NCBI GenBank assembly: GCA_029856105.1 | Contig: JAHQWH010000015.1 | Location: 128,001 to 192,000 of the forward strand | Origin: Promethearchaeia archaeon | Lineage (GTDB): Archaea; Asgardarchaeota; Lokiarchaeia; Sigyniarchaeales; SOKP01 | Direction of reading: 5' to 3' | Length of the DNA: 64,000 nucleotides | Part shown: positions 1 through 64,000 of the stretch, piece after piece | Position numbering within the stretch: position 1 is the stretch's first letter | Layout: each line of letters starts with the position of its first letter | Notes under the pieces: model-generated | Database searches by the model: none | Seen by the model: the letters and a program-made list of their open reading frames with translations, nothing else | Told to the model about the DNA's origin: nothing | Made by a program: the position numbers and the translations under genes

Positions 1-224
1 CTCCTAAAGCTAAGCTACCGTTTAAAATGTAAAGAAAATTTTTATCCTTATTTTTTAATCTTCAAGTTCTTTTAGATTCTTCTTATTTACTTCAAAATTA
101 TAAAATTCATTTATTGAAATTTAACAGTTTTGTCACATGTCTTATATAATAAGATTTCTTAATCGATCTTACTAACAATTTTAAATGAAATCTAATAAAA
201 ATTTTAATAAAAAGGTATATAAAA

Positions 225-596
225 ATGGCTGAAATTTCAAAAGAAGCGAAAATTGTATTATTGATAAATATTATTTCTTCTTTTATCTTTGCTTTCTTTT
301 TTTTAATAATTCCAGAAATTTATGCGGATTGGACTAACGAGGCCTATTTTTCTCCTATTTGTTGGCGACAACTAGGAGGAACACTTCTATTATTTGGTAT
401 ATTTGGCATAATCGCTTTAATGCGAAAAGAATGGGAGCAAGTAAGAATATTCTGGGAATTAGGAATTGCGTTCCTAATAGTCTTAGTTAGTATAGACATA
501 TGGGTCATGGCTTATGGCTTATTTGATTATACGGTAATTGTTGAAATTGTGTTAGTTGCAATTAATATCTTTTTCTACATAAGAGAAAGGCGATAG
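225..596 (+). CDS. Small integral membrane protein (about 4 TM helices), function unknown
   Basis: 123-aa ORF with four hydrophobic segments, followed by a T-rich tract. Confidence 0.75.
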   Translation: MAEISKEAKIVLLINIISSFIFAFFFLIIPEIYADWTNEAYFSPICWRQLGGTLLLFGIFGIIALMRKEWEQVRIFWELGIAFLIVLVSIDIWVMAYGLFDYTVIVEIVLVAINIFFYIRERR

Positions 597-714
597 AAAA
601 TCAAATTTCTAAAAACTCTAATTTTTTATTTTTTTTATTTTTTTAAAAACATATTAAATAGTTATATGTAAAATGTGTAGCGTCTATATAAAAAAAAAAG
701 AGTTTTATAACTTG

Positions 715-2664
715 CTATTCGTTAATCATGGCTAGGAACTCGTCTTCGGTAATGATCTTCGACCCTTGCCCTTGAGCTTTTACGTATTTGCTTGTTGGCT
801 CGGTGCTATTGGTGACCAGATACGATAGGTCTTTTACGATTCCACTTTTTGGAGTACCGCCGTTTTCCGACACCAGCTGGTTCGCTTCGTTTCGGGTCAT
901 GGTTTCGAGCTTTCCCGTAAAGCAGAAGGTAAGTCCATCCAATTTGTTGCTTCCCATTTTTATACTCCTTGTTTTAATTTTATTGGTTTTTAAAGTTTTA
1001 AGCATGTCAAAATATAAAGCGTGAAACTCGTTGCGAAACTGATTGGCAGTAATGTCGCCAAACAATTCTACTCTTGCCAAATCTTGTACCGTTGTTTTGT
1101 GAATCTTCTCTAACGTGTTGTATCCCGTCTTTACGACCTTTTCCACGAGAGTTTCTCCTACATTTTCGAGGTTGAATCCTCCGATAAACTTTGACAAAGA
1201 CACTTCTTTTACCGCAAACAAGTTATCTAGAGCTTTCTGAGCCGATTTCTCGCCCACTCGATCTAGTTTCGTAAGATCAGAAACCTTCAATTCGTACAAA
1301 TCTGAGATTTTTTGAACTCTTCCCGAATCGAACAATTGTTTTAGGATCAGTTCTCCGAAGTTTTTTACTCCGAGCCTTTTGATCCACATCGTTAACCTGT
1401 GATAAGCTCTTTTCGAGCAATCTTTATTAGGACAATATAATCGAGTTCCTTCGTTAATTAAAGGTGTCTTACAAGCGTTGCATGCGGTAGGAAATTCGAT
1501 CTTTCTAGCATTGGAAGGATTTTGAATAACTCTCTCGATCTTAGGTATGATATCGCCTCGTTTCGAGACTATGACCTTCGAACCGATCTTTAAGCCCAGT
1601 TCTTCAATTAAATTTGGATTGGCAAGGCTCGCTCTTTGAACAGTAGTGCCGGCTATTGATGTGGGTTCGATTATGGCTATTGGCGTGTAATTTGATCCGC
1701 TCTCGCTCCACTCCACTTCGATTACCGTAGATTCCACTTCTTCGGGGTCGAACTTGAACGCAATTTGTTTGGTCGGTCTCGCTCTTTTCATGTCTTCCAA
1801 GTCGATTTCTTTTCCCTTGATTACCAAACCGTCAATGTCGAAATTAAGCTGGTCTCGAATCGACGCCATTACTTCGTCCCGATAGTTGACGACTTCTTTC
1901 GTGGTTTTAAACATATGAGTGTCGACAACCTCGAATTGATAGTTCCTTAACCATTTTAGTTTCTCTAACTCGTTTTTAAATCTATCATCTGGGTTCTTAC
2001 TAATCGCGTCGTATACAATTATTGTTAGGTCTTCGCTACCTTTACCGTCTTTCCTTTTAGTTATACCGCTCGCCATATTTCTACAGTTTTTTGCATCGGG
2101 ATATTTTTTCTGGAAGATATCCATTTTTAAAATTATCTCCCCTCTGACCGCTCCCGTAAATTCTGGGTTAACTTCTGGCACGAAAGCAATCATTTTTCTT
2201 ACATTGTGAGAAATATCGTCTCCTATTAGACCGTCTCCGCGAGTCACTCCGTATTGGAACTTCCCTCTAAGATATTGAAGTTCTACGCTTATACCATCTA
2301 GCTTGAATTGAGTAATAAATTGAGAATACCCTATCTTTCGCGCCCATTTAGAAAACTCTGCGGGAGAGGTTACCTTTGCTTGAGAGTTCATAGGAATTAA
2401 GTGACGAATTTTATTGAGGTTCGCATCGAAGTCTGTCCCTACTTTAAAAAAAACTTCGTTGCTAGGATCGAGTTTCTTTAATTCATCCCAGAGCTTATCG
2501 AACTCCGCATCGCTAATCTCTGATTGCGAGTTGTAATAGAGGTGCTGGTGATATTCTACCTGTGCTTGAAGTTCTTTTACGCGATCAGATTTTGGCATTA
2601 ATGGGGATTTAGAACTTTTTTCTCCTGAAGAGGCGGACTCGAACAATTTTAACTGTTTAGCCAA
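715..2664 (-). CDS. ligA: NAD-dependent DNA ligase (bacterial LigA type)
   Basis: YYxxxSEISDAEFD domain Ia, KLDG adenylation motif, TRGDG, RGE, DGLVIK, AFKF, OB fold (RASLAN, GDIIPKI), C4 Zn finger (CNAC...CPNKDC), HhH repeats, C-terminal BRCT (TFCFTGKL). TTG start. Confidence 0.95.
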   Translation of the reverse strand: MAKQLKLFESASSGEKSSKSPLMPKSDRVKELQAQVEYHQHLYYNSQSEISDAEFDKLWDELKKLDPSNEVFFKVGTDFDANLNKIRHLIPMNSQAKVTSPAEFSKWARKIGYSQFITQFKLDGISVELQYLRGKFQYGVTRGDGLIGDDISHNVRKMIAFVPEVNPEFTGAVRGEIILKMDIFQKKYPDAKNCRNMASGITKRKDGKGSEDLTIIVYDAISKNPDDRFKNELEKLKWLRNYQFEVVDTHMFKTTKEVVNYRDEVMASIRDQLNFDIDGLVIKGKEIDLEDMKRARPTKQIAFKFDPEEVESTVIEVEWSESGSNYTPIAIIEPTSIAGTTVQRASLANPNLIEELGLKIGSKVIVSKRGDIIPKIERVIQNPSNARKIEFPTACNACKTPLINEGTRLYCPNKDCSKRAYHRLTMWIKRLGVKNFGELILKQLFDSGRVQKISDLYELKVSDLTKLDRVGEKSAQKALDNLFAVKEVSLSKFIGGFNLENVGETLVEKVVKTGYNTLEKIHKTTVQDLARVELFGDITANQFRNEFHALYFDMLKTLKTNKIKTRSIKMGSNKLDGLTFCFTGKLETMTRNEANQLVSENGGTPKSGIVKDLSYLVTNSTEPTSKYVKAQGQGSKIITEDEFLAMINE

Positions 2665-2887
2665 TTGATTTTCATCTCTTATATTTTGAATTTGGTTTTT
2701 TTCTTGGATTTTGGTTAATGTATATTACTCTTATCTCGATAATAAAACTTACTACTTTTATAGTTTAATGATTTTTTGCTAATTGTGATAGTCGTCTTAG
2801 TATATCTTCTCTAGAATGAGATTATTAATTATGGTAATATTAGAAAAAAATAATTAAAAAAAATATAATTTTTAAGCTGATTTTTTA

Positions 2888-3994
2888 TTACTGAACACTT
2901 TGGCCATCAACATCGACGCTACCGGTGGATGTTGTTAATGCGAATGTATATTTATATGTCGCTATTCCATAATTAATTGAAGAATAAATACTTCCTAATC
3001 CTCCTGTTATCTCCATAGTAGCATGAGGGATGTAATTGATAGATCCTACGCCGGTCGAGCTTGTAAATTTAACGCCTGTATTAGCTAAACTATCTCTGTA
3101 TAGCACTTCTATACTTCCTGTTGATGATTTCATGGAACCAGTGACATTAGCGCCCATATTTGTATATTGATAAATCTCCGCATCGATACTACCCGTTGAA
3201 GTTTCAAGTTTTAAATCGATATCTTTGGCATAATACATACTATAACTTTTGAATGTCACGCTCCCAGTTGAGACAATTCCAGTTAAATCATCTCCCATGA
3301 AACAATCTGTGAAGTTTAATAGAAGTGACCCCGTTGATGTAAATGTTTCAAACCCGTGACTAAAATTGGTATTTTTGGCAAGAAGATCAACGCTCCCCGT
3401 ACTAGTCTGAAGTCCAACTTTCCCTTGGAACTCGTTGGCACCTAATGTGATTAATTTAACAGAACCTGTACTCGAAGTAAGGGAAGTGCCATTTAAGATT
3501 ACCTCATCTGGAACTGACATTTCTATCGCACCAGTAGCCATTGTGGCTTCAATATCAAATATTACATCGGTTCTCAGTGTGACTGTTATTGTAATTTCAT
3601 ATGATTTAAACCAGTACGATGGATCAAACCAAATGTCTGGTAAAACCTTAAGATCGAATATGCCAGAAGATTCAGCCCACCATTCAGTACTTGGATTAAA
3701 GAAATCCAAGTAAGTTTTATCAGACATGAATAAACCCGCAATCTTTAAATTGACATCGATTTCTGCGAAATAAGGAGTCGCTGTAGTATTATATTTAACG
3801 ATAATTTTTCCGATATCTGCATTAAGACTCAAATCTTCAATAGGATCGGGAGAGCTTGGTTCGTATTGAAAGTTAAATGAAACATCGATACTCCCGGCTG
3901 TTGTAACGCCGGTAACTATAAAACCAATACCTCCACCAACAATAAGAGCAGATATAACAATTAGAGCAATTTTATAATTTCTCAATTTTTTCAC
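2888..3994 (-). CDS. Membrane-anchored DUF4097/adhesin-like beta-strand repeat protein
   Basis: N-terminal TM anchor, then repeated (T/S)STGS(V/I) units. Confidence 0.7.
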   Translation of the reverse strand: MKKLRNYKIALIVISALIVGGGIGFIVTGVTTAGSIDVSFNFQYEPSSPDPIEDLSLNADIGKIIVKYNTTATPYFAEIDVNLKIAGLFMSDKTYLDFFNPSTEWWAESSGIFDLKVLPDIWFDPSYWFKSYEITITVTLRTDVIFDIEATMATGAIEMSVPDEVILNGTSLTSSTGSVKLITLGANEFQGKVGLQTSTGSVDLLAKNTNFSHGFETFTSTGSLLLNFTDCFMGDDLTGIVSTGSVTFKSYSMYYAKDIDLKLETSTGSIDAEIYQYTNMGANVTGSMKSSTGSIEVLYRDSLANTGVKFTSSTGVGSINYIPHATMEITGGLGSIYSSINYGIATYKYTFALTTSTGSVDVDGQSVQ

Positions 3995-4148
3995 AATTGT
4001 ATTTTTATTTTTATTAGGTTAAGATTAGATTTGTTAGGTAATATTTAAATAAAATTTAGACCGATTTTTATGAGTATTTACAGTGTTAAAAACTTTAATG
4101 CAAAATTTGCACTGTTTTATGACGAGATTTCTTAAATAAATAAAAAAA

Positions 4149-4676
4149 TTAGAGATTTTTCACTAAAGAAACAGCAAAATTCTTAGCGTTTTCGAGATCC
4201 ATTTCATTGGGGCGTCCTTTAATTTTCTCCATATCTTTTTTTGCTTTCTCTCTTTGTTCTTCTGGCAATCTTTCTAACATACTTAACTGTGTATCTAAAG
4301 GTATTCCTAAATTCTCGCCCACACAATCAAATTCACCAATAATTTTACAATTATGCTCTTTAATGATATTAGTTATCCGTTTAAATGGTTCTTGAAATAA
4401 TTTTAAACTGGCATGTGTACAAAAATAAGCGAATTTCGTAGGGAGATCAGGAACAGCTTTTTTTATCATAGTTAAGATTGATTTATCAATTCTACTAGCA
4501 TAAACTCCTGAACCTAAAAACACAATATCATATGAATTCAATGTTGTAGGGTCTACATCTTTAGCACGAATTAAGTCTACATCGTAATCTATTAAGCCAT
4601 CCTTCATACTTTTAGCTATTTTTTCTGTGTTTCCCGTGTTGGAAAAATAAGTAATTAGAATCTTCATATTATTCAC
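4149..4676 (-). CDS. Flavodoxin family protein (likely start ATG 4667)
   Basis: YFSNTGNTEKIA FMN-binding loop, LGSGVY; AAGGTG SD-like motif 6 nt before ATG 4667. Confidence 0.85.
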   Translation of the reverse strand: MNNMKILITYFSNTGNTEKIAKSMKDGLIDYDVDLIRAKDVDPTTLNSYDIVFLGSGVYASRIDKSILTMIKKAVPDLPTKFAYFCTHASLKLFQEPFKRITNIIKEHNCKIIGEFDCVGENLGIPLDTQLSMLERLPEEQREKAKKDMEKIKGRPNEMDLENAKNFAVSLVKNL

Positions 4677-4773
4677 CTTAATATCTTATTAAATTAATTA
4701 TCGAATAAAAATAGTAAAGTCATAATTTAAAGCAGATTTTTTAGGATAAAGAGACAAACTTCCAAATATGTTA

Positions 4774-5679
4774 TCAATCAACAACTAAGTCGAAAAATTT
4801 AATTGCATTTTCTACTGTTCTTTCACTAACGGTATTTTGTGGTACATTATGAGAAAATGCAAGAGCCGCAATTGAATATTTAACATTTAACGGTACATTC
4901 ACAGGTCCTCGTAGATATGGATGTTGGTAATAACTATCAGTTTCCGTAAGTATAGAATTTAATGGAGTATTTTTTGTAACTCTCCGCCATTTATTAATAC
5001 TATATGCCGAACTAGGAACGGAAAGCATATAACCTTGCTTGGGTAAAGAAATTCCATACTCCTGTGGCCCAGAAAAGCAATGCCACATAACTTTTTTTGG
5101 ATTAACATTAAACTCCTTAATAATATTAAGAATCTCTTTTGTAGCTCCATCTCTTTTATTAAAGCGGTGTTTAGGGTTATTTCTATCAAATTCGTGCTCA
5201 GCAGCGTTTCTAACGTGAAGAACATAAGGTTTATTATAACTAACAGTCAGTTCAAAAATTTTCTTTAGTTCGATAACCTGTTTATTTCTCTTTTCAAGAG
5301 TCTTAGCATGGTGAAAATCTAAACCAATTTCTCCAATTGCTAAATATTTCTCTTGGTTACATTCAATATAATCGACCCATTTTTTCCATTCTCTTTCGTA
5401 TTGGAATTTAGGAGTATAAGTAACAGTTTGAGGTGCCCAGCCACATGTAAAACCCATTCTTTCTTTTCCTTCAATAAAATTTAAAATTAAATCAAGAGTG
5501 CTGTTATCGATCGAGCTTGTTATTATGTAAGCACCACCGTTTTTAAAAAAATCTTGATATTGTTGCTCATCGGATGGCAACCTATCGTTTCTTTTAGGAC
5601 GAGGAAATGGTAAGTGACAATGAACATCAATGAATTTAAGGATTTCTTCTGGTTCTGGGATATCGATTTTCTTAGGCAT
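4774..5679 (-). CDS. tatD: TatD family metal-dependent hydrolase/DNase
   Basis: DVHCH, AIGEIGLD, LHVR, WHCFSG, LTETD motifs. Confidence 0.88.
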   Translation of the reverse strand: MPKKIDIPEPEEILKFIDVHCHLPFPRPKRNDRLPSDEQQYQDFFKNGGAYIITSSIDNSTLDLILNFIEGKERMGFTCGWAPQTVTYTPKFQYEREWKKWVDYIECNQEKYLAIGEIGLDFHHAKTLEKRNKQVIELKKIFELTVSYNKPYVLHVRNAAEHEFDRNNPKHRFNKRDGATKEILNIIKEFNVNPKKVMWHCFSGPQEYGISLPKQGYMLSVPSSAYSINKWRRVTKNTPLNSILTETDSYYQHPYLRGPVNVPLNVKYSIAALAFSHNVPQNTVSERTVENAIKFFDLVVD

Positions 5680-5764
5680 GTTTAATCAATACTATATAAT
5701 ATTATAGAACATCTTTTGTGAGAAAATAATTTTAACAATTTAATCTTTGTTTTAACACCAATAA

Positions 5765-5786
5765 AGATGCTTTAATTAAATTTTTA
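5765..5786 (+). repeat. 22-bp direct repeat, copy 1 (AGATGCTTTAATTAAATTTTTA)
   Basis: Identical to 7159-7180. Confidence 0.85.
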
Positions 5787-5827
5787 TTAAAAATTCATAA
5801 TCATGTATAATAATTTTAGACATTGGA

Positions 5828-5971
5828 ATGGATATTCATTTTGTAGAAGAAAAAGAATTAATGGATCGATTTGGAGATTCTTACAGAGAATACAGAAATG
5901 AAACCCCTGCTTTTTTCGTACCCCCTAAAAATTGGGGTTTATTCTCTAAATATCTTATTGGAATGGCGTAG
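5828..5971 (+). pseudogene. C-terminal remnant of an ICMT/PEMT-family membrane methyltransferase
   Basis: Translates as MDIHFVEEKELMDRFGDSYREYRNETPAFF..., matching the C-terminus of the neighbouring gene (IHYEEIDLVKRFGEKYTEYQKRTGALF). In-frame stop at 5798-5800, so the N-terminal three quarters are missing. Confidence 0.75.
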
Positions 5972-6082
5972 ATAGTCGATATTAAATTAATTTCAAGCTT
6001 GTCAAGAGGTTACAATAAAGTAAAATATTTTCAATAATCTTTATAGTTGAATAATATTCATTGTTAATAGAGGTGTAATAAT

Positions 6083-6697
6083 TTGGTTCTAGTCTCGATC
6101 ATAAATTTTATTTCATTACTATGCGCCTTTTTTGTTATGGGCTATTTTTACACCCTCAGTATCCAACCCATGAAGCGTTCAGAAAAATATGGTGACAAAG
6201 CTTGGAAAGATTGTAAAAAATTCCGCTCAATTGGAGGATTTGCTGAATTTATATCTATTGCAAATTTAATCCTTTGGATTTGGTTTCCTCTTCCCATTGT
6301 AAATGAGTGGATCATCAGTTCAAATATCTGGATTGGGATAATCATAGGGATCTGTATATTGATACCAGGTATATATCTTCTGATAAGGGGGATGAAGGAT
6401 GCTGGGGCTGAAACTCTAACTCCTTCTAAAGAAACAAAAATGTATAGTGGAATTTATAACTATATTAGACATCCTCAAACTCTTGGAGAGTTTCCTATGT
6501 TCATTGCTATGAGTTTTATGTTTAATTCATGGTTTTTAGTAATACTTTCCTCATTGTTCATCATAATTTATACACCCATAATGATTCACTATGAAGAAAT
6601 AGATCTTGTTAAACGATTCGGTGAAAAATATACGGAATATCAGAAAAGAACGGGAGCATTATTTCCGAAATTAATAAAGGCATCAAAATTAAAATAA
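6083..6697 (+). CDS. Isoprenylcysteine carboxyl methyltransferase / PEMT family membrane protein
   Basis: GIYNYIRHPQTLG and EExxLxxRFGExYxEY motifs, multiple TM helices, GAGGTG SD before TTG. Confidence 0.85.
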   Translation: MVLVSIINFISLLCAFFVMGYFYTLSIQPMKRSEKYGDKAWKDCKKFRSIGGFAEFISIANLILWIWFPLPIVNEWIISSNIWIGIIIGICILIPGIYLLIRGMKDAGAETLTPSKETKMYSGIYNYIRHPQTLGEFPMFIAMSFMFNSWFLVILSSLFIIIYTPIMIHYEEIDLVKRFGEKYTEYQKRTGALFPKLIKASKLK

Positions 6698-6713
6698 ATA
6701 ATAATAAAATAAT

Positions 6714-7148
6714 GTGAATATATCTATGGAACAGTCCAAAAAAGTCTATAAAATTAAAGAAAATAAGTGTTTATATGTAGCATCAATTTTAATGCTACTC
6801 TACTCCTTACTAGAAATTGCAGATAGCATTGCGATTATCCTAATTGCATTTAATATCATCCCAAATCTTTATTTAGAATGGGGTATCCCTATAATAAAAC
6901 AACTTATGGAAACCCAACCTTTATCTCTCGCACCCATTTTCTGGGCTTTTACGATAATGAGAACCGTTTCAGCAATTGGGCTCATAAGAAATTTATTATG
7001 GGGATTTTGGATTGGAGTAAGTAGTTTACTCATTACCATGATCCTTACCATTTTATTTCTACCTATTGGTGCTTTTGAACTTCTTGGGTGTGCTATAATC
7101 TTCATTTTATTAGTTATGGGGTATTGTAAAGATAAACCAATAATATAA
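6714..7148 (+). CDS. Hypothetical membrane protein
   Basis: 144-aa hydrophobic ORF directly downstream of the ICMT gene. Confidence 0.7.
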   Translation: MNISMEQSKKVYKIKENKCLYVASILMLLYSLLEIADSIAIILIAFNIIPNLYLEWGIPIIKQLMETQPLSLAPIFWAFTIMRTVSAIGLIRNLLWGFWIGVSSLLITMILTILFLPIGAFELLGCAIIFILLVMGYCKDKPII

Positions 7149-7158
7149 AACAAAATAG

Positions 7159-7180
7159 AGATGCTTTAATTAAATTTTTA
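7159..7180 (+). repeat. 22-bp direct repeat, copy 2; probably the TATA region of the gene at 7208
   Basis: Identical to 5765-5786; its TTTAATTAAA core lies 33-43 nt upstream of ATG 7208. Confidence 0.8.
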
Positions 7181-7207
7181 AACAACCTTTTTTATTTAAA
7201 TGATATA

Positions 7208-7621
7208 ATGATCGAAGAATTAAAATCTAAACTTAAAGAATTAGAACTTAAAAAGAGCGAACTTCAACCAAAAATCGACGAGATAGAAGCAAAAAGGGCT
7301 GAAGAGCTTCAAGAAGTTAACAAAAAATTCGACCACATGGTTTCAGATGTCAATATAGAAGTTCAAGACTTTAAAAATAAAATTATGAACGAAATAATCG
7401 ATTTATTTTCAAAGGTTGTGATGGACGAGTTTGACGCGAAAAGAAGTACAAGTGATTACATGGTTACAGATAAGTTGAAAGATTTTCGAGAAAGCGTTTT
7501 AGAACTCGAGCTGTTTCCTAAGGAACTAATGGAGAGATTGGACAAAGTGATTGATGGAGATCCAATTGAAAATGTTGCGTATGACCTTGAAAAAATCGAA
7601 GCTAAATATAAAAATAATTAA
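7208..7621 (+). CDS. Hypothetical coiled-coil protein
   Basis: 137 aa, E/K-rich heptads in the N-terminal half. Confidence 0.75.
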   Translation: MIEELKSKLKELELKKSELQPKIDEIEAKRAEELQEVNKKFDHMVSDVNIEVQDFKNKIMNEIIDLFSKVVMDEFDAKRSTSDYMVTDKLKDFRESVLELELFPKELMERLDKVIDGDPIENVAYDLEKIEAKYKNN

Positions 7622-7906
7622 ATAACTGAAATTAAAATTCCAACTTGCGATGAGTTAGCAGATCAAGCTGAGGAATAATATCTATATAATAGATCATTAA
7701 ATATGATAATAAATCTGTATCTGCAGATAGCATTATTAAAACAAATATTTAGGTTCTATTAGATGGAAATATTTGAAGAGGAACTAGAGCTTTATAACGC
7801 AAAAATGAGATTACTAAGCTGGTTATACGACGAGATAAAAATCCAATCAGAGATATCTAAAGATTTACTTAATGGGGAAGGTCAAAAACTCCCTCTAAAT
7901 CTTTAA
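7622..7906 (+). pseudogene. Possible degraded ORF with two in-frame stops
   Basis: One frame reads ITEIKIPTCDELADQAEE*YLYNRSLNMIINLYLQIALLKQIFRFY*MEIFEEELELYNAKMRLLSWLYDEIK...NL*. Protein-like, family not recognised. Confidence 0.35.
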
Positions 7907-7967
7907 TTTTAAAGCTATTTTTAGTATGGATAAAATATAAAAAATAAAAGATAATAAAAAAGCAAAT

Positions 7968-8387
7968 TTATTCGCTACTTTGGTTCTTTAATTGTTCGAT
8001 TTCTAGCTTTTCAACCTTTTTTCTCAATGTTTTTATCTCTGCTTCAAACGCTTTTATTTTGCTCTTTTTGGTTTTGAGAATATCGTCTAGCTTCTTATTT
8101 AACGCTTTTGCTTTTCCTTTAACCAAATTTTCGAGTTTTTTCTTCAATGACGCTACTTCAACGGTTAATTTATTCATTTTCTTTGTCCATTCTTTGGATT
8201 TTTCCGTAGCTTCTTTTAAATCTACCTCTCCTACCTCGAGCTTTGATTTGGTATCGTTTATTTTATCGTCAAAATCGGCTTCAATTTCTTTTTCTGCAGA
8301 GGCTTCCTTTTTTGAAGCTTCTTCTTCGACGCGAGTAATCTCATCTTCTTTATCCGCTATTTGGCTCCTTAATTCTTGTTCTGACAT
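7968..8387 (-). CDS. All-helical coiled-coil protein, acidic N-half and basic C-half
   Basis: 139 aa, almost entirely E/K/A/L heptads, no Pro. Confidence 0.75.
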   Translation of the reverse strand: MSEQELRSQIADKEDEITRVEEEASKKEASAEKEIEADFDDKINDTKSKLEVGEVDLKEATEKSKEWTKKMNKLTVEVASLKKKLENLVKGKAKALNKKLDDILKTKKSKIKAFEAEIKTLRKKVEKLEIEQLKNQSSE

Positions 8388-8546
8388 ATTAACATTTCCT
8401 AATTTTATTTTGTTTATTCAATATATTTTGATATATTTGCTAACTTAAAAATTATTAATATTGATTTACAGATCGTTCTCACAGTAAAAAATAAAAAGAA
8501 ATAGAAGGATTTTTAAAAGTTTGTTGCTTTAAAATCCAGAATAAAA

Positions 8547-9581
8547 CTATTCTATCGATTCTCCAAGAGCTAATCTGCATAAATCACTTAGAATATAATT
8601 TTCTAATCCCTTCCGTGCTGCTTTAGCACCCATAGATTCCATACACAAAGAACAATTATAAACACACCCTGTAGCTCCATGTTCTAACATGTCGTTTATA
8701 TTATCGTTTTGAGCTTGCCGCACTATTGATTTTTTACCAAGTGTTGCGAAAATACCAGCACAGCACATAGCATTCTCTCGATCGTACTTTCTTGCGACCC
8801 TTTCAACACCTATCAGCTCACAGATTTTATCTACCCACTTATCCGAGTCTGGAATAAATCTATTTGAACAGGATCTTTGATAAGCAATTTTCATGTTAAG
8901 TTTTTTAACATCAGATTCGTGCTCTTTTAAATAATTATAGAGATATTCGTAAACGTGAATAGGCTTAAAACCAGGTGGAAGTTCTATATTATTCCGAGGA
9001 CAATAAGAAGCGTAGAATCCGTAGCATTCATCGTGATAGCAAATCATTTCTTTAATACCTTGAAGTTTAATGTTTTCTAATATTATTGGAGCTCTCTCCT
9101 TAATTATAGAGTCTCTTGCGTAATGATGATACATTAAATTACAAAAAAAATCAAGACCGCTAACATATTGTAAATTTTCAAACAATTGCCCTTCCATATT
9201 TTTTGCGTTTATTTTAGCTAATCCACATTTATTTAACACGGGTTTATCCGGATTAATTTCTTTTAATCTCACTTGATCGTGTGGAGCAAATCTATTTATC
9301 GTATTTTCTAGTATACTTGGATTAATATTTAACGAATTATACTTCTCCTGTAATTCTGTTATTAAATCGAAAGGATGAACCCCGTAAGGGCAATATTCGT
9401 CGCAAGCAAAGCAAGTTACACACTCTGTTAATACGCGAGATTCCTCTCCTTTAATCATCTTAGTTTTTTCTGCTCGTGCTTCTTCAACATCTTCAAATTC
9501 AATCCATTGACAGCGAGTTAAACAATCAACTTTCTCACAATCGGCACAATGTGAACTATCAAACATTTCTTTTACACTCAT
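8547..9581 (-). CDS. (Fe-S)-binding CCG-domain oxidoreductase (HdrD/GlpC-like), paralog A
   Basis: CxxCxxxxCxxxC and CxxCxxCxxxCP clusters; YQRSC...MCCAG...CSLC CCG-like domain. Confidence 0.8.
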   Translation of the reverse strand: MSVKEMFDSSHCADCEKVDCLTRCQWIEFEDVEEARAEKTKMIKGEESRVLTECVTCFACDEYCPYGVHPFDLITELQEKYNSLNINPSILENTINRFAPHDQVRLKEINPDKPVLNKCGLAKINAKNMEGQLFENLQYVSGLDFFCNLMYHHYARDSIIKERAPIILENIKLQGIKEMICYHDECYGFYASYCPRNNIELPPGFKPIHVYEYLYNYLKEHESDVKKLNMKIAYQRSCSNRFIPDSDKWVDKICELIGVERVARKYDRENAMCCAGIFATLGKKSIVRQAQNDNINDMLEHGATGCVYNCSLCMESMGAKAARKGLENYILSDLCRLALGESIE

Positions 9582-9659
9582 TTACGATATGAATTTTATA
9601 TGAATTAATAATATAAAAAGATTTTAAAGAAAAAAATTTTTTAGCAATTCCGTATAAAC

Positions 9660-10679
9660 CTATTCTAACGATTCCCCAAGTGCCAGCCGGCATAAATCAC
9701 TAAGGATATAATTTGTTAATCCTTTCCGTCCCACTTTAGAGCCTAGGCTTTCCATACACATAGGACAAGTATAAACACAAGCTTCAGCACCATGTTCTAA
9801 CATGTCGTTTACATTATCGTTTTGAGCTTTGCGCATTAAAGTTTTTTTACCGAGACTTGCGAACAAACCAGCACAACACATAGCATTTTCTCGATCGTAC
9901 TTTCTCTCAACTCTTTCAACATCTATTAACTTACAGATTTTGTCTACATATTCATCAATTTCAGGAATAAACCTATTTGAGCAAGACCTTTGATAAGCAA
10001 TTTTCATATTTAGCTTTTTAATATCAGACTCGTGTTCTTTTAAATAGTTATAGAGATATTCGTAGATATGAATCGGTTTAAAATCTGGTGGAAGTTCTAT
10101 GTTGTTTCGAGGGCAATAAGAAGCGTAGAAACCGTAGCATTCGTCGTGATAGCAAATCATTTCTTTAATACCTTGCTTTTTTATATTTTCAATAATTATT
10201 GGTGCTCTTTCTTTAATTATAGAATCCCTTGCATAATGATGATACATTAAATTGCAAAAAAAATCAAGACCACTTACATATTGTAGATTTTCAAACAATT
10301 GTCCCTGCATACGTTTAATATCTGTTTTTCCAAATGCACATTTATTTAGTACGGGCTTATTTGGATCGATTTCCTTTAATCTTAATTCCGTATGAGGTGC
10401 GTATCTTTTTATTGTATTTTCAAGTATGCTAGCGTTTATACTTAAAGAATTATACTTCTCCTGTAATTCTGTTATTAAATCGAAAGGATGAGCCCCGTAA
10501 GGGCAATATTCGTCGCAAGCAAAGCAAGTTACACACTCTGTTAATACTCGAGATTCCTCTCTATTAATCATCTTACTTTTTTCTGCTCGTGCTTCCTCGA
10601 TATCTTTGAATTCAATCCATTGACAGCGAGTTAAACAATCAACTTTCTCACAATCTGCACAATGTGAACTATCAAACAT
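9660..10679 (-). CDS. (Fe-S)-binding CCG-domain oxidoreductase, paralog B (tandem duplicate)
   Basis: Same motifs as paralog A, with long nucleotide-identical stretches; the upstream ATG at 10692 is out of frame. Confidence 0.8.
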   Translation of the reverse strand: MFDSSHCADCEKVDCLTRCQWIEFKDIEEARAEKSKMINREESRVLTECVTCFACDEYCPYGAHPFDLITELQEKYNSLSINASILENTIKRYAPHTELRLKEIDPNKPVLNKCAFGKTDIKRMQGQLFENLQYVSGLDFFCNLMYHHYARDSIIKERAPIIIENIKKQGIKEMICYHDECYGFYASYCPRNNIELPPDFKPIHIYEYLYNYLKEHESDIKKLNMKIAYQRSCSNRFIPEIDEYVDKICKLIDVERVERKYDRENAMCCAGLFASLGKKTLMRKAQNDNVNDMLEHGAEACVYTCPMCMESLGSKVGRKGLTNYILSDLCRLALGESLE

Positions 10680-10779
10680 TTTTTACACTCATTTAATATA
10701 TGAATTTTTTATAAATTAATATTTAAAATGAAATTTAAGTAATATAAATAAGTTTTCTTAAAATTTGTTATGTTAAATT

Positions 10780-11295
10780 TTAAATTTTAAGAGTAAATTC
10801 CCACGCGCAATAGTAATTATCCGGGTGACTATCGGGAGGACAGCATATACATTTTGTTTCAATTCTAGGGTCAATAGTTTTTGCAAAATCGCCGTATTCA
10901 ATAACGCCTACTGGTTTGCAAGGAAAATCGGGAAGTCCTCTACTATTTCTGGCGAATTGAACTCGGCAATTGTTCATACGGAACACGCAACGATTTTCAG
11001 AAACTTCTACAATTTCTTGTACGTTAATGTTTGCATACACTCTGAACTTCAAGGCTTTAACTAACGCGGGAATACCTCCATTTTTGGGAATATTAAAACT
11101 TTTCATGATGCGTTTTGCTTCTATTACAGTAAATCTTTTCCATTGTTCCACATCAAGCTCTATGGCCCTTTCCAGTCCATACTCTCTCTCCGCAACCTGA
11201 AACCAAGTTCCATCGATTGCTAACCAGTTTTTGCTTAAATCTTCAATATAATTAATTAATTCTTCTTTAGTAAGTTTTTCTAAATCTTCTCTCAT
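10780..11295 (-). CDS. DUF6125-like Cys-containing protein
   Basis: WLAIDGTWF...E..YG.E.A.ELD..W, CRVQ.AR...GL.DFPCK, C.CCPPD.HP...YCAWEF pattern. Confidence 0.75.
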   Translation of the reverse strand: MREDLEKLTKEELINYIEDLSKNWLAIDGTWFQVAEREYGLERAIELDVEQWKRFTVIEAKRIMKSFNIPKNGGIPALVKALKFRVYANINVQEIVEVSENRCVFRMNNCRVQFARNSRGLPDFPCKPVGVIEYGDFAKTIDPRIETKCICCPPDSHPDNYYCAWEFTLKI

Positions 11296-11329
11296 TTTCT
11301 AATCATACCAATTTAAGTTTGTTTTTGTA

Positions 11330-13150
11330 TTACTTTTCTAACTCCCTATCTTCTCTACGGGATTGTTTAAATATTTCTCGAGATTCTTCAATGGTTTGGG
11401 CTCGATTTCTTAAAGAATTAATATCCTCTATAGGAAAATCTTCCTTTTTATTCCATACTCTGCGCAATAAATGTGCTGCCATTTTAGGCCTTCTATCTCG
11501 AGTAAAAACGCCTTTATAATTTATCGAACCCATTCGAGTTATTCCTTGAGAAGTTTTAAAGTCGCACATATTCCATACATGCTCACCTATCACGTAAGGT
11601 TTACTCCGACAGACTTTAATATATTTTTTTATGAATTCAGTTTGGTATTCTTCGCTAAACATTTCAGGCGGTTGAGAATGCCATCCAGGAATTGTGTCTG
11701 CTCCAAATTCACTAAGTATAATTGGTTTACGATGCTTTTCGTATAGTTTGTCCATTTCTTTTGAAAGGATTTCGCAAGCCTCATTTATATTTCCTGGTTG
11801 CGTATACCATCCATAATATCGATTGATACATAATACATCGCAAAACTCAAAAGCTTTTTCTTTTACACCCATCATATTTACTACAGTTACGGGTCGAGTA
11901 CTATCTAATTCTTTTGTTCTGTCGTATAAAGTTCTGAAAAATTCCCCAGATTTCAAGCTGTTGTGCGGTTCGTTTGCCAAGCTCCACATTATAACGCTTG
12001 GATGGTTTTTATCTCTCTTTATCAATTCTTCAATGTATTGATTGCATAATACTTGTTGTTTATCAATTACATCTTTTTTAAACGTAAGACCTACGGCAGG
12101 AATTTCGTTAATGACCAAAAAACCAAGACGATCTGCTAAATCCATCATTTGTTCTGAATACGGATAATGCGAAGTTCGAAAAGAGTTAGCTCCGATCCAA
12201 TTCATCAATGAATAGTCTTTGATTATTACTGCTGGAACATAACCACTCCCCGTAATTGGAAAATCCTCATGGCGCCCAAATCCTGTTAGATAAATTGGTT
12301 TATCATTTAATAGCAACTTATCTCCTTTCACTTCTATAGTCCGAATCCCTACTTTAAGCGAATAAGAATCGATTATAGAATCCTCTTTTACGATGTCAAC
12401 TGTTAGATCGTATAAATTAGGCGTTTCTGTATTCCAAAACTTTGCTTTTTTTACTTCAAAAGTTGTATTTTGAATATTTTGCTCAATTTTCGAGGTACTA
12501 GTTAATTCTGATCCAAATCCTTTTAGAGAAAGATTCGCGTAGGCATCATTTAAGTTGACAGTTTCTATTGTAACATCTAATAATCCAATAGTATCTTTTA
12601 TAGATGTTCTGACAGAGATATCTTTTAATCCTTCTTTAGGAATAGCATATAGTAATACTGGTCTATGAATTCCGCAGAATGGATAAAAATCAAAGTTAGT
12701 TTGAGGATAGTTCATTGGACGGCCACTGGGTGGTACGTGATTATCTGACAATCTCCCATCTACTCTAACTACAAGAAGATTGTCTTCCGGTTCGATCTTG
12801 TTAGATATATCGTATTCAAAGGGTAGATGTCCCCCTTCGTGATGACCTATCACCTCTCCATTTAACCACACATCAGATAGATAATTAACCGAACCAAATC
12901 TAATTATGATTTTTTTATTATCCCAATCCCAAGGTTTCATAAAACTACATTGATACCACGCAGGTCCTAAATTATCGCGATTCTCCGCAAATTGATCGTT
13001 CCAGCTCGCAGGTACGGCTATTGGGCGGCTATTATTAAAACCATTCTTCCAATTCTCATCCAAACCTTTATTGTTTGTATCAAAACGAAATTCCCAAAAA
13101 CCAGATAATTCGATAAACTGACGAAATAAATTTCTTTGTGGATAGAGCAA
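11330..13150 (-). CDS. uidA: Beta-glucuronidase (GH2)
   Basis: VPASWND, HEGGHLPF, GFGRHED, ANSFRTSHYPY, WSLANEP (acid/base Glu), SEFGAD (nucleophile Glu), NYKGVFTRDR (N-K motif typical of glucuronidases). Confidence 0.9.
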   Translation of the reverse strand: MLYPQRNLFRQFIELSGFWEFRFDTNNKGLDENWKNGFNNSRPIAVPASWNDQFAENRDNLGPAWYQCSFMKPWDWDNKKIIIRFGSVNYLSDVWLNGEVIGHHEGGHLPFEYDISNKIEPEDNLLVVRVDGRLSDNHVPPSGRPMNYPQTNFDFYPFCGIHRPVLLYAIPKEGLKDISVRTSIKDTIGLLDVTIETVNLNDAYANLSLKGFGSELTSTSKIEQNIQNTTFEVKKAKFWNTETPNLYDLTVDIVKEDSIIDSYSLKVGIRTIEVKGDKLLLNDKPIYLTGFGRHEDFPITGSGYVPAVIIKDYSLMNWIGANSFRTSHYPYSEQMMDLADRLGFLVINEIPAVGLTFKKDVIDKQQVLCNQYIEELIKRDKNHPSVIMWSLANEPHNSLKSGEFFRTLYDRTKELDSTRPVTVVNMMGVKEKAFEFCDVLCINRYYGWYTQPGNINEACEILSKEMDKLYEKHRKPIILSEFGADTIPGWHSQPPEMFSEEYQTEFIKKYIKVCRSKPYVIGEHVWNMCDFKTSQGITRMGSINYKGVFTRDRRPKMAAHLLRRVWNKKEDFPIEDINSLRNRAQTIEESREIFKQSRREDRELEK

Positions 13151-13332
13151 TATAATTCCTCTGATGAGACTTAATCTTTGTATTTTTATTGCAAAAAATT
13201 ATTAATATTATTTAAAATATATCATATTGACTATTTCTTTAATACCTATGTTTTAACCTATTAAAACGTAATAGATGTGAAAAAATTATGTTTAAAAATG
13301 CTGCTGATTTTTTAAATCTAAAGGTAATTTAA

Positions 13333-14364
13333 ATGATTGAAACAGATATAACAAAAATGTTTGGCATTAAATATCCGATATTTAGTGCCCCAATGGGTCC
13401 ATTCTTTACGAGAGACTTGGCTCTTGCAGTTAGTGAGGCCGGAGGTTTGGGTGTTTTATCAAATGTAAATATTATTGGAACAGATCCTGTAGAGGAACAT
13501 AAAAAAAGCATAGAATACATGATAGAACATACAGATAAACCATTTGGTATTAACTTCCTTACTTCTCGAAATAATCCAGGCGTTAAATCAATGATAAGAA
13601 CCATTCCAAAAATTGTCATGAACAATGTGAGAATGCGAGATCAATGTAAGTATTGGTTAACTTCTGCAGGCTCTTCAAAACTATTACCTGCATCTAAATA
13701 TTTTCAAGAATTAAGAGCAAATTCGGAAGTTAAACATTTTCACGTAGCACCAGCAGTTTGGCTAGCGCAAAAATGCATAGATGCTAATGTGGACGGTATT
13801 GTCGTTACTGGTACCGAGGGGGGAGGACATCAATCATATGAAAGAGTGTCAACCCTTGTTTTATTACAGCAGATAAACAAGCACTTCCCTGATTTACCTA
13901 AAATAGCTTGTGGAGGATTTGCTACAGGAGAGTCTTTAGTAGCAGCTCTTTCGTTAGGAGCAGGAGCAGTAGCCATGGGATCGCGCTTTATAGCATCAAA
14001 AGAAAGCGAATTTCATGATGATTATAAAGCATTGATTCCACCAGGGATCCCACAAGATACAGGACTATACACCGGGGCATTTGGCCCTATCCGCTTGTAT
14101 AAAAATAAATATGCCCTATCACATCCCGCACCTAGCAGTAAAGAAGAAATGATAGCTTATGAGGAATCAATAACTCCCGAACAGCGAGCGAAAGATTTAG
14201 GAGCCTACGATAGGGTTTATTCAGGAGATATGGAAACAGGCGCTATACTGCTCGGTCAATCAATAGGAATTATAGATCGTATAGATGGAGTAAATGAAAT
14301 CATTGAGAGAATAATGAAGGATGCAGAAAATACGATAAGGAAAAACACGTCCATGCTAAATTAA
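13333..14364 (+). CDS. Nitronate monooxygenase / FabK-like FMN oxidoreductase
   Basis: YPIFSAPMG, AVSEAGGLG, GTEGGGH, IACGG, GAGAVAMGSRF, GQSIG. Confidence 0.85.
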   Translation: MIETDITKMFGIKYPIFSAPMGPFFTRDLALAVSEAGGLGVLSNVNIIGTDPVEEHKKSIEYMIEHTDKPFGINFLTSRNNPGVKSMIRTIPKIVMNNVRMRDQCKYWLTSAGSSKLLPASKYFQELRANSEVKHFHVAPAVWLAQKCIDANVDGIVVTGTEGGGHQSYERVSTLVLLQQINKHFPDLPKIACGGFATGESLVAALSLGAGAVAMGSRFIASKESEFHDDYKALIPPGIPQDTGLYTGAFGPIRLYKNKYALSHPAPSSKEEMIAYEESITPEQRAKDLGAYDRVYSGDMETGAILLGQSIGIIDRIDGVNEIIERIMKDAENTIRKNTSMLN

Positions 14365-14423
14365 TCCCATTTTCTTTTTTCTATCAACTTTCATTAATAC
14401 TTTTTAATATCTTTATTTTTGTT

Positions 14424-15713
14424 TTATAGAAGTGTCTGAGCAAACATGTTAATTTTATCTTTAATGATTTTTTCAGACGTCATTCGCTTATCACCGACAT
14501 CTAAATCTATTATAAGCATAGGAATGCCCACTTCGTCCCTTAATGCCTCCCTTAATATCTGCGGAACGCTTCCAAATTGTTTACAACCTAAGTGTGAAGT
14601 AAAAATGAAACAATCTGTGGTAAATTCTTTGGCTAATCTCACGCAATCGTCAATAAAGGGATAAAAGAATTCTGTAGATTGCTTAATCATTGGAAGACTC
14701 ATCCCTTTTTTAGCCATTCCGTAAAATAATGTATCCAAATCAGATTTTGTATTGATGGGATCATAAAAGTTGTAATTAAAAATATCGAATAAAATGCTCA
14801 TCCCCAATTCTCGATCTAAATATTCACATAACCCCAAATCGAAAAAAATGATCATGTACGGCCATATACTTCGTATTTTTTCTTCAGCACCATGATGCTC
14901 TTTATTTTTGTAGCGGATCTTAGCAATTTCAAGCATATCGCGATAAAAATCTAATTTTTCTTCGCGCCCTGACATAAAAGTTGCGGCAGCTGCGGACAAT
15001 GCGTTATACATGTTTTCTAAGGGACAGGGAGTCGCTTTTTTTAATTCAAATATTTCAAGTTGGGTTTTGTTCGTTTCATTTTCTAGTTCAATATGTTTTC
15101 TCATTTTTTGATAGTCGGGTACTTGACCAATTACTTTACCTAATTCATCTAAACTTAGCCTTAGTTGTTCTCCATAATAAGTATAGCTTTTTTCTTCCCA
15201 AAGAAACGGTAAATCGGGTGTTATTAAGGGAATATTTTTATGATACCTAAAAAAGGGATAAGACGCGTAAGTGTTGTCGCACGGCGCGGTTGGTGTGATA
15301 ATTGCGTCAAACTTGAATAAATCGTCAAGAGTCATCCCCATTGTCCCTTTTTGGGAAGTGCACGTGTGGAATGGATGACCCCAGCTAGTTATTAAGTCAT
15401 AATAGGGTTCAGAACCATCAGGTAATAATGCTGATATGAAATACGAGACCGCTTCAACACAAACGGGCACGCAATCAAAACAATAAAGATAATCTGAGGG
15501 GAAAGCAAAATGGTATCCAATTATAGGTTTCCCTTCTCCCGCTTTTTTGATGAAATCAGCCATTACTAAGTCGATGTATTTTAATCCTAACCTCAATGCC
15601 GGCATTCCATCTTCGGGAAGTATTTTCTCAACCAACTCGTATGTAGTGGACACGGCTTGTTTTAACATCTTATAGGGAATTATTCTATTTTCTAATTTTG
15701 ATTTATCAACCAT
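14424..15713 (-). CDS. 2-hydroxyacyl-CoA dehydratase / benzoyl-CoA reductase family subunit (HgdA/BcrB-like), paralog 1
   Basis: HTCTSQKG, APCD, GCKQ, GIPMLIIDLDVGD motifs. Confidence 0.8.
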   Translation of the reverse strand: MVDKSKLENRIIPYKMLKQAVSTTYELVEKILPEDGMPALRLGLKYIDLVMADFIKKAGEGKPIIGYHFAFPSDYLYCFDCVPVCVEAVSYFISALLPDGSEPYYDLITSWGHPFHTCTSQKGTMGMTLDDLFKFDAIITPTAPCDNTYASYPFFRYHKNIPLITPDLPFLWEEKSYTYYGEQLRLSLDELGKVIGQVPDYQKMRKHIELENETNKTQLEIFELKKATPCPLENMYNALSAAAATFMSGREEKLDFYRDMLEIAKIRYKNKEHHGAEEKIRSIWPYMIIFFDLGLCEYLDRELGMSILFDIFNYNFYDPINTKSDLDTLFYGMAKKGMSLPMIKQSTEFFYPFIDDCVRLAKEFTTDCFIFTSHLGCKQFGSVPQILREALRDEVGIPMLIIDLDVGDKRMTSEKIIKDKINMFAQTLL

Positions 15714-15752
15714 AGATAGTTATACCATTTTTCATTTAATTATAATAATATG

Positions 15753-17042
15753 TTACATGAGCGTTTGAACAAACATAGTTATTTTATCTTTAAAAGCTTT
15801 TAAAGAAGTCATTCGAGCATCTCCTACGTCGAAATCAATTATTAACATAGGGATCCCAACTTCATCTTGAAGAGCTTCTCTTAAAAGTTGTGGGACGGCG
15901 CCAAATTGCTTACACGCAATACTTTGAGTGTAAATAAAACAGTCTGCACTAAAATCTTTAGCCATTCTAATACAATCGTCTAAGAAAGGATAATAGAATT
16001 CCGAAGATTGCTTCACCATCGGCCAACCCATAGCTTTCTTTGCCATTCCATAAAACAATGAATCTGAATCAGATTTTGTATCAATTAAATCTGATAGATT
16101 ATAGTTAAAAATATCTAATAAAATGCTCATACCTAATTCGCGATCTAACCATTCACATAAAGAAATGTCGAAGAATGTGAGCATATAAGGCCAGATGGAT
16201 CTAACTCGTTCTTCACCTCCATAATGCTCCTTGTTTTTATACCTATTTTTTGCGAGTTCCAACATTCTTTGGTAAAAAGAAAGGTTTTCAGATGTTCCTG
16301 AAATAAATATAGTTGTTGCAGCTGAAACTGGATTAAACATGTTCTCGATTGGGCTCGGAACAGCCTTAATTAAATCGAATAATTCCATTTTTAATTTTGT
16401 TACATCGTTCTCTAATTCCAAAGCATTTCTCATTTTTTCAAAATCAGGTTCTTGACCAATTACTTTACCTAATTCCTCTAAACTTAGCTTTAATTGTTCT
16501 CCGTAATACTTGTAGCTTTTATCCTCGTGAAGAAAGGGCATGTCAGCAATGATTAAAGGAAACTTTTTTTCTAGTTTAAAAAAAGGGTAAGACGCGCAAG
16601 TGGAGTCACAGGGCGCTGTTGGAGTGATAATCGCGTCGAATTTAAATAAATCTTCTAAGCTCATTCCCATTACCCCCTTTTGGGCAGAACATGTATGAAA
16701 AGGGTGCCCCCAATTACCAATTAAATCATAGTAGGACTCGACACCACTTAAAAGTAAAGCCCCAAGAAAAAATGAAACCCCTTCAATACAAATTGGGACG
16801 CAATCAAAACATTTTAAGTATTCTGGCTGAAATGCAAAGTGATATCCCACTATTGGCAATCCTTCTCTTGCCTTTTCGATATCTTTACGAACTACAGACA
16901 ATATTTCTTCCAATGCAATTCTTAACGAAGGAAGTCCGCCATCAGGTAATATCTTATCGATTAATTCATGAGTTGTTGACATAGAATTTAATAACATCTG
17001 ATAAGGAATAATCCTGTTTCCCATCTCTGTTTTGTTATGCAT
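15753..17042 (-). CDS. 2-hydroxyacyl-CoA dehydratase family subunit, paralog 2 (tandem duplicate)
   Basis: Colinear 429-aa paralog of 14424-15713 with the same Cys motifs. Confidence 0.8.
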   Translation of the reverse strand: MHNKTEMGNRIIPYQMLLNSMSTTHELIDKILPDGGLPSLRIALEEILSVVRKDIEKAREGLPIVGYHFAFQPEYLKCFDCVPICIEGVSFFLGALLLSGVESYYDLIGNWGHPFHTCSAQKGVMGMSLEDLFKFDAIITPTAPCDSTCASYPFFKLEKKFPLIIADMPFLHEDKSYKYYGEQLKLSLEELGKVIGQEPDFEKMRNALELENDVTKLKMELFDLIKAVPSPIENMFNPVSAATTIFISGTSENLSFYQRMLELAKNRYKNKEHYGGEERVRSIWPYMLTFFDISLCEWLDRELGMSILLDIFNYNLSDLIDTKSDSDSLFYGMAKKAMGWPMVKQSSEFYYPFLDDCIRMAKDFSADCFIYTQSIACKQFGAVPQLLREALQDEVGIPMLIIDFDVGDARMTSLKAFKDKITMFVQTLM

Positions 17043-17088
17043 ATTTTTAATCCAAATTAATTCAGTAAGCTTTTTCCAAATTTTAATA

Positions 17089-18240
17089 TTATTTTATCAT
17101 TTCTAAAAATGCTTCAATACGCGTTTGAAGTCTTGTTGTGTCTGCTTGGTAGAATTCGCGATCGAGTTCCAAAACAGGAATCTCCAAATCCTTTAGCCTA
17201 TGTAAATGGAGCATGTTATCACATCCTGCTAGATCACAGTTGTTTATTCTCTGTAAGATAACTCCATCAATATTTGCTCTGTCAATTTCATTTCTTAGAA
17301 AATTAAATCGCCTTTCATAATCATCCATCATTCTAGGGCAAGAAAGTCTGAAATACAAGCGCTTTGATATATTTTTTAATGGGTTATTTCCATTACCTAT
17401 GTGTACATCATCTAAAAAGTTGCGAGTTCCAAAGCATAAAGAATCAGACACTATTAAGGCTCCAGAATCTTCAATTAATCTGGTAAAATCAGTACTATCT
17501 ACTTCACTTCCAACGACCATTATTCTTTTACCATTCGATTTATTTCCTTCAGACTCTTTTAGGAATTTGAGAATTCTTTCTAATTCTTGGTTGGCAAATT
17601 CTTTAGGGATTGAGCTATTTGACATCGAAATTTGTAAGGCTTCGCTTCCCGTAATTTTTGGCGTATCAATAATTCTTAGTTCATGGATTTTTCGCAAAAG
17701 ATCGCGATTCTTATTGTATATTTTTATCGAATTATGTAAATCTTGATCAGTTATAATTTGATGAGTATAGGTTTCTTCTATTTCTTCTTTAAATTCTTCT
17801 ATTTCTTTATGGTACCATTCAAAACCTTCATCTGTTATAATATGAGGCATAGCAATATAAAACCGCGGAACCTTTTTTTCAAAACCTTTTCTTTTAAATA
17901 CTACTAAATCGAAGAGCTCGTACATTCGTCGAGTATGATCGCACGAATTACTTATAAAAAGACCATCTAAGAAATCATAGCCTCCTCTTAAAGCTAAATC
18001 TAGAGTTGCTCTGACAAATGAACATGTAAACCGTACCATATATATATCAGCTAAATCCGTGTCTTTATTTCCAGTTGCTCTAATTCTAAAAGGTAATAAA
18101 TTTGCAGCGTGCAGTAATTCTTCAGGAATGTAAGTACAATAATGACCAACCACCTTTTTATTCTTTTCTTGCCATTCCTTAACGTAAGAGTTCATAATTG
18201 AATTCGATATGTTAAGAAAAGGATCGTTATTTAAACTCAT
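17089..18240 (-). CDS. 2-hydroxyacyl-CoA dehydratase family partner subunit (HgdB/FldC/BcrC-like)
   Basis: CTYIPEELLHAA, CSFVR, NSCD, LCFG, CPRM, NNCD, RLQTRIEAFLEM. Confidence 0.85.
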   Translation of the reverse strand: MSLNNDPFLNISNSIMNSYVKEWQEKNKKVVGHYCTYIPEELLHAANLLPFRIRATGNKDTDLADIYMVRFTCSFVRATLDLALRGGYDFLDGLFISNSCDHTRRMYELFDLVVFKRKGFEKKVPRFYIAMPHIITDEGFEWYHKEIEEFKEEIEETYTHQIITDQDLHNSIKIYNKNRDLLRKIHELRIIDTPKITGSEALQISMSNSSIPKEFANQELERILKFLKESEGNKSNGKRIMVVGSEVDSTDFTRLIEDSGALIVSDSLCFGTRNFLDDVHIGNGNNPLKNISKRLYFRLSCPRMMDDYERRFNFLRNEIDRANIDGVILQRINNCDLAGCDNMLHLHRLKDLEIPVLELDREFYQADTTRLQTRIEAFLEMIK

Positions 18241-18740
18241 GGTAATAAATCTCCCTTGCTGTTTTTATAAACTTCATTCTTACCTATCATCAAACACCTT
18301 ACCAGTTTTATGGCAGCTACAAACGACCCTTTTATTTTTATTTTTCTGGGAATTAAATACTTTAGAAGTTTTATTAGTCCAAAGATATTACTTTTAGAGC
18401 GAATAATACTGCTTAGCACGCTAAGTATTTTTTCTTCTTTTACATTTACTATAATTCGTGCAACAGGATTATTAGCTTTCTCCACGCGACAATTAAAATT
18501 CTTTCTATCAGATGTAAGCATAAAAGTAATATATCCGTCTAATTCGACTAAATACATTTCTATTTCTTCACCATCCCATTTCCCTATTTTTTTAAAAGGC
18601 TCGTTGAGGCCAAATAAATCCACCAACATCTTTGCTAATCGAGCGATATTAAGTACTTTTGTTTCTCTAACTAAATTCTCTGCTTTAATATCCCTACTTG
18701 TTTTCTTAAGATTATCAATTTGAGAAATAGTAGCCACCAA
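18237..18740 (-). CDS. SCP2 (sterol carrier/lipid-binding)-like protein
   Basis: C-terminal KIKIKGSFVAAIKL resembles the SCP2 signature GKxKxxGDxxxAxK; 4-nt overlap with the dehydratase subunit. Confidence 0.55.
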   Translation of the reverse strand: MVATISQIDNLKKTSRDIKAENLVRETKVLNIARLAKMLVDLFGLNEPFKKIGKWDGEEIEMYLVELDGYITFMLTSDRKNFNCRVEKANNPVARIIVNVKEEKILSVLSSIIRSKSNIFGLIKLLKYLIPRKIKIKGSFVAAIKLVRCLMIGKNEVYKNSKGDLLP

Positions 18741-19031
18741 ATTTTAATTATTTGAAGCAATTATATAAAGATCATATTAGTTAGATTAGTTAATAAAGTT
18801 AAAGCTTTTATTAATTAATTGGAGAGTTTTATGCTAATATTCTTATTATACAAGTGTATTTAGAACTTAGACTTTAAAGGGATTAAAGTGGGCAAATTGC
18901 TCTCCTTCTTATAGGAAAAGTTTAATAACATTTTAATTTTCAATATCTTGTATCTATTTTGTTCATAAATAGATTAAATTAAAGCATTCAATGAAATAAT
19001 AAATTAAATAATAAAAAAATTTCAATAATGG

Positions 19032-20963
19032 TTGAAAGTTATGGGAAAAACTATAACTGAAAAAATCTTAGAACAACACTTGGTTGATGGAAAATCAGAA
19101 CGAGGGTCGGATATTAGTATAAAAATAGATCAGACATTAACACAAGATGCTACTGGTACAATGGCATATTTACAATTTGAAGCGATTGGTATTCCACGCA
19201 TTCAAACAGAACTATCGGTTAGTTATGTAGATCACAATACTTTACAAACTGACTATAAAAATCCTGACGATCATAGATATCTACAAAGTATCGCTGCGAA
19301 ATACGGACTTTATTTTTCTAGACCTGGTAATGGCATATGCCACCAACTTCATTTAGAAAGGTTTGCCCAACCTGGAAAAACTTTACTTGGTTCGGATAGT
19401 CACACTCCAACTGGTGGTGGTGTAGGAATGATAGCGATTGGAGCAGGAGGTCTTGACGTTGCAGCGGCAATGGCAGGTGAGGCTTTTCACTTAAAAATGC
19501 CTAATGTTGTTAACGTACATCTTACCGGGAAACTTCCTGATTTTGTATCTGCTAAAGATGTTATATTGGAAGTCTTAAGACGGATTGGCGTTAAAGGAGC
19601 AGTTAATAAAGTATTAGAATATACCGGATCAGGCATTAAGACTCTAAGTGTACCTGAGCGAGGTACAATAACTAATATGGGAACTGAAACGGGAGCTACA
19701 ACATCAATATTTCCCTCTGATGAAATCACAAAAAAATTCTTGATTGCTCAAGAAAGAGGGAATCAATGGATTCATTTAGAACCAGATGAAGATGCTGTAT
19801 ACGATGAAACTATTGAAATTAATCTAAGTGAGCTTGTTCCTCTTGTGGCTTTACCACATAGCCCAGGAAATGTAAAAACCGTCAAGGAAGTTGAAGGTTT
19901 AAAAGTAGATCAAGTTTGCATAGGGAGTTGTACGAACTCATCTTTAAGAGATCTTAAAATTTCTGCTAACATATTAAAAGGAAAAACTGTCAATGAACAT
20001 TCCGTTTTAACAGTCTCACCTGGGTCTCGTCAAGTTGTTGATCATATGATTAAATCTGGCGAGATGGCATATTTAATTGAAGCGGGAGCAAGAATACTCG
20101 AAAACGCATGTGGTCCTTGTATTGGTATGGGGTTGGCGCCAAAAACCGATGCTGTAACCTTAAGAACTTTTAATAGAAACTTTCTTGGAAGATCTGGCAC
20201 AAAAAGCGCTCAAGCTTACCTCGTAAGCCCCGAAACTGCTGCTGTATCTGCAATTACCGGAAAAATCACAGACCCAAGAACATTTGGAGCATTACCAAAA
20301 ATAGATATGCCTAAAAAGTTTATGGTCAACGACAACATGATTATTCCACCAATGGAAGGCAAAGAATCCATTGAAATAGTTAGAGGGCCGAATATCAAAC
20401 CTCTACCAGAATTCAATCCTCTACCAGACAAATTAGAAGGAGAAGTTCTTCTTAAAGTCGAAGATGATATTACTACCGACCATATAATGCCAGCAGGCGC
20501 TAGAATCTTACCTTTGCGGTCAAACATTCCGGAGATAAGCAAGTTTGTGTTTAACCTTGTTGATCCAACATTTCCAGATAGGTCCTTAGAAAAGCAAGGA
20601 GGCTTTATAGTTGGAGGAGATAACTACGGTCAAGGTTCCAGTAGGGAACACGCTGCCATCGCGCCTAAATATCTTGGACTCAAAGCTGTTATAGTGAAAT
20701 CATTTGCCCGAATCCATCTAGCTAACCTCGTTAATTTCGGGATCGTGCCTTTAACATTTGAAAACAAAGAAGATTACGCTAAAGTTGAACAAGGAGATAA
20801 GTTTGAAATCGATCTAACCACAATAGAATCGGGAAAAGTAGCGTTAAAAAACCTTACTAAAGGTATTGAGATACACTTGACTCATTCTTTAAGCGAAACT
20901 GAGCTTAAAGTTTTAAAAGCGGGAGGAAAACTTCCTTTTATTAAGCAAAAACACATTAATTAG
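19032..20963 (+). CDS. acn: Aconitate hydratase (single chain, about 640 aa; likely start ATG 19041)
   Basis: TQDATG, DHN, GICHQ, GSDSHT, IGSCTNSS, CGPCIGMG, TFNRNF, TTDHI, YGQGSSREHAA. Confidence 0.92.
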   Translation: MKVMGKTITEKILEQHLVDGKSERGSDISIKIDQTLTQDATGTMAYLQFEAIGIPRIQTELSVSYVDHNTLQTDYKNPDDHRYLQSIAAKYGLYFSRPGNGICHQLHLERFAQPGKTLLGSDSHTPTGGGVGMIAIGAGGLDVAAAMAGEAFHLKMPNVVNVHLTGKLPDFVSAKDVILEVLRRIGVKGAVNKVLEYTGSGIKTLSVPERGTITNMGTETGATTSIFPSDEITKKFLIAQERGNQWIHLEPDEDAVYDETIEINLSELVPLVALPHSPGNVKTVKEVEGLKVDQVCIGSCTNSSLRDLKISANILKGKTVNEHSVLTVSPGSRQVVDHMIKSGEMAYLIEAGARILENACGPCIGMGLAPKTDAVTLRTFNRNFLGRSGTKSAQAYLVSPETAAVSAITGKITDPRTFGALPKIDMPKKFMVNDNMIIPPMEGKESIEIVRGPNIKPLPEFNPLPDKLEGEVLLKVEDDITTDHIMPAGARILPLRSNIPEISKFVFNLVDPTFPDRSLEKQGGFIVGGDNYGQGSSREHAAIAPKYLGLKAVIVKSFARIHLANLVNFGIVPLTFENKEDYAKVEQGDKFEIDLTTIESGKVALKNLTKGIEIHLTHSLSETELKVLKAGGKLPFIKQKHIN

Positions 20964-21007
20964 ATTAATTTATTTTTTTTAATTATTAATTTTTTTTAGG
21001 TATTATT

Positions 21008-21670
21008 ATGAATAACATTGAAGACGAATATCATAAAATAATTGAATTTTATCCTAATGCAATTATTGAGAAAGAGTGTATTTCTCAAGTAAAAATTCCA
21101 TTAAAAAATAAATTCTTTTTGAAAATCAACTTTAAAAATTACCCAAAAAAACCAAGTATTAATTTAATTAGTGAAGATGACCGCATTTATCGAAAAGTTG
21201 ACAAAATTATCCCCTTATTAAATAGATGGGAAAAAAAAAATCCTCCTTCTATCGTTGATCTCATTAATGAAATTTTAGCTTTCATTAATAGTTTGGAATC
21301 TAAAGAAATAAAAATTAGAAAAGAATTACTAAATGGAATTATCGCGTTATGTAAAAATCAACATCCGAGAGAAATATTAGGACTTCTAAGAATCATTAAT
21401 GGAATCGCGATAGAATATATTTTACCTCCAGGAGCAATTACATCTAAGAGTTCTGGGCTTTTTGTTCCTAGTAGATTGGGTTTTGATTCAACTCTCAATG
21501 GATCTATTCATTCACATCCTTCTGGAAATCCTAACCCTTCAATTGTTGATATTAATAATGTTTTTAAGACAAAAAAATTCAATTTTATTGTCGCTTATCC
21601 GTATAATTTGAGCAGTATAAAATGCTTTAATAATCAAGGACGAGAGATTGAGTTCAGAATACTAAATTAA
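21008..21670 (+). CDS. Fusion of an N-terminal UBC-like (UEV/RWD) domain with a JAB/MPN+ (JAMM) metalloprotease
   Basis: C-half has a complete JAMM motif: E (HPREILGLL) and HSHPSGNPNPSIVD (HxH-x7-S-x2-D). N-half has INFKNYPKKPSI and LNRW...SIVDLINEI, typical of UBC-fold proteins; no HPN/catalytic Cys. Confidence 0.75.
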   Translation: MNNIEDEYHKIIEFYPNAIIEKECISQVKIPLKNKFFLKINFKNYPKKPSINLISEDDRIYRKVDKIIPLLNRWEKKNPPSIVDLINEILAFINSLESKEIKIRKELLNGIIALCKNQHPREILGLLRIINGIAIEYILPPGAITSKSSGLFVPSRLGFDSTLNGSIHSHPSGNPNPSIVDINNVFKTKKFNFIVAYPYNLSSIKCFNNQGREIEFRILN

Positions 21671-21813
21671 AAAAATATTCATTTATGTAAATAATTGGTA
21701 AATTAGAATAATTTTTAATCGCAAAATTGCTTCTATAAAATAATAACTTGTAATTGTTAATTAACAATTATAGAAGTTAAAATATGATTGTAGTTGTTTT
21801 TAATACATAAAGT

Positions 21814-23667
21814 TTGGTGAATTGTATGGAAGAGAAACAGAATAGTTTAAACATTAATCCTTTTCGCTTTAAAGATGTTCCTCTAAGAGATTCTAAATAT
21901 CTGGAATATGAAAAAAGTTCTCAATATCTTACTATGAGAGATGGTGTGAAGATCGCCATCGAATTAGTTTTACCGAAAAATTTATCTCCAGAAGATAAGA
22001 TTTCCATTATTTTATTGCAAACACGATATTGGAGAAATTATACGTTTAGAATACCGTTTAGATGGTTCATGAAAGAAGTTGCTGATACAAAAAGAATGCA
22101 TCAAATGGGAACAAGTCGCGGTTATGGATTTGTGTACGTTGATGTGCGGGGTACAGGAGCTTCGTTTGGTTCTAGACCTTACCCCTGGTTCGACGAAGAA
22201 GTGAAGGACGGTCGAGAAATTATTGATTGGATCGTTAGTCAGCAGTGGTCCAATGGAAATATTGTTACAATGGGGGGATCGTATTTGGGCGGAACAGCGG
22301 AGTATGTAGCGACCTTAAATCATCCTGCTGTGAAAGGAATATCTCCTTTTAGTAATCAATGGGATAATTACACAGAAGTAGCATACCCAGGTGGGGCGTA
22401 TAACCATTTTTTTATTAGAATGTGGGGATTATTGGGTAGAGCATTAGACATGAATAATAGTAGAAAATTCCTCAGCATTTTACCATTAATGTTTTTTCTT
22501 GTTAAAGGCGTTAAACCTGTCGATTCAGATAAAGAAAAGCTCCTTTTAAAGGAAGCTATAAAACAACATTCTTCGAATTTATATGTATTTGAAAATGAGG
22601 ATGTTGTCGTCTATCGAGACGATCATTTAATTAAGCAAAAGGAGGATACAGTTGACACAGTTAGCGTTTGCATGAAAAAAGATCAAATAGAAGAATCGAA
22701 TGTCCCATTTTTTTGTTTGGCAGGATGGTTTGACGGCGCAGCTTCAGATAATATAATTAACCGATTTATGACCTATAAGAACCCAATGAGAGCAGTTATT
22801 GGTGATTGGGATCACGGAGCTAATCGAAGGGCAAACCCTTATTTTCATAAAGACTATAAAGTTATTCCAGAAAAAGAATCGCAACAGAATGCGTGGCTCG
22901 ATTTTTTTGACTTATGCATTTACGGAAAACAGCCATTCTCAGAAAAAGCTCTTTATTATTATACTATGGGAGAGGAAAAATGGAAGACGACAGAAATTTG
23001 GCCTCCACTTGGCCAATCCATGCAAAGATGGTATTTTTCAGATAATAATTCAATGTCTCTGTCTAAACCTCAAAATGAAGAAGGAGAAGATAAATATAGC
23101 GTTGATTTTGAGATGACTTCAGGAAAGGGAAATCGTTGGCATACTCATTATGCACAAAAAATGTTTTACGATAAAAGAGAGAAAGTTGACCAAAAATTAT
23201 TGATATATGATAGTCCACCTATAGAAAAAGATACGGAGATCACGGGATATCCAATTATCACCCTTTATTTAGCATCTACTCACGAAGATGGGGTGATCTT
23301 TGTTTATTTAGAGGATTTGGACGAAAATGGAAAAGTGATGTTTGTTACTGACGGTGAACTGCGCTTTATTCATCGTAAAGTTTCTTCAGAGGAGCCTCCG
23401 TATAAAATCATGGTGCCATATCATTCCTTCAAGCGCAAAGATTCGCTCCCTCTTATACCTAGTGAAGTTGCGGAAATAACTTTTGGACTCTTACCAACTT
23501 CTGTATTAATCCGCAAAGGTCACAAACTCAGGATTGTTATTGCAGGTGCAGATAAAGATACATTTAGGCGTTACCCTGACGAAGGCACGCCTACTATAAC
23601 AATTAAAAGAGAGAACGCTCACGCATCATTTATTGACATTCCCGTTATTGCAAATGAAAACAAATAA
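21814..23667 (+). CDS. CocE/NonD family serine hydrolase (likely start ATG 21826)
   Basis: MRDGVKIA, TRYWR, DVRGTGASFG, GGSYLG nucleophile elbow, GWFD, GDWDH, C-terminal jelly-roll domain. Confidence 0.9.
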   Translation: MVNCMEEKQNSLNINPFRFKDVPLRDSKYLEYEKSSQYLTMRDGVKIAIELVLPKNLSPEDKISIILLQTRYWRNYTFRIPFRWFMKEVADTKRMHQMGTSRGYGFVYVDVRGTGASFGSRPYPWFDEEVKDGREIIDWIVSQQWSNGNIVTMGGSYLGGTAEYVATLNHPAVKGISPFSNQWDNYTEVAYPGGAYNHFFIRMWGLLGRALDMNNSRKFLSILPLMFFLVKGVKPVDSDKEKLLLKEAIKQHSSNLYVFENEDVVVYRDDHLIKQKEDTVDTVSVCMKKDQIEESNVPFFCLAGWFDGAASDNIINRFMTYKNPMRAVIGDWDHGANRRANPYFHKDYKVIPEKESQQNAWLDFFDLCIYGKQPFSEKALYYYTMGEEKWKTTEIWPPLGQSMQRWYFSDNNSMSLSKPQNEEGEDKYSVDFEMTSGKGNRWHTHYAQKMFYDKREKVDQKLLIYDSPPIEKDTEITGYPIITLYLASTHEDGVIFVYLEDLDENGKVMFVTDGELRFIHRKVSSEEPPYKIMVPYHSFKRKDSLPLIPSEVAEITFGLLPTSVLIRKGHKLRIVIAGADKDTFRRYPDEGTPTITIKRENAHASFIDIPVIANENK

Positions 23668-23845
23668 AATTAAATCCTATTATTTTACCACTTACGCCTT
23701 AAAATATAGCTAAACAAAAATTTATCGTTGATGAAAAAACAAGTCAAATCGATATTATTTCCATAAAATAATTAGACAAACTAATAAGAAGAAAGCAATT
23801 TAATTATGCAATTGTTAATATAATTTAATTAGAAGAGGTTAAAAT

Positions 23846-24430
23846 ATGAAAGTAGTTGTGTTTAATGGAAGTCCTAGGCGCGAAGGTGTTACAACTAAGT
23901 GCTTAAATATTGTAATGGACGAATTAAAAGCCACTGGAATTGAAGTTGAATATGTTTGGATTGGTATAGATAAAATCCAAGGTTGTCTCTCGTGTTATAA
24001 ATGCGCCAAGAACAAAGATAAAAGATGTAGCGTCAAAACTGATAAATTAAACGAATACTTAGAAAAGATGCTTAATGCGGATGGTATAATATTAGGGTCA
24101 CCGACATATTTTGCAGATACTGCGACTCGAATGAAAGCGCTTATCGAAAGAGCTGGGCTTGTAAGTAAAGTGAACGGAGATTTATTAAAACATAAAGTAG
24201 GCGCGGCTGTGGTGTCAGTAAGGCGAGCAGGAGCCGCTCATGTTTTTTCTAGTATAAATTATTTTTTTCTAATTAACCAAATGTTTGTAGTTGGTTCAAG
24301 CTATTGGAATTTAGGCGTTAATCCAAATACTACAGATCCAGAAATGATTAAGGAAGACGAAGAAGGTATAGCTACTTTTCAAAATTTAGGTAAAAACATG
24401 GCTTATCTACTCCAAAAACTTAACACCTAA
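23846..24430 (+). CDS. Iron-sulfur flavoprotein (NADPH-dependent FMN reductase family)
   Basis: NGSPR, CxxCxxC-x7-C, LGSPTYF, MKALIER, RRAG. Confidence 0.88.
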   Translation: MKVVVFNGSPRREGVTTKCLNIVMDELKATGIEVEYVWIGIDKIQGCLSCYKCAKNKDKRCSVKTDKLNEYLEKMLNADGIILGSPTYFADTATRMKALIERAGLVSKVNGDLLKHKVGAAVVSVRRAGAAHVFSSINYFFLINQMFVVGSSYWNLGVNPNTTDPEMIKEDEEGIATFQNLGKNMAYLLQKLNT

Positions 24431-24562
24431 TCTATTTTTTTTTTTAGAGCGATCTTTTGTTTAATAAAAAAATACTTTTTAAACCAATATTTATTGTATT
24501 TATATTAGTGTTTTTAAATTATTTATTTTAAAAAGCATCGATATTAGTAAAGCATAAAGCGC

Positions 24563-26938
24563 TTGAAGGAATCTAAAATGAATGAGCGAATAAAAAAACT
24601 ACGAACACAAAGTCGTAGAGCAATTCCGTATCTTTCATTGGAGCGTGCTTTATTAATAACAGAATTTTATAAGAATGGAGCAGCTCATAAATATTCTGCT
24701 CCAGTTGCTAGAGCTAAAGCATTTGAATATATCCTAAAAAATAAGGAAATTTGTTTTAATGACAATGAGCTTATTGTTGGAGAACGCGGTCCGGAGCCAA
24801 AAGCGACTCCTTCTTACCCAGAAGTTTGCTGTCATACGCTAAATGATTTAGAGATATTAGATTCTCGTGAAAAAATATCTTTTAAAGTGCAAGACGAAGT
24901 GTGGCGAAAATCTAAAGATATCGTCATTCCATTTTGGAAAGGAAAAACAATCAGAGAGAAGATCTTTTCTCAAGTCGACCAAGAGTGGATAGATGCCTAT
25001 TCAGCGGGGATTTACACAGAGTTCATGGAACAGAGAGCTCCTGGACATACTGTAGCTGGAAAGAATATTTGGAACATGGGCTTTATGGATTTTAAAAAAC
25101 GAATTCAAATTTCAATCGAGAACTTAGATTTTTACAACGATCCTGATGCGTTTGCTAAAAGAGAGCAATTAAAGGCCATGGATATAGCAGCTAATAGTAT
25201 AATAGCCTATGCTAAGAGACATACTAAAAAGGCTTTAAAATTAGCCGAAAACGAATCTGATCCAATTAAAAAAAAAGAATTAGAAAAAATCGCTGAGATT
25301 TGTTCTCGCGTTCCAGCTCAAGCTCCAAAAACTTTCTGGGAAGCTTTGCAGCATTACTGGTTCATTCATTTAGGCGTTATTACAGAATATAATACCTGGG
25401 ATGCCTTTAATCCCGGACGGCTTGATCAACATTTATACTCTTTTTACAAGAAAGATATATCTGATGGCATTTTGACAAAAGAAGGAGCCGTCGAACTACT
25501 CCAAGCTTTTTGGATTAAATTTAACAACCAACCAGCACCTCCAAAAGTGGGAGTAACTGCCGAAGAAAGCGGTACTTATACAGATTTTTGCAATATTAAT
25601 CTAGGAGGGTTAAAAGAAGATGGTTCTAACGGAGTAAATGAACTTTCTTACGTACTTTTAGATGTAATTGAAGATCTGAGAATACTACAGCCTAGTAGTA
25701 ATGTTCAAATAAGTGAAAAAACTCCAGACGATTTTATTAGAAGAGCCCTTAAGATTATTAAAACAGGTTTTGGTCAACCCTCGGTTTTTAATGCAGACGC
25801 CATTATCCAAGAACTTACGCACCAAGGAAAATCGTTAGTAGATGCTCGAAACGGTGGTGCGAGTGGATGCGTTGAAACGGGAGCTTTTGGAAAAGAAGCA
25901 TACATATTAACAGGATACTTTAATCTTGTGAAAATTCTTGAAGTTACTTTACATAATGGAAATGATCCTTTAACGAGTAAACAAGTTGGATTAAAGACGG
26001 GAGACGCTACCTCTTTTAGAACTTTTGATGAGTTATTAGAAGCGTATACAAAACAAATTAAGCATTTTGTTGACATTAAAATAAAAGGTAATCTAATAAT
26101 AGAGCGGATTTGGGCGCAAAATCCTTCCCCATTTTTATCAATTATTATTGACGATTGCATCATAAATGGAAAAGATTATAACGATGGCGGAGCAAAATAC
26201 AATACATCCTATATTCAAATTGTTGGCATGGGAAGTATAACTGACTGCTTAACCTCTCTAAAATATAATATCTATGACAATAATATTTATACTATGGAGC
26301 AGATGCTCGAAGTGCTTAAAAAAAACTTCGAAGGTTTTGAGGAAATAAGACAAAAACTGATTTATAGAACGCCTAAATATGGGAATGATAAAGATTACGC
26401 CGATCTTATCACCCAACAAATTTTCGAGATTGTTTATAATGCCATTGATGGTCGTCCAAATACTAGAGGAGGAGTCCATAGAATAAATCTACTTCCTACG
26501 ACTGTCCACATCTATTTTGGAATGGTAACTGGTGCCACGCCAGATGGTAGAAAGGCGTTTACACCTTTATCTGAAGGAATTTCCCCAGTCCAAGGGATGG
26601 ATATTAATGGTCCAACCTCAGTAATAAAGTCCGCTGGCAAAATTGACCATCTTCGAACTGGAGGGTCTTTATTAAATCAAAAATTTTCTCCCAAATTCTT
26701 TTCAAGTGAATCAGGAATTAATAATATAGCCCATCTGATACGCTCTTATTTTAAAATGGGGGGTCATCATATTCAGTTTAACGTAGTCTCGGCAAATACC
26801 TTGCGTGCTGCTCAAGAAGATCCAATAAAATATCGTAATCTAATTGTACGCGTTGCTGGTTATAGCGATTATTATATAAACTTAGGAAAAGATTTACAGG
26901 AAGAGATTATTAGAAGAACAGAACATTTTTCTATTTAG
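24563..26938 (+). CDS. hypD: Glycyl radical enzyme, trans-4-hydroxy-L-proline dehydratase (likely start ATG 24578)
   Basis: EFMEQRAPGH, WDAFNPGR, FNNQPAPPKVG, ESGTYTDF, SGCVE Cys loop, ILTGYFN, LPTT, RVAGYS glycyl loop: the HypD-diagnostic set as recalled from C. difficile HypD. Confidence 0.88.
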   Translation: MKESKMNERIKKLRTQSRRAIPYLSLERALLITEFYKNGAAHKYSAPVARAKAFEYILKNKEICFNDNELIVGERGPEPKATPSYPEVCCHTLNDLEILDSREKISFKVQDEVWRKSKDIVIPFWKGKTIREKIFSQVDQEWIDAYSAGIYTEFMEQRAPGHTVAGKNIWNMGFMDFKKRIQISIENLDFYNDPDAFAKREQLKAMDIAANSIIAYAKRHTKKALKLAENESDPIKKKELEKIAEICSRVPAQAPKTFWEALQHYWFIHLGVITEYNTWDAFNPGRLDQHLYSFYKKDISDGILTKEGAVELLQAFWIKFNNQPAPPKVGVTAEESGTYTDFCNINLGGLKEDGSNGVNELSYVLLDVIEDLRILQPSSNVQISEKTPDDFIRRALKIIKTGFGQPSVFNADAIIQELTHQGKSLVDARNGGASGCVETGAFGKEAYILTGYFNLVKILEVTLHNGNDPLTSKQVGLKTGDATSFRTFDELLEAYTKQIKHFVDIKIKGNLIIERIWAQNPSPFLSIIIDDCIINGKDYNDGGAKYNTSYIQIVGMGSITDCLTSLKYNIYDNNIYTMEQMLEVLKKNFEGFEEIRQKLIYRTPKYGNDKDYADLITQQIFEIVYNAIDGRPNTRGGVHRINLLPTTVHIYFGMVTGATPDGRKAFTPLSEGISPVQGMDINGPTSVIKSAGKIDHLRTGGSLLNQKFSPKFFSSESGINNIAHLIRSYFKMGGHHIQFNVVSANTLRAAQEDPIKYRNLIVRVAGYSDYYINLGKDLQEEIIRRTEHFSI

Positions 26939-26968
26939 ACCTAAAACTAAATATGATTTAATGGTTTA

Positions 26969-26992
26969 TTTGTTTGTTTGTTTGTTTGTTTG
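26969..26992 (+). repeat. (TTTG)6 microsatellite in the U-rich terminator region after hypD
   Basis: Six perfect TTTG units between convergent genes. Confidence 0.85.
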
Positions 26993-27131
26993 TTAGTTTT
27001 AAATTTGAAATCATAAAACTAGAAGGATGGGAAAGTTAGAATTAAATATGATACAGAAATCTACTATGGTCAATTAACCTAGGAATTGCAGAAAAAAAAA
27101 AGAACCAAAAAAAATTAAATTAAAGAACTCT

Positions 27132-28268
27132 TTAGCCCACAACTTTCTTAAAAAGTCTTAAGAAGTTTTCACCAGCAAGTTTCTTTATTTCTTGATTGCT
27201 ATAGCCTCTCGAAATTAATCCCTTAATTAGATTAGGAAATTTCTTATATTGGTCGAAACCATCTATTTTTGTTAAAAAACTTGCTTTATCTTCGGGTCGA
27301 AAACCTAACGCGTCCATAAACTCTCCAATCTTAATTGCCAAATTATCAGGTACTGAAAAACCGTAAAAATCGGAGCCAACCCCAACATAATCAATTCCTA
27401 CAAGATTCACTATATAATCGAGGTGATCAAGCCAATCATCTATAGTGGTTGTTGTATTGCTCGTTAAAAATCCCGGAACGGCATACACGCCTATATATCC
27501 ACCTTTTTCTGCAAGAGCTTTAAGAAAATCGTCGTCTTTTCCTCTTGCATGTTCGTATAAATTTTTTGCCGATGTGTGAGAAGCTATAATCGGGTCTTTA
27601 GAATTCTCTAAAGCATCTAATGACGTTTGAGGACCGCAATGAGAGATATCAACAATTGCTCCAAGCTCATTAATCTTGTTAACAACCTCGATACCAAATT
27701 CTGTTAAACCTCTATCTCTTACTGCTATACATCCAGTTCCAACCGCAATTTTTTTGTTATAGGTAAGTTGCATTATTCTGAACCCTTGCATATAATTGAG
27801 CTCAACCATGTTAATATCTTTACCGATATGTTGCATGCTTTGAACATTTAAAATTATACCTTTTTTCCCCTCTTTATGCGCTCTTTCAATATCTGCTCCC
27901 TTTAATACTTTAATAAACAAATCTGGTCGATTATCCAACATATATGTCATATAAGAGAAGTTATGAAAAACACCATCAAAGGAATAAGGTTTTGAATGCA
28001 TAGGTCCAAGCGTCCAACTTACGCAAGTCACTCCAGATTCTTTCCATGCTTCGACATATTTAGAATCGTATTCCTCGTCATTAACCACATTTCTCGCAAA
28101 TTGCAATATTAAAATAGGGATTATATCCCAGGGATTCATCCCTTGAGCTAACATCTTATCATTAGCCTTAATAATGTCATCTGACCATAATAAAGGCCCA
28201 TGACTAAGTGTATCAATAATGATACTTGACTCTAAGATTTCATTTAACCTATTATTTATTTCGTTCAT
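27132..28268 (-). CDS. Membrane dipeptidase (peptidase M19/renal dipeptidase family)
   Basis: MQLTYN, DRGLTEFG, VDISHCG, ASHT, GGYIG, VGIDYVGVGSDF, GENFLR. Confidence 0.85.
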   Translation of the reverse strand: MNEINNRLNEILESSIIIDTLSHGPLLWSDDIIKANDKMLAQGMNPWDIIPILILQFARNVVNDEEYDSKYVEAWKESGVTCVSWTLGPMHSKPYSFDGVFHNFSYMTYMLDNRPDLFIKVLKGADIERAHKEGKKGIILNVQSMQHIGKDINMVELNYMQGFRIMQLTYNKKIAVGTGCIAVRDRGLTEFGIEVVNKINELGAIVDISHCGPQTSLDALENSKDPIIASHTSAKNLYEHARGKDDDFLKALAEKGGYIGVYAVPGFLTSNTTTTIDDWLDHLDYIVNLVGIDYVGVGSDFYGFSVPDNLAIKIGEFMDALGFRPEDKASFLTKIDGFDQYKKFPNLIKGLISRGYSNQEIKKLAGENFLRLFKKVVG

Positions 28269-28416
28269 AATATACCACCTTTGTTTTGCATATTATTTAA
28301 AATTATTATGTAAATATCAAAAAAAATTAATCGGACCTTGATTTTTTGAACCTTTAAAGTTATGAATGTTTTTTAATCCAATTATCTAAGCTTTCAAATT
28401 AAAAAAAATGAAAGAC

Positions 28417-29322
28417 TTAAGAAGTTAAAGCGTTTACAATATCTTCAAAATACTTGAAAATCGTGGAGTAGTGCCCATCGTTTGGATAAAATTTTCCTTC
28501 ACAATTTGGAATTGCTTTACACACACCACGCCCCATAGCAATAGGCACAGCTTCATCCACTTGTCCATGCCATAAATACACTTTAAGTTTTGGAGTTATA
28601 TCTTCAAGGCTAAAACCCCAAGGTTTTGCGTATAATTTCCCTTCGTAAATTACTCCTTTATTTCCTTGACGGAATGCTTCTGCGCTTTCTTTTATAAAAA
28701 GAGGAAGTAATTTAGGATCGTCCATAACTTCCCTATCTGGTTCTGGAAACTTTTTAATAGTTTTCCTCATTTTCTTTTCTGCTTTTTCTAAATCTTTCAA
28801 CCCTCGAGATTGAAAAAATATCATCAATTTAAAAAGCCATGGTATTCTTCGAATAACAAAAGATAATCTGCGAATACTTTTTATTTCTTCTTCTACTTCA
28901 AGATCCATTGGTCCTAAACCGCTAATAATACCACAAGTCGTTAAGCGATCAGGAATTTTATATGCACAGGCTGTAGCATATGGACCTCCCCCCGATATTC
29001 CTTCAATAGCAAATCTTTCTATTCCTAAGGCGTCAGCTAGCTCAACTACATCATCTGACCAATCTAAAATAGTACGGTCTTTTTTGAAATCGGAAAGCCC
29101 CATGCCTGGTCTATCGATTCCAATAAGTCTAATATTATTTTGAATAACTCTATCCGCAAAAATAGCAACTTCTAAACGAGAACCTGGAATACCATGGAAG
29201 TGAAACAATGGTTTTGCTTCTGGATTACCTAAATCCGCGTAACCAAGGTTCCTTCCGTCTTTTAACTTAATAGTTTGATTAACCGCTACCTTTTGTTTTT
29301 TATCGAATTTCTTATATGTCAT
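28417..29322 (-). CDS. Alpha/beta fold hydrolase
   Basis: LKDGRNLGY, HGIPGSR, DRPGMGLSD, GISGGG elbow, WHG..D, GH. Confidence 0.9.
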   Translation of the reverse strand: MTYKKFDKKQKVAVNQTIKLKDGRNLGYADLGNPEAKPLFHFHGIPGSRLEVAIFADRVIQNNIRLIGIDRPGMGLSDFKKDRTILDWSDDVVELADALGIERFAIEGISGGGPYATACAYKIPDRLTTCGIISGLGPMDLEVEEEIKSIRRLSFVIRRIPWLFKLMIFFQSRGLKDLEKAEKKMRKTIKKFPEPDREVMDDPKLLPLFIKESAEAFRQGNKGVIYEGKLYAKPWGFSLEDITPKLKVYLWHGQVDEAVPIAMGRGVCKAIPNCEGKFYPNDGHYSTIFKYFEDIVNALTS

Positions 29323-29463
29323 AACCCTTCAAATTCTTCCTTATAAATTTTATATTGTTTTCATCATTAAGATTTGTAAAACTTAATACTTAACTGAATT
29401 TAGTATTTTCCTTAGAACTGTAAAATTAGATATATTTTTAACTTAAGAAAAGATTTAAGAATT

Positions 29464-30153
29464 ATGGCACCTGATCCTCAAGTTATGATGGAGATGACAT
29501 TCAGCGTTATCTATTTAATCTATATCTGTGTTATTGTAATTCTAATGTCAAAAAACATGAAAAATGTAAATCCAAAAGAAATCGTTACAGCAAAAAGAAT
29601 ACGATTAGCATTTTTCGCGCTATTAATAGGTGATTTAGGGCATGTAGGTGCTCGATTAATCGATTTTTTCTCTGTAGAAGTAGAAATAAATTACATTATT
29701 TTAGGAATCGGATCTCTCTTTGAAATGGTTGGTTTAATCTTTCTTTTTATACTTTTCACAGATGCTTGGCGGGTACAATTTAATCATCCGAAGAATTTAC
29801 TGTTTAAAGTATTAGTTGGTATCGGAATAGTTGGATTAATTATATTTGTATTTCCTCAAAATCAATGGACAGCTCAATCAAGTCCTTACGAATGGTTAGT
29901 AATCCGAAACATTCCATGGTTGATACAAGGAGTTGTGTTATCAATATTAATATATCGAGACGCAAAAGCGGTTGATGATAAACAATTAGTTAGAATTGGA
30001 ATTTACATCTTTATTTCGTATTTTTTCTATATGCCAGTGGTCTTCTTCGGAGAATTAGCCCCAATGCTTGGAATGCTCATGATAATAGGAACAGTTGTTT
30101 TTATGTTGTGGCAATATACATCCTATAGTCGCTTTTTCAAGAAGAGAGAATAA
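29464..30153 (+). CDS. Hypothetical 7-TM membrane protein
   Basis: Seven hydrophobic segments; GDLGH, RNIP and FYMPV motifs. Confidence 0.75.
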   Translation: MAPDPQVMMEMTFSVIYLIYICVIVILMSKNMKNVNPKEIVTAKRIRLAFFALLIGDLGHVGARLIDFFSVEVEINYIILGIGSLFEMVGLIFLFILFTDAWRVQFNHPKNLLFKVLVGIGIVGLIIFVFPQNQWTAQSSPYEWLVIRNIPWLIQGVVLSILIYRDAKAVDDKQLVRIGIYIFISYFFYMPVVFFGELAPMLGMLMIIGTVVFMLWQYTSYSRFFKKRE

Positions 30154-30208
30154 TAATTTAAAAATTTACATCGGTTTGTCTCTGATTTTACTAAAATAAT
30201 AAAATAGA

Positions 30209-31111
30209 TTAATTAATGAGTCGATCAACTAGAAGATTTTTAAAAGCTTGGACATCTTTCCAAGAAGTTGCACAACGTATCAAATTTCCTCTTTCGCTAA
30301 TTTGAGTTGAGCCGCGATCAGTGATCTCAATTTTTAATTCTTCAATGTTAAGCAATTCTTCAGAGAAACCGAGGTATATAGCCACTGTGTCAAATAGGAC
30401 CGAAGTCTCATTTTTTTTTGTCAATATTAATTTGGGTATGATTTTTTTTTTCCATATCTCAAAATTTTCTTTGATTGATCTAACTATTAAATTGTCGCAC
30501 TTCATGACTCTCTCTAAAAGGGCCCCCGTGAGCACAATATTTCCACAAGTATCCAAAGGTGTAATTGTCTTCTCCCAAGGTGCTTGAAAGACTTCTTTAG
30601 AAGCCTTAATGTTCTTTTTTATATTGAATTCCCGGAGAGGTGAATTTGAGCCCCTGTATCCAATGCGAATACTCCCATGCATCCCTACAAAACGAGAATT
30701 CTCTGTAATATTTGGATTCATTTTAAGTGCTCCTGCCACAGTTCCTAAGGGTCCAATGGCGATGAGTGTTAAAGGCTCAGGAGAATCCATTATCGTGGAA
30801 CAAAGAACCTCCATACCATTTCCATAAACCGTACCGGGATATCTTGATATGTCATATTTCTTAATCCAAGGATATAACCAACCTTTTTTACGATTTTCCA
30901 GAGGTCCAATTCCTATAGGGATGTCTGTTCGACCCACAATTTCGAGAAATTTAGCAACAAGCTTGGTTTTTAGCGGAGTATTGCCAGTTGATGTTGTAAT
31001 TAATTTAACATCCAATTCAGGGCACTTTAATAATAAACCTAGAGCCCAAGTGTCATCAATATCCAACCCTATATCTGTGTCTAGAATTACTGGAATTTTT
31101 TTGTCATGCAT
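30209..31111 (-). CDS. Inosine/uridine-preferring nucleoside hydrolase family
   Basis: DTDIGLDIDD Ca-binding motif, IAIGPLG, EFN, PLD, LFD. Confidence 0.85.
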   Translation of the reverse strand: MHDKKIPVILDTDIGLDIDDTWALGLLLKCPELDVKLITTSTGNTPLKTKLVAKFLEIVGRTDIPIGIGPLENRKKGWLYPWIKKYDISRYPGTVYGNGMEVLCSTIMDSPEPLTLIAIGPLGTVAGALKMNPNITENSRFVGMHGSIRIGYRGSNSPLREFNIKKNIKASKEVFQAPWEKTITPLDTCGNIVLTGALLERVMKCDNLIVRSIKENFEIWKKKIIPKLILTKKNETSVLFDTVAIYLGFSEELLNIEELKIEITDRGSTQISERGNLIRCATSWKDVQAFKNLLVDRLIN

Positions 31112-31132
31112 TTTTGCTATCCTAATTTTCTT

Positions 31133-32512
31133 TTATACCATTTTTTTAGGGTCTAAAAGTTCGTCCAAATTATCGATCTTTAAACCCATTTCTTTAATTA
31201 CTACTTTACAGGTTTTACCTTCCTTATGCGCTCTTTGGGCAATTTCAGAACATTTATCGTACCCTATTATTGGAGATAAATTAGTAACAATCATTAGCAT
31301 TTGGTCTAAATTCATATTGATTTGTTTAGTGTTCGCTTTTAAGCCGATTAAGCAATTACTAATAAAAGAATTAATACCCCCTATTAAAATTTCAATAGAT
31401 TCAAGAACATTTACAATCATTACGGGTTTACTCATGTTCAAATCTAAAATGCTTCCATACATTTCTCCACTTGTAACAACATAGTCGTTTCCAATCACTT
31501 GAAGACATACTTGAATTAAAGCTTCAGATTGAGTAGGATTAATTTTCCCAGGCATAATAGACGACCCTGGTTCGTTTTGGGGTAAAATCAATTCTGATAG
31601 ACCTGCTCTTGGACCACTGCCCATCCAGCGAATGTCATTTGCCATTTTTAAAAGCGATAACGCTAAAAGTCTTAAGTTACTACTGGCATTAGCTATAGTA
31701 TTATGCGAAGATATTCCCTCCGCTTTTATAGGATTAATTTTAAGAGATAAGGAAGTTATTTTTGAAAGATGGTTTACGGTCAATTTATCAAAATCTTTAT
31801 GAGCATTTAAACCTGTACCTAAAGCTGTGCCACCTATTGGGATGAATAATAATTCATCCATTACATGTCTTAATCGTTCAATATTAGTTTCGATTTGTTT
31901 TTTGTATACTTTAAATTCTAACGATAGTGGTATTGGGACGGCATCTTGTAAGTGCGTTCTTCCTACTTTAACGATTTCTTCAAATTCTTCGATTTTAATG
32001 GTTAAAGTTTCTACTAATCTGTTTAAGACCGGAATTAACTTCTTTATCATATGTACAGTGGATATATGCATAGTAGTGGGTATCACATCGTTAGAAGATT
32101 GGCTCTTATTTACGTGATCATTTGGATGGATGGGATGTTTCTTACCCATAGGAAATCCTAAGATTTGAGCAGCCCTATTAGCTAATACTTCATTCATGTT
32201 CATGTTTGTTTGAGTTCCACTTCCTGTTTGATAAATATCAATTGGAAATTGATCTAAAAGCTTATTTTCGTTCAATATTTCGTTAACTGCTTGGAGAATG
32301 GCATCTCCTTTTTCTTTGTCAATCAACCCTAATTCCATATTTGTTAACAGACACGCTTTTTTAAGCTGTCCTAATGAAACGATAAATATCTTAGGGAATG
32401 TTTTTCCACTTATTTGAAAATTTTGGATTGCTCTTTGAGTATTTATCCCCCAATAAACATCACTTGGAACTTCTAATTCCCCTATGACATCTTTTTCTGT
32501 TCTAAAACTCAT
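31133..32512 (-). CDS. fumC: Fumarate hydratase class II
   Basis: QTGSGTQTNMN, HPNDHVN, QSSND, GRTHLQDA, GGTALGTG, GSSIMPGKINPTQ. Confidence 0.92.
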   Translation of the reverse strand: MSFRTEKDVIGELEVPSDVYWGINTQRAIQNFQISGKTFPKIFIVSLGQLKKACLLTNMELGLIDKEKGDAILQAVNEILNENKLLDQFPIDIYQTGSGTQTNMNMNEVLANRAAQILGFPMGKKHPIHPNDHVNKSQSSNDVIPTTMHISTVHMIKKLIPVLNRLVETLTIKIEEFEEIVKVGRTHLQDAVPIPLSLEFKVYKKQIETNIERLRHVMDELLFIPIGGTALGTGLNAHKDFDKLTVNHLSKITSLSLKINPIKAEGISSHNTIANASSNLRLLALSLLKMANDIRWMGSGPRAGLSELILPQNEPGSSIMPGKINPTQSEALIQVCLQVIGNDYVVTSGEMYGSILDLNMSKPVMIVNVLESIEILIGGINSFISNCLIGLKANTKQINMNLDQMLMIVTNLSPIIGYDKCSEIAQRAHKEGKTCKVVIKEMGLKIDNLDELLDPKKMV

Positions 32513-32737
32513 TTAATTCCATCATTATTTTCCTTTTTTAATAATGTAGAATGGATAAGATAATTAAAAAAAGTTTATACTAATATTCAATAAATAAATA
32601 TTAAATAAACCTTTCAGTTCTCAATTAATATATCTTTTTCTATAAAAAAGAATTATATGGTTACAATGATTATTATAAAAATGCAAATCATTTTGTAATA
32701 GAATATTAGCCATTTTTAATAGGTGTTATCAGAATAG

Positions 32738-34039
32738 ATGAGTCGTAAACTAATTTTTAAAAAGGAGAAATTTACTGTCATTGTTTGGATACTTGTTATC
32801 GGGACTGTTATTATGGGTTTGGGGTATATGTCATATTCCGCATCAAAAACCGTTAGTGGTTCTTATCAGATTTCAAGGGCTGAATATGTTGCTTCTAAGA
32901 TTGAAATATATAATAACGTAGAAATGGGAGAAATAAATATTAATAATCTTCCTGAAAATTCGGTAAATATTTTAGAGGCAAATTGGAATTTTGATACACC
33001 TGAAGGTTATGGTCCAACTACGAATATCATAACTCATAGTAAGATTGGAAATATTCTAAAAATCTTCATTAACCTTCCTTATCATGAAAATATCTCAAAT
33101 GTAGAGTTCGACATTTCTATTAATCCCAGTTATGAACTATATGATTTCATTAGTAATACTGGAGAAGCAAACATAAATATAAAACTAATGAATATGAATT
33201 TTAGTCGTTTTGAAATTAGTGCGACTACAGGGGATATTTATATCGACCTTACTTATATAGGTTTTCATAATGATCACCTTGTGACTTCTACAACAGGGAG
33301 AATCTGGTTAGACTATTGGGAACTTGTATTCATTGGAGGAGGTAAATTTGATGTGTTAACTGGTGCAAGTTATATTGATATTAAATGGGCACAACATATT
33401 AAATGTTATCATGATATAAACATTACAATTATTACAGATGATTACGTAAGATTTAAATTTTGGTGCCCACTCGAAGTGAGTAGAATGAGAGTTGAATTAG
33501 TAGCAACTACCGGTACAAAAATATTTTCTTCAGATGCTCCAGATTTCATCGAAGTTACCCCAGATCACTATCACTCAGTCAATATTAACGATACGAGTAT
33601 AGATTTCTTAGATTTTGATTTGATTACAACTGATGGCACTGTTTGGGTTTTTATAGTAGATTGCTTTAAACCTCAAAGGTATTGTGACCAAACAATTGAG
33701 CAAAATCCTTGGGAAGTACATACTAATGGCTCCTATGTTATTCCAAGAGCAGGACATGATGTTTCAACTATTGAAATCTATAATGATACAACAAACGCAC
33801 CAATTACATACTTATTGTTAGATCAAAGTTCGGATAATATTTTGGAAGCAAATTGGGATTTAATTTACTTACAGGGGCCTATGTATGGATTAGGTATAAT
33901 AGAAGTTGAATTTTCACATAAAATTGTTGGAGATGTTTTAAAGGTATATATAGATTTAATCTACCAACCAGATCTAATCAGACCTATATTCCAAGGAGGA
34001 TATTTAAATATCCAAACTCATCCAAATTATGGTATTTGA
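32738..34039 (+). CDS. Membrane-anchored extracellular beta-rich protein with an internally duplicated domain
   Basis: N-terminal TM; IEIYN...NILEANW...K(I/V)(F/Y)I...P.Y occurs twice; TTG beta-repeats lie in between. Confidence 0.7.
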   Translation: MSRKLIFKKEKFTVIVWILVIGTVIMGLGYMSYSASKTVSGSYQISRAEYVASKIEIYNNVEMGEININNLPENSVNILEANWNFDTPEGYGPTTNIITHSKIGNILKIFINLPYHENISNVEFDISINPSYELYDFISNTGEANINIKLMNMNFSRFEISATTGDIYIDLTYIGFHNDHLVTSTTGRIWLDYWELVFIGGGKFDVLTGASYIDIKWAQHIKCYHDINITIITDDYVRFKFWCPLEVSRMRVELVATTGTKIFSSDAPDFIEVTPDHYHSVNINDTSIDFLDFDLITTDGTVWVFIVDCFKPQRYCDQTIEQNPWEVHTNGSYVIPRAGHDVSTIEIYNDTTNAPITYLLLDQSSDNILEANWDLIYLQGPMYGLGIIEVEFSHKIVGDVLKVYIDLIYQPDLIRPIFQGGYLNIQTHPNYGI

Positions 34040-34104
34040 GCTAATATTAAAGGTTTAACAACTAATTTAAAAGAAATAGAAATAATCATTTCTCTTTTAA
34101 TTAA

Positions 34105-34542
34105 TCATATTAAGTTAAATCCTACAAATTGATAAAACTCGGGAATCAAAGAAAAGATAAGATACAAAACTGTTAACGTTATTAAAGATATCCATAAGGA
34201 TTTTTCCCAGCTAATATCGATCAAGTATTTATTGAAGACAAGAATTAATAAAAACCCGGATATTGAAACAAGTTTAATCAAAAAATTATTTCCTCCATTA
34301 TCAAATCGCAATAATATTAACGAATCTCCAAGAATTTGAAGTAAAAATGCCATCACGCCAAAAAATAACGGAAGTAACATAACAAGAATAAAACTAGAAA
34401 GGATTATCATATATTTCTTCTCTAAAGCCTTTTGTTTTGATTCAAATCGCAGAACCAGAGCAAAAATAATTAAGGATATAATTACTCCGATAATAACCAA
34501 CCACATTATGTTGTAGAATAGATATTCAATTTGAAATAGCAT
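34105..34542 (-). CDS. Hypothetical membrane protein
   Basis: 145 aa, 4 TM helices. Confidence 0.7.
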   Translation of the reverse strand: MLFQIEYLFYNIMWLVIIGVIISLIIFALVLRFESKQKALEKKYMIILSSFILVMLLPLFFGVMAFLLQILGDSLILLRFDNGGNNFLIKLVSISGFLLILVFNKYLIDISWEKSLWISLITLTVLYLIFSLIPEFYQFVGFNLI

Positions 34543-34678
34543 ATTTTCTAACCGTTTAAAAAATTATAATTAGCTTTTAATTGCATTAAGAATAACTCCT
34601 TTTTATATCTATTAAAAAGAATATGTCAACTTTAAAATATTATTAAATCAAAAGAAATTCAGTTAATATTAAATCAAT

Positions 34679-35200
34679 TTATGATTTTGTTTCCATATAA
34701 ATCCAATAAGGTTGGAGTCCTTGTGGAACTTCAGTTTCGGGATATATTTCTCTCTCTTGAAACCCTGCTGAACGATAAACTTGTTGTGCAGCAGTCATAA
34801 ATCGCCCAGTATCAAGTAGGATTCTTGAACACCCGAATTCTTTCCCTTTGTTTAAAAGATGTCTTAATAGGTCTTTTCCAAATCCTTTTCTTCGATATTT
34901 TGGTCTGATATACATTCTTTTTATTACACCTGTGTTAATGTTAAGTTTTATAAAAGCACCCATCCCTACTAGATTTTTTTTTATTTTTAGTATATAGAAA
35001 ACTCCTTCAGGTGGCACATAGGAAGTAAGTTCTTCAACACTAATTTTGGCATAATCTCGAATTGGTTGCCCCAGTACGGAGATTAAATCTATATCGTAGT
35101 GTTTCTTAACTTCATTGGCAATCCAAGACAAATATTCATCATTTAAATCTATTAAAAGGGATTTATGAACTCTCAAATCAATAGGAATGTACTCAATCAT
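34679..35200 (-). CDS. GNAT family N-acetyltransferase
   Basis: IKRMYIRPKYRRKGFGK acetyl-CoA motif, LDT, AQQVYRSAGF. Confidence 0.9.
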   Translation of the reverse strand: MIEYIPIDLRVHKSLLIDLNDEYLSWIANEVKKHYDIDLISVLGQPIRDYAKISVEELTSYVPPEGVFYILKIKKNLVGMGAFIKLNINTGVIKRMYIRPKYRRKGFGKDLLRHLLNKGKEFGCSRILLDTGRFMTAAQQVYRSAGFQEREIYPETEVPQGLQPYWIYMETKS

Positions 35201-35293
35201 ATGTAATCATATGTTTTTTTTTATTAATAAGTTATATTAAAAGAAGTAGAATAAAAAAAAAGGAGTTAATTCTATTTTAATTACCTTCAATGG

Positions 35294-35728
35294 TTAGGCT
35301 GTTAGCAAAAGAGCCACTAATATGAAACTAATAATGATACCTAGTACGATCCCTATTACGATTGCGATTAAAAAAAGGAGGATTTGTATTACTATAACAA
35401 AAACGAATGACTCGCCAAATTCTTTTTTATAAATAATCTTAACAACAATAGCTCCAATAATAATGGCAATTACTAATTCCACGATACCAAATAGAAAATT
35501 TGCTCCAAACAAGAACTCAACTATCCAACTAACTGGAATATCTGTTAATAGCCAAATTAAATTGATTACGAATGCTGTTAAGAGAGAATCGCTCCAATCT
35601 TTTTTCCTGGCTTTCCACCGCGTCACAAATATACCAATTATAAACATTGCAATTGCTAAAACAATCACTAAAATAAACGCAGTAAGAATTACTATTTCAT
35701 CAGCTGTTAGAAATAACATATTTATCAT
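35294..35728 (-). CDS. Hypothetical membrane protein
   Basis: 144 aa, 4 TM helices; similar layout to 34105-34542. Confidence 0.7.
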   Translation of the reverse strand: MINMLFLTADEIVILTAFILVIVLAIAMFIIGIFVTRWKARKKDWSDSLLTAFVINLIWLLTDIPVSWIVEFLFGANFLFGIVELVIAIIIGAIVVKIIYKKEFGESFVFVIVIQILLFLIAIVIGIVLGIIISFILVALLLTA

Positions 35729-35863
35729 TAAATTTTTGGATATTATACAATAATTTGATCTGTTTATATATAAATATAAACTTTTTATACATTATTCCCT
35801 AATGTTTAATATTAGAAGGTGAAATTAGTTAATAAAAGATGGGAGAATGATTTAATCAGAATG

Positions 35864-36331
35864 TTAGGGAATTTCAATTCCGCACGCAGGACAAATTATT
35901 GTATCTTTATCGATTTTATTTCCGCAGTTGTGACAATGCAATGCTTCACTTTTTTGTTTTGGGAGAGCTTTTGGAGGTGAGCTTTCTTCTATTCTTTCAA
36001 GTAAGGAAAAGAGGTTAGAAAATAAGCCGTTATACCAAGAATTTTTGAGTTTATCGACTCTTCGTATTGTTCTTGAAAGAGGTGTAGCTTCCACTCGAAT
36101 CAGTGTTTTGTTGTTTTTTAAATCGTAAAAATTAATTCGAATTCGCTTCTTCCAATTCGGATCGTGGCCCGTATTGGTGTTCATAGTCCCTTGTTTAGCT
36201 TCTATAAAAGTAGGAGGAGTATGCTTTTTTATTTTGGCTTTATGTTGGCCGGTTATCCATTGCATTGCAAGCTCGAAAGCTTTATCAATAGGAATTTGAA
36301 GAGTTTCCTCATATATCACAGTAACATTCAT
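35864..36331 (-). CDS. Zinc-ribbon domain protein
   Basis: C-terminal CHNCG-x9-CPACG. Confidence 0.75.
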   Translation of the reverse strand: MNVTVIYEETLQIPIDKAFELAMQWITGQHKAKIKKHTPPTFIEAKQGTMNTNTGHDPNWKKRIRINFYDLKNNKTLIRVEATPLSRTIRRVDKLKNSWYNGLFSNLFSLLERIEESSPPKALPKQKSEALHCHNCGNKIDKDTIICPACGIEIP

Positions 36332-36410
36332 AAGAACTATATATTATAAGTTCGTATCATCTATAATTTTTGCCATCGGATTATTTTCTCAATTACTATT
36401 TTGATAAATG

Positions 36411-37835
36411 TTATAAAGCTAATTCCCGTAATTTGCGAGTAACTTCTTTTTTTTTTATACCTTTCAGATCAAACCATTTATAAAAGATTAACGCACCCAC
36501 ACTGCAAAAAATGAATGGAATTAATCCTTGAATTATCCGAAGACCTACTAAGGCATCAAACTGATGAGAAACATCTATTGGGTCATAGATTGTGAGCGCG
36601 TGAATAATTGCTATAATAAAACTCTGAAACACTACAGAAGTGCGAATGAAAAAGTTTCTAATTCCAATTAAAGTAGTCTCGTGATGTTTTTTTAATTTCA
36701 CAGCGATTTCATCGTAACAATCAGCCAAAACAGGTGATAACATAATCAAGAACAATGTTACTGATATTCCATTTAGGATGCTTGTTAAATAAAACTGAAA
36801 CGCGTTCACAATAAAGAGGTTTAATAATAGACTTACTCCGTAGGAAGCTAAACCTATTACATAAGTGTTCGAATGTCCTATTCTTTTAGCTAAACGAACC
36901 CATATAGGCATTGTTAGAAAAGAAGATAATAGCATTAAAATTGAACCTAAGCTTCTTATGTGTTGTCCCTCTTGTAGAACATCATCAATAAAGTTGACTG
37001 TATTCATGCTCATAAGACCAAACGCAATCATGAATGTAAGATAAGAAAATACAGCCAACATGAAATTTTTTTGTTTTATAGCCATCTTCATAGTTTTAAA
37101 AAAGGAAATTCTTTCCGAGTTGTCATGCCCTACGATAAATCTCTCTTTTATCACTTTAGATTCCTTGGATCCAGGTATAAACACCATGAGTGAGCACGAG
37201 AGTATAATAACGCTGATAAACGCAGCGATTGTGAACGATGTTGGATTTCCGGGATCAATTACTAGTGACCAAATTGTAATTGCTAAGAAATTTGCTATAA
37301 AAGTAAAAATTTGAGTCAATATCCCTCCTTTTCTACGCGTTGTATCTCCCCTAAAATGTGCAGCAAAGGCACCAAAAGAATGCGTTTGAAGAAGAGAATA
37401 CGATAAATCGTATATGAATACGAATATAATATAATATATTAGAATGGGCAATACGCTTTCAATCCCTGATACTTGAGGGGGGATAAATAGGAAGAAAAAC
37501 AGGATAATTGTAGGAATCCCTCCGATAATGATCCATGGCGTATGAAACCCTCGCTTTCTGGTCCATTTAAAGGGTTTATCTGTAAGATATCCTATAAATG
37601 GGTTAATTAACATACCTAATACTATGTATAGCGTATTTGCTATTGCCATATATATTGGCCATAAAGGAACTATACTGATTAAACCAAGTTCTCCTTCGTA
37701 GAATGTCCAGACATAATTATTGAAAGCTATCATTAAAAAAGTATTCAAAAAATATCCGGTTGAAAACATTACCATCTTTATCATACTAGGATCTTCAGGT
37801 TGAGTATGATTCACATTATTATTTGAGGTTTTCAT
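36411..37835 (-). CDS. MFS transporter, GPH/MelB-like
   Basis: About 12 TM helices; NPFIGYLTDK, PWIIIG, LADCYDE. Confidence 0.85.
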   Translation of the reverse strand: MKTSNNNVNHTQPEDPSMIKMVMFSTGYFLNTFLMIAFNNYVWTFYEGELGLISIVPLWPIYMAIANTLYIVLGMLINPFIGYLTDKPFKWTRKRGFHTPWIIIGGIPTIILFFFLFIPPQVSGIESVLPILIYYIIFVFIYDLSYSLLQTHSFGAFAAHFRGDTTRRKGGILTQIFTFIANFLAITIWSLVIDPGNPTSFTIAAFISVIILSCSLMVFIPGSKESKVIKERFIVGHDNSERISFFKTMKMAIKQKNFMLAVFSYLTFMIAFGLMSMNTVNFIDDVLQEGQHIRSLGSILMLLSSFLTMPIWVRLAKRIGHSNTYVIGLASYGVSLLLNLFIVNAFQFYLTSILNGISVTLFLIMLSPVLADCYDEIAVKLKKHHETTLIGIRNFFIRTSVVFQSFIIAIIHALTIYDPIDVSHQFDALVGLRIIQGLIPFIFCSVGALIFYKWFDLKGIKKKEVTRKLRELAL

Positions 37836-38032
37836 CTTTTATTTCAGAGTTTTTTCTTGATATTATTTTATTCGTTCTATTATTTATTAAAGGCTTCTCT
37901 CCCAAAAAGCAAAAAATAATGTATTGATTCAAATTTTAATTTATTAGAAAAAATTTTATTAAATACTGAGCGATTTTTAATTAATCTTGTTCCATATGAG
38001 ATTCTAGTAAATGTTATTTAAAGGAGGTTATT

Positions 38033-39160
38033 ATCGTAAGATTACTCGAATACGAGAGTAAGGAAATTTTTAGCAAGTTTGATATTCCATTAGTTAAAAA
38101 TGTGTTAATTCTAAGGGGTGAAGATATTGAAGAAAAAGTTAAAGGATTTTCATTTCCAGCAATTGTTAAATCACAAATCGCTATTGGAAGCAGAAAAAAA
38201 GCGGGGTTAATTAAAATTGCTAAATCCACAAATGAGGCAATTTCACTGTGTGATGAGTATTTTAATAGAAATATAGCTGGGTTTCAGGTTGAAGCAATTC
38301 TTATTGAAGAACTCGTAACAATAGAACATGAATATTATTGCTCAATCGCTTTAGACGCTTCAGGAAGACAATTTTACCTTATCGTAAGTAAAGAGGGAGG
38401 GATAGACATCGAAGATGTTTCCAAGGAACGCCCAGAAGCAATAATCAAACTTAATTTTTCGTATTCAACAGGATTAACTGAGAATATTGCTAGAGCCGCA
38501 GCCACTCGACTCGGTTTGTTGGGCACTTCATTACAATTAGGTATTAATATTGTTCTGAAATTATGGGAGATCGCAAAAAAATTAGAAGCTCAACTTGTAG
38601 AAATAAATCCTCTGGTAATGACTCCTTCTGGATTAATTGCAGTAGATGGAAAAATGATTCTAGATGATGATGCGGAGTTTCGTCAGCCAATCATTCAAAA
38701 CTTACAAGAGAGGAAGTTAAGTGACCTAGAGAAGCTTGCGAAAAAAGCAGGTTTTTCGTTTGTTGAGCTATCCGGAGAGATTGGTATCTTAGCAAATGGA
38801 GCAGGACTCACGATGGCTTTGTTAGATGTTTTATCTGAGTTAGGTTTACAACCAGCTAATTTTTTGGATGTTGGGGGCGGAGCTAGTAAGGAAAGAGTAT
38901 ATAAAGCGCTGGATTTGATTTTTAAATTGCAGCCGAAAGCTGTTTTGGTAAATATTTTTGGAGGTATCACTCGATGTGACATAGTTGCTCAGGCGATAAT
39001 TCAAGCTCTCAAAGATTTTTCAGATGCTCCACCAATGGTTATTAGACTAACAGGGACTAACGAAAAAGAAGGAGTTGCCTTGCTTAAAGAAGCAAACATA
39101 GATGTGATTCAAGATATTATGGGAGCAGTTAAAAAAGTAAAGGAAGTGCTGAGTGAATAG
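38033..39160 (+). CDS. sucC: Succinyl-CoA synthetase beta subunit (true N-terminus lies upstream of the ORF-track GTG 38102)
   Basis: RLLEYESKEIF read in frame from 38039; KSQIAIGSRKKAG, EGGIDIE, EINPL, NGAGL, PANFLDVGGG, NIFGGITRCD, RLTGTN. Exact start uncertain. Confidence 0.88.
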   Translation: MVRLLEYESKEIFSKFDIPLVKNVLILRGEDIEEKVKGFSFPAIVKSQIAIGSRKKAGLIKIAKSTNEAISLCDEYFNRNIAGFQVEAILIEELVTIEHEYYCSIALDASGRQFYLIVSKEGGIDIEDVSKERPEAIIKLNFSYSTGLTENIARAAATRLGLLGTSLQLGINIVLKLWEIAKKLEAQLVEINPLVMTPSGLIAVDGKMILDDDAEFRQPIIQNLQERKLSDLEKLAKKAGFSFVELSGEIGILANGAGLTMALLDVLSELGLQPANFLDVGGGASKERVYKALDLIFKLQPKAVLVNIFGGITRCDIVAQAIIQALKDFSDAPPMVIRLTGTNEKEGVALLKEANIDVIQDIMGAVKKVKEVLSE

Positions 39161-40022
39161 CATGTATATTAATGAGAACTCAAAAGTAATCGTTCAAGGC
39201 ATGACGGGAAAACAAGGGATGTTTCACACTCAAATTATGCTTAATTATGGTACTAAAATTGTTGCTGGAGTTACACCTGGAAAGGGAGGTCAACAAGTAC
39301 ATGATATTCCAGTTTTTAACAAGATGAAAGAAGCAATTCAAGAAACAGGCGCAGACACGAGCATTATTTTTGTTCCTGCACGATTCATTTTAAGCGCAGC
39401 TATGGAAAGTTTAAATGCTGGAATCAACATGACATGCATTATAACCGAGAATGTGCCTGTTTTTGATATGATTCAACTTGTAGAGAAAGCTAAAGAAAAA
39501 GGATTATTTTTAATTGGTCCGAATTGCCCTGGAATGCTAATCCCCGATAAAATCAAATTGGGGATAATGCCAAACAACATGTGTCATTACGGTGATGTCG
39601 CAGTAATCTCTAAAAGTGGAACATTATCTTACGAAATAACAAAAGCTATTGGGAATAGTGATATCGGAGTTTCTGCATACATAGGTATAGGTGGAGATCC
39701 TGTGAGAGGAACTACTATGCAAGAAGCTGTAGCTTATTATTCAGAAGATCCAAAGACTAAAATAATCGTCCTTATAGGAGAAATTGGAAGCGACGAGGAG
39801 GAAAAAACTGCAGAGCTTATTAAGTACAATGTTTCTAAACCAGTTATAGCCTATATTGCTGGAAAAAGCGCTCCAGAAGGGAAAAGAATGGGCCATGCTG
39901 GTGCCATAATTTCTGGGGATATTGGAACTGCAAAAGGGAAAATTAAAGCTTTGAAAGACTCAGGAGTTTTAATTGCTAATACTCCTTGGGAGGTTCCTCA
40001 AGTGATTAAAGAAATATTATAA
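39153..40022 (+). CDS. sucD: Succinyl-CoA synthetase alpha subunit
   Basis: VQGMTGKQG, GVTPGKGG, IGPNCPG, SKSGTLSYE, GIGGDP, MGHAGAII (phospho-His). Confidence 0.93.
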   Translation: MNSMYINENSKVIVQGMTGKQGMFHTQIMLNYGTKIVAGVTPGKGGQQVHDIPVFNKMKEAIQETGADTSIIFVPARFILSAAMESLNAGINMTCIITENVPVFDMIQLVEKAKEKGLFLIGPNCPGMLIPDKIKLGIMPNNMCHYGDVAVISKSGTLSYEITKAIGNSDIGVSAYIGIGGDPVRGTTMQEAVAYYSEDPKTKIIVLIGEIGSDEEEKTAELIKYNVSKPVIAYIAGKSAPEGKRMGHAGAIISGDIGTAKGKIKALKDSGVLIANTPWEVPQVIKEIL

Positions 40023-40258
40023 ATTAAAGTGAATTTAAATTAATTGCTTATTATCTATAAAGTGCCCAGCTGAGCTCAAAATAAAATCCCTATTAATTCG
40101 GATCATGCTAACCCTTAAAAAATTTGATGAAACTACTACACAAAAGGGAAAAGAATCCCATATAAATCATGTAGGTAAAACTTTTATTAAAGTTGAGTTT
40201 ACACTAATTATAAATATTTGACATAATAATAAAAATAAAATATAGGAAAGAGAGAAAA

Positions 40259-41554
40259 TTGGCTCAAAAAAATATTTATGAGTATGATGCTAAGAAGATT
40301 TTAGCTAATGAACTGCCAAAGTATTACCCCGAATTCAAATACCATAACAAATTAGTGATTATTGACTGCGAGACTGACTTAGAGAAAGCAATTTCAGATA
40401 ATCCTTGGATAAATACAGAAAAAGTTGTAGTTAAACCTGACCAACTTTTTGGAAAAAGAGGGAAGGCAAATCTACTTTTGCTAGATGCAAATTGTGATGA
40501 AATGAAAGATTTCTGTTATACCAATTTGGATAAAGTCTACGAGATTGGGAATGTAAGAGGTGCATTGAAGCGTTTACTTGTCGAACCTTTCATTCCTCAC
40601 GAAAAAGAATATTATGTTTCTATCACAACCGAAAGAGAGGGTGATGTGATCCATTTCAGTTTCGAGGGGGGCATTTATGTGGAAGAGAATTGGAATAAGG
40701 TCATTCACATACCAATACCTATTGGAACTGATATTAAAACCTTTGATTTAGAGAATAAATTGCCAGATTTAGGAGACTCTAAAGGTGTTTTAATGCCTTT
40801 TATTAAGGGGCTTTATCAAGTGTTTGTCGATCAGGATTTTACTTTTCTTGAAATCAATCCATTCGCAATCGCTCAAGACAACAAAGTTGTTCCATTAGAT
40901 GTTAAAGCTAGATTAGATGATACCGCTATGTTTCTTCACGCGGATACATGGGGGAATCCAATCAAACCGATTGAATTTCCTACTGCTTTCGGGCAAGTTA
41001 TGTCTGAAAAAGAAGCGTATATACGGGAATTAGATGAAAAGACAGGGGCTTCCCTCAAATTAAAAGTTCTGAATCCAGTTGGTCGAGTTTGGACTATGGT
41101 AGCTGGAGGAGGGGCTTCAGTTATCTATACTGATACGATCGTGGACTTGGGATATGGAGAAGAATTGGGGAATTATGGAGAATATTCTGGGAATCCATCA
41201 CGAGAATATACTGAAATTTACGCTCAAACCATTATAGATCTCATTACAGAAACTCCTGACATCGCAGGGAGATCAAAGTATCTCATAATTGGTGGAGGAA
41301 TTGCTAATTTTACTGATATAAAAGCTACCTTTACTGGAATTGTTAGTGCTATTAAGAATTCAGTTGAAAAATTGAAAAAAGCCAAAGTTAAAATTTACGT
41401 ACGAAGAGGTGGACCTAACGAAAAACAAGGACTTGAACTTATGAAGCAGGTTGGAGAGGAGACTGGCATTCCGATTGAAGTATATGATAGATACACTCAT
41501 ATGACTAGAGTTGTCGATTTAATAAAACAAGCAGAAGAAGCAGGAGGGGCTTAA
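40259..41554 (+). CDS. aclB: ATP-citrate lyase, ATP-grasp/citrate-binding subunit
   Basis: VVKPDQLFGKRGK, LEINP, ASLKLKVLNP.GRVWTMVAGGGASVIY, NYGEYSG.P, GGGIANFT, VRRGGPN. Confidence 0.92.
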   Translation: MAQKNIYEYDAKKILANELPKYYPEFKYHNKLVIIDCETDLEKAISDNPWINTEKVVVKPDQLFGKRGKANLLLLDANCDEMKDFCYTNLDKVYEIGNVRGALKRLLVEPFIPHEKEYYVSITTEREGDVIHFSFEGGIYVEENWNKVIHIPIPIGTDIKTFDLENKLPDLGDSKGVLMPFIKGLYQVFVDQDFTFLEINPFAIAQDNKVVPLDVKARLDDTAMFLHADTWGNPIKPIEFPTAFGQVMSEKEAYIRELDEKTGASLKLKVLNPVGRVWTMVAGGGASVIYTDTIVDLGYGEELGNYGEYSGNPSREYTEIYAQTIIDLITETPDIAGRSKYLIIGGGIANFTDIKATFTGIVSAIKNSVEKLKKAKVKIYVRRGGPNEKQGLELMKQVGEETGIPIEVYDRYTHMTRVVDLIKQAEEAGGA

Positions 41555-41555
41555 A

Positions 41556-43391
41556 ATGGAAGATTATGAACTTTTTAATAGGAATACTCAAGCAATAATC
41601 TACGGATTTCAGAGAAATCCTATCCAAAGAATGCTTGATTTTGATTTTGTGAGTAAAAGAGAAAAACAATCAGTAGCAGCAATTATAAGACCTACTCAGA
41701 CGGCTGCAATTAGTTATCACAAGGTTTTTTACGGGAATAAAGAAATAGTTATACCTATTTATAAAACATTAGATTTAGCAATGAAAAAACACCCTAACGC
41801 TGATGTGATGATAAATTTTGCATCCTTTAGATCCTCGTATGAAACTAGTAAAGAAGCTCTTGAATCTGATACAATTCGCACAGTAGTTATCATAGCTGAA
41901 GGCATTCCTGAAAGACAGAGTCGAGAATTAATAAAGATCGCAGAAGAGAGGAAGAAGAATATTATTGGTCCAGCTACCGTAGGAGGAATTGTTGCGGGGG
42001 CTTTTAAAATTGGAAATACAGCAGGAACTTTAGAAAATATTAAACTTTCCAAATTATATCGACCAGGCTCAGTTGGCTTCGTCTCAAAATCAGGCGGCTT
42101 AAGCAACGAAATGAATTTTATGATAAGTCAAACAACCGATGGAGTATTTGAGGGCATTGCAATTGGCGGCGATAGATATCCTGGTTCAAGCTTAATTGAT
42201 CATCTCATGCGATACGAAGCAAACCCTAAAATTAAAATGTTAGTAACTTTAGGTGAGATTGGTGGTACTGACGAATATGCGATAGTAGACGCATTGAAAA
42301 ACGGAAAGATAACAAAACCTATCGTTGTGTGGGTAACAGGTACAGCGGCAAAACTGCTGCCTAAGGGATTGCAGTTTGGTCACGCGGGAGCTATGGCAGA
42401 TAGCGCAAGAGAAACTGCTGACGCTAAAAACCGTGCATTAAGAGAGGCTGGCGCTATCGTTCCAGATTCATACGAAGATTTTGACAAAGAAATTAGAAAA
42501 ACATTTGAAAATTTAAAAAAGGAAGGTAAAATTGACCCCGTTGAAGAATTCGTACCTCCAGAAGTTCCACTGGACTATAATACTGCGATTCGTATAGGAA
42601 AAGTAAGAAGACCGACCGATGTAGTAGTGACTATTTCAGATGATAGAGGTGATGTGCCAACTTTTGCTGGTGTTGGATTAGATAAAATAATCAGAGAAAA
42701 CAAATCAATTGGGTATGTGATTGGACTTTTATGGTTTAAACGAGAGTTACCAGAGTTTGCTCAACAATTTATCGAGATGGTAATTAAATTGACAGCCGAC
42801 CACGGTCCCGCGGTTTCAGGAGCTCACAATGCTATTATAACAGCTCGCGCAGGTAAAGATTTAATGGCGTCGCTTGCTTCAGGAATTCTCACGATCGGCC
42901 CGAGATTTGGTGGAGCAATTTCAAACGCAGCTAAATACTTCAGGGAAGCTTTGCAAAAAGAAATGACCCCCTTAGAATTTATGGGTTATATGAAAGATGT
43001 CGTGAAAATTAACATCCCTGGAATTGGCCATAGAATAAAATCAGTTCAAAATCCTGATGTACGAGTTCAATTATTGAAAGAATTTGTCTTGAAAAACTTT
43101 GAAAAACATCCACACATTGATTACGCTCTAGAAGTCGAGAAACTTACCACATCCAAAAGAAATAATTTAATATTGAATGTAGACGGATGTATCGGTATAA
43201 CCTTCCTGGATTTGCTAGAAAACTTAGATTTCACTAAAGAAGAAATTGAAGATGTAATATTCAGCGAAGCTCTAAATGGATTATTCGTACTTGGGCGCTC
43301 AATTGGAATGATGGGACATGTATTTGATCAGAAACGCCAACGCGCAGGCCTCTATAGACAACCTTGGGACGAAATTCTATTTGCAGATTAA
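41556..43391 (+). CDS. aclA: ATP-citrate lyase, CoA-binding/citryl-CoA lyase subunit
   Basis: QRMLDFD, NFASFRS, IIAEGIPE, IIGPATVGG, LYRPGSV, QFGHAGA, ADHGPAVSGAHN, IGPRFGGA, GIGHRIKS, LILNVDG. Confidence 0.93.
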   Translation: MEDYELFNRNTQAIIYGFQRNPIQRMLDFDFVSKREKQSVAAIIRPTQTAAISYHKVFYGNKEIVIPIYKTLDLAMKKHPNADVMINFASFRSSYETSKEALESDTIRTVVIIAEGIPERQSRELIKIAEERKKNIIGPATVGGIVAGAFKIGNTAGTLENIKLSKLYRPGSVGFVSKSGGLSNEMNFMISQTTDGVFEGIAIGGDRYPGSSLIDHLMRYEANPKIKMLVTLGEIGGTDEYAIVDALKNGKITKPIVVWVTGTAAKLLPKGLQFGHAGAMADSARETADAKNRALREAGAIVPDSYEDFDKEIRKTFENLKKEGKIDPVEEFVPPEVPLDYNTAIRIGKVRRPTDVVVTISDDRGDVPTFAGVGLDKIIRENKSIGYVIGLLWFKRELPEFAQQFIEMVIKLTADHGPAVSGAHNAIITARAGKDLMASLASGILTIGPRFGGAISNAAKYFREALQKEMTPLEFMGYMKDVVKINIPGIGHRIKSVQNPDVRVQLLKEFVLKNFEKHPHIDYALEVEKLTTSKRNNLILNVDGCIGITFLDLLENLDFTKEEIEDVIFSEALNGLFVLGRSIGMMGHVFDQKRQRAGLYRQPWDEILFAD

Positions 43392-43542
43392 AATTTATAT
43401 TTTTTTTTATAAATAATAATTCACAATTAAAAATCGGAAAGAAACATTTGATTAACTTATAATTAATCAATAAATTGTAATATCAAGAGTATTAAAAAAA
43501 ATCATAGAAAAGTAAAAAGTAAAAGAAATAGGGAAAACAAAA

Positions 43543-44736
43543 ATGGATAATATTATTGAAAATGCGAAAATCCACTTTGGGAAACTTATCAAAGAGCAGT
43601 TAGAAAGAGTAGAACGAATGAAAAAAGCCGGAGATTGGGTTGATTACACATCGATAAAACCAATTATCATCGGACTCGTTGGGGGCGATGGTATCGGACC
43701 ATTTATTACAAAACACGCGCAAGCCGTACTGGAATTCTTGTTAAAAGAAGAGAGAGAGAATGGGAGCGTTGAGCTTCGAGTAATTGACGGACTAACAATT
43801 GAAAACAGAGCAAAAGTAATGAAAGCGATCCCTGACGACGTGTTAGTAGAAATAAAAAAGTGTCATGTGTTATTAAAGGGGCCCACTACAACACCAAGAA
43901 AAGGGGATAAATGGCCAAACATCGAAAGTGCTAATGTAACCATGCGTCGTGAGTTGGATCTATTTGCAAACGTTCGTCCAGTTAAAGTACCTGAAAAAAA
44001 TATCGATTGGATGTTTTTCAGAGAAAATACTGAGGGAGCTTATGTATTAGGTTCTAAAGGTATAAGTATCTCAGATGATTTAGCCTTTGATTTTAAGGTT
44101 ATTACAACGCAAGGAGCAGATAGGATTATCAGACTAGCCTTTGATTACGCTAAAAAGAACAATATTAACAAAGTTACAGTAGTTACTAAAGCAAACGTTG
44201 TAAAAGCTACTGATGGGAAATTTCTTGCTATAGCAGAGGAAGTGGCAAAAGATTATCCCGAAGTAGAATGGGACGATTGGTATATCGACATTATGACGGC
44301 TAAGCTAGTAGATCCAGCAAGACAAAGCCAATTTAGAGTATTTGTTGCTCCGAACCTTTATGGGGATATCATTACTGACGAAGCCGCTCAGATTCAAGGA
44401 GGCGTTGGAACTGCGGGCTCTGCGAACATTGGAAAACAATATTCTATGTTTGAAGCGATTCACGGTTCAGCCCCCCGTATGGTAGAAGATGGTAGGGCAC
44501 AATACGCTGATCCTTCAAGTATTATCAAAGCAGCGGCTTTACTTATGAACCATATAGGATTTGTTGAAAAAGCGAAAAAGCTCGAAATGGCACTTGAGAT
44601 ATGTGCAACGCTAGAAAAGAAAATAACAATTACTGGCCGAAACGACGGAGCTACTGGCGAAGAGTTCGCAAAGTATATCATGGATACACTTACAGATCCA
44701 CAATTAGAAGAACATTTTAAAGAATATAGTAAATAA
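43543..44736 (+). CDS. icd: Isocitrate dehydrogenase (isocitrate/isopropylmalate dehydrogenase family)
   Basis: GDGIGP, KGPTTTP, SANVTMRRELDLFANVRP (IDH-type SxN), RENTEG, NLYGDIITDEAA, FEAIHGSAP; TCA gene context. Confidence 0.8.
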   Translation: MDNIIENAKIHFGKLIKEQLERVERMKKAGDWVDYTSIKPIIIGLVGGDGIGPFITKHAQAVLEFLLKEERENGSVELRVIDGLTIENRAKVMKAIPDDVLVEIKKCHVLLKGPTTTPRKGDKWPNIESANVTMRRELDLFANVRPVKVPEKNIDWMFFRENTEGAYVLGSKGISISDDLAFDFKVITTQGADRIIRLAFDYAKKNNINKVTVVTKANVVKATDGKFLAIAEEVAKDYPEVEWDDWYIDIMTAKLVDPARQSQFRVFVAPNLYGDIITDEAAQIQGGVGTAGSANIGKQYSMFEAIHGSAPRMVEDGRAQYADPSSIIKAAALLMNHIGFVEKAKKLEMALEICATLEKKITITGRNDGATGEEFAKYIMDTLTDPQLEEHFKEYSK

Positions 44737-44794
44737 TATGAATTACTAAAAATATAACGATAACATTCAATTGAGTAAATTTTAACTTTTAATC

Positions 44795-44813
44795 TTTTTA
44801 TTTTTTTTTTTTT
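44795..44813 (+). terminator. Oligo-T terminator after aclBA-icd
   Basis: T13 run at 44801-44813, about 65 nt after the icd stop. Confidence 0.55.
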
Positions 44814-44820
44814 AAAAAGT

Positions 44821-45304
44821 CCGATCCTTCCACCTGACCTTATTATAGAGAAATGTGATTCGCGTGATCACTCCTTTAGCAAGGAAATCAATAATCACAT
44901 TATGAAAATCCTAGAGACGTTTGGAATAGATAATCTTGGAAGTATTGTCGAATATGATTATGATCCATACACCGCATGGTGGGCCAGTCGCATTATCATA
45001 ACTGGTGGTGCATCGAACATCCTTGGTTTGAGGTCCTTGCTCATTAGAGAGCTAGCTAAAAAGACTTACTGGTTGTGAAAAAGCACCCTCATGTCCTTTA
45101 GTGGATGTAAGTTTCAGAGACATCGCCTTTACAATACGTAATGTCCCTCTCGAAGATACACCTGGAACATGGTTGGGAGCATCGATAGAATCCAGCCTTA
45201 AAACATTCAAAGAGTGTTTTGTATCAAAAGAGATGTATTCAAATAATACGGATATAATTTTCACATTACACCATGAAAAAATGTGGACATCTATACTCAA
45301 ATAA
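44821..45304 (+). pseudogene. 5'-truncated, frameshifted actin-family (Asgard actin/Arp-like) gene remnant
   Basis: Frame from 44821 gives ...WASRIIITGGASNILGLRSLLIRELAK; after a +1 shift in the A5 run 45058-45062 it continues RLTGC...GTWLGASIESSLKTFKECFVSKEMY. These align with actin [24 protein letters not shown] and [25 protein letters not shown]. Confidence 0.75.
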
Positions 45305-45312
45305 GAAGGATT

Positions 45313-46302
45313 TTATTCGATGTATATATCTCTATTTTTTAAATTCTCTAAAACATAATTTTCTTTATCATTGAGAATGGGATTATTTTTTAAATCTAAA
45401 TCCTCAAGTAATTCAAGTTTAAGCAAAGATTCAGGTAAATTGGAGATTTTATTATTAAATAGATATAATCGAATTAGAGATTTAAGGTTGCCGATTGATT
45501 CAGGTAAAGTAGTTAACTCATTTTCCATCAAATCTAAAATTTCAAGATATGCAAAATTTCCTATGGATTTTGGAAGGATCGTCAATTTATTCTTTTTTAA
45601 ACCCAAATATGTTAATTGGGAAAGATCTCCTATAGAATCTGGAATATTAGTTAATTGATTACCCGATAAATCTAAAAAATTAAGAACCTTGAGTTTATTT
45701 ATTGATTCTGGAATTTCTGTCAAATTACTATCTACGAAACTTAATCCAACTAGATTTTTAATCGCCAATAAAGATTCAGGAAAAGCGGATAAATTGCTAT
45801 TACTGAAATCTAAATGAAATTCTGACAAATTTTTCATTGATTCTGGAAAACATTCAAATTCTGTGTCAAAAAGCGCTAAAAATTCAAGAGAACTTAAGGA
45901 TCCTATTGATTCTGGAAGATTTTTTAGTGGGTTTCCATCAAGCAGTAATGAATCAAGATTTTTAAGCTTTCCTATAGAATTTGGAAGTGAAGTTATTTGG
46001 TTCTCTCTCAATTCGATTAATTCTAAAGATTTTAAGTTATCTAAACAATTTGGTAGATGAGTAAGTTGATTATGTGCTAAATACAAAAATTTTAGCGATT
46101 TAAGTTCACAAATAGAATCGGGAAGGGACTCCAACCGATTATAAGATAAATCAAGATATTCTAAATTATCAGAATCTTCTAAACACTTGAGATCTTCTAA
46201 ATTTGTTAACCCAATATTTCCTAATTGATAGCCTATATAGCCATCATGATCCTCCTTTAGGAAATACTTCTCTCCATTAACTTCAATAAAATTTCCTGTC
46301 AT
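45313..46302 (-). CDS. Leucine-rich repeat protein (23-aa LxxLxLxxNxLxxLPxSIGxL units)
   Basis: About 11 tandem LRRs. Confidence 0.92.
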   Translation of the reverse strand: MTGNFIEVNGEKYFLKEDHDGYIGYQLGNIGLTNLEDLKCLEDSDNLEYLDLSYNRLESLPDSICELKSLKFLYLAHNQLTHLPNCLDNLKSLELIELRENQITSLPNSIGKLKNLDSLLLDGNPLKNLPESIGSLSSLEFLALFDTEFECFPESMKNLSEFHLDFSNSNLSAFPESLLAIKNLVGLSFVDSNLTEIPESINKLKVLNFLDLSGNQLTNIPDSIGDLSQLTYLGLKKNKLTILPKSIGNFAYLEILDLMENELTTLPESIGNLKSLIRLYLFNNKISNLPESLLKLELLEDLDLKNNPILNDKENYVLENLKNRDIYIE

Positions 46303-46401
46303 ATAGCTCTCAATTAATTATTATTTGAAAAAAAAATTGAATTTTTTGATTCCATTCAAATCTAATGAATACTATAATTGTTGAATACTTAATAAAAATG
46401 C

Positions 46402-46547
46402 TTGTCATTCCCGTAATTTCTATTATTTTTTAATTTAAGATTTTATAATTTCGATGATAAAATACAATTAGAAATCCCAAATTAATTATTAAAAGAATGT
46501 AAAAAACATTATTAGAGTGATTTGTATATATGAAGAAAAAGAAAGTA
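46402..46547 (+). repeat. Diverged duplicate of the arcE upstream region and first codons
   Basis: TTGTCATTCCCGTAAT (46402-46417 = 49353-49368) plus an ~80-nt similar block ending ATGAAGAAAAAGAAAGT (46530) versus ATGAAGAAAAAGAGAGT (49448). Confidence 0.8.
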
Positions 46548-46565
46548 AAAATTGTTTTGTTCTTA

Positions 46566-47936
46566 TTATTTTGCTAAACCTAAATATTTTAAAGCTTTAT
46601 TCTTAATTCTCTCCATCGTGGGAGTATCGGTAGTTTCTTCTAGGTAGTTAATTGTAAGGGTTAATTTTCCAGCGACTGTTACTGCGGGAATAACCAGTTC
46701 GATGTACGGAGTACCTGAAGTTACAAATATAAAACGATCTAACTCTAATGATCCATATTTGGTAGGATAATCTAGAAGACCAAGATTGGTAATAGCCAGA
46801 ACAGGTAATTTAGGAATTTGCTTTTTTGCCCTCTTATTTGCTATATTCTTCTCATCATTGCAGTAAGTATGAATTTTTTCATATCTACTAAAATTTGAGG
46901 GAACAAGATTTCCAAAAAATGTAAATTGACGGGCATCTACCATAGATTGATCAACGATCTCTGTAATCGCAGCAAATTGAAATATTTTTTTAATATAGAG
47001 ATTTTCTTTTGCTTTATCATTGTAAATTTTAGCATTCTCCCAAAAACCTTTTTTTGGATTATATGAGAATTCAAGCTCAAATCCTGAAATATAAACTCCA
47101 AAATTTTCACCTATGGGTTTACTATAGCGCTTTCGTGTGTTAACAGGAACCATAATATTTCGTTTTCCTCCTTTAAATGGTCCTCGGATAGAATTACGCG
47201 CTGCTAGAAAAGCTGTATTAAGAGCTGAATTCACAGTTAATCCATGTTGCCTACAGTTGTCAACGAGATTTGATGTTTCTTCTTCACTTAATTCCACTGA
47301 GATGATATTAAAATTATAGTTGTCCAAAAATGCTCTGAAGATATTATCCTCATCCTCCTCGTCAAAAATGACTTTTGATTTTTGCCACTTTTTATTCAAA
47401 GTATTAATTGCGAACTTTATGGCTTTTCCAATTTTAATATCTATTGGAAAATTATCTGGAGTTGCTAAGGGTGGCTCTGGCATCTCTATTACTTTTCGAT
47501 CAGGATCACCAACGTACAAAAGGAGATCACGAGCTAAAATTGCCAAAGAGGTTCCATCACATATCACATGATGACAAATTATAAGAATTTCAGAAATTTC
47601 GTGTGATTGCAATAATACAAAACGAGCTAAAGGACCTGTAGCTAATTTAAAGCGAATTTTGTATTCATTCAAGAGTTCTCTATTCCAATCTTCATCTGAT
47701 GTTCGTTGAACTACTCTTAACGGATTTTCAAGAACTTTTTCATTTATATACCATGGTTCATTGTTTTCATCAAGATAAATTCGGGCTCCCACCAATGGAT
47801 GCTGTTGCCTTACTTTATTTAATGCAATTCTTAAATCATCTTCTGAGATAAATCCTTTGACTCGAGCGACTATAGATATAGTTTGATTAGGAGACCTAAA
47901 AAATCTCCTCTCAAAGGAGTTTAGTTTTCTTTTCAA
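46566..47936 (-). CDS. Condensation-domain / alcohol acyltransferase (PapA5/Atf-like) protein
   Basis: HHVICDG (HHxxxDG), HPLV, GPLAR, PVNTR, ITNLG. Confidence 0.85.
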   Translation of the reverse strand: MKRKLNSFERRFFRSPNQTISIVARVKGFISEDDLRIALNKVRQQHPLVGARIYLDENNEPWYINEKVLENPLRVVQRTSDEDWNRELLNEYKIRFKLATGPLARFVLLQSHEISEILIICHHVICDGTSLAILARDLLLYVGDPDRKVIEMPEPPLATPDNFPIDIKIGKAIKFAINTLNKKWQKSKVIFDEEDEDNIFRAFLDNYNFNIISVELSEEETSNLVDNCRQHGLTVNSALNTAFLAARNSIRGPFKGGKRNIMVPVNTRKRYSKPIGENFGVYISGFELEFSYNPKKGFWENAKIYNDKAKENLYIKKIFQFAAITEIVDQSMVDARQFTFFGNLVPSNFSRYEKIHTYCNDEKNIANKRAKKQIPKLPVLAITNLGLLDYPTKYGSLELDRFIFVTSGTPYIELVIPAVTVAGKLTLTINYLEETTDTPTMERIKNKALKYLGLAK

Positions 47937-47977
47937 TTTTTTATATTGCGTAATTTTTTACACCTCATATTTTATTC

Positions 47978-48081
47978 TTTCATTGATTCTGAACTTTCAG
48001 AAAAAGTGAAAGTCAAGATATAATAAATATTTTGAGTATAAAAATGTTTTCATTATTTGTGAAATTTCACATTTTGTAAAA
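47978..48081. promoter_or_regulatory. Two tandem pairs of 17-bp palindromic boxes TTTCA-N7-TGAAA
   Basis: Boxes at 47978-47994, 47995-48011, 48048-48064 and 48065-48081 in the divergent intergenic region. Confidence 0.7.
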
Positions 48082-48119
48082 AGCTTTTTATATTAGAAAA
48101 ACTATATTATCATTAAGAA

Positions 48120-49229
48120 ATGCCTACAAATAATAAGAATAATCACATTTACGACAAAAAGATCAGGAATTATGAAAAGGAAGTCATAAAATTCTTTGTA
48201 GAATACGGAAAAAATAAAAGATCTGATATTGAATCTCATATTCTTGCTTACATTTTATTGCGCGAAGGACAATGGTTAACTCAAGAAAACATTAGAGAAT
48301 TATCACTCATTTTTTATGAAACTGAATTTAAAAAAGGCATTTCACAGGGTTCTATATCCCAAATTCTAAATAATTTCGTAGAATATAGCGTTCTAAATAA
48401 AAGAAAACTTGAGACTAAAAAGAACGCTTTTGAATATTCAATGTCAGGAGCTTTTAATCAAGTAATGTCTTCTGCTATAGGATATGGAATAGAGGAGTTG
48501 GAGAAGTATATCTTGTTCTTGAAGAAAAAATTAGCCTCTTTGGAAAAAATTGAATATAAAAGTAATGAAGTTGAATTTCTAAGAGTTAGGCTAAATGAAA
48601 GAGTAAAGGAATTAATAGAATTCTTTATTTTTCATAAGGATCTCTATGAAGAAATATTCAAGATACCCAATAATAAAAAGAAAAATATTAGTAAACCAGA
48701 AGATCTAAGTGATTTTCAAATTAAGAAGTCTCTTAGAGAAATTGAAAGAGATATTATTGAGTTTATAATAAATTGTCCATTATTCAGGTTTGGAAAGATG
48801 AAAGGCGCTCATTACCCTATTATTGCTTATTTCTTTACTAGGAAGAGATTAACTCAAGAAAAACTAAAAGAACTTACAGGTTTCTCTGCTGGAATGGTTT
48901 CTGAAGGTTTAAATTATATGCTTCAGGAAGGGTACATAAATTTAGATAAAGTTAAAGGTATTAGAGTACGGTATTACGAATTAAATTCAATTGCCTATTA
49001 TAATTATCTACATCTATTCCGGATCGTCAAATCAAATTCTGAATTATTTACAAGGTTAGATGCTATAAGCAGTGAAATAAAAACAAAAAGAACTGAGCTA
49101 AAAGATATAAATGGATATCGCATTATAAATAAGCGAGTTAAACAATTTTTAAATGCAAAACCCGTGGTTGAGAAATTATTAATATCATTCAAAGATGCAA
49201 TGGAAAGGTTTAAACATAAACCACAATAA
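48120..49229 (+). CDS. Transcriptional regulator with two tandem winged-HTH (GbsR/MarR-like) domains
   Basis: Two homologous halves: IlAY..R..LTQE.(I/L)(R/K)EL...S.G.(I/V)S..LN. Confidence 0.7.
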   Translation: MPTNNKNNHIYDKKIRNYEKEVIKFFVEYGKNKRSDIESHILAYILLREGQWLTQENIRELSLIFYETEFKKGISQGSISQILNNFVEYSVLNKRKLETKKNAFEYSMSGAFNQVMSSAIGYGIEELEKYILFLKKKLASLEKIEYKSNEVEFLRVRLNERVKELIEFFIFHKDLYEEIFKIPNNKKKNISKPEDLSDFQIKKSLREIERDIIEFIINCPLFRFGKMKGAHYPIIAYFFTRKRLTQEKLKELTGFSAGMVSEGLNYMLQEGYINLDKVKGIRVRYYELNSIAYYNYLHLFRIVKSNSELFTRLDAISSEIKTKRTELKDINGYRIINKRVKQFLNAKPVVEKLLISFKDAMERFKHKPQ

Positions 49230-49447
49230 AAAAAGAAGGAAATATAAAGAATTAGTATTATGAGGGCAATCAAAATAATCAGTGAAATTAAGGATTAAGC
49301 GGGTCTATATAGTAGAAAAAACAATTTTTAAAATTCTTTTGATGATGGTGGGTTGTCATTCCCGTAATACTTTCAATAAATATTATTACAAATCCAAAAT
49401 TAATTATTATAATAATGTGAAAAACACTATAAGAATGGTTTGTATTT

Positions 49448-50785
49448 ATGAAGAAAAAGAGAGTTGTTATAATCGGAGCCTTAGGTATGGATTTTCACCT
49501 GTTTAACACCGTCTTCAAAGATAATGAAGAATACGAGGTAATTGCTTTTACTATTGCTGGAGAGCAGAATGTAGGCACAATTGAAGGGGCGGAAAGGAAA
49601 TATCCGGCGGAATTAGCAGGTAAACTATATCCAAAAGGCATTCCAATGCTTCCCGAAGAACACATTGAAGAAATAATTAAACTTCATCAAATAGATGAGG
49701 TGGTGTTTGCATATTCTGATGTTTCGCACGAAGAATTAATGCATAAAGCATCTAGAGCGCTATCTGCTGGAGCTAACTATCGTTTGATATCGGGAAAATT
49801 CACCCAAATTAAATCTAAAAAACCCGTTGTAGCAATATGTGCTGTTAGAACTGGATGTGGTAAAAGCCAAGTTTCTAGAGCAACTTATAGGTATTTAATG
49901 AGCAAAGGTTATAAAGTTGTAGCAGTAAGAGAACCAATGCCTTATGGAGATTTGATAAAACAAAATGTTATGCGTTTTGAGAAGTACGAAGATTTAGATA
50001 AGTTTGATTGCACGATCGAGGAGCGGGAAGAGTACGAACCTTACATTGAACAGGGACTTGTGATTTATTCAGGAGTAGATTACGAAAAAATTGTTAGGGA
50101 AGCAGAAAAAGAAGCGGATGTAATCATCTTTGACGGTGGAAACAACGAGCTATCGTTTTATGTTCCAGATTTACTTTTCATCGTAGTAGACCCATTAAGA
50201 CCGGGACACGAGATGAAATATCATCCCGGCGAAGTAAACGCCCGATCTGCCGATGCGTTCGTCATTAATAAAATGAATAACGCTAAACCAGAAGATGTGA
50301 AAATCGTTGAGAATAATTTAAACGAATTAAATCCTGACGCAACAAAAATATATACAAATTCGGTTGTTACTATCGAAGGTAATCCTGATTTAAAGGGCAA
50401 AAAAGTAATTGTTGTAGAAGATGGGCCAACTTTAACGCATGGTAGTATGTCGTACGGCGCGGGATTTGTTGCGGCAACCAATAGTGGAGCTATAATTATA
50501 GATCCAAAACCTTATGTAACAGGTACTATGAAAAAAGTATTTGAAGAATTTCCACAGATCACACAGATAGTTCCAGCCATGGGATATAACGACCAACAGA
50601 TTAAAGACATGGAAGAAACTCTAAATAAAGCTGAATGCGAAATTATAATTGATGGCAGCCCTATTGATCTTGAAAAATTAATTAATAGCAATAAACCTAT
50701 CATCAGAGTCTCTTATGATATTGAACCTGTCAAAAGTCCAACGATAGAAGAAGTCTTAGATAAATTTATTGAAAAATTTTTATAA
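49448..50785 (+). CDS. arcE: Arginine synthetase (ArcE; family formerly annotated GTPase / cyclic 2,3-diphosphoglycerate synthetase-like)
   Basis: DFH.FN, YP.ELAG.LYP.GIP, FAYSDVSH, AVRTGCGKSQ P-loop, PMPYGDL, CTIEEREEYEP, DGGNN, HPGE.N, VEDGPTLTHG, PAMGY; OTC and carbamate kinase nearby. Confidence 0.75.
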   Translation: MKKKRVVIIGALGMDFHLFNTVFKDNEEYEVIAFTIAGEQNVGTIEGAERKYPAELAGKLYPKGIPMLPEEHIEEIIKLHQIDEVVFAYSDVSHEELMHKASRALSAGANYRLISGKFTQIKSKKPVVAICAVRTGCGKSQVSRATYRYLMSKGYKVVAVREPMPYGDLIKQNVMRFEKYEDLDKFDCTIEEREEYEPYIEQGLVIYSGVDYEKIVREAEKEADVIIFDGGNNELSFYVPDLLFIVVDPLRPGHEMKYHPGEVNARSADAFVINKMNNAKPEDVKIVENNLNELNPDATKIYTNSVVTIEGNPDLKGKKVIVVEDGPTLTHGSMSYGAGFVAATNSGAIIIDPKPYVTGTMKKVFEEFPQITQIVPAMGYNDQQIKDMEETLNKAECEIIIDGSPIDLEKLINSNKPIIRVSYDIEPVKSPTIEEVLDKFIEKFL

Positions 50786-50886
50786 AAATAATATTTTAAA
50801 TTTTAATATGTAAGAAGGGAAGATTACTCAAGATATCAAAAATCTCTTTTTTCATAAGTTATTTATTTTTTCAGATGGTGGAAAAT

Positions 50887-51083
50887 GTCTCCATGCCATA
50901 TATATACTTTAAGTTTGGGAGATATATCTTCTAAATAATACCCAAATAATTTGCATAGGTTTTCCCTTCATGATATGCTCCTTTACTATCTTGTCGAAGT
51001 GCTTCAGCTACTTTCTTAAGAAATGTAGAAAGAATTTGAGGATCAGTAAGTACTTTTCTATCAGCTTCAGGTAGTTTTTTCAT
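50887..51083 (-). pseudogene. Internal, frameshifted remnant of an alpha/beta hydrolase paralogous to 28417-29322
   Basis: MKKLPEADRKVLTDPQILSTFLKKVAEALRQDSKGAYHEGKTYA / FGYYLEDISPKLKVYIWHG versus the intact KKFPEPDREVMDDPKLLPLFIKESAEAFRQGNKGVIYEGKLYAKPWGFSLEDITPKLKVYLWHG. Confidence 0.8.
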
Positions 51084-51191
51084 ATAAATTTATTCATATT
51101 ATTGTCTAATTTTTCTAAGTAGTGTATAAAACATCTCATCTATTACTTAAATTATGATAGGTTTATATAATCGAAACTATTTAACTTCTTA

Positions 51192-53348
51192 TTGATGATA
51201 TTAGCTGCAAAGCTAAGGAAATCTTTACAAAAATGTTTAAAAAACAGGGATAAATTAATGTGTAAAAATAAAAAAATCAAAGTAAGAGTTGCATTATTAT
51301 TAATTCTGGCGATTTTTTTTTCAAGTCCTTTTATATTTTTAAAGACAAGCCAATCTGATGATGAAGCAAGAGCATTAGATGAGAGAAGTATCAGAAGTGC
51401 TAATAGCATATGGAGCTACACTGCGGGAGATGGTTTATTTTCGGTGGCAATCTCCTCCGATGGACATTACATTGTCGCAGGAGGCCATGATAACAAGGTG
51501 TATCTCTTCGATAAAGCCAGCCCCACCCCCCTATGGAACTACACGACGGGAGGTTGGGTACGTTCGGTGGCAATCTCCTCCGACGGGCAGTATATTGTCG
51601 CGGGAAGCGATGATGATCATGTGTATTTCTTCAATAAAACTAGCTCCACTCCACTATGGAACTTCACTACGATAGTTAATATATATTCAGTGGCAATTTC
51701 CTCCAATGGGCAGTACATTGCTGCGGGAATCTATCGCTCGGTCTATTTTTTCGATAAAGCCAGCTCCAATCCCCTATGGTATCACGACACGGGAGATGCG
51801 GCAGTAGTAACTTCGGTGGCGATCTCGTCCGACGGGCAGTACATTGCCGCAGGAAACTATGGTAACAAAACATATCTTTTTAATAAAGCCAGCTCTACTC
51901 CCCTATGGAGCTACACTGCGGGAGATCGGGTACAATCGGTGGCAATTTCCTCCGACGGACAGTACATTGCTGCGGGAAGCTATGATAACAAAGTATATCT
52001 CTTCGATAAAGCCAGCTCCACCCCACTATGGAGCTATACTACGGGAGATAATGTATATTCGGTGGCAATTTCCTCCGACGGGCAGAACATTGCCGCGGGA
52101 AGCTATGATGACAAGATATATCTCTTCGATAAAGCCAGCTTCACTCCCCTATGGAACTATACTACGGGAAATAGTGTATTTTCGGTGGCAATTTCCTCCG
52201 ATGGGCAGAACATTGCCGCAGGAAGCGTGGACGACAAGGTATATCTCTTCGATAAAGCCAGCTCCACCCCCCTATGGAACTATACTACGGGAAGTCATGT
52301 ACATTCGGTGACAATCTCCTCCGATGGGCAGTATATTGCCTCGGGAGGTTGGGGTAATACGATATATCTCTTCGATAACAAGCCCTATACATTTACATTG
52401 TCTACAGATGCCGATGTTCCTGATTTGGACGGTATATTTTCTTTAAATTGGACTGTTTCTTCTGGTGCAACTAATTACTCCGTGTATCGTCATTCCAGTT
52501 ATATTAATGAAATTAACGATAGTTTAATCCTTCTAGCGTATGAAATCACCGATCTGAGTTTATATTTGAGCGAATATTCAGATGAAACCTATTATTTCAT
52601 TGTTGTTGCAAATAACACTTACGGTGAGACCTTATCAAATTGCATTACGGTGGTGGTGGGCTTACTTCCGGGAAGCTTCACATTATCTTCAAATGCGAGC
52701 GATCCCGATGACAATGGCCTTTTTATTCTTTCTTGGACTGGTTCTTCTGGCGCAACTAATTACTCCATATATCAATACTCCAGTTTTATCACGGAAATTA
52801 ACGGCAGTTTAACCCTTCTAGCGGACGAAATCACCGATCCAAGCCTAGATTTGAGTGGATATTCGGACGGAACCTATTATTACATTGTTGTTGCGCATAA
52901 TCAAATTGGAGATACTTCATCAAACTGTATTACTGTAATTGTTCAAATTACCAAATCGTTCACGATCATTACTCCCAATATCTCCTCTTCGTGGGAATGT
53001 GGTACGTCTCAGTCTATATCTTGGTCTTCAACGGGGATTATTTTGAATATTAAACTTGAACTCTATAGAAATGATGTGTTCGTAATGGAGATTATTTCAA
53101 GTACTGCTAATAATGGCGAAGTTTACTGGGTAGTTTTCTCGGAACTCGCGAGTTCTGACCACTATCAGATCAAAATTATAGACGTATCTAATGCTTCCAT
53201 TTTCGCCTATAGCGACTACTTTGAAATAGAAAACACTTTACCAACAGAACCACCTGGTATTCCGGGATATAATGTACTATTTCTTATTGCTACTTTAGGT
53301 TCAATTATGGCATTAATTATGAAAAAATGTTCTAATTCCATGAAATAA
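51192..53348 (+). CDS. Cell-surface protein: signal/TM, 8 WD40-like repeats, two FN3-like domains, Ig-like Ser/Thr-rich domain, Loki-CTERM-like anchor (likely start ATG 51258)
   Basis: Eight ~41-aa repeats WxYTxG..V.SVAISSDGQYIAAG..D.KVYLFDKASSTPL; two L.WT.SSGATNYS...YY.IVVA.N..G...SN units; C-terminal PGIPGY + TM + KK. Confidence 0.88.
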   Translation: MMILAAKLRKSLQKCLKNRDKLMCKNKKIKVRVALLLILAIFFSSPFIFLKTSQSDDEARALDERSIRSANSIWSYTAGDGLFSVAISSDGHYIVAGGHDNKVYLFDKASPTPLWNYTTGGWVRSVAISSDGQYIVAGSDDDHVYFFNKTSSTPLWNFTTIVNIYSVAISSNGQYIAAGIYRSVYFFDKASSNPLWYHDTGDAAVVTSVAISSDGQYIAAGNYGNKTYLFNKASSTPLWSYTAGDRVQSVAISSDGQYIAAGSYDNKVYLFDKASSTPLWSYTTGDNVYSVAISSDGQNIAAGSYDDKIYLFDKASFTPLWNYTTGNSVFSVAISSDGQNIAAGSVDDKVYLFDKASSTPLWNYTTGSHVHSVTISSDGQYIASGGWGNTIYLFDNKPYTFTLSTDADVPDLDGIFSLNWTVSSGATNYSVYRHSSYINEINDSLILLAYEITDLSLYLSEYSDETYYFIVVANNTYGETLSNCITVVVGLLPGSFTLSSNASDPDDNGLFILSWTGSSGATNYSIYQYSSFITEINGSLTLLADEITDPSLDLSGYSDGTYYYIVVAHNQIGDTSSNCITVIVQITKSFTIITPNISSSWECGTSQSISWSSTGIILNIKLELYRNDVFVMEIISSTANNGEVYWVVFSELASSDHYQIKIIDVSNASIFAYSDYFEIENTLPTEPPGIPGYNVLFLIATLGSIMALIMKKCSNSMK
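51411..52383 (+). repeat. Intragenic tandem repeat, 8 x ~123 bp
   Basis: Recurring TCGGTGGCAATyTCCTCCGAyGGGCAG and TATCTCTTCGATAAAGCCAGC blocks; more GC-rich than the flanks. Confidence 0.9.
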
Positions 53349-53722
53349 AATTCTAAAAATTTTTTTTTTTATTTAATTTAAGGGGCTATTAAATATCATT
53401 ATAAGTACTTCTTTGTTATGATTTTTTCATAATTTAATCTTTTTCACATAATTTATGGGTATGAAAAATATTTTATCCTTGGGAATCGTGTATAGTTTAA
53501 TTCTTTGTAACTAATTGGTTGTTCTCCCAATAGTAATTCGTAATTCTTGCTTTTCCATAAGCAAATAATATTAAATTTCTGAATAGAAATCTTGAAATAA
53601 TTTTTCTAATTTGATCCAAGAGTCTCTATCGGATAACTTGAATTTCTTTCCGTTTTGTTTGAATAAATTGAATTTTAAATTTAATATCTATTTCTGAGAC
53701 CATAAGATTTATATAGAGAAAC

Positions 53723-53771
53723 TTACTTATAGTAAGTAATTTACTGATGGTAAGATAATTACTATTAGTAA
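53723..53771. promoter_or_regulatory. Three palindromic operator boxes TTACT-N3-RGTAA at 18-bp spacing upstream of the TetR gene
   Basis: TTACTTATAGTAA 53723-53735, TTACTGATGGTAA 53741-53753, TTACTATTAGTAA 53759-53771, just downstream of TATA-like TTTATATA (53708-53715). Confidence 0.75.
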
Positions 53772-53826
53772 ACTTAATTAATGACTTGTAATAACATAAA
53801 ATGAATAATTAAGCTGAAAGTGGTGA

Positions 53827-54498
53827 ATGAAAATTTCCAAATTATCTAGAAGAGAACGTGAAAAATTACAGCGTCGTAACGATATACTCAAAGCTGCTGA
53901 AAAAAGATTCTTTAATAAAGGCTATGATGAGGTTTCTATGGATGATATCGCGGGAGATTTAGAGCTTTCTAAAACAACGCTCTATTTGTATTTTAAAAAT
54001 AAACCTTCATTGTATTTTGCCGTAGTAATAAAAGGTATGGTTATCCTTAGGAATATATTGAAAAATGCTATAAAAAACGAGGAATCAGGATTAGGAAAAA
54101 TAATGGGCATAATTCGAGCTTACTTTGATTACATACAAATTCATCTAGATTATTATGGCCTTAATCTTTCATCTAGAGCCATTCGTTTTACGAAAATGCT
54201 TAAACCTAACGAGGAGGGTGATACAGAAATTGAAAATGCTGAAGAGTATATCGGATTAACAAAAGAATTACTTGAAATGTTAATTGACGCTGTCAGTTTG
54301 GGAATTAAGGATGGTACAATTAGAAAAAACCTGAATCCATTACAGACAGTAATTTTCTTGGGTTCTACCATTGATTTTATAGTACAAATATCCCCCGAAT
54401 ATAAATTACTCTTAGAGATGTATAGCATAACTGCTGAGGAATATCTTCAACACTCGATTGATGTGTTATTACGAGGTCTAGCTGGGGAAAAAAAATAA
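53827..54498 (+). CDS. TetR/AcrR family transcriptional regulator
   Basis: ILKAAEKRFFNKGYDEVSMDDIA...LSKTTLYLYFKNK HTH; GIKDGTIR. Confidence 0.92.
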   Translation: MKISKLSRREREKLQRRNDILKAAEKRFFNKGYDEVSMDDIAGDLELSKTTLYLYFKNKPSLYFAVVIKGMVILRNILKNAIKNEESGLGKIMGIIRAYFDYIQIHLDYYGLNLSSRAIRFTKMLKPNEEGDTEIENAEEYIGLTKELLEMLIDAVSLGIKDGTIRKNLNPLQTVIFLGSTIDFIVQISPEYKLLLEMYSITAEEYLQHSIDVLLRGLAGEKK

Positions 54499-54515
54499 TT
54501 GGAGGAAGATAAAAA

Positions 54516-55079
54516 ATGGAAAAAAATAAAATATTAATTGCGTATGGAACTCGTTACGGAGCGACAACTAGTACCGCAGAAGAAATTTCCAAAGTTCTTC
54601 AAGGTGAAGGATTTGATGTAAAAGTTGTAAATCTCCAAAAAGATAAGGTAAAAGATATCACAAATTTTGAACTTGTTGTTATTGGAAGTGGAATGAAAAT
54701 GGATATGTGGACGACTAAAGCTAAAGCATTTTTAAAGAAGTTTAGTGGTGAATTCAAGAAAAGGAAAGTGGCCATTTTCGTGTCATCAGGTGGACGGGCA
54801 CTCATGGAACATAAAGGAGAACTTGATGAAATTGATAGAATAACTAAAAAATACCTTGAAGATAAAGCTTCTAAATATGGTTTGAATCCAATATCAATGA
54901 CTATGTTTGGAGGTGTTTGGGATTATAATCAGATTTCTAAAATTTTTAGAAAATTCTTGGATGCAGAAAAAGAAAATTTTATCGCGGCAGGAATAAAAGA
55001 AACAGAGCCAGGAGTCTATGACACTAGAAATTGGGAGAATATTCGTGCATGGGCTAAAGAGTTAGCTAGCAAGATTTAA
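54516..55079 (+). CDS. Flavodoxin-domain protein (HemG/Flavodoxin_5-like)
   Basis: AYGTRYGATTSTAEEI, VIGSG, FGG, DTRNWENIRAWA. Confidence 0.85.
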   Translation: MEKNKILIAYGTRYGATTSTAEEISKVLQGEGFDVKVVNLQKDKVKDITNFELVVIGSGMKMDMWTTKAKAFLKKFSGEFKKRKVAIFVSSGGRALMEHKGELDEIDRITKKYLEDKASKYGLNPISMTMFGGVWDYNQISKIFRKFLDAEKENFIAAGIKETEPGVYDTRNWENIRAWAKELASKI

Positions 55080-55247
55080 AAAATCCCAATTCAACATAAT
55101 AAAACTTAAGAACTTTTAAATCTCTTTTTGTAAATTTCTTTTTTAATTTCTTTTAAATAATATTTAATTCTGAAGTCTCATTAAATCATCCATAATTCAA
55201 AATTATGTTTTAAATTTAAAAAATAGAACTTAATTGAGTAAAAATCT

Positions 55248-57428
55248 ATGATTTTAGCAGAAATGAAATATGAGCTTCACGAAGTCCAAAAAGGATACGC
55301 TAATAGGACTCTGTTCATTAATCTTTCAAACAATGAGATTAAAATCAAGCCTGTAACTGATATAATGAAAGAAAAGTTTATCGGTGGGAAAGGATTTGAT
55401 CTTTGGCTCATGTGGAATGGACTTCCTCAAGATAGAATTGTTAAATGGGACGATTCCGAAAACGAAATTTGCATTTCTTCTGGACCTTTAGGAGGGAACA
55501 TCTTTTACCCTGGTTCGGGGAAATCAATTGTTACAACAATATCTCCTTTAACGGATATTATCGTGGATTCTAATGTTGGAGGTTATTTCGGTCCGTATTT
55601 AAAATTCTCGGGTTTTGATGCAATTGAAATTCAAGGTAAAGCTCAAAAAGAGGTTCTAATATACATAGATGGTGTTGAGGGTGTTGTTCAAATCAAAGAA
55701 GTTGAAAAATCAGAGGGGTTATCTAATTATTCTCATGAATTAACTCAGCAACTTACTGAAGTGTACGCACAAGATGACCGTGAAAAACAACGAATCTCGG
55801 TCGTAACCACGGGTCCTGCCGCACAACACACGAATTGGGGGTTGTTAAACTTTTCTTGGTATGTTCCTGGCCGTAAATGGGCCTCAAGCAAACAAGCTGG
55901 GCGAGGGGGAATTGGGACCGTTTTTTATGATAAAAAAGTTAAAGCGTTGGTTTGTCGTACTCCAAAAGTTACAGTTGGTTCTAATCATCCTGCTAATTTA
56001 GAAGAAGCTAGAAAAGTAGGGATAGCACATACCCAAGAAATAATTAAACTTGACCCAATACAAAACGAAATGCGTAGAGTTGGAACGGGACATCTTCCTG
56101 AGATCATGAATGTTACTGACCTTCTACCAACAGAAAATTATCGCTTCGGAAGACACAAAGAAATTAATGGAAAAGATATCCCGTATAGTAGAGAGATAAT
56201 GAGAGAGATATATTCTGGAAAAGAAGGCGGGGATGGATGTTGGATTGGATGTACTGTTAGCTGTTCTCATTATTCAGAAGGCCACGAAGTTTTAACGGGA
56301 CCATTTAAGGGTCAAAAATTGATTGTTGATGGCCCAGAATACGAAACAATAGCCGGATGTGGGTCAAATTGGGGCGTTTGGGACCCAAAATGGGTTTTAG
56401 AAGTTAATTTTTACTGCGATACTTACGGCTTAGATACAATTTCAGTTGGGACAGGTATAGCATTTGTTATGGAGTGTTATGAAGCGGGTATTTTAAATAA
56501 GGAAAGGACTGGAGGATTGGAATTAAATTTCGGAGATGTTGAAGCTGCGGTTGAGTTAATTCACCACATGGCTAAAGGTAAAGGTTTTGGAGTTATAGTT
56601 GGAAAAGGTATTAAATATATGAAAAAATATTTTGTTGAAAACTTTGGAGCGGACCCACAATTTGTTCAAGATATTGGTATGGAACACAAAGGTTTAGAAT
56701 TTTCTGAGTATGTAACCAAAGAATCATTAGCGCAACAGGGGGGATATGGATTAACGAATAAAGGCCCACAACACGACGAGGCTTGGCTTATCTTTGACGA
56801 TGTAATTAGAAACTCGATTCCAACATTCGAAGACAAAGCTAAAGCTTTGAGGTATTTCCCATTATGGAGAACTTGGTTTAGTTTATGCGGTTTATGCAAG
56901 CTACCGTGGAACGATATCCAACCATTAAGTCAAGCAGATTACCCCCTCAAAGATCCTAAAACGGGAGAGTTAGTTCGAGCAAAAATTCCCGATCACGTTG
57001 AAAATTACGTTAAATATTATTCAGCAGTTACGGGACATCAATCAACATCGAAAGATCTCATAAAGATGTCTGAAAGAGTGTATACATTTCAAAGGATATT
57101 TAACATTAGGTTGGGCAAAGGGCTTCGAAAACACGATTCAAATCTACCTTATAGAGCAGTGGGACCAGTTACTCCACTTGAATACGAAAGTCGTGTTGAG
57201 AGGTACGATACACAGCTTAAAGAGTTAGGGCTTAAATTTAACGGTAAATCAACCGAAGAAAAAATTACAATACTACGTAAGCATCGTGAAGAACAGTATA
57301 CAAAACTTCAAGACGCGGTTTATTTAGAGCGAGGATGGAACAATAACGGTTGTCCTACTATAGAGATGGTACGAAAATTGGGAATTGATTTTGACGAAGT
57401 AATTGATGTTATCTCTCCTTATCAATAA
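55248..57428 (+). CDS. Aldehyde:ferredoxin oxidoreductase family tungsto/molybdo-enzyme
   Basis: FIGGKG, SPLT, DSNVGG.FG, AGRGGIG, CWIGCTVSC, GPEYET, CD.YGLDTIS, LCGLCK, Y..RGW. Confidence 0.88.
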   Translation: MILAEMKYELHEVQKGYANRTLFINLSNNEIKIKPVTDIMKEKFIGGKGFDLWLMWNGLPQDRIVKWDDSENEICISSGPLGGNIFYPGSGKSIVTTISPLTDIIVDSNVGGYFGPYLKFSGFDAIEIQGKAQKEVLIYIDGVEGVVQIKEVEKSEGLSNYSHELTQQLTEVYAQDDREKQRISVVTTGPAAQHTNWGLLNFSWYVPGRKWASSKQAGRGGIGTVFYDKKVKALVCRTPKVTVGSNHPANLEEARKVGIAHTQEIIKLDPIQNEMRRVGTGHLPEIMNVTDLLPTENYRFGRHKEINGKDIPYSREIMREIYSGKEGGDGCWIGCTVSCSHYSEGHEVLTGPFKGQKLIVDGPEYETIAGCGSNWGVWDPKWVLEVNFYCDTYGLDTISVGTGIAFVMECYEAGILNKERTGGLELNFGDVEAAVELIHHMAKGKGFGVIVGKGIKYMKKYFVENFGADPQFVQDIGMEHKGLEFSEYVTKESLAQQGGYGLTNKGPQHDEAWLIFDDVIRNSIPTFEDKAKALRYFPLWRTWFSLCGLCKLPWNDIQPLSQADYPLKDPKTGELVRAKIPDHVENYVKYYSAVTGHQSTSKDLIKMSERVYTFQRIFNIRLGKGLRKHDSNLPYRAVGPVTPLEYESRVERYDTQLKELGLKFNGKSTEEKITILRKHREEQYTKLQDAVYLERGWNNNGCPTIEMVRKLGIDFDEVIDVISPYQ

Positions 57429-57455
57429 TAATAAATATTTTAAATATGATTCTAA

Positions 57456-59537
57456 ATGGAAAACATAACCAAACATCCCATCCTGGAAATTCCCGAAAGA
57501 AAGAGAATAAAATTCAAATTTGACGGGAAAGCATTAAACGGATTTGAGGGAATGGTTATATCTTCAGCTTTATTTCTTAATAAAATTAAAATTTTTGGTC
57601 ATCACATAAAAGATTCTAGTCCTCAGGGAATGTTTTGTGCTAATGGACAATGCTCTCAGTGTAATGTAATCGCCGATGGTATTCCAGTAAAAGCTTGTAT
57701 GACGCTTCTAACAGATGGAATGGAAATAAGAAGTTGTGATGGTTTACCAGAACTACCTCTTGTGGACAGTGCCGTAGAAGTTGGCGATATAGATATTATT
57801 AATACAGAAGTTCTTGTTATTGGTGGGGGTCCAGCTGGATTATCGGCTACCAAACTTTTTGGAGAGCGTGGAATAGATGTCTTACTAATTGACGATAAAA
57901 ATAGACTTGGCGGTAAACTAGTACTTCAAACCCACAAATTTTTTGGTTCCCAAGAAGTATATGCTGGTAAGCGCGGTATCGATATAGCAGAGATTCTTGG
58001 TGAGATTGTAAGTTCGTTGAACTCAATAAAAGTTTGGCTCAATAGCACGGTTGTAGCTGTATTTAGCGACAATTTTATTGGTGTTTTGAAGAAAAATGAA
58101 GAATATGTGTTAGTTAGGCCGAATTATCTGTTGATTGCAACTGGAGCAAGAGAGAAAATGTTAGTTTTTCCGGGAAATACTCTTCCAGGAGTGTACGGTG
58201 CAGGTGCATTTCAAACTTTAGTTAACCGCGATCTCGTTAAAGCTGCCGATAAAGTTTTTATAGTTGGCGGTGGAAATGTTGGATTAATTGCGGGATATCA
58301 CGCTATCCAAGCAGGAATAGATGTTGTTGGTTTGATCGAAGCTCTATCTCTATGTGGTGGTTATAGAGTTCACGAAGATAAACTTAGAAGGTTAGGAGTT
58401 CCCATTTACACCAATCATACAATTATTTCTGCAAACGGCCAAAGCAAGGTAGAATCGATCACAATTGGTAAATTAGACGATAAATTTAACCTTATTCCCG
58501 GAACTGAAAGAACATTTAGTTGCGATACTATCTTAATTGCGGTAGGGTTAAATCCCGTTAACGAATTTTATAACAAAGCAAAACAATTCAATATGAAAGT
58601 TAGGGTTGCTGGAGACGCTCAAGAAATTGCTGAAGCGTCAGCTGCGATTTTTACAGGAAGAATTGAAGCGCTAAAAATGCTAAAAGAAATGGGAATCGAA
58701 ATAGAAGAAAATATCGATGAATTGGAAAAATTTGCAAACATTATGAAAGCAAAACCTCCAGCTCCCCGTGAAATAAAAATAATTGAAAAAGAAGATGGTA
58801 TTTTTCCTCTCTTTCATTGCAATCAAGAAATTCCTTGTAACCCTTGCACATCTGTGTGTCCTCAAGGGCAAATTGAGACCGTGGATAACTTAATCACGCA
58901 ATTACCATACTTTAAAGGCGAAGAGGACTGTATAGGCTGCGGAAAGTGCGTAGCTGTATGTCCGGGATTGGCAGTAACGCTAGTTGACTATCGAAAAGAC
59001 AAGGAATACCCATCAGTTACATTTCCTCTTGAATTAACTTCTGAAAAAATAAGTGTTGGGCAAAAAGTTATCGTTGTAAGCGATAACCGAGAATTAGGAG
59101 AATTTGAAGTTAAACGCTCAAGATTTCTTAAAGAGTTTCCAAAAACTCTATTAATTACCGTCAAAATTCCTGCAGAATTAGCAAAAATTGCCGTTGCTAT
59201 CAAACTTCAAAAAACTACGTATGATCAACCCTTAGATATATATCAAAAATCCTATACTGACGACGATGTTATAGTTTGTAGGTGTGAACGCGTATCAGTG
59301 GGCGAAATTCGAAAATGGATTCGATATGGAATTAAAGATCTCAACGAATTAAAAGCTTTGACTAAAGTTGGAATGGGAGCTTGCGGCGGGAAGACTTGTA
59401 CGCCATTAATTAATCGGATTTTTCGCGAAGAAGGCGTTTTACCGGAAGAGGTTATTCCTAGCACAAGTAGGCCATTATTTATAGAAGTCCCTATGAGTGC
59501 TTTTGCTAGAGCTAAAGTAAAGAAGGGAGGTAAATAA
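57456..59537 (+). CDS. Fused Fe-S flavoprotein: 2Fe-2S + FAD/NAD-binding + 2[4Fe-4S] + BFD-like domain (L-proline dehydrogenase / sarcosine oxidase alpha-like)
   Basis: FCANGQCSQC...KAC; IGGGPAGL; ATGARE...PGV; GGGNVG; CNPCTSVCP and CIGCGKCVAVCP; VCRCE...GMGACGGKTC...RP. Confidence 0.82.
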   Translation: MENITKHPILEIPERKRIKFKFDGKALNGFEGMVISSALFLNKIKIFGHHIKDSSPQGMFCANGQCSQCNVIADGIPVKACMTLLTDGMEIRSCDGLPELPLVDSAVEVGDIDIINTEVLVIGGGPAGLSATKLFGERGIDVLLIDDKNRLGGKLVLQTHKFFGSQEVYAGKRGIDIAEILGEIVSSLNSIKVWLNSTVVAVFSDNFIGVLKKNEEYVLVRPNYLLIATGAREKMLVFPGNTLPGVYGAGAFQTLVNRDLVKAADKVFIVGGGNVGLIAGYHAIQAGIDVVGLIEALSLCGGYRVHEDKLRRLGVPIYTNHTIISANGQSKVESITIGKLDDKFNLIPGTERTFSCDTILIAVGLNPVNEFYNKAKQFNMKVRVAGDAQEIAEASAAIFTGRIEALKMLKEMGIEIEENIDELEKFANIMKAKPPAPREIKIIEKEDGIFPLFHCNQEIPCNPCTSVCPQGQIETVDNLITQLPYFKGEEDCIGCGKCVAVCPGLAVTLVDYRKDKEYPSVTFPLELTSEKISVGQKVIVVSDNRELGEFEVKRSRFLKEFPKTLLITVKIPAELAKIAVAIKLQKTTYDQPLDIYQKSYTDDDVIVCRCERVSVGEIRKWIRYGIKDLNELKALTKVGMGACGGKTCTPLINRIFREEGVLPEEVIPSTSRPLFIEVPMSAFARAKVKKGGK

Positions 59538-59539
59538 TC

Positions 59540-60706
59540 CTGGTAGAATTCGACGTGGTTATCATAGGGGCAGGAAGTGTTGGAGTTCCAACGGCCTTAG
59601 CTACTGCAGAGAATGGACTTAAAACACTCGTTTTAGATTCTCTTCCTTCCGTTGCCCAAGGGGATAATAAGCACGCTATTGGAGGGATCAGAGCTACACA
59701 TTCGCTCAAAAGTAAGATATGGTTATGTCAAAGATCTATAGAAGTTTTTTCTACTTGGAGGGATTTACACGGTGATGACATCTGGTGGGAACAAGGAGGG
59801 TACTCCTTTTTAGCTTTTACCGAAGAACACGAAAAAATGCTAAAAGAGACAGTTCGACAACAAAAAGAATATGGGTTAAATATAAAATATGTAGACAAAG
59901 AAAAAATAAAAGAACTTATACCTGGGATTAATAGTGAGAATTTATTAGGAGGCACATTTAGTCCTGAAGATGGAAATGCTTCTCCGTTATTATCTCTTCA
60001 TTCATTTTATCGTAAATCTAAAGAATTAGGAGCTGAATATAACTTTAATGAAGAAGTTATTGATATTATTACAAAAGATAAAGCAGTTTTAGGAGTTAAA
60101 ACTAGTAAAGCTGAATATAAAACACAATTTGTAATTAATGCTGCAGGCGGTCGCGCTAAAGACATTGGAGATATGATTGGTATTGATTTACCCGTCATTC
60201 CTGAAAGCCATGAAGCAGGGATCACGGAGCCAGTTAAGAAATTCTTCTCTACGATGGTAATTGATATTAACCCTGCCACAGATACAAAGTTTGGAAACTC
60301 AAAAAATTACTATTTTTATCAAAACAAAGAAGGAAAAGTTATCTTTTGTTTGACTCCTGATCCTAATATTCCCGGCATAGATCGACGCGAAACAAGCTTA
60401 TACTTACCTCAAATTTCAAAACGTATGGTTAATTTATTACCTCGATTAAAAAATATAAAAATTAGGAGAACATGGCGCGGTTTGTACCCTATGTCACCAG
60501 ATGGCAATCCAATTATCGGCAAAGTTAACGATATTGAAGGATATATTAATGCTGTTGGATTATGTGGACAGGGATTTATGCTGGGGCCAGGCCTTGGCGA
60601 ACTATTAAGTCGCTTACTAATAGATAAATTAAATCAAAAGGATAAAGAAATTTTAACCGAACTTGCATACGGACGAGATTTTTTTGAAGTAGAAGATTTA
60701 AAGTAA
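59540..60706 (+). CDS. FAD-dependent amino-acid dehydrogenase (DAO family; proline dehydrogenase/sarcosine oxidase beta-like); probable CTG start at 59540
   Basis: FDVVIIGAGSVG, GGIR, DG.ASP, VINAAGG, RTWRGLYPMSPDGNPIIG, GLCGQGFMLGP. Confidence 0.82.
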   Translation: MVEFDVVIIGAGSVGVPTALATAENGLKTLVLDSLPSVAQGDNKHAIGGIRATHSLKSKIWLCQRSIEVFSTWRDLHGDDIWWEQGGYSFLAFTEEHEKMLKETVRQQKEYGLNIKYVDKEKIKELIPGINSENLLGGTFSPEDGNASPLLSLHSFYRKSKELGAEYNFNEEVIDIITKDKAVLGVKTSKAEYKTQFVINAAGGRAKDIGDMIGIDLPVIPESHEAGITEPVKKFFSTMVIDINPATDTKFGNSKNYYFYQNKEGKVIFCLTPDPNIPGIDRRETSLYLPQISKRMVNLLPRLKNIKIRRTWRGLYPMSPDGNPIIGKVNDIEGYINAVGLCGQGFMLGPGLGELLSRLLIDKLNQKDKEILTELAYGRDFFEVEDLK

Positions 60707-60787
60707 ACATTATGATAAATAATCCTATAAATCAAGTTAAACTAATAAATTTGATAAATAAATAAACAATAAAATTATAAAGTAAAA

Positions 60788-61732
60788 GTGGTATTAAAAA
60801 TGGTCCGACATTTAACCAAAATTTCTGACTTTTCTAAAGCAGAATGTGAGAATGTAATTAATAAAGCAATAGAAATTAAGAAGAATCCAGACAAATTTGA
60901 CACTGCCTTAAAAGGAGAGACGCTTTTAATGGTATTTGAAAAACCATCGCTAAGAACTAGAATCTCTTTTGAAGTAGGAATGCAACAGTTAGGTGGTCAT
61001 GCGATTTTTTATTCAATAAAGGAATCTCCTCTTGGCAAGAAAGAAAATATTCACGACACAGCAAAAACTGCCTCGAGATTCGTTCATTTAATAGCAGCAA
61101 GAGTGTTTAAAAGACATGATATTTGGGATTTAGCCCAATATGCAGATGTCCCAGTAATTAATATGCTTGACGATTTCGCGCATCCGTGTCAAATGATTGG
61201 GGATTTTTTAACTATAAAAGAAAAGAAAGAAAGATTGGAAGATTTAAAAATAGCCTACTTTGGAGATGCGTATAACAATGTTACCTACGATTTAATGCGA
61301 ATAGCCGCTATGTTTGGTCTAAAGTTAGATGTTGCTTGTCCAGAGGGAACAGCTTATACGCCTGAACAAATTGTTCTTGAAGAGGTGGCTCAAATTTCAA
61401 AAAAAACTGGAGCAAAAGTGAATGTAGTTCATAATGCTTTCGATGCTGCAAAAGATTCTGACATAATTTATACCGATTCTTGGATGTCTTACGGTATTCC
61501 AGTTGAAGAAGAGGATGACCGAAGGAAGATTTTCATGCCATATCAAGTATCTCTAAAAATAATGAAAGCCGCGAAACCAGACGCAATTTTTATGAATTGT
61601 TTACCGGCAAAACGAGGTTACGAACAAACCGCTGAAGTTATTGATGGTTCTCAATCAATTGTATTTGATCAAGCAGAAAATAGATTACATGGTCAAAAAG
61701 CAATTATGCTCTTTTTACGAGAAAAATTTTAA
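60788..61732 (+). CDS. arcB: Ornithine carbamoyltransferase (likely start ATG 60800)
   Basis: FEKPSLRTR, HPCQ, GD..NNV, YTDSWMSYG, NCLPA.RG.E, DQAENRLH; adjacent to carbamate kinase. Confidence 0.9.
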   Translation: MVLKMVRHLTKISDFSKAECENVINKAIEIKKNPDKFDTALKGETLLMVFEKPSLRTRISFEVGMQQLGGHAIFYSIKESPLGKKENIHDTAKTASRFVHLIAARVFKRHDIWDLAQYADVPVINMLDDFAHPCQMIGDFLTIKEKKERLEDLKIAYFGDAYNNVTYDLMRIAAMFGLKLDVACPEGTAYTPEQIVLEEVAQISKKTGAKVNVVHNAFDAAKDSDIIYTDSWMSYGIPVEEEDDRRKIFMPYQVSLKIMKAAKPDAIFMNCLPAKRGYEQTAEVIDGSQSIVFDQAENRLHGQKAIMLFLREKF

Positions 61733-61796
61733 ATAGTAAGTTAGATATTATTATTTTTTCAATTTTGGTAATTATCTAACTACTAGAGGTTTTTTT

Positions 61797-62711
61797 TTGA
61801 AAACATTAATCGTTGCGCTTGGAGGAAATGCCCTCATTAAACCTGGGGAAAGAGGAACCCCCGAACAAATGATTAATAATCTACAATCCCCTATTAAACA
61901 AATTGCAGAATTATCTGAAGAGTATAATATTATTATTACCCATGGCAATGGCCCTCAAGTAGGTGCGCTACTCCTTCAACAAGAAGCTACCGATGAGATT
62001 ACAAGAATGCCTTTACAAATTTTAGTAGCCGAAACTCAAGGACAGATTGGATTTTTAATTGAATCGACCCTTGATGAAGAGCTCATGCACCTTGGGATTG
62101 ACCTTGATAAATATTTTATTACTGTTTTGACTTATGTTGAAGTTGATCCCAACGATCGAGCGTTTAAACACCCAACTAAACCAATTGGACCTATATATAA
62201 AAAAAAGCAACCTGGATATGTGAAGACTTCCAAAGGTTGGAGGCGGGTAGTTCCATCACCAAAACCATTAAGAATTGTTCAATCACGAGAAATTAAAAAG
62301 TTAATCCAAGAGAACTTCATCGTTATATCTTGTGGTGGTGGTGGAATTCCTGTAATGAAGGAAGGAACTCGCTTTCAAGGTATTGAAGCCGTTATCGATA
62401 AAGATCTCGCAAGCGCAAAGTTAGGCGAACAAGTAAACGCAGATATTTTAATAATTGCTACAGATGTAGAAAAAGTGGCGTTAAATTACGGCAGAATTGA
62501 TTATAAGTACCTCGATAGGGTTTCAACAACAGATGCAAAAGAATACATGAAGCAAGAACATTTTCCTCCTGGAAGTATGGGTCCTAAAATACAAGCAGTA
62601 ATAAATTTCTTAGAATCTGGTGGCGAGCAAGCCATTATAACTTCAATTGAAAAAATTAAAGAAGCTTTAGAGGGTACATCCGGTACCCATTTCTTTATTA
62701 AGGATAATTAA
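61797..62711 (+). CDS. arcC: Carbamate kinase
   Basis: ALGGNAL, THGNGPQVG, PTKPIG, WRRVVPSP, GGGGIPV, EAVIDKD, GSMGPK. Confidence 0.93.
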   Translation: MKTLIVALGGNALIKPGERGTPEQMINNLQSPIKQIAELSEEYNIIITHGNGPQVGALLLQQEATDEITRMPLQILVAETQGQIGFLIESTLDEELMHLGIDLDKYFITVLTYVEVDPNDRAFKHPTKPIGPIYKKKQPGYVKTSKGWRRVVPSPKPLRIVQSREIKKLIQENFIVISCGGGGIPVMKEGTRFQGIEAVIDKDLASAKLGEQVNADILIIATDVEKVALNYGRIDYKYLDRVSTTDAKEYMKQEHFPPGSMGPKIQAVINFLESGGEQAIITSIEKIKEALEGTSGTHFFIKDN

Positions 62712-62822
62712 TTTATATAAAATAAGCAGATTATACCCGTAAATCAAATAATTCTTAATTTCTATATAAAATAAGATTATGTAATAAATATATAATTATA
62801 AATAATCTAAAATAGCATATAC

Positions 62823-63482
62823 ATGGTTAGAAAAATTGATAAAGATATCAAGCAATACTATGCCGACAGAGCATATGAATATAATAAGACATATTTAAGA
62901 CCTGAACGTCAAAAAGATATTAAAAAACTTCATAAATTGCTAACCACCCTATTAAAAGGTCATTTGGTACTTGAGGTTGCATGTGGAACTGGCTATTGGA
63001 CTAAGACAATTGCATCGGTTTCAAAATTTATTACTGCTGTTGATGTAAATGATGAAGTTCTTCAAATAGCAAAAAGTCGCAGAATTCCTTCAGATAAGGT
63101 AATTTATGTTCAAGATGATGTTTATAAATTAAATAAAATTCAAAATAATTTTTCTGCTGGTTTTGCTGGTTTTTGGTGGTCGCACATATTAAAATCTAAA
63201 TTAAAAAGATTTATTGCCTTATTTCATTCAAAGCTTCAACCAAACGCTCTTGTTATTTTTATTGATAATCGACGTGTGAAGGGAAGCTCTACACCAATAA
63301 GTCGAATTGATATTCATGGAAATTCTTACCAAATAAGGAAATTAGAGGATGGTCGAGAATATGAAATATTGAAAAATTTTCCTACTAAGAAAGAAATTCG
63401 CGAAACTATTGGAAATAAAGTTAAAAATCTTAAGATTAAATTTTTGACATATTTTTGGATTGTATCATATAATATTGAATAA
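62823..63482 (+). CDS. Class I SAM-dependent methyltransferase
   Basis: YYADRAYEY, VLEVACGTGYWT, FWWSHI. Confidence 0.88.
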   Translation: MVRKIDKDIKQYYADRAYEYNKTYLRPERQKDIKKLHKLLTTLLKGHLVLEVACGTGYWTKTIASVSKFITAVDVNDEVLQIAKSRRIPSDKVIYVQDDVYKLNKIQNNFSAGFAGFWWSHILKSKLKRFIALFHSKLQPNALVIFIDNRRVKGSSTPISRIDIHGNSYQIRKLEDGREYEILKNFPTKKEIRETIGNKVKNLKIKFLTYFWIVSYNIE

Positions 63483-63647
63483 TATGTTTCATAAACGGAC
63501 TTATTTGACATAAATAAATCTCACATAAAAACAAAGTTAATTTTTAATTTACAAAAAAAAATAGTTGTATCTGATTTTGGGAAAAATTTTTTAAAATTAC
63601 GGTTATAACCCAATTTTTATATAAAAAATAAGTTAGATTTTAATTCT

Positions 63648-64000
63648 TTACGCTACCAGCACATTTTCGATAATTTTCAAAGCCCAATCGATTTGATCTT
63701 TAGTTATAATTAGAGGCGGGGCAAAACGAATAATTGTAGAATGAGTGTGTTTGGCCAACACGCCCTTATCTTTAAACATTTCGACTATGTGCCTTGCATC
63801 TGATTCAAATTCAATCGCTAATAATAGACCTTTACCTCTAACCTCTTTTATTGGAACTATAGTTTTCTTTTTTGCGATATTTCTAAGCCCTTCTAGAAAA
63901 TAACCTCCAAATTCTTTGGCTCTTTGAGCTAAATGGTCGTCAATATGAATCTCTAACGATTTCATAGCAACCGCACTAGCTAAAGGGTTTCCTCCAAATG
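63648..64000 (-). CDS. rocD: Ornithine aminotransferase (class III PLP), C-terminal part; the gene extends beyond the window
   Basis: Open from the window edge: FGGNPLASAVAMKSL..., EVRGKGLLLAIE, GVLAKHTHSTIIRFAPPLII (RocD-type LAKxTH..IIRFAPPL). Confidence 0.78.
   Translation of the reverse strand, partial: FGGNPLASAVAMKSLEIHIDDHLAQRAKEFGGYFLEGLRNIAKKKTIVPIKEVRGKGLLLAIEFESDARHIVEMFKDKGVLAKHTHSTIIRFAPPLIITKDQIDWALKIIENVLVA

Follow-up and report, generated by a model that had tools for sequence, protein, structure and literature searches.

The window analysed here, the whole of a 64,000 nt stretch of contig JAHQWH010000015.1, comes from a metagenome-assembled Lokiarchaeia genome of 3.66 Mb that lies in 238 contigs and is 92% complete with 6% estimated contamination. 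The window contains icd, an intact isocitrate/isopropylmalate dehydrogenase gene, and downstream of it lie, in order, a short piece of genus backbone, one solo insertion-sequence (IS) terminal inverted repeat, the 3′ part of a broken actin-related gene, an intact and convergent LRR gene, and the first of two direct repeat copies of the promoter and first codons of an arcE-like gene, whose true start is the second copy (Table 1). The GC content of positions 44800-45250 is 0.38-0.41, as in the flanking genes and other coding DNA, and true local spacers have values of 0.18-0.29. There is no tRNA gene between positions 40000 and 56000.

Table 1. Features of the icd to arcE-like interval and its edges (window positions).
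Feature	Position	Strand	Basis and remarks
icd, intact isocitrate/isopropylmalate dehydrogenase gene (left neighbour)	43543..44736	+	Pfam Iso_dh, 227 bits; 92-95% identical to congeners
Short backbone segment	44742..44763	+	22/22 nt identical to G017 (L061 3107-3128); 20/21 to G042 (L062 10576-10596)
Left terminal inverted repeat (solo arm) of an IS of ~1.85 kb	~44770..44808	+	Motif match to full copies; the inner T-run is the poly-T tract
Probable actin-related pseudogene, piece 1	44817..45053	+	DNA and protein alignment; orthologue codons 222-300, including adenosine motif IIITGGAS
Site of 14-bp deletion	45053..45054	+	Relative to intact orthologues; removes 4 2/3 codons, frame shift +1
Probable actin-related pseudogene, piece 2	45054..45304	+	Frame +1; orthologue codons ~306-387 and native stop TAA at 45302-45304
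Intact LRR gene, 329 aa	45313..46302	-	Pfam LRR_14, 130.9 bits; LRR_8, 98.8 bits; convergent with the remnant
Direct repeat copy A (duplicate of the arcE-like gene's promoter and first codons)	46460..46546	+	85% identical to 49378-49464
Direct repeat copy B (where the arcE-like gene, 49448-50785, truly starts)	49378..49464	+	Right edge of the variable interval

The actin-related remnant (plus strand, 44817-45304) consists of about 160 codons that are split over two reading frames. Frame 1 is open from 44821 to 45075 and terminates at a TGA (45076-45078), and the open stretch of frame +1 spans 45056-45301 and is closed by a TAA (45302-45304). The 160-aa peptide obtained by joining the two (P0001) matches Pfam family Actin (PF00022) with 33 bits (cut-off 27, E 3.3e-8) over profile positions 326-400 of 410, and piece 2 by itself scores 20.5 bits over positions 368-400. 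No other Pfam family matches P0001 even at E values up to 10. A preliminary description of this DNA, made from its letters alone, had recognised some 160 actin-family codons in two frames and placed them with actin and the actin-related proteins (Arps) rather than with MreB or Hsp70 (DnaK); both points are borne out, as the frame-repaired peptide gives a significant actin match and fits neither these families nor FtsA or the sugar kinases better. The best matches among PDB sequences are Arp4, Arp1 and actins, with Arp4 the top single sequence, and HMMER aligns IIITGGASNILGL with the adenosine loop and TWLGASIESSLKTFKECFVSKEMY with the C-terminal helix region of Arp4 and actin, just as had been proposed for these two motifs. 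The adenosine motif IIITGGAS, which holds the equivalents of actin G301-G302, and the segment WLGASI...F...VSKxxY, by which the chain returns to subdomain 1 at the C-terminus, both align to actin and Arp4. The source genome has five intact actin-family genes that score 169-442 bits against Pfam Actin, two of them Lokiactin-like (427-442 bits); none is more than 41% identical to the remnant, which is therefore not a recent copy of any of them.

Intact orthologues of 377-389 aa are present in related Promethearchaeota and in metagenomes. The remnant protein is 91% identical to the closest of these (P0008) and 84% identical to P0009 in alignments that run from their residue 222 to the end, and it is colinear with both through the last residue. 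A congener, G006, has a 389-aa open gene that is 64% identical to the remnant over residues 223-385. The agreement extends to the DNA: positions 44817-45362, which hold the remnant plus the beginning of the LRR gene, are 91.7% identical to positions 782-1342 of orthologue contig L024, and positions 44817-46227 are 91.3% identical to positions 1348-2777 of contig L026, past the stop codon and well into the LRR gene. An 82-aa antisense ORF (45052-45300, minus strand) overlaps the remnant and is also open (115 aa) in L026; by its sequence it would seem to shadow the conserved sense frame and not to be a gene.

Three-way DNA alignment of the window with L024 and L026 maps two lesions. Homology begins at 44817, which corresponds to codon 222, and codons 1-221 are absent, so that the final two-fifths of the gene are left; the loss of the N-terminal part had been noted before, with the start of the fragment misplaced at 44821. 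The other lesion is a 14-bp stretch, TTTGAAGGAAACCC, that is present in both orthologues and absent between 45053 and 45054, where its placement is unambiguous. Its deletion shifts the reading frame by +1, with the result that frame 1 runs on into the TGA at 45076-45078. The frame break had been put down to one extra A in the run at 45058-45062, but this run (GCTAAAAAGA) is the same in the remnant and in the intact orthologues, and the true lesion lies five bases upstream of it. The locus thus has the makeup of a unitary pseudogene: longer intact orthologues exist elsewhere, and the local copy is frame-disrupted, has no start and retains its orthologous LRR neighbour. Judged from these alignments, the remnant is very probably the non-functional pseudogene of an actin-related gene of about 387 codons (a ~387-aa product) that was inactivated by a 5′ truncation and the 14-bp deletion.

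The intact orthologues differ from one another by 67.6 synonymous and 112.4 non-synonymous changes over 387 codons, and their dN/dS of 0.39 indicates that the gene is maintained under purifying selection. The remnant has about 22 substitutions relative to L024 (dS 0.088), of which 4 non-synonymous and 2 synonymous changes are private to the remnant and 5 and 3, respectively, are private to L024. The corresponding dN/dS is 0.42, against 0.39-0.40 for intact pairs, a comparison that has no power on relaxed constraint with only six remnant-specific changes. Since dS is so low and the only in-frame stops in the remnant are those caused by the frameshift, the break appears to be recent. The earlier characterisation of the fragment as a decaying, divergent Asgard paralogue was right in that it is a broken remnant; "decaying" overstates the condition of a sequence that is still 91% identical to an intact orthologue and has stops only from the shifted frame.

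Some features of the assembly could be taken to mean that the organism carries an intact gene and that the contig is chimeric at the T-run and/or has dropped 14 bases. The genome is a fragmented metagenome-assembled one with 238 contigs and 6% contamination, the junction falls at a run of 13 Ts beside a repeated IS end, and a scan of JGI metagenome contigs turned up no independent assembly with the same deletion junction, its one hit being an unrelated 21-mer matched by chance. Such an artefact is nonetheless improbable. The 14-bp loss lies in unique, non-homopolymer sequence, which is atypical of read or polishing errors, and both sides of the junction run colinearly into authentic neighbours, namely icd to the left and, to the right, the LRR gene with the arcE repeat. 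Moreover, a path that enters the IS repeat at the outer edge and leaves it at the inner one should continue into the IS interior in any copy, so that a repeat-mediated misjoin would not put the 3′ part of the gene there. Nor is the missing 5′ half on any other contig of the 92%-complete assembly when this is searched by tblastn and blastn with the closest orthologue. That same completeness value, together with the occurrence of the family on short contigs of 3-7 kb in reference genomes, means that an intact copy could have been missed; the remnant would then be a duplicated 3′ piece, the intact gene would lie in the unassembled ~8% of the genome, and there would have been no gene loss. We consider this a slim prospect, because the orthologous LRR neighbour is still in place and matches L026 at the same level, ~91% identity, which marks the original locus and not a dispersed copy. 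In addition, no second copy of the family was traced in the source assembly by protein or DNA searches, and the five intact actin homologues of the genome are, at 41% identity or less, distant from the remnant.

Continued function of the remnant is the least probable of these alternatives, and we regard it as very improbable indeed. Both frames are open, an ATG is available at 44902 and the sequence is not yet degraded, so the locus might be imagined to make a truncated C-terminal protein by programmed +1 frameshifting near the A-run, or else two peptides of 58 and 67 aa. However, the offset between the frames is accounted for by a deletion that none of the relatives has; they read straight through. 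None of them exists as a C-terminal protein on its own with a separate start, since the short entries among them are cut off by contig ends. Positions 44600-46600 contain no match to a known RNA family that might serve as an RNA element. Subdomains 1 and 2 are also missing from the fragment, as are the two phosphate loops, and the nucleotide cleft cannot form without them. As the pseudogene that it most probably is, the remnant should yield no functional product and has no likely function of its own; it is an ordinary pseudogene, and annotation should label the stretch as such and not as two small ORFs or as empty spacer.

The fragment had been said to begin right after the poly-T tract of icd. 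The T-run does adjoin the fragment, but it is the inner part of an IS inverted repeat and does not belong to icd; what resembles an icd terminator is really an IS end. In the congeners G005 and G008, this end motif of about 40 nt is part of 45-53-nt inverted arms (84-87% complementary) around a ~1.77-kb segment that encodes a 488-aa DDE transposase (PF01609 DDE_Tnp_1, 29.7 bits, cut-off 23). These full copies (L066 598-2451 in G005:C134 and L067 568-2444 in G008:C17) have the terminal inverted repeats flanking a transposase, and the multicopy occurrence, of a genuine IS; the window has one arm only. The end motif is present in many copies, in most genomes of the genus, and as a single solo arm in the source assembly, where there is no match to the IS transposase, which may be unassembled. 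Alignment with the full copies shows that the window retains the outer ~40 nt of one arm and that codon 222 of the actin-related gene stands in place of the expected IS interior. No inverted partner arm rises above the shuffle background in the window, and the idea that the remnant and the LRR gene lie inside a composite or MITE-like unit was rejected on that ground.

Truncations and deletions linked to ISs of the DDE_Tnp_1 (IS4-like) kind in prokaryotes are comparable to this arrangement in that an IS end lies exactly at the truncation point within a variable interval. They differ in that a single IS end, with some 40 nt, is all that is left here and that the gene fragment is on the inner side of it, so that neither simple insertion nor a classical adjacent deletion would explain the junction. 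One illegitimate deletion, extending from just inside the IS to the middle of the gene, probably produced it; this would have taken away the first 221 codons together with the start codon and the promoter, and would have left codon 222 abutting the inner edge of the solo IS repeat.

The surrounding DNA is highly changeable within the genus. Homology of the window with the close congeners G017, G042, G051 and G005 ends at 44742, beyond which these genomes have 1.8 to 8.5 kb of other DNA, and in G006 a condensation-domain gene follows icd directly. The short backbone segment that follows the end of this homology in the window (Table 1) is located further downstream in congeners, near the arcE-promoter repeat. 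The interval from icd to the arcE-like gene (44743-49464) differs in every congener examined (G017, G042, G051, G005 and G006), and a duplicate of the arcE promoter and start, 87-115 nt long, brackets an acyltransferase-regulator module in the window, G042 and G051. This interval is a variability hot spot. In G005 the last 57 nt of icd (window 44686-44742) are repeated with 96% identity about 1.15 kb downstream (L064 3755-3811, in G005:C149), a pattern that resembles the trace of an element once inserted at the 3′ end of icd.

The pairing of the actin-related gene with an LRR gene also occurs in the two closest intact loci, L026 and L024. The preliminary description had proposed full-length Asgard orthologues and their neighbours as a check; such orthologues do exist, and the closest of them share the LRR neighbour. 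In L024 the intact gene is preceded by the left part of repeat copy A (L024 4-38 corresponds to window 46460-46494), and from this it is suggested that the arp-LRR module of L024 occupies the same kind of position. The same 35-nt match had been considered as a sign of circular permutation of a cassette, an idea that was dropped because the match is the left part of the arcE-promoter repeat. There is no conserved neighbourhood past these closest relatives; the gene contexts differ in G006, P0006, P0007 and P0012.

The protein collection contains 17 intact or partial relatives that are 53-89% identical to the G006 orthologue (full-length members have 377-387 aa), and 16 of the 17 are precomputed as PF00022. 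The intact orthologues score 86-93 bits against Pfam Actin, within a family range of 70-93 bits. When a profile of 14 full-length members was run against 1.84 billion cluster representatives, nine proteins were found with E below 1e-30, and there is a gap in the scores of full-length proteins, with 268 bits or more above it and 95 bits or less below. Of the 400 Asgard genomes searched, only six yielded the family; all six belong to the class of the window's organism and five of them to its taxonomic family, and within the genus the search found the gene in the window's genome and in one of 41 other genomes. A quick IQ-TREE maximum likelihood search, restricted to the family and the other hits, gives the family as one clade (SH-aLRT 99) next to a sister ring of P0020-P0022 and G218:C5 (97), and the family and its sister ring together are set apart by a branch of 1.39 substitutions from the other hits, including the five homologues of the source genome. 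By these sequence comparisons the parent family is a small, sporadic and distinct long-branch clade of Loki-type Asgard archaea (Promethearchaeota). The suggestion that the fragment might mark an undescribed subfamily is in keeping with this: the tree separates the family from the genome's other homologues, and a full-text literature search gave no description of it.

A second decayed remnant of the family was seen in another genus (L037, in G276:C116, positions 277-819, minus strand). Of this copy only the C-terminal half is present, at 35% identity, and its frame is interrupted by five stops (two TGA, two TAG and one TAA); it is an independent and more decayed loss. The intact family gene in reference genomes (L027, L028, L029 and L030) is always on short contigs of 3.3-7 kb, and the bin of one of these is labelled as bacterial ("Deferrimicrobium"), that of another as "Odinarchaeota". 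Such consistently short contigs and odd binning suggest that the family sits in variable, hard-to-assemble and easily mis-binned regions.

Alignment of the family with the Lokiactin-type proteins of the source genome shows that a 47-residue segment, subdomain 2 with its D-loop, is absent; positions 35-39 of the family profile stand for actin residues 32-80. Both phosphate loops depart from the canonical patterns, D-x-G-x-G for loop 1 and D-x-G-x-G-x-T-H for loop 2, by substitutions that are conserved in the family. Loop 1 reads E-R-G-S-Y/F where the canonical sequence is D-N-G-S/T-G, and loop 2 reads D-I-G-Y-x-S/N-T-(L/I/F), for example D-I-G-Y-E/K-S-T, where it is canonically D-I-G-D-G-V-S/T-H. 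Like Lokiactin and eukaryotic actin, the family has the actin fold, the adenosine GG motif (G301-G302), equivalents of Q137, D154 and G156, and the segment W-x-G-x-S-I...F...V-S-K-x-x-Y, and within it G284 and G285 are invariant. Unlike them, besides the missing subdomain 2 and the remodelled loops, it has extra insertions, within subdomain 4 and ahead of the C-terminal (last) strand, and is only ~20% identical in sequence. An AlphaFold2 model of P0008 has pLDDT 70 and pTM 0.62, and in a Foldseek search of the PDB all its top matches are actins (E ~5e-15), with TM scores of only 0.45-0.50 and about 20% identity. The family profile likewise prefers actins (72 bits) to Arp4 (56 bits) among PDB sequences. 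Language-model features place P0008 nearest to clusters named Arp10, Arp7 and apicomplexan actin-like, which can be used as leads only. Several of the divergent Arps (Arp4, Arp7 and Arp10) share with the parent family non-canonical residues in the catalytic loops, and Arp4 is unlike it in being longer (about 490 aa) with insertions of its own; the likeness would seem to be at the level of a divergent actin-fold protein only.

The D-loop makes a longitudinal contact in F-actin. As the family has neither D-loop nor subdomain 2 and has non-canonical phosphate loops, we infer that the intact parent protein would have a non-polymerising, regulatory Arp-like role and would not form filaments. A wider interpretation, which we offer only tentatively, is that the intact genes are an undescribed clade, restricted to Lokiarchaeia, without subdomain 2 and with both phosphate loops remodelled, which is held under purifying selection and encodes an accessory, non-polymerising Arp-like regulator in fast-turnover islands where it has been repeatedly gained and lost, two independent decayed copies having been seen. 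If true, this would be a prokaryotic example of Arp-style functional divergence within the lineage closest to eukaryotes. The clade (~385 aa, without subdomain 2, with altered nucleotide loops and found only in Lokiarchaeia-type genomes) is worth adding to actin and Arp phylogenies and to biochemical surveys.

Asgard genomes are known to carry ARPs besides Lokiactin, and gains, losses and duplications have already been described as shaping them (Rodrigues-Oliveira et al. 2022; PMC9834061). Being an instance of these published dynamics, one further loss is not very surprising, and the remnant provides a concrete, datable case of the proposed gain and loss of Asgard ARPs. The parent family resembles such ARPs, for example the three that "Ca. 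Lokiarchaeum ossiferum" has besides Lokiactin (PMC9834061), in that its proteins are Pfam Actin members that occur beside a conserved Lokiactin; it would differ in forming a separate long-branch clade, as it does in the tree of the present hits, and it scores 70-93 bits against Pfam Actin versus 169-442 for the other homologues of the source genome. A full-text literature search found no paper that describes an Asgard actin clade without subdomain 2, and one may exist elsewhere. Two of the five intact homologues in the source genome, both of the Lokiactin type (G000:C74:18410-19522, 442 bits against Pfam Actin, and G000:C160:7906-9018, 427 bits), are closely related and form sister tips in the tree; with an estimated contamination of 6%, either true paralogy or the joint binning of two strains could account for them.

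Follow-up and report, generated by a model that had tools for sequence, protein, structure and literature searches.

A probable arginine synthetase pathway cluster joined by a fused proline dehydrogenase and a long-form aldehyde oxidoreductase in a Promethearchaeia archaeon

No known organisms are closer to the eukaryotic host lineage than Asgard archaea, whose cultured members live by amino-acid fermentation. In a Promethearchaeia archaeon (contig JAHQWH010000015.1 of assembly GCA_029856105.1), one end of a 64,000-nt stretch, analysed in full and here called the window, carries genes for an ArcE-type arginine synthetase homologue, an aldehyde oxidoreductase (AOR), a proline-dehydrogenase-type flavoenzyme, ornithine carbamoyltransferase (OTC), carbamate kinase (CK) and ornithine aminotransferase (OAT) (Table 1). 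Do these genes serve a single pathway, and in which direction would it run? We suggest that they are probably an arginine synthetase pathway cluster (ArcE, OTC, CK, OAT) which acquired a fused proline dehydrogenase and a long-form AOR; an arginine–ornithine–proline hub in the source archaeon is well supported.

Table 1. Features of the cluster, and hypD, with positions in the 64,000-nt window.
Feature	Coordinates	Strand	Evidence and remarks
HypD, trans-4-hydroxy-L-proline dehydratase, glycyl radical enzyme	24563..26938	+	NF043068, 1280 bits vs 1100; outside cluster
ArcE-type arginine synthetase homologue, 445 aa	49448..50785	+	P-loop; Glu/Glu ('type B') clan
WD40/beta-propeller protein, 718 aa	51192..53348	+	Pfam WD40 and propeller families
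TetR-family regulator	53827..54498	+	PF00440, 45 bits
Flavodoxin, 187 aa	54516..55079	+	Flavodoxin_5, Flavodoxin_1
Long-form AOR-family tungsten/molybdopterin oxidoreductase, 726 aa	55248..57428	+	AFOR_N and AFOR_C
Fused alpha-gamma-delta subunit, archaeal-type heteromeric L-proline dehydrogenase, 693 aa	57456..59537	+	Fer2_4, Pyr_redox_2, 4Fe-4S dicluster, BFD-like 2Fe-2S
DAO-family catalytic beta subunit, proline-dehydrogenase-like, 383 aa	59555..60706	+	PF01266, 188 bits
Ornithine carbamoyltransferase (ArcB/ArgF)	60788..61732	+	TIGR00658, 359.5 bits vs cut-off 280.85
Carbamate kinase (ArcC)	61797..62711	+	TIGR00746, 370 bits vs cut-off 358.25
SAM-dependent methyltransferase	62823..63482	+	Methyltransf_25, Methyltransf_11; between CK and aminotransferase
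Ornithine aminotransferase, rocD type, 3' part	63648..64000	-	Aminotran_3, class III; runs beyond window

The original prediction had named arcE, then AOR, the flavoprotein, the DAO-type subunit, OTC and CK as a co-oriented run, with rocD convergent. All were found where it placed them, the run on the + strand, and their order was borne out, while four genes had been left out of the run (WD40, TetR, flavodoxin and methyltransferase). The first three of these occupy the arcE–AOR interval, a separation of 4.5 kb in the source genome, with the TetR gene 17 bp upstream of the flavodoxin gene; from AOR to CK the intergenic gaps are 17–81 bp. The WD40 gene is a lineage-specific insert outside the pathway, seen at only one related locus examined (L124) and missing from the compact loci L126, L130, L131 and L155. 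TetR was seen in L123 as well, and the methyltransferase gene was not detected at the related loci examined.

The cluster is conserved, as the original prediction required: the full array is kept in four genera of the archaeon's own family (g1, g2, g4, g5) and in the sister-family genus g11, and its arrangement is not due to chance. In the sister family, arcE-arcB-arcC-rocD is a compact operon read in one direction, rocD included, rather than with rocD convergent as in the source genome. AOR-pdhAB appears to have been inserted into this operon in the archaeon's own family and in the one sister genus. The gene identities, the conservation of the cluster and the fusion architecture of the flavoprotein (see below) are facts at the level of sequence.

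How far can the first gene be equated with a characterised arginine synthetase? The ArcE homologue is without a Pfam or NCBIfam match. Its P-loop motif RTGCGKSQ is conserved, it is single-copy in its own genome (one match), and 39 of the 41 genomes of the class Thermococci carry one ArcE homologue each, 50–58% identical over residues 2–443; for the sole Thermococcales homologue the figure is 56–58%. In line with the proposed orthology to Thermococcus ArcE, the gene is a full-length, single-copy counterpart of the Thermococcales ArcE group that is linked to OTC, CK and OAT. A cyclic 2,3-diphosphoglycerate synthetase identity was rejected, the match to 9sxb being weak (E=1.5e-3, 20.9 bits). Where Thermococcales have the motifs GAAGRDFH, RHPMPYG and WDGGNND, the window has GALGMDFH, REPMPYG and FDGGNNE, such that the Arg, His and Asp of the characterised type are replaced by Met, Glu and Glu. 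Among 115 ArcE sequences, 91 are His/Asp, 24 are Glu/Glu and none is mixed; the 24 form one clan (support 0.97), in which the Arg of the N-terminal motif is usually lost to Met, Phe or Tyr. Asgard ArcE thus belongs to a separate clan that is altered at positions invariant elsewhere; its activity is a prediction, and the activity characterised for ArcE may not transfer unchanged to Glu/Glu proteins. ArcE adjoins CK and/or OTC in many phyla, and arcE of the Glu/Glu clan adjoins OTC in the Asgard order, Helarchaeota (L016), Undinarchaeota (L017) and UBA543 (L018). The layout had been thought possibly undescribed. The presence of arcE in Lokiarchaeota is already published, since Michimori et al. 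(2024) name them among arcE carriers and report arcE near arcB/arcC in some genomes (PMC11032458); a paper joining arcE to AOR or proline dehydrogenase was not found in the literature searched, and to that extent the suggestion stands.

The remaining pathway enzymes, OTC, CK and OAT, all exceed curated equivalog cut-offs. OTC falls below the cut-off of the putrescine carbamoyltransferase model (288 versus 500), and the aminotransferase, taken at full length (G000:C19:191651-192907; L160:1648-2907, minus strand), scores 520.5 bits against 378.4 for the ornithine aminotransferase equivalog TIGR01885. Arginine deiminase (ADI; PF02274) was found neither in the window nor in genome-wide searches of the 92%-complete source assembly, a search that gave matches in three of 14 control genomes; ArgG, ArgH and ArgC were likewise not found in this assembly, in keeping with a hub built without arcA and argGH. 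CPS and ProC are present in the genome, PutA-type Pro_dh is not, and beyond one Aldedh gene of nonspecific type there is no ProA-type match. The identity proposed for HypD was confirmed, the protein scoring above the cut-off of its equivalog. Its gene lies beside those for a CocE/NonD X-Pro peptidase-like hydrolase, an FMN reductase and an M19 dipeptidase, and no gene for its activating enzyme was seen among those flanking it.

By homology to Thermococcus kodakarensis (PMC11032458), ArcE would convert arginine, ADP and Pi to citrulline, ATP and ammonia, OTC would carry out citrulline phosphorolysis, CK would provide a second ATP, and the aminotransferase would yield glutamate semialdehyde/P5C from ornithine. 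For the flavoenzyme, the most likely reaction is interconversion of L-proline and P5C, with electrons passing through its own 2Fe-2S and 4Fe-4S domains. Taken together, these steps would make P5C the meeting point of arginine, ornithine, proline and (via HypD) hydroxyproline. If this is true, substrate-level phosphorylation would earn the cell two ATP for each arginine, and a single cluster would join four amino acids at one intermediate.

What would the AOR contribute to such a pathway? By NCBIfam cut-offs and PDB matches it lies outside the characterised subfamilies (AOR sensu stricto, FOR, GAPOR, WOR5): it scores 102 bits against NF007354 (cut-off 868) and 42.7 against GAPOR (cut-off 1300), and its best solved relatives are 1AOR (1.3e-49) and FOR 1B25 (1.3e-45). 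In alignment with 1AOR, the Cys triplet, the final Cys, the Glu of GPEYE and the His are all matched (residue roles – 4Fe-4S cysteines, catalytic Glu and His – after PMC12096430). A flavodoxin gene, 78–83% identical, lies upstream of AOR, mostly immediately, at L013, L123, L125, L127 and L129, and its product is a candidate electron carrier for AOR. The original prediction had AOR oxidising glutamate semialdehyde. Its membership of the cluster stands, but the assignment comes from operon position in a single lineage only; we regard oxidation to glutamate, in which flavodoxin or ferredoxin would take up the electrons, as possible but a guess, rated low since this AOR also occurs where the other cluster genes do not.

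The AOR is one of 11 paralogues in its genome and a member of an uncharacterised, widespread clade that extends to Anaerolineae, Spirochaetota and Cloacimonadota; its orthologue, found in 168 of 301 genomes, is nearly universal in its distribution in the phylum. Orthologues of 55–71% identity occur without the cluster in families f9, f7, f24 and f29 and in genera g3, g6, g8 and g9, and in these genera ArcE, PDH-beta and OAT were not found; in family f9 the orthologue is present in 61 of 76 genomes and PDH-beta was found in none of the 76. Such a spread favours a second tentative reading, that the AOR is general or otherwise specialised and came to lie beside arc and pdh genes in a single lineage, without acting on glutamate semialdehyde. 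So do the unrelated gene contexts in other archaeal families (Arf-like GTPases, Ldh_2, Hdr-like genes, PEPCK, polyferredoxin) and the unrelated genes adjoining three bacterial orthologues, none of which has glutamate-semialdehyde genes as neighbours. Ornithine-derived P5C would then go to proline as an electron sink, via ProC or the flavoenzyme in reverse, or else to glutamate via the single NAD(P)-type aldehyde dehydrogenase, a scheme that the paralogues, ProC and the one Aldedh gene would accommodate. Against it stand the tight placement of AOR, kept between arcE and pdhA in at least five genera and followed by a gap to pdhA of 27 bp, and a second, independent AOR/PDH-like neighbourhood in family f17. 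A specific P5C dehydrogenase was not detected, and P. furiosus FOR, which prefers a C5 dialdehyde and binds glutarate, gives a precedent for C5 carboxy-aldehydes (PMC12096430).

As to direction, we think that this fermenter of amino acids runs the pathway in the net catabolic sense. This had been assumed at the outset, and two observations, near-complementarity with ArgG/ArgC and the presence of CPS, fit biosynthetic or two-way use too. Genus by genus, ArcE, PDH-beta and OAT occur together, in a pattern opposite to that of ArgG and ArgC: genera g3, g6, g7 and g8 of the order have ArgG and ArgC, and in them the other three were not found, whereas ArgG and ArgC are rare or missing in the cluster carriers g1, g2, g10, g11 and g13, while in genus g4 ArgC occurs in three of four genomes, ArgG in none of the four and ArcE in all four. 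The question arises whether ArcE takes the place of argininosuccinate synthetase and lyase for biosynthesis. On this reading, a serious alternative that we hold to be less probable, the cluster would be mainly synthetic or two-way in lineages without the canonical arginine pathway: P5C, derived from proline by the flavoenzyme or from glutamate by AOR reducing the acid at the expense of reduced flavodoxin or ferredoxin, would give ornithine, from which OTC would make citrulline and ArcE arginine, with ATP and ammonia. The occurrence of CPS and ProC, and of no ProA-type match aside from the Aldedh gene, is consistent with this, and T. kodakarensis ArcE supports arginine synthesis in vivo, a role that the same authors raise for organisms with CPS but without ArgGH (PMC11032458). 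However, loss of the canonical pathway equally fits arginine auxotrophy combined with catabolism, and the related genomes are non-independent samples. CK and a rocD-type aminotransferase typically partner in catabolism, and for synthesis CPS would make CK redundant; at equilibrium ArcE favours citrulline and ATP (PMC11032458), and acid reduction by AOR is thermodynamically costly.

A further question is what the flavoenzyme oxidises. Its 693-aa chain, for which the top PDB match is 1Y56_A, corresponds over residues 3–376, 453–576 and 603–670 to three consecutive Thermococcales genes (46%, 39% and 40% identity), and in Thermococcales the beta gene follows this trio. We interpret the chain, from sequence comparison, as a collinear fusion, new here, that unites alpha, gamma and delta of the Thermococcales heterotetrameric L-proline dehydrogenase. 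The beta subunit matches 1Y56_B at 2.7e-49 and the second-best chain at 1.6e-22, a comparison confined to solved chains, of which HCN synthase, opine dehydrogenase and D-hydroxyproline dehydrogenase have none; among PDB chains it is closer to L-proline dehydrogenase than to sarcosine or glycine oxidases. By module order and closest solved chain, then, the pair represents the L-proline dehydrogenase type of Thermococcales, with proline oxidation as originally proposed, with a substrate that is predicted; at 30–33% identity to both Thermococcales beta types, the beta subunit is too distant for L-proline specificity to be transferred by homology. Beta and fused alpha are paired in six Asgard families (f1, f2, f7, f20, f24, f29), and in f24 their neighbours include a PutA-type Pro_dh, an arginase-family gene and a ProRS-like gene.

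That beta instead oxidises another amine – a D-amino acid, D-hydroxyproline, sarcosine or an opine, octopine then feeding arginine into the pathway – would suit its low identity, the range of the heteromeric DAO-family dehydrogenases (D-hydroxyproline and opine dehydrogenases, HCN synthase; PMC4575208) and the redundancy of a second proline dehydrogenase in f24, but is improbable given that all four modules keep the alpha-gamma-delta-beta order of the archaeal proline dehydrogenase operon, that the P. horikoshii enzyme is by far the closest solved relative, that the archaeon's own genome has no other proline dehydrogenase, and that arginine, ornithine or proline genes are always neighbours.

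Still less probable, and offered as speculation, is that AOR, the fused flavoprotein and beta constitute one redox machine acting on P5C/glutamate semialdehyde. As a dismutase it would oxidise one molecule to glutamate at the tungsten site and send the electrons via the Fe-S domains to reduce a second to proline, an internal Stickland reaction without a partner organism; in a confurcating form, low-potential aldehyde and high-potential proline electrons would be pooled onto NAD+. Were this true, it would be a new kind of tungsten-flavin complex and could explain both the alpha-gamma-delta fusion and the abutment of the AOR gene on pdhA.

Returning to the arginine synthetase cluster with its acquired oxidoreductases, several of its parts can be assayed: an ArcE clan with altered core residues, a single chain that stands in for archaeal proline dehydrogenase's three accessory subunits, and a widespread, uncharacterised clade of long AORs. 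The closest known system is the arginine synthetase pathway of T. kodakarensis (ArcE TK2200, ArcB and ArcC; PMC11032458, PMC13260591), which has the same three enzymes, no ADI, and an ornithine aminotransferase that connects ornithine to P5C. In contrast, the Asgard genes form one cluster that encloses AOR and proline dehydrogenase, ArcE belongs to the separate clan (Glu/Glu for His/Asp; Met, Phe or Tyr for Arg), and CPS is present in the genome, unlike in T. kodakarensis.

With the heterotetrameric dye-linked L-proline dehydrogenases of T. profundus and Pyrococcus and the alpha4beta4 enzyme 1Y56, as cited in PMC4575208 (its refs 27, 30 and 31), the Asgard enzyme shares four modules in the same order (alpha 42–46%, gamma about 39% and delta 40–46% identical to the Thermococcales type). 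It differs in that alpha, gamma and delta are one chain in the six Asgard families, in its placement in an arginine cluster, and in a beta subunit of lower identity with a putative substrate. Asgard AOR has the two-domain fold family, the 4Fe-4S cysteines and the second-shell Glu and His in common with P. furiosus AOR (1AOR) and FOR (1B25/1B4N), and glutarate, which FOR binds, is a near analogue of its proposed substrate (PMC12096430), whereas it is ~120 residues longer and far under the curated AOR and GAPOR cut-offs. Finally, the arginine deiminase (arcABC) pathway likewise uses OTC and CK, yields ornithine and gains ATP from carbamoyl phosphate; in the Asgard genome, which lacks an ADI gene, ArcE would conserve a second ATP.

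Gene calls and family models across the locus (Table) confirmed the gene run on which the original prediction was built, namely arcE, an AOR gene, a fused Fe-S flavoprotein (pdhA), a DAO-family subunit (pdhB), OTC (arcB) and carbamate kinase (CK, arcC) with a convergent rocD, the only exception being the genes that it had omitted. From AOR to CK the intergenic gaps are 27, 17, 81 and 64 bp.

Features of the arginine and proline locus and of neighbouring genes, with positions counted within the window.
Feature	Position	Strand	Properties
Aconitase, class II fumarase/aspartase-type lyase, succinyl-CoA synthetase (SCS), two-subunit ATP-citrate lyase (ACL), IDH	19032-20963, 31133-32512, 38102-44736		
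HypD with flanking genes	21814-28268		CocE/NonD X-Pro dipeptidyl-peptidase-like hydrolase, FMN reductase, M19 dipeptidase
HypD	24563-26938		
ArcE	starts 49448	+	445-aa P-loop protein; no Pfam or NCBIfam family
WD40 propeller	51192-53348	+	718 aa; with Kre9/KNH-like Ig domain
TetR regulator	after WD40 gene	+	
Flavodoxin	after TetR gene	+	
AOR-family protein	after flavodoxin	+	726 aa
Fe-S flavoprotein	after AOR	+	693 aa
DAO-family protein	after Fe-S flavoprotein	+	383 aa
OTC, then carbamate kinase	after DAO-family gene	+	
Methyltransferase	after carbamate kinase	+	
Class-III aminotransferase	end of window, running into next part of contig	convergent	full length passes ornithine aminotransferase (OAT) equivalog

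The order arcE-AOR-pdhA-pdhB-arcB-arcC with the convergent aminotransferase, for which the original prediction had proposed a synteny comparison, is common to four genera of the window's own family (g1, g2, g4, g5) and to one of its sister family (g11). It is often preceded by SCS-ACL-IDH, which lie upstream of arcE in the window and also in four relatives (L014, L130, L131, L133). In the simplest forms of the cluster arcE directly abuts AOR, and locus comparison identifies the three genes that separate them in the window (WD40, TetR, flavodoxin) as variable inserts; five relatives likewise have the flavodoxin gene upstream of AOR. The WD40 insert, which follows arcE and precedes the TetR gene, has a 76% identical copy in the same position in one relative (L124) and is absent from the others. 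Two further genera of the sister family (g10, g13) carry a compact, co-oriented arcE-arcB-arcC-rocD operon, with AOR and pdhAB 90-250 kb away. Most simply, this suggests that AOR-pdhAB was inserted into a pre-existing operon of these four genes.

The best solved relative of the DAO-family protein is the beta subunit of the Pyrococcus horikoshii L-proline dehydrogenase (1Y56_B, 2.7e-49; next chain 1.6e-22). Its 693-aa partner matches three consecutive Thermococcales genes in order (residues 3-376 at 42-46% identity, 453-576 at 36-39%, 603-670 at 40-46%), and the gene directly after these three in Thermococcales encodes beta. It follows that the 693-aa protein fuses subunits alpha, gamma and delta of the heterotetrameric L-proline dehydrogenase described from Thermococcus profundus (PMC4575208, its references 27 and 31). 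Six Asgard families (f1, f2, f7, f20, f24, f29) have this fusion, 691-703 aa long, as a pair with beta. Since beta is just 30-33% identical to characterised enzymes, and the wider DAO-type family also includes D-hydroxyproline, opine and HCN-forming enzymes (PMC4575208), proline is our best guess at the substrate rather than a finding. A route from D-hydroxyproline, with AOR oxidising 2-oxoglutarate semialdehyde, is unsupported: the cluster has neither epimerase nor deaminase, and hydroxyproline is handled by HypD.

Other arrangements of these genes occur elsewhere in the phylum. A locus from f24 (L141:5908-13846), where the fused alpha/beta pair is divergent to a PutA-type Pro_dh gene, followed by ProRS-like and arginase-family genes, represents a different mode of joining arginine and proline genes. 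In two loci from f17 (L151:12946-19532 and L159) the PDH-like genes are unfused, with an alpha of 484 aa, a gamma of 170 aa and a divergent beta, and a short canonical AOR of 612 aa lies 1.3 kb away. In the window itself, the neighbourhood of HypD resembles a small module that would serve peptides rich in Pro/Hyp; none of the genes adjoining HypD encodes a glycyl-radical activating enzyme.

ArcE is present in one copy in the window's genome (3.66 Mb in 238 contigs, 92% complete, 6% contaminated). Its faint likeness to cyclic 2,3-diphosphoglycerate synthetase (cDPGS; E=1.5e-3) agrees with the published description of TK2200, a P-loop-fold protein annotated as a putative GTPase, with low cDPGS similarity and homologues in Lokiarchaeota (Michimori et al., PMC11032458). 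The nearest proteins in public data are labelled by source as Promethearchaeota, Lokiarchaeota, Hodarchaeota or Hermodarchaeota. Orthology to the ArcE of Thermococcus kodakarensis, a check proposed in the original prediction, is supported at the level of the class by the presence of exactly one homologue, 50-58% identical over its whole length, in 39 of 41 genomes of class Thermococci (the class of the Methanofastidiosia locus L065); in complete genomes of 1.7-2.2 Mb identity is 56-58%. In one complete genome of this class (G327, 2.1 Mb) the ArcE homologue maps to about 1.98 Mb, and two operons for proline dehydrogenase lie near 95 kb. Among the best 80 loci returned by a search with a six-sequence alignment, a set drawn from many phyla but without Thermococcales, CK and/or OTC adjoins ArcE in about a third, and this adjacency supports the function of the family independently of PMC11032458. 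Eight loci from several bacterial phyla (L019, L022, L034, L043, L085, L088, L089, L091) show a recurrent variant, with ArcE and CK followed by an SCS beta/alpha-like pair (37-50% identity) in place of OTC.

Thermococcales and most other ArcE proteins carry the motifs GAAGRDFH, RHPMPYG and WDGGNND; in ArcE from the window and in its relatives these become GALG(M/F/Y)DFH, REPMPYG and FDGGNNE. Across 115 ArcE sequences the residue pair is His/Asp in 91, Glu/Glu in 24 and mixed in none, and the 24 form one clan in the ArcE tree (support 0.97), comprising the window's order (72-96% identity), one Helarchaeota genome, one Undinarchaeota genome and a few others. ArcE of the ordinary type stands alone in six Asgard families (f7, f9, f14, f21, f23, f27; 50-58% identity). 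OTC is kept alongside ArcE in the Glu/Glu clan, usually with CK, and ArcE of this clan probably acts on arginine and citrulline. An alternative in which ArcE would use agmatine, with a putrescine carbamoyltransferase as its partner, is ruled out because the window's transferase scores above the cut-off of the OTC model and below that of the putrescine model.

The AOR protein contains the two domains of its family, the 4Fe-4S cysteines and the Glu/His pair, and matches no characterised subfamily among curated models and solved structures; it is one of 11 AOR paralogues in its genome. A search of 301 genomes from the phylum recovered orthologues (~730 aa, 55-90% identity) in 168. Family f9 has the orthologue in 61 of 76 genomes and PDH-beta in none of the 76, and AOR is present in four genera of the window's own family (g3, g6, g8, g9) that yielded no ArcE, PDH-beta or aminotransferase. 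Where AOR stands apart from the cluster, it is surrounded by unrelated genes (Arf-like GTPases, Ldh_2, Hdr-like genes, PEPCK, polyferredoxin), those in twenty Asgard loci being lineage-specific only; nor, in a small bacterial sample, do three loci from Anaerolineae, Rectinemataceae and Cloacimonadales place glutamate-semialdehyde genes beside their orthologues (51-54% identity). These distributions are evidence that the long AOR is not bound to the arc/pdh cluster. A Cloacimonadales locus (L210:7409-12565) has the long form split into N- and C-terminal genes around a NuoF-like gene (Complex1_51K, NADH_4Fe-4S and ferredoxin domains), with ThiF-like and Aldedh genes after them.

The oxidation of glutamate semialdehyde by AOR, as originally proposed, is thus a possible and somewhat doubtful role. 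In its favour are the tight, conserved placement of AOR in the cluster and the second, loose AOR/PDH-like neighbourhood in f17. Also in its favour, no specific P5C dehydrogenase was found in the assembly; its sole, nonspecific Aldedh gene, cut in two by contig ends (G000:C71:1-921 and G000:C194:2-700), best matches models of succinic semialdehyde and lactaldehyde dehydrogenases rather than P5C dehydrogenase. A further point for this role is that the FOR of Pyrococcus furiosus prefers a C5 dialdehyde and has glutarate bound in its crystal (PMC12096430).

As for the direction of the pathway, the genome search that had been proposed for arcA and argGH recovered no ADI, ArgG or ArgH, nor ArgC, in the 92%-complete assembly, where CPS and ProC are present. 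ArgG and ArgC were found in the cluster-free genera of the order (g3, g6, g7, g8) and are rare or missing in cluster-bearing g1, g2, g10, g11 and g13; g5 has the cluster and both genes, and g4 has ArgC without ArgG. Compared by genus, ArcE was found together with OAT and PDH-beta almost exactly where ArgG and ArgC were not, a pattern given as descriptive counts, with no statistics drawn because related genomes are non-independent. It fits arginine auxotrophs burning imported arginine, a catabolic direction to which CK, the rocD-type aminotransferase and the published equilibrium of ArcE (PMC11032458) all point. It also fits the substitution of ArcE for the last steps of arginine synthesis, as suggested by genus g4 and by CPS.

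The original prediction held that this layout may be undescribed. That does not apply to the arginine synthetase pathway or its occurrence in Lokiarchaeota, both already published (PMC11032458), beyond which no paper in the collection searched links Asgard archaea to arginine synthetase, to hydroxyproline dehydratase or to carbamate kinase and ornithine; it may stand for the combination of AOR with proline dehydrogenase, for which the same collection holds no work in the sense proposed here. To the published system we add the Glu/Glu clan of ArcE, the fusion of alpha, gamma and delta in one chain, an operon of four genes that probably predates the larger cluster, the distribution of ArgG and ArgC, and the evidence that AOR is not tied to the cluster.
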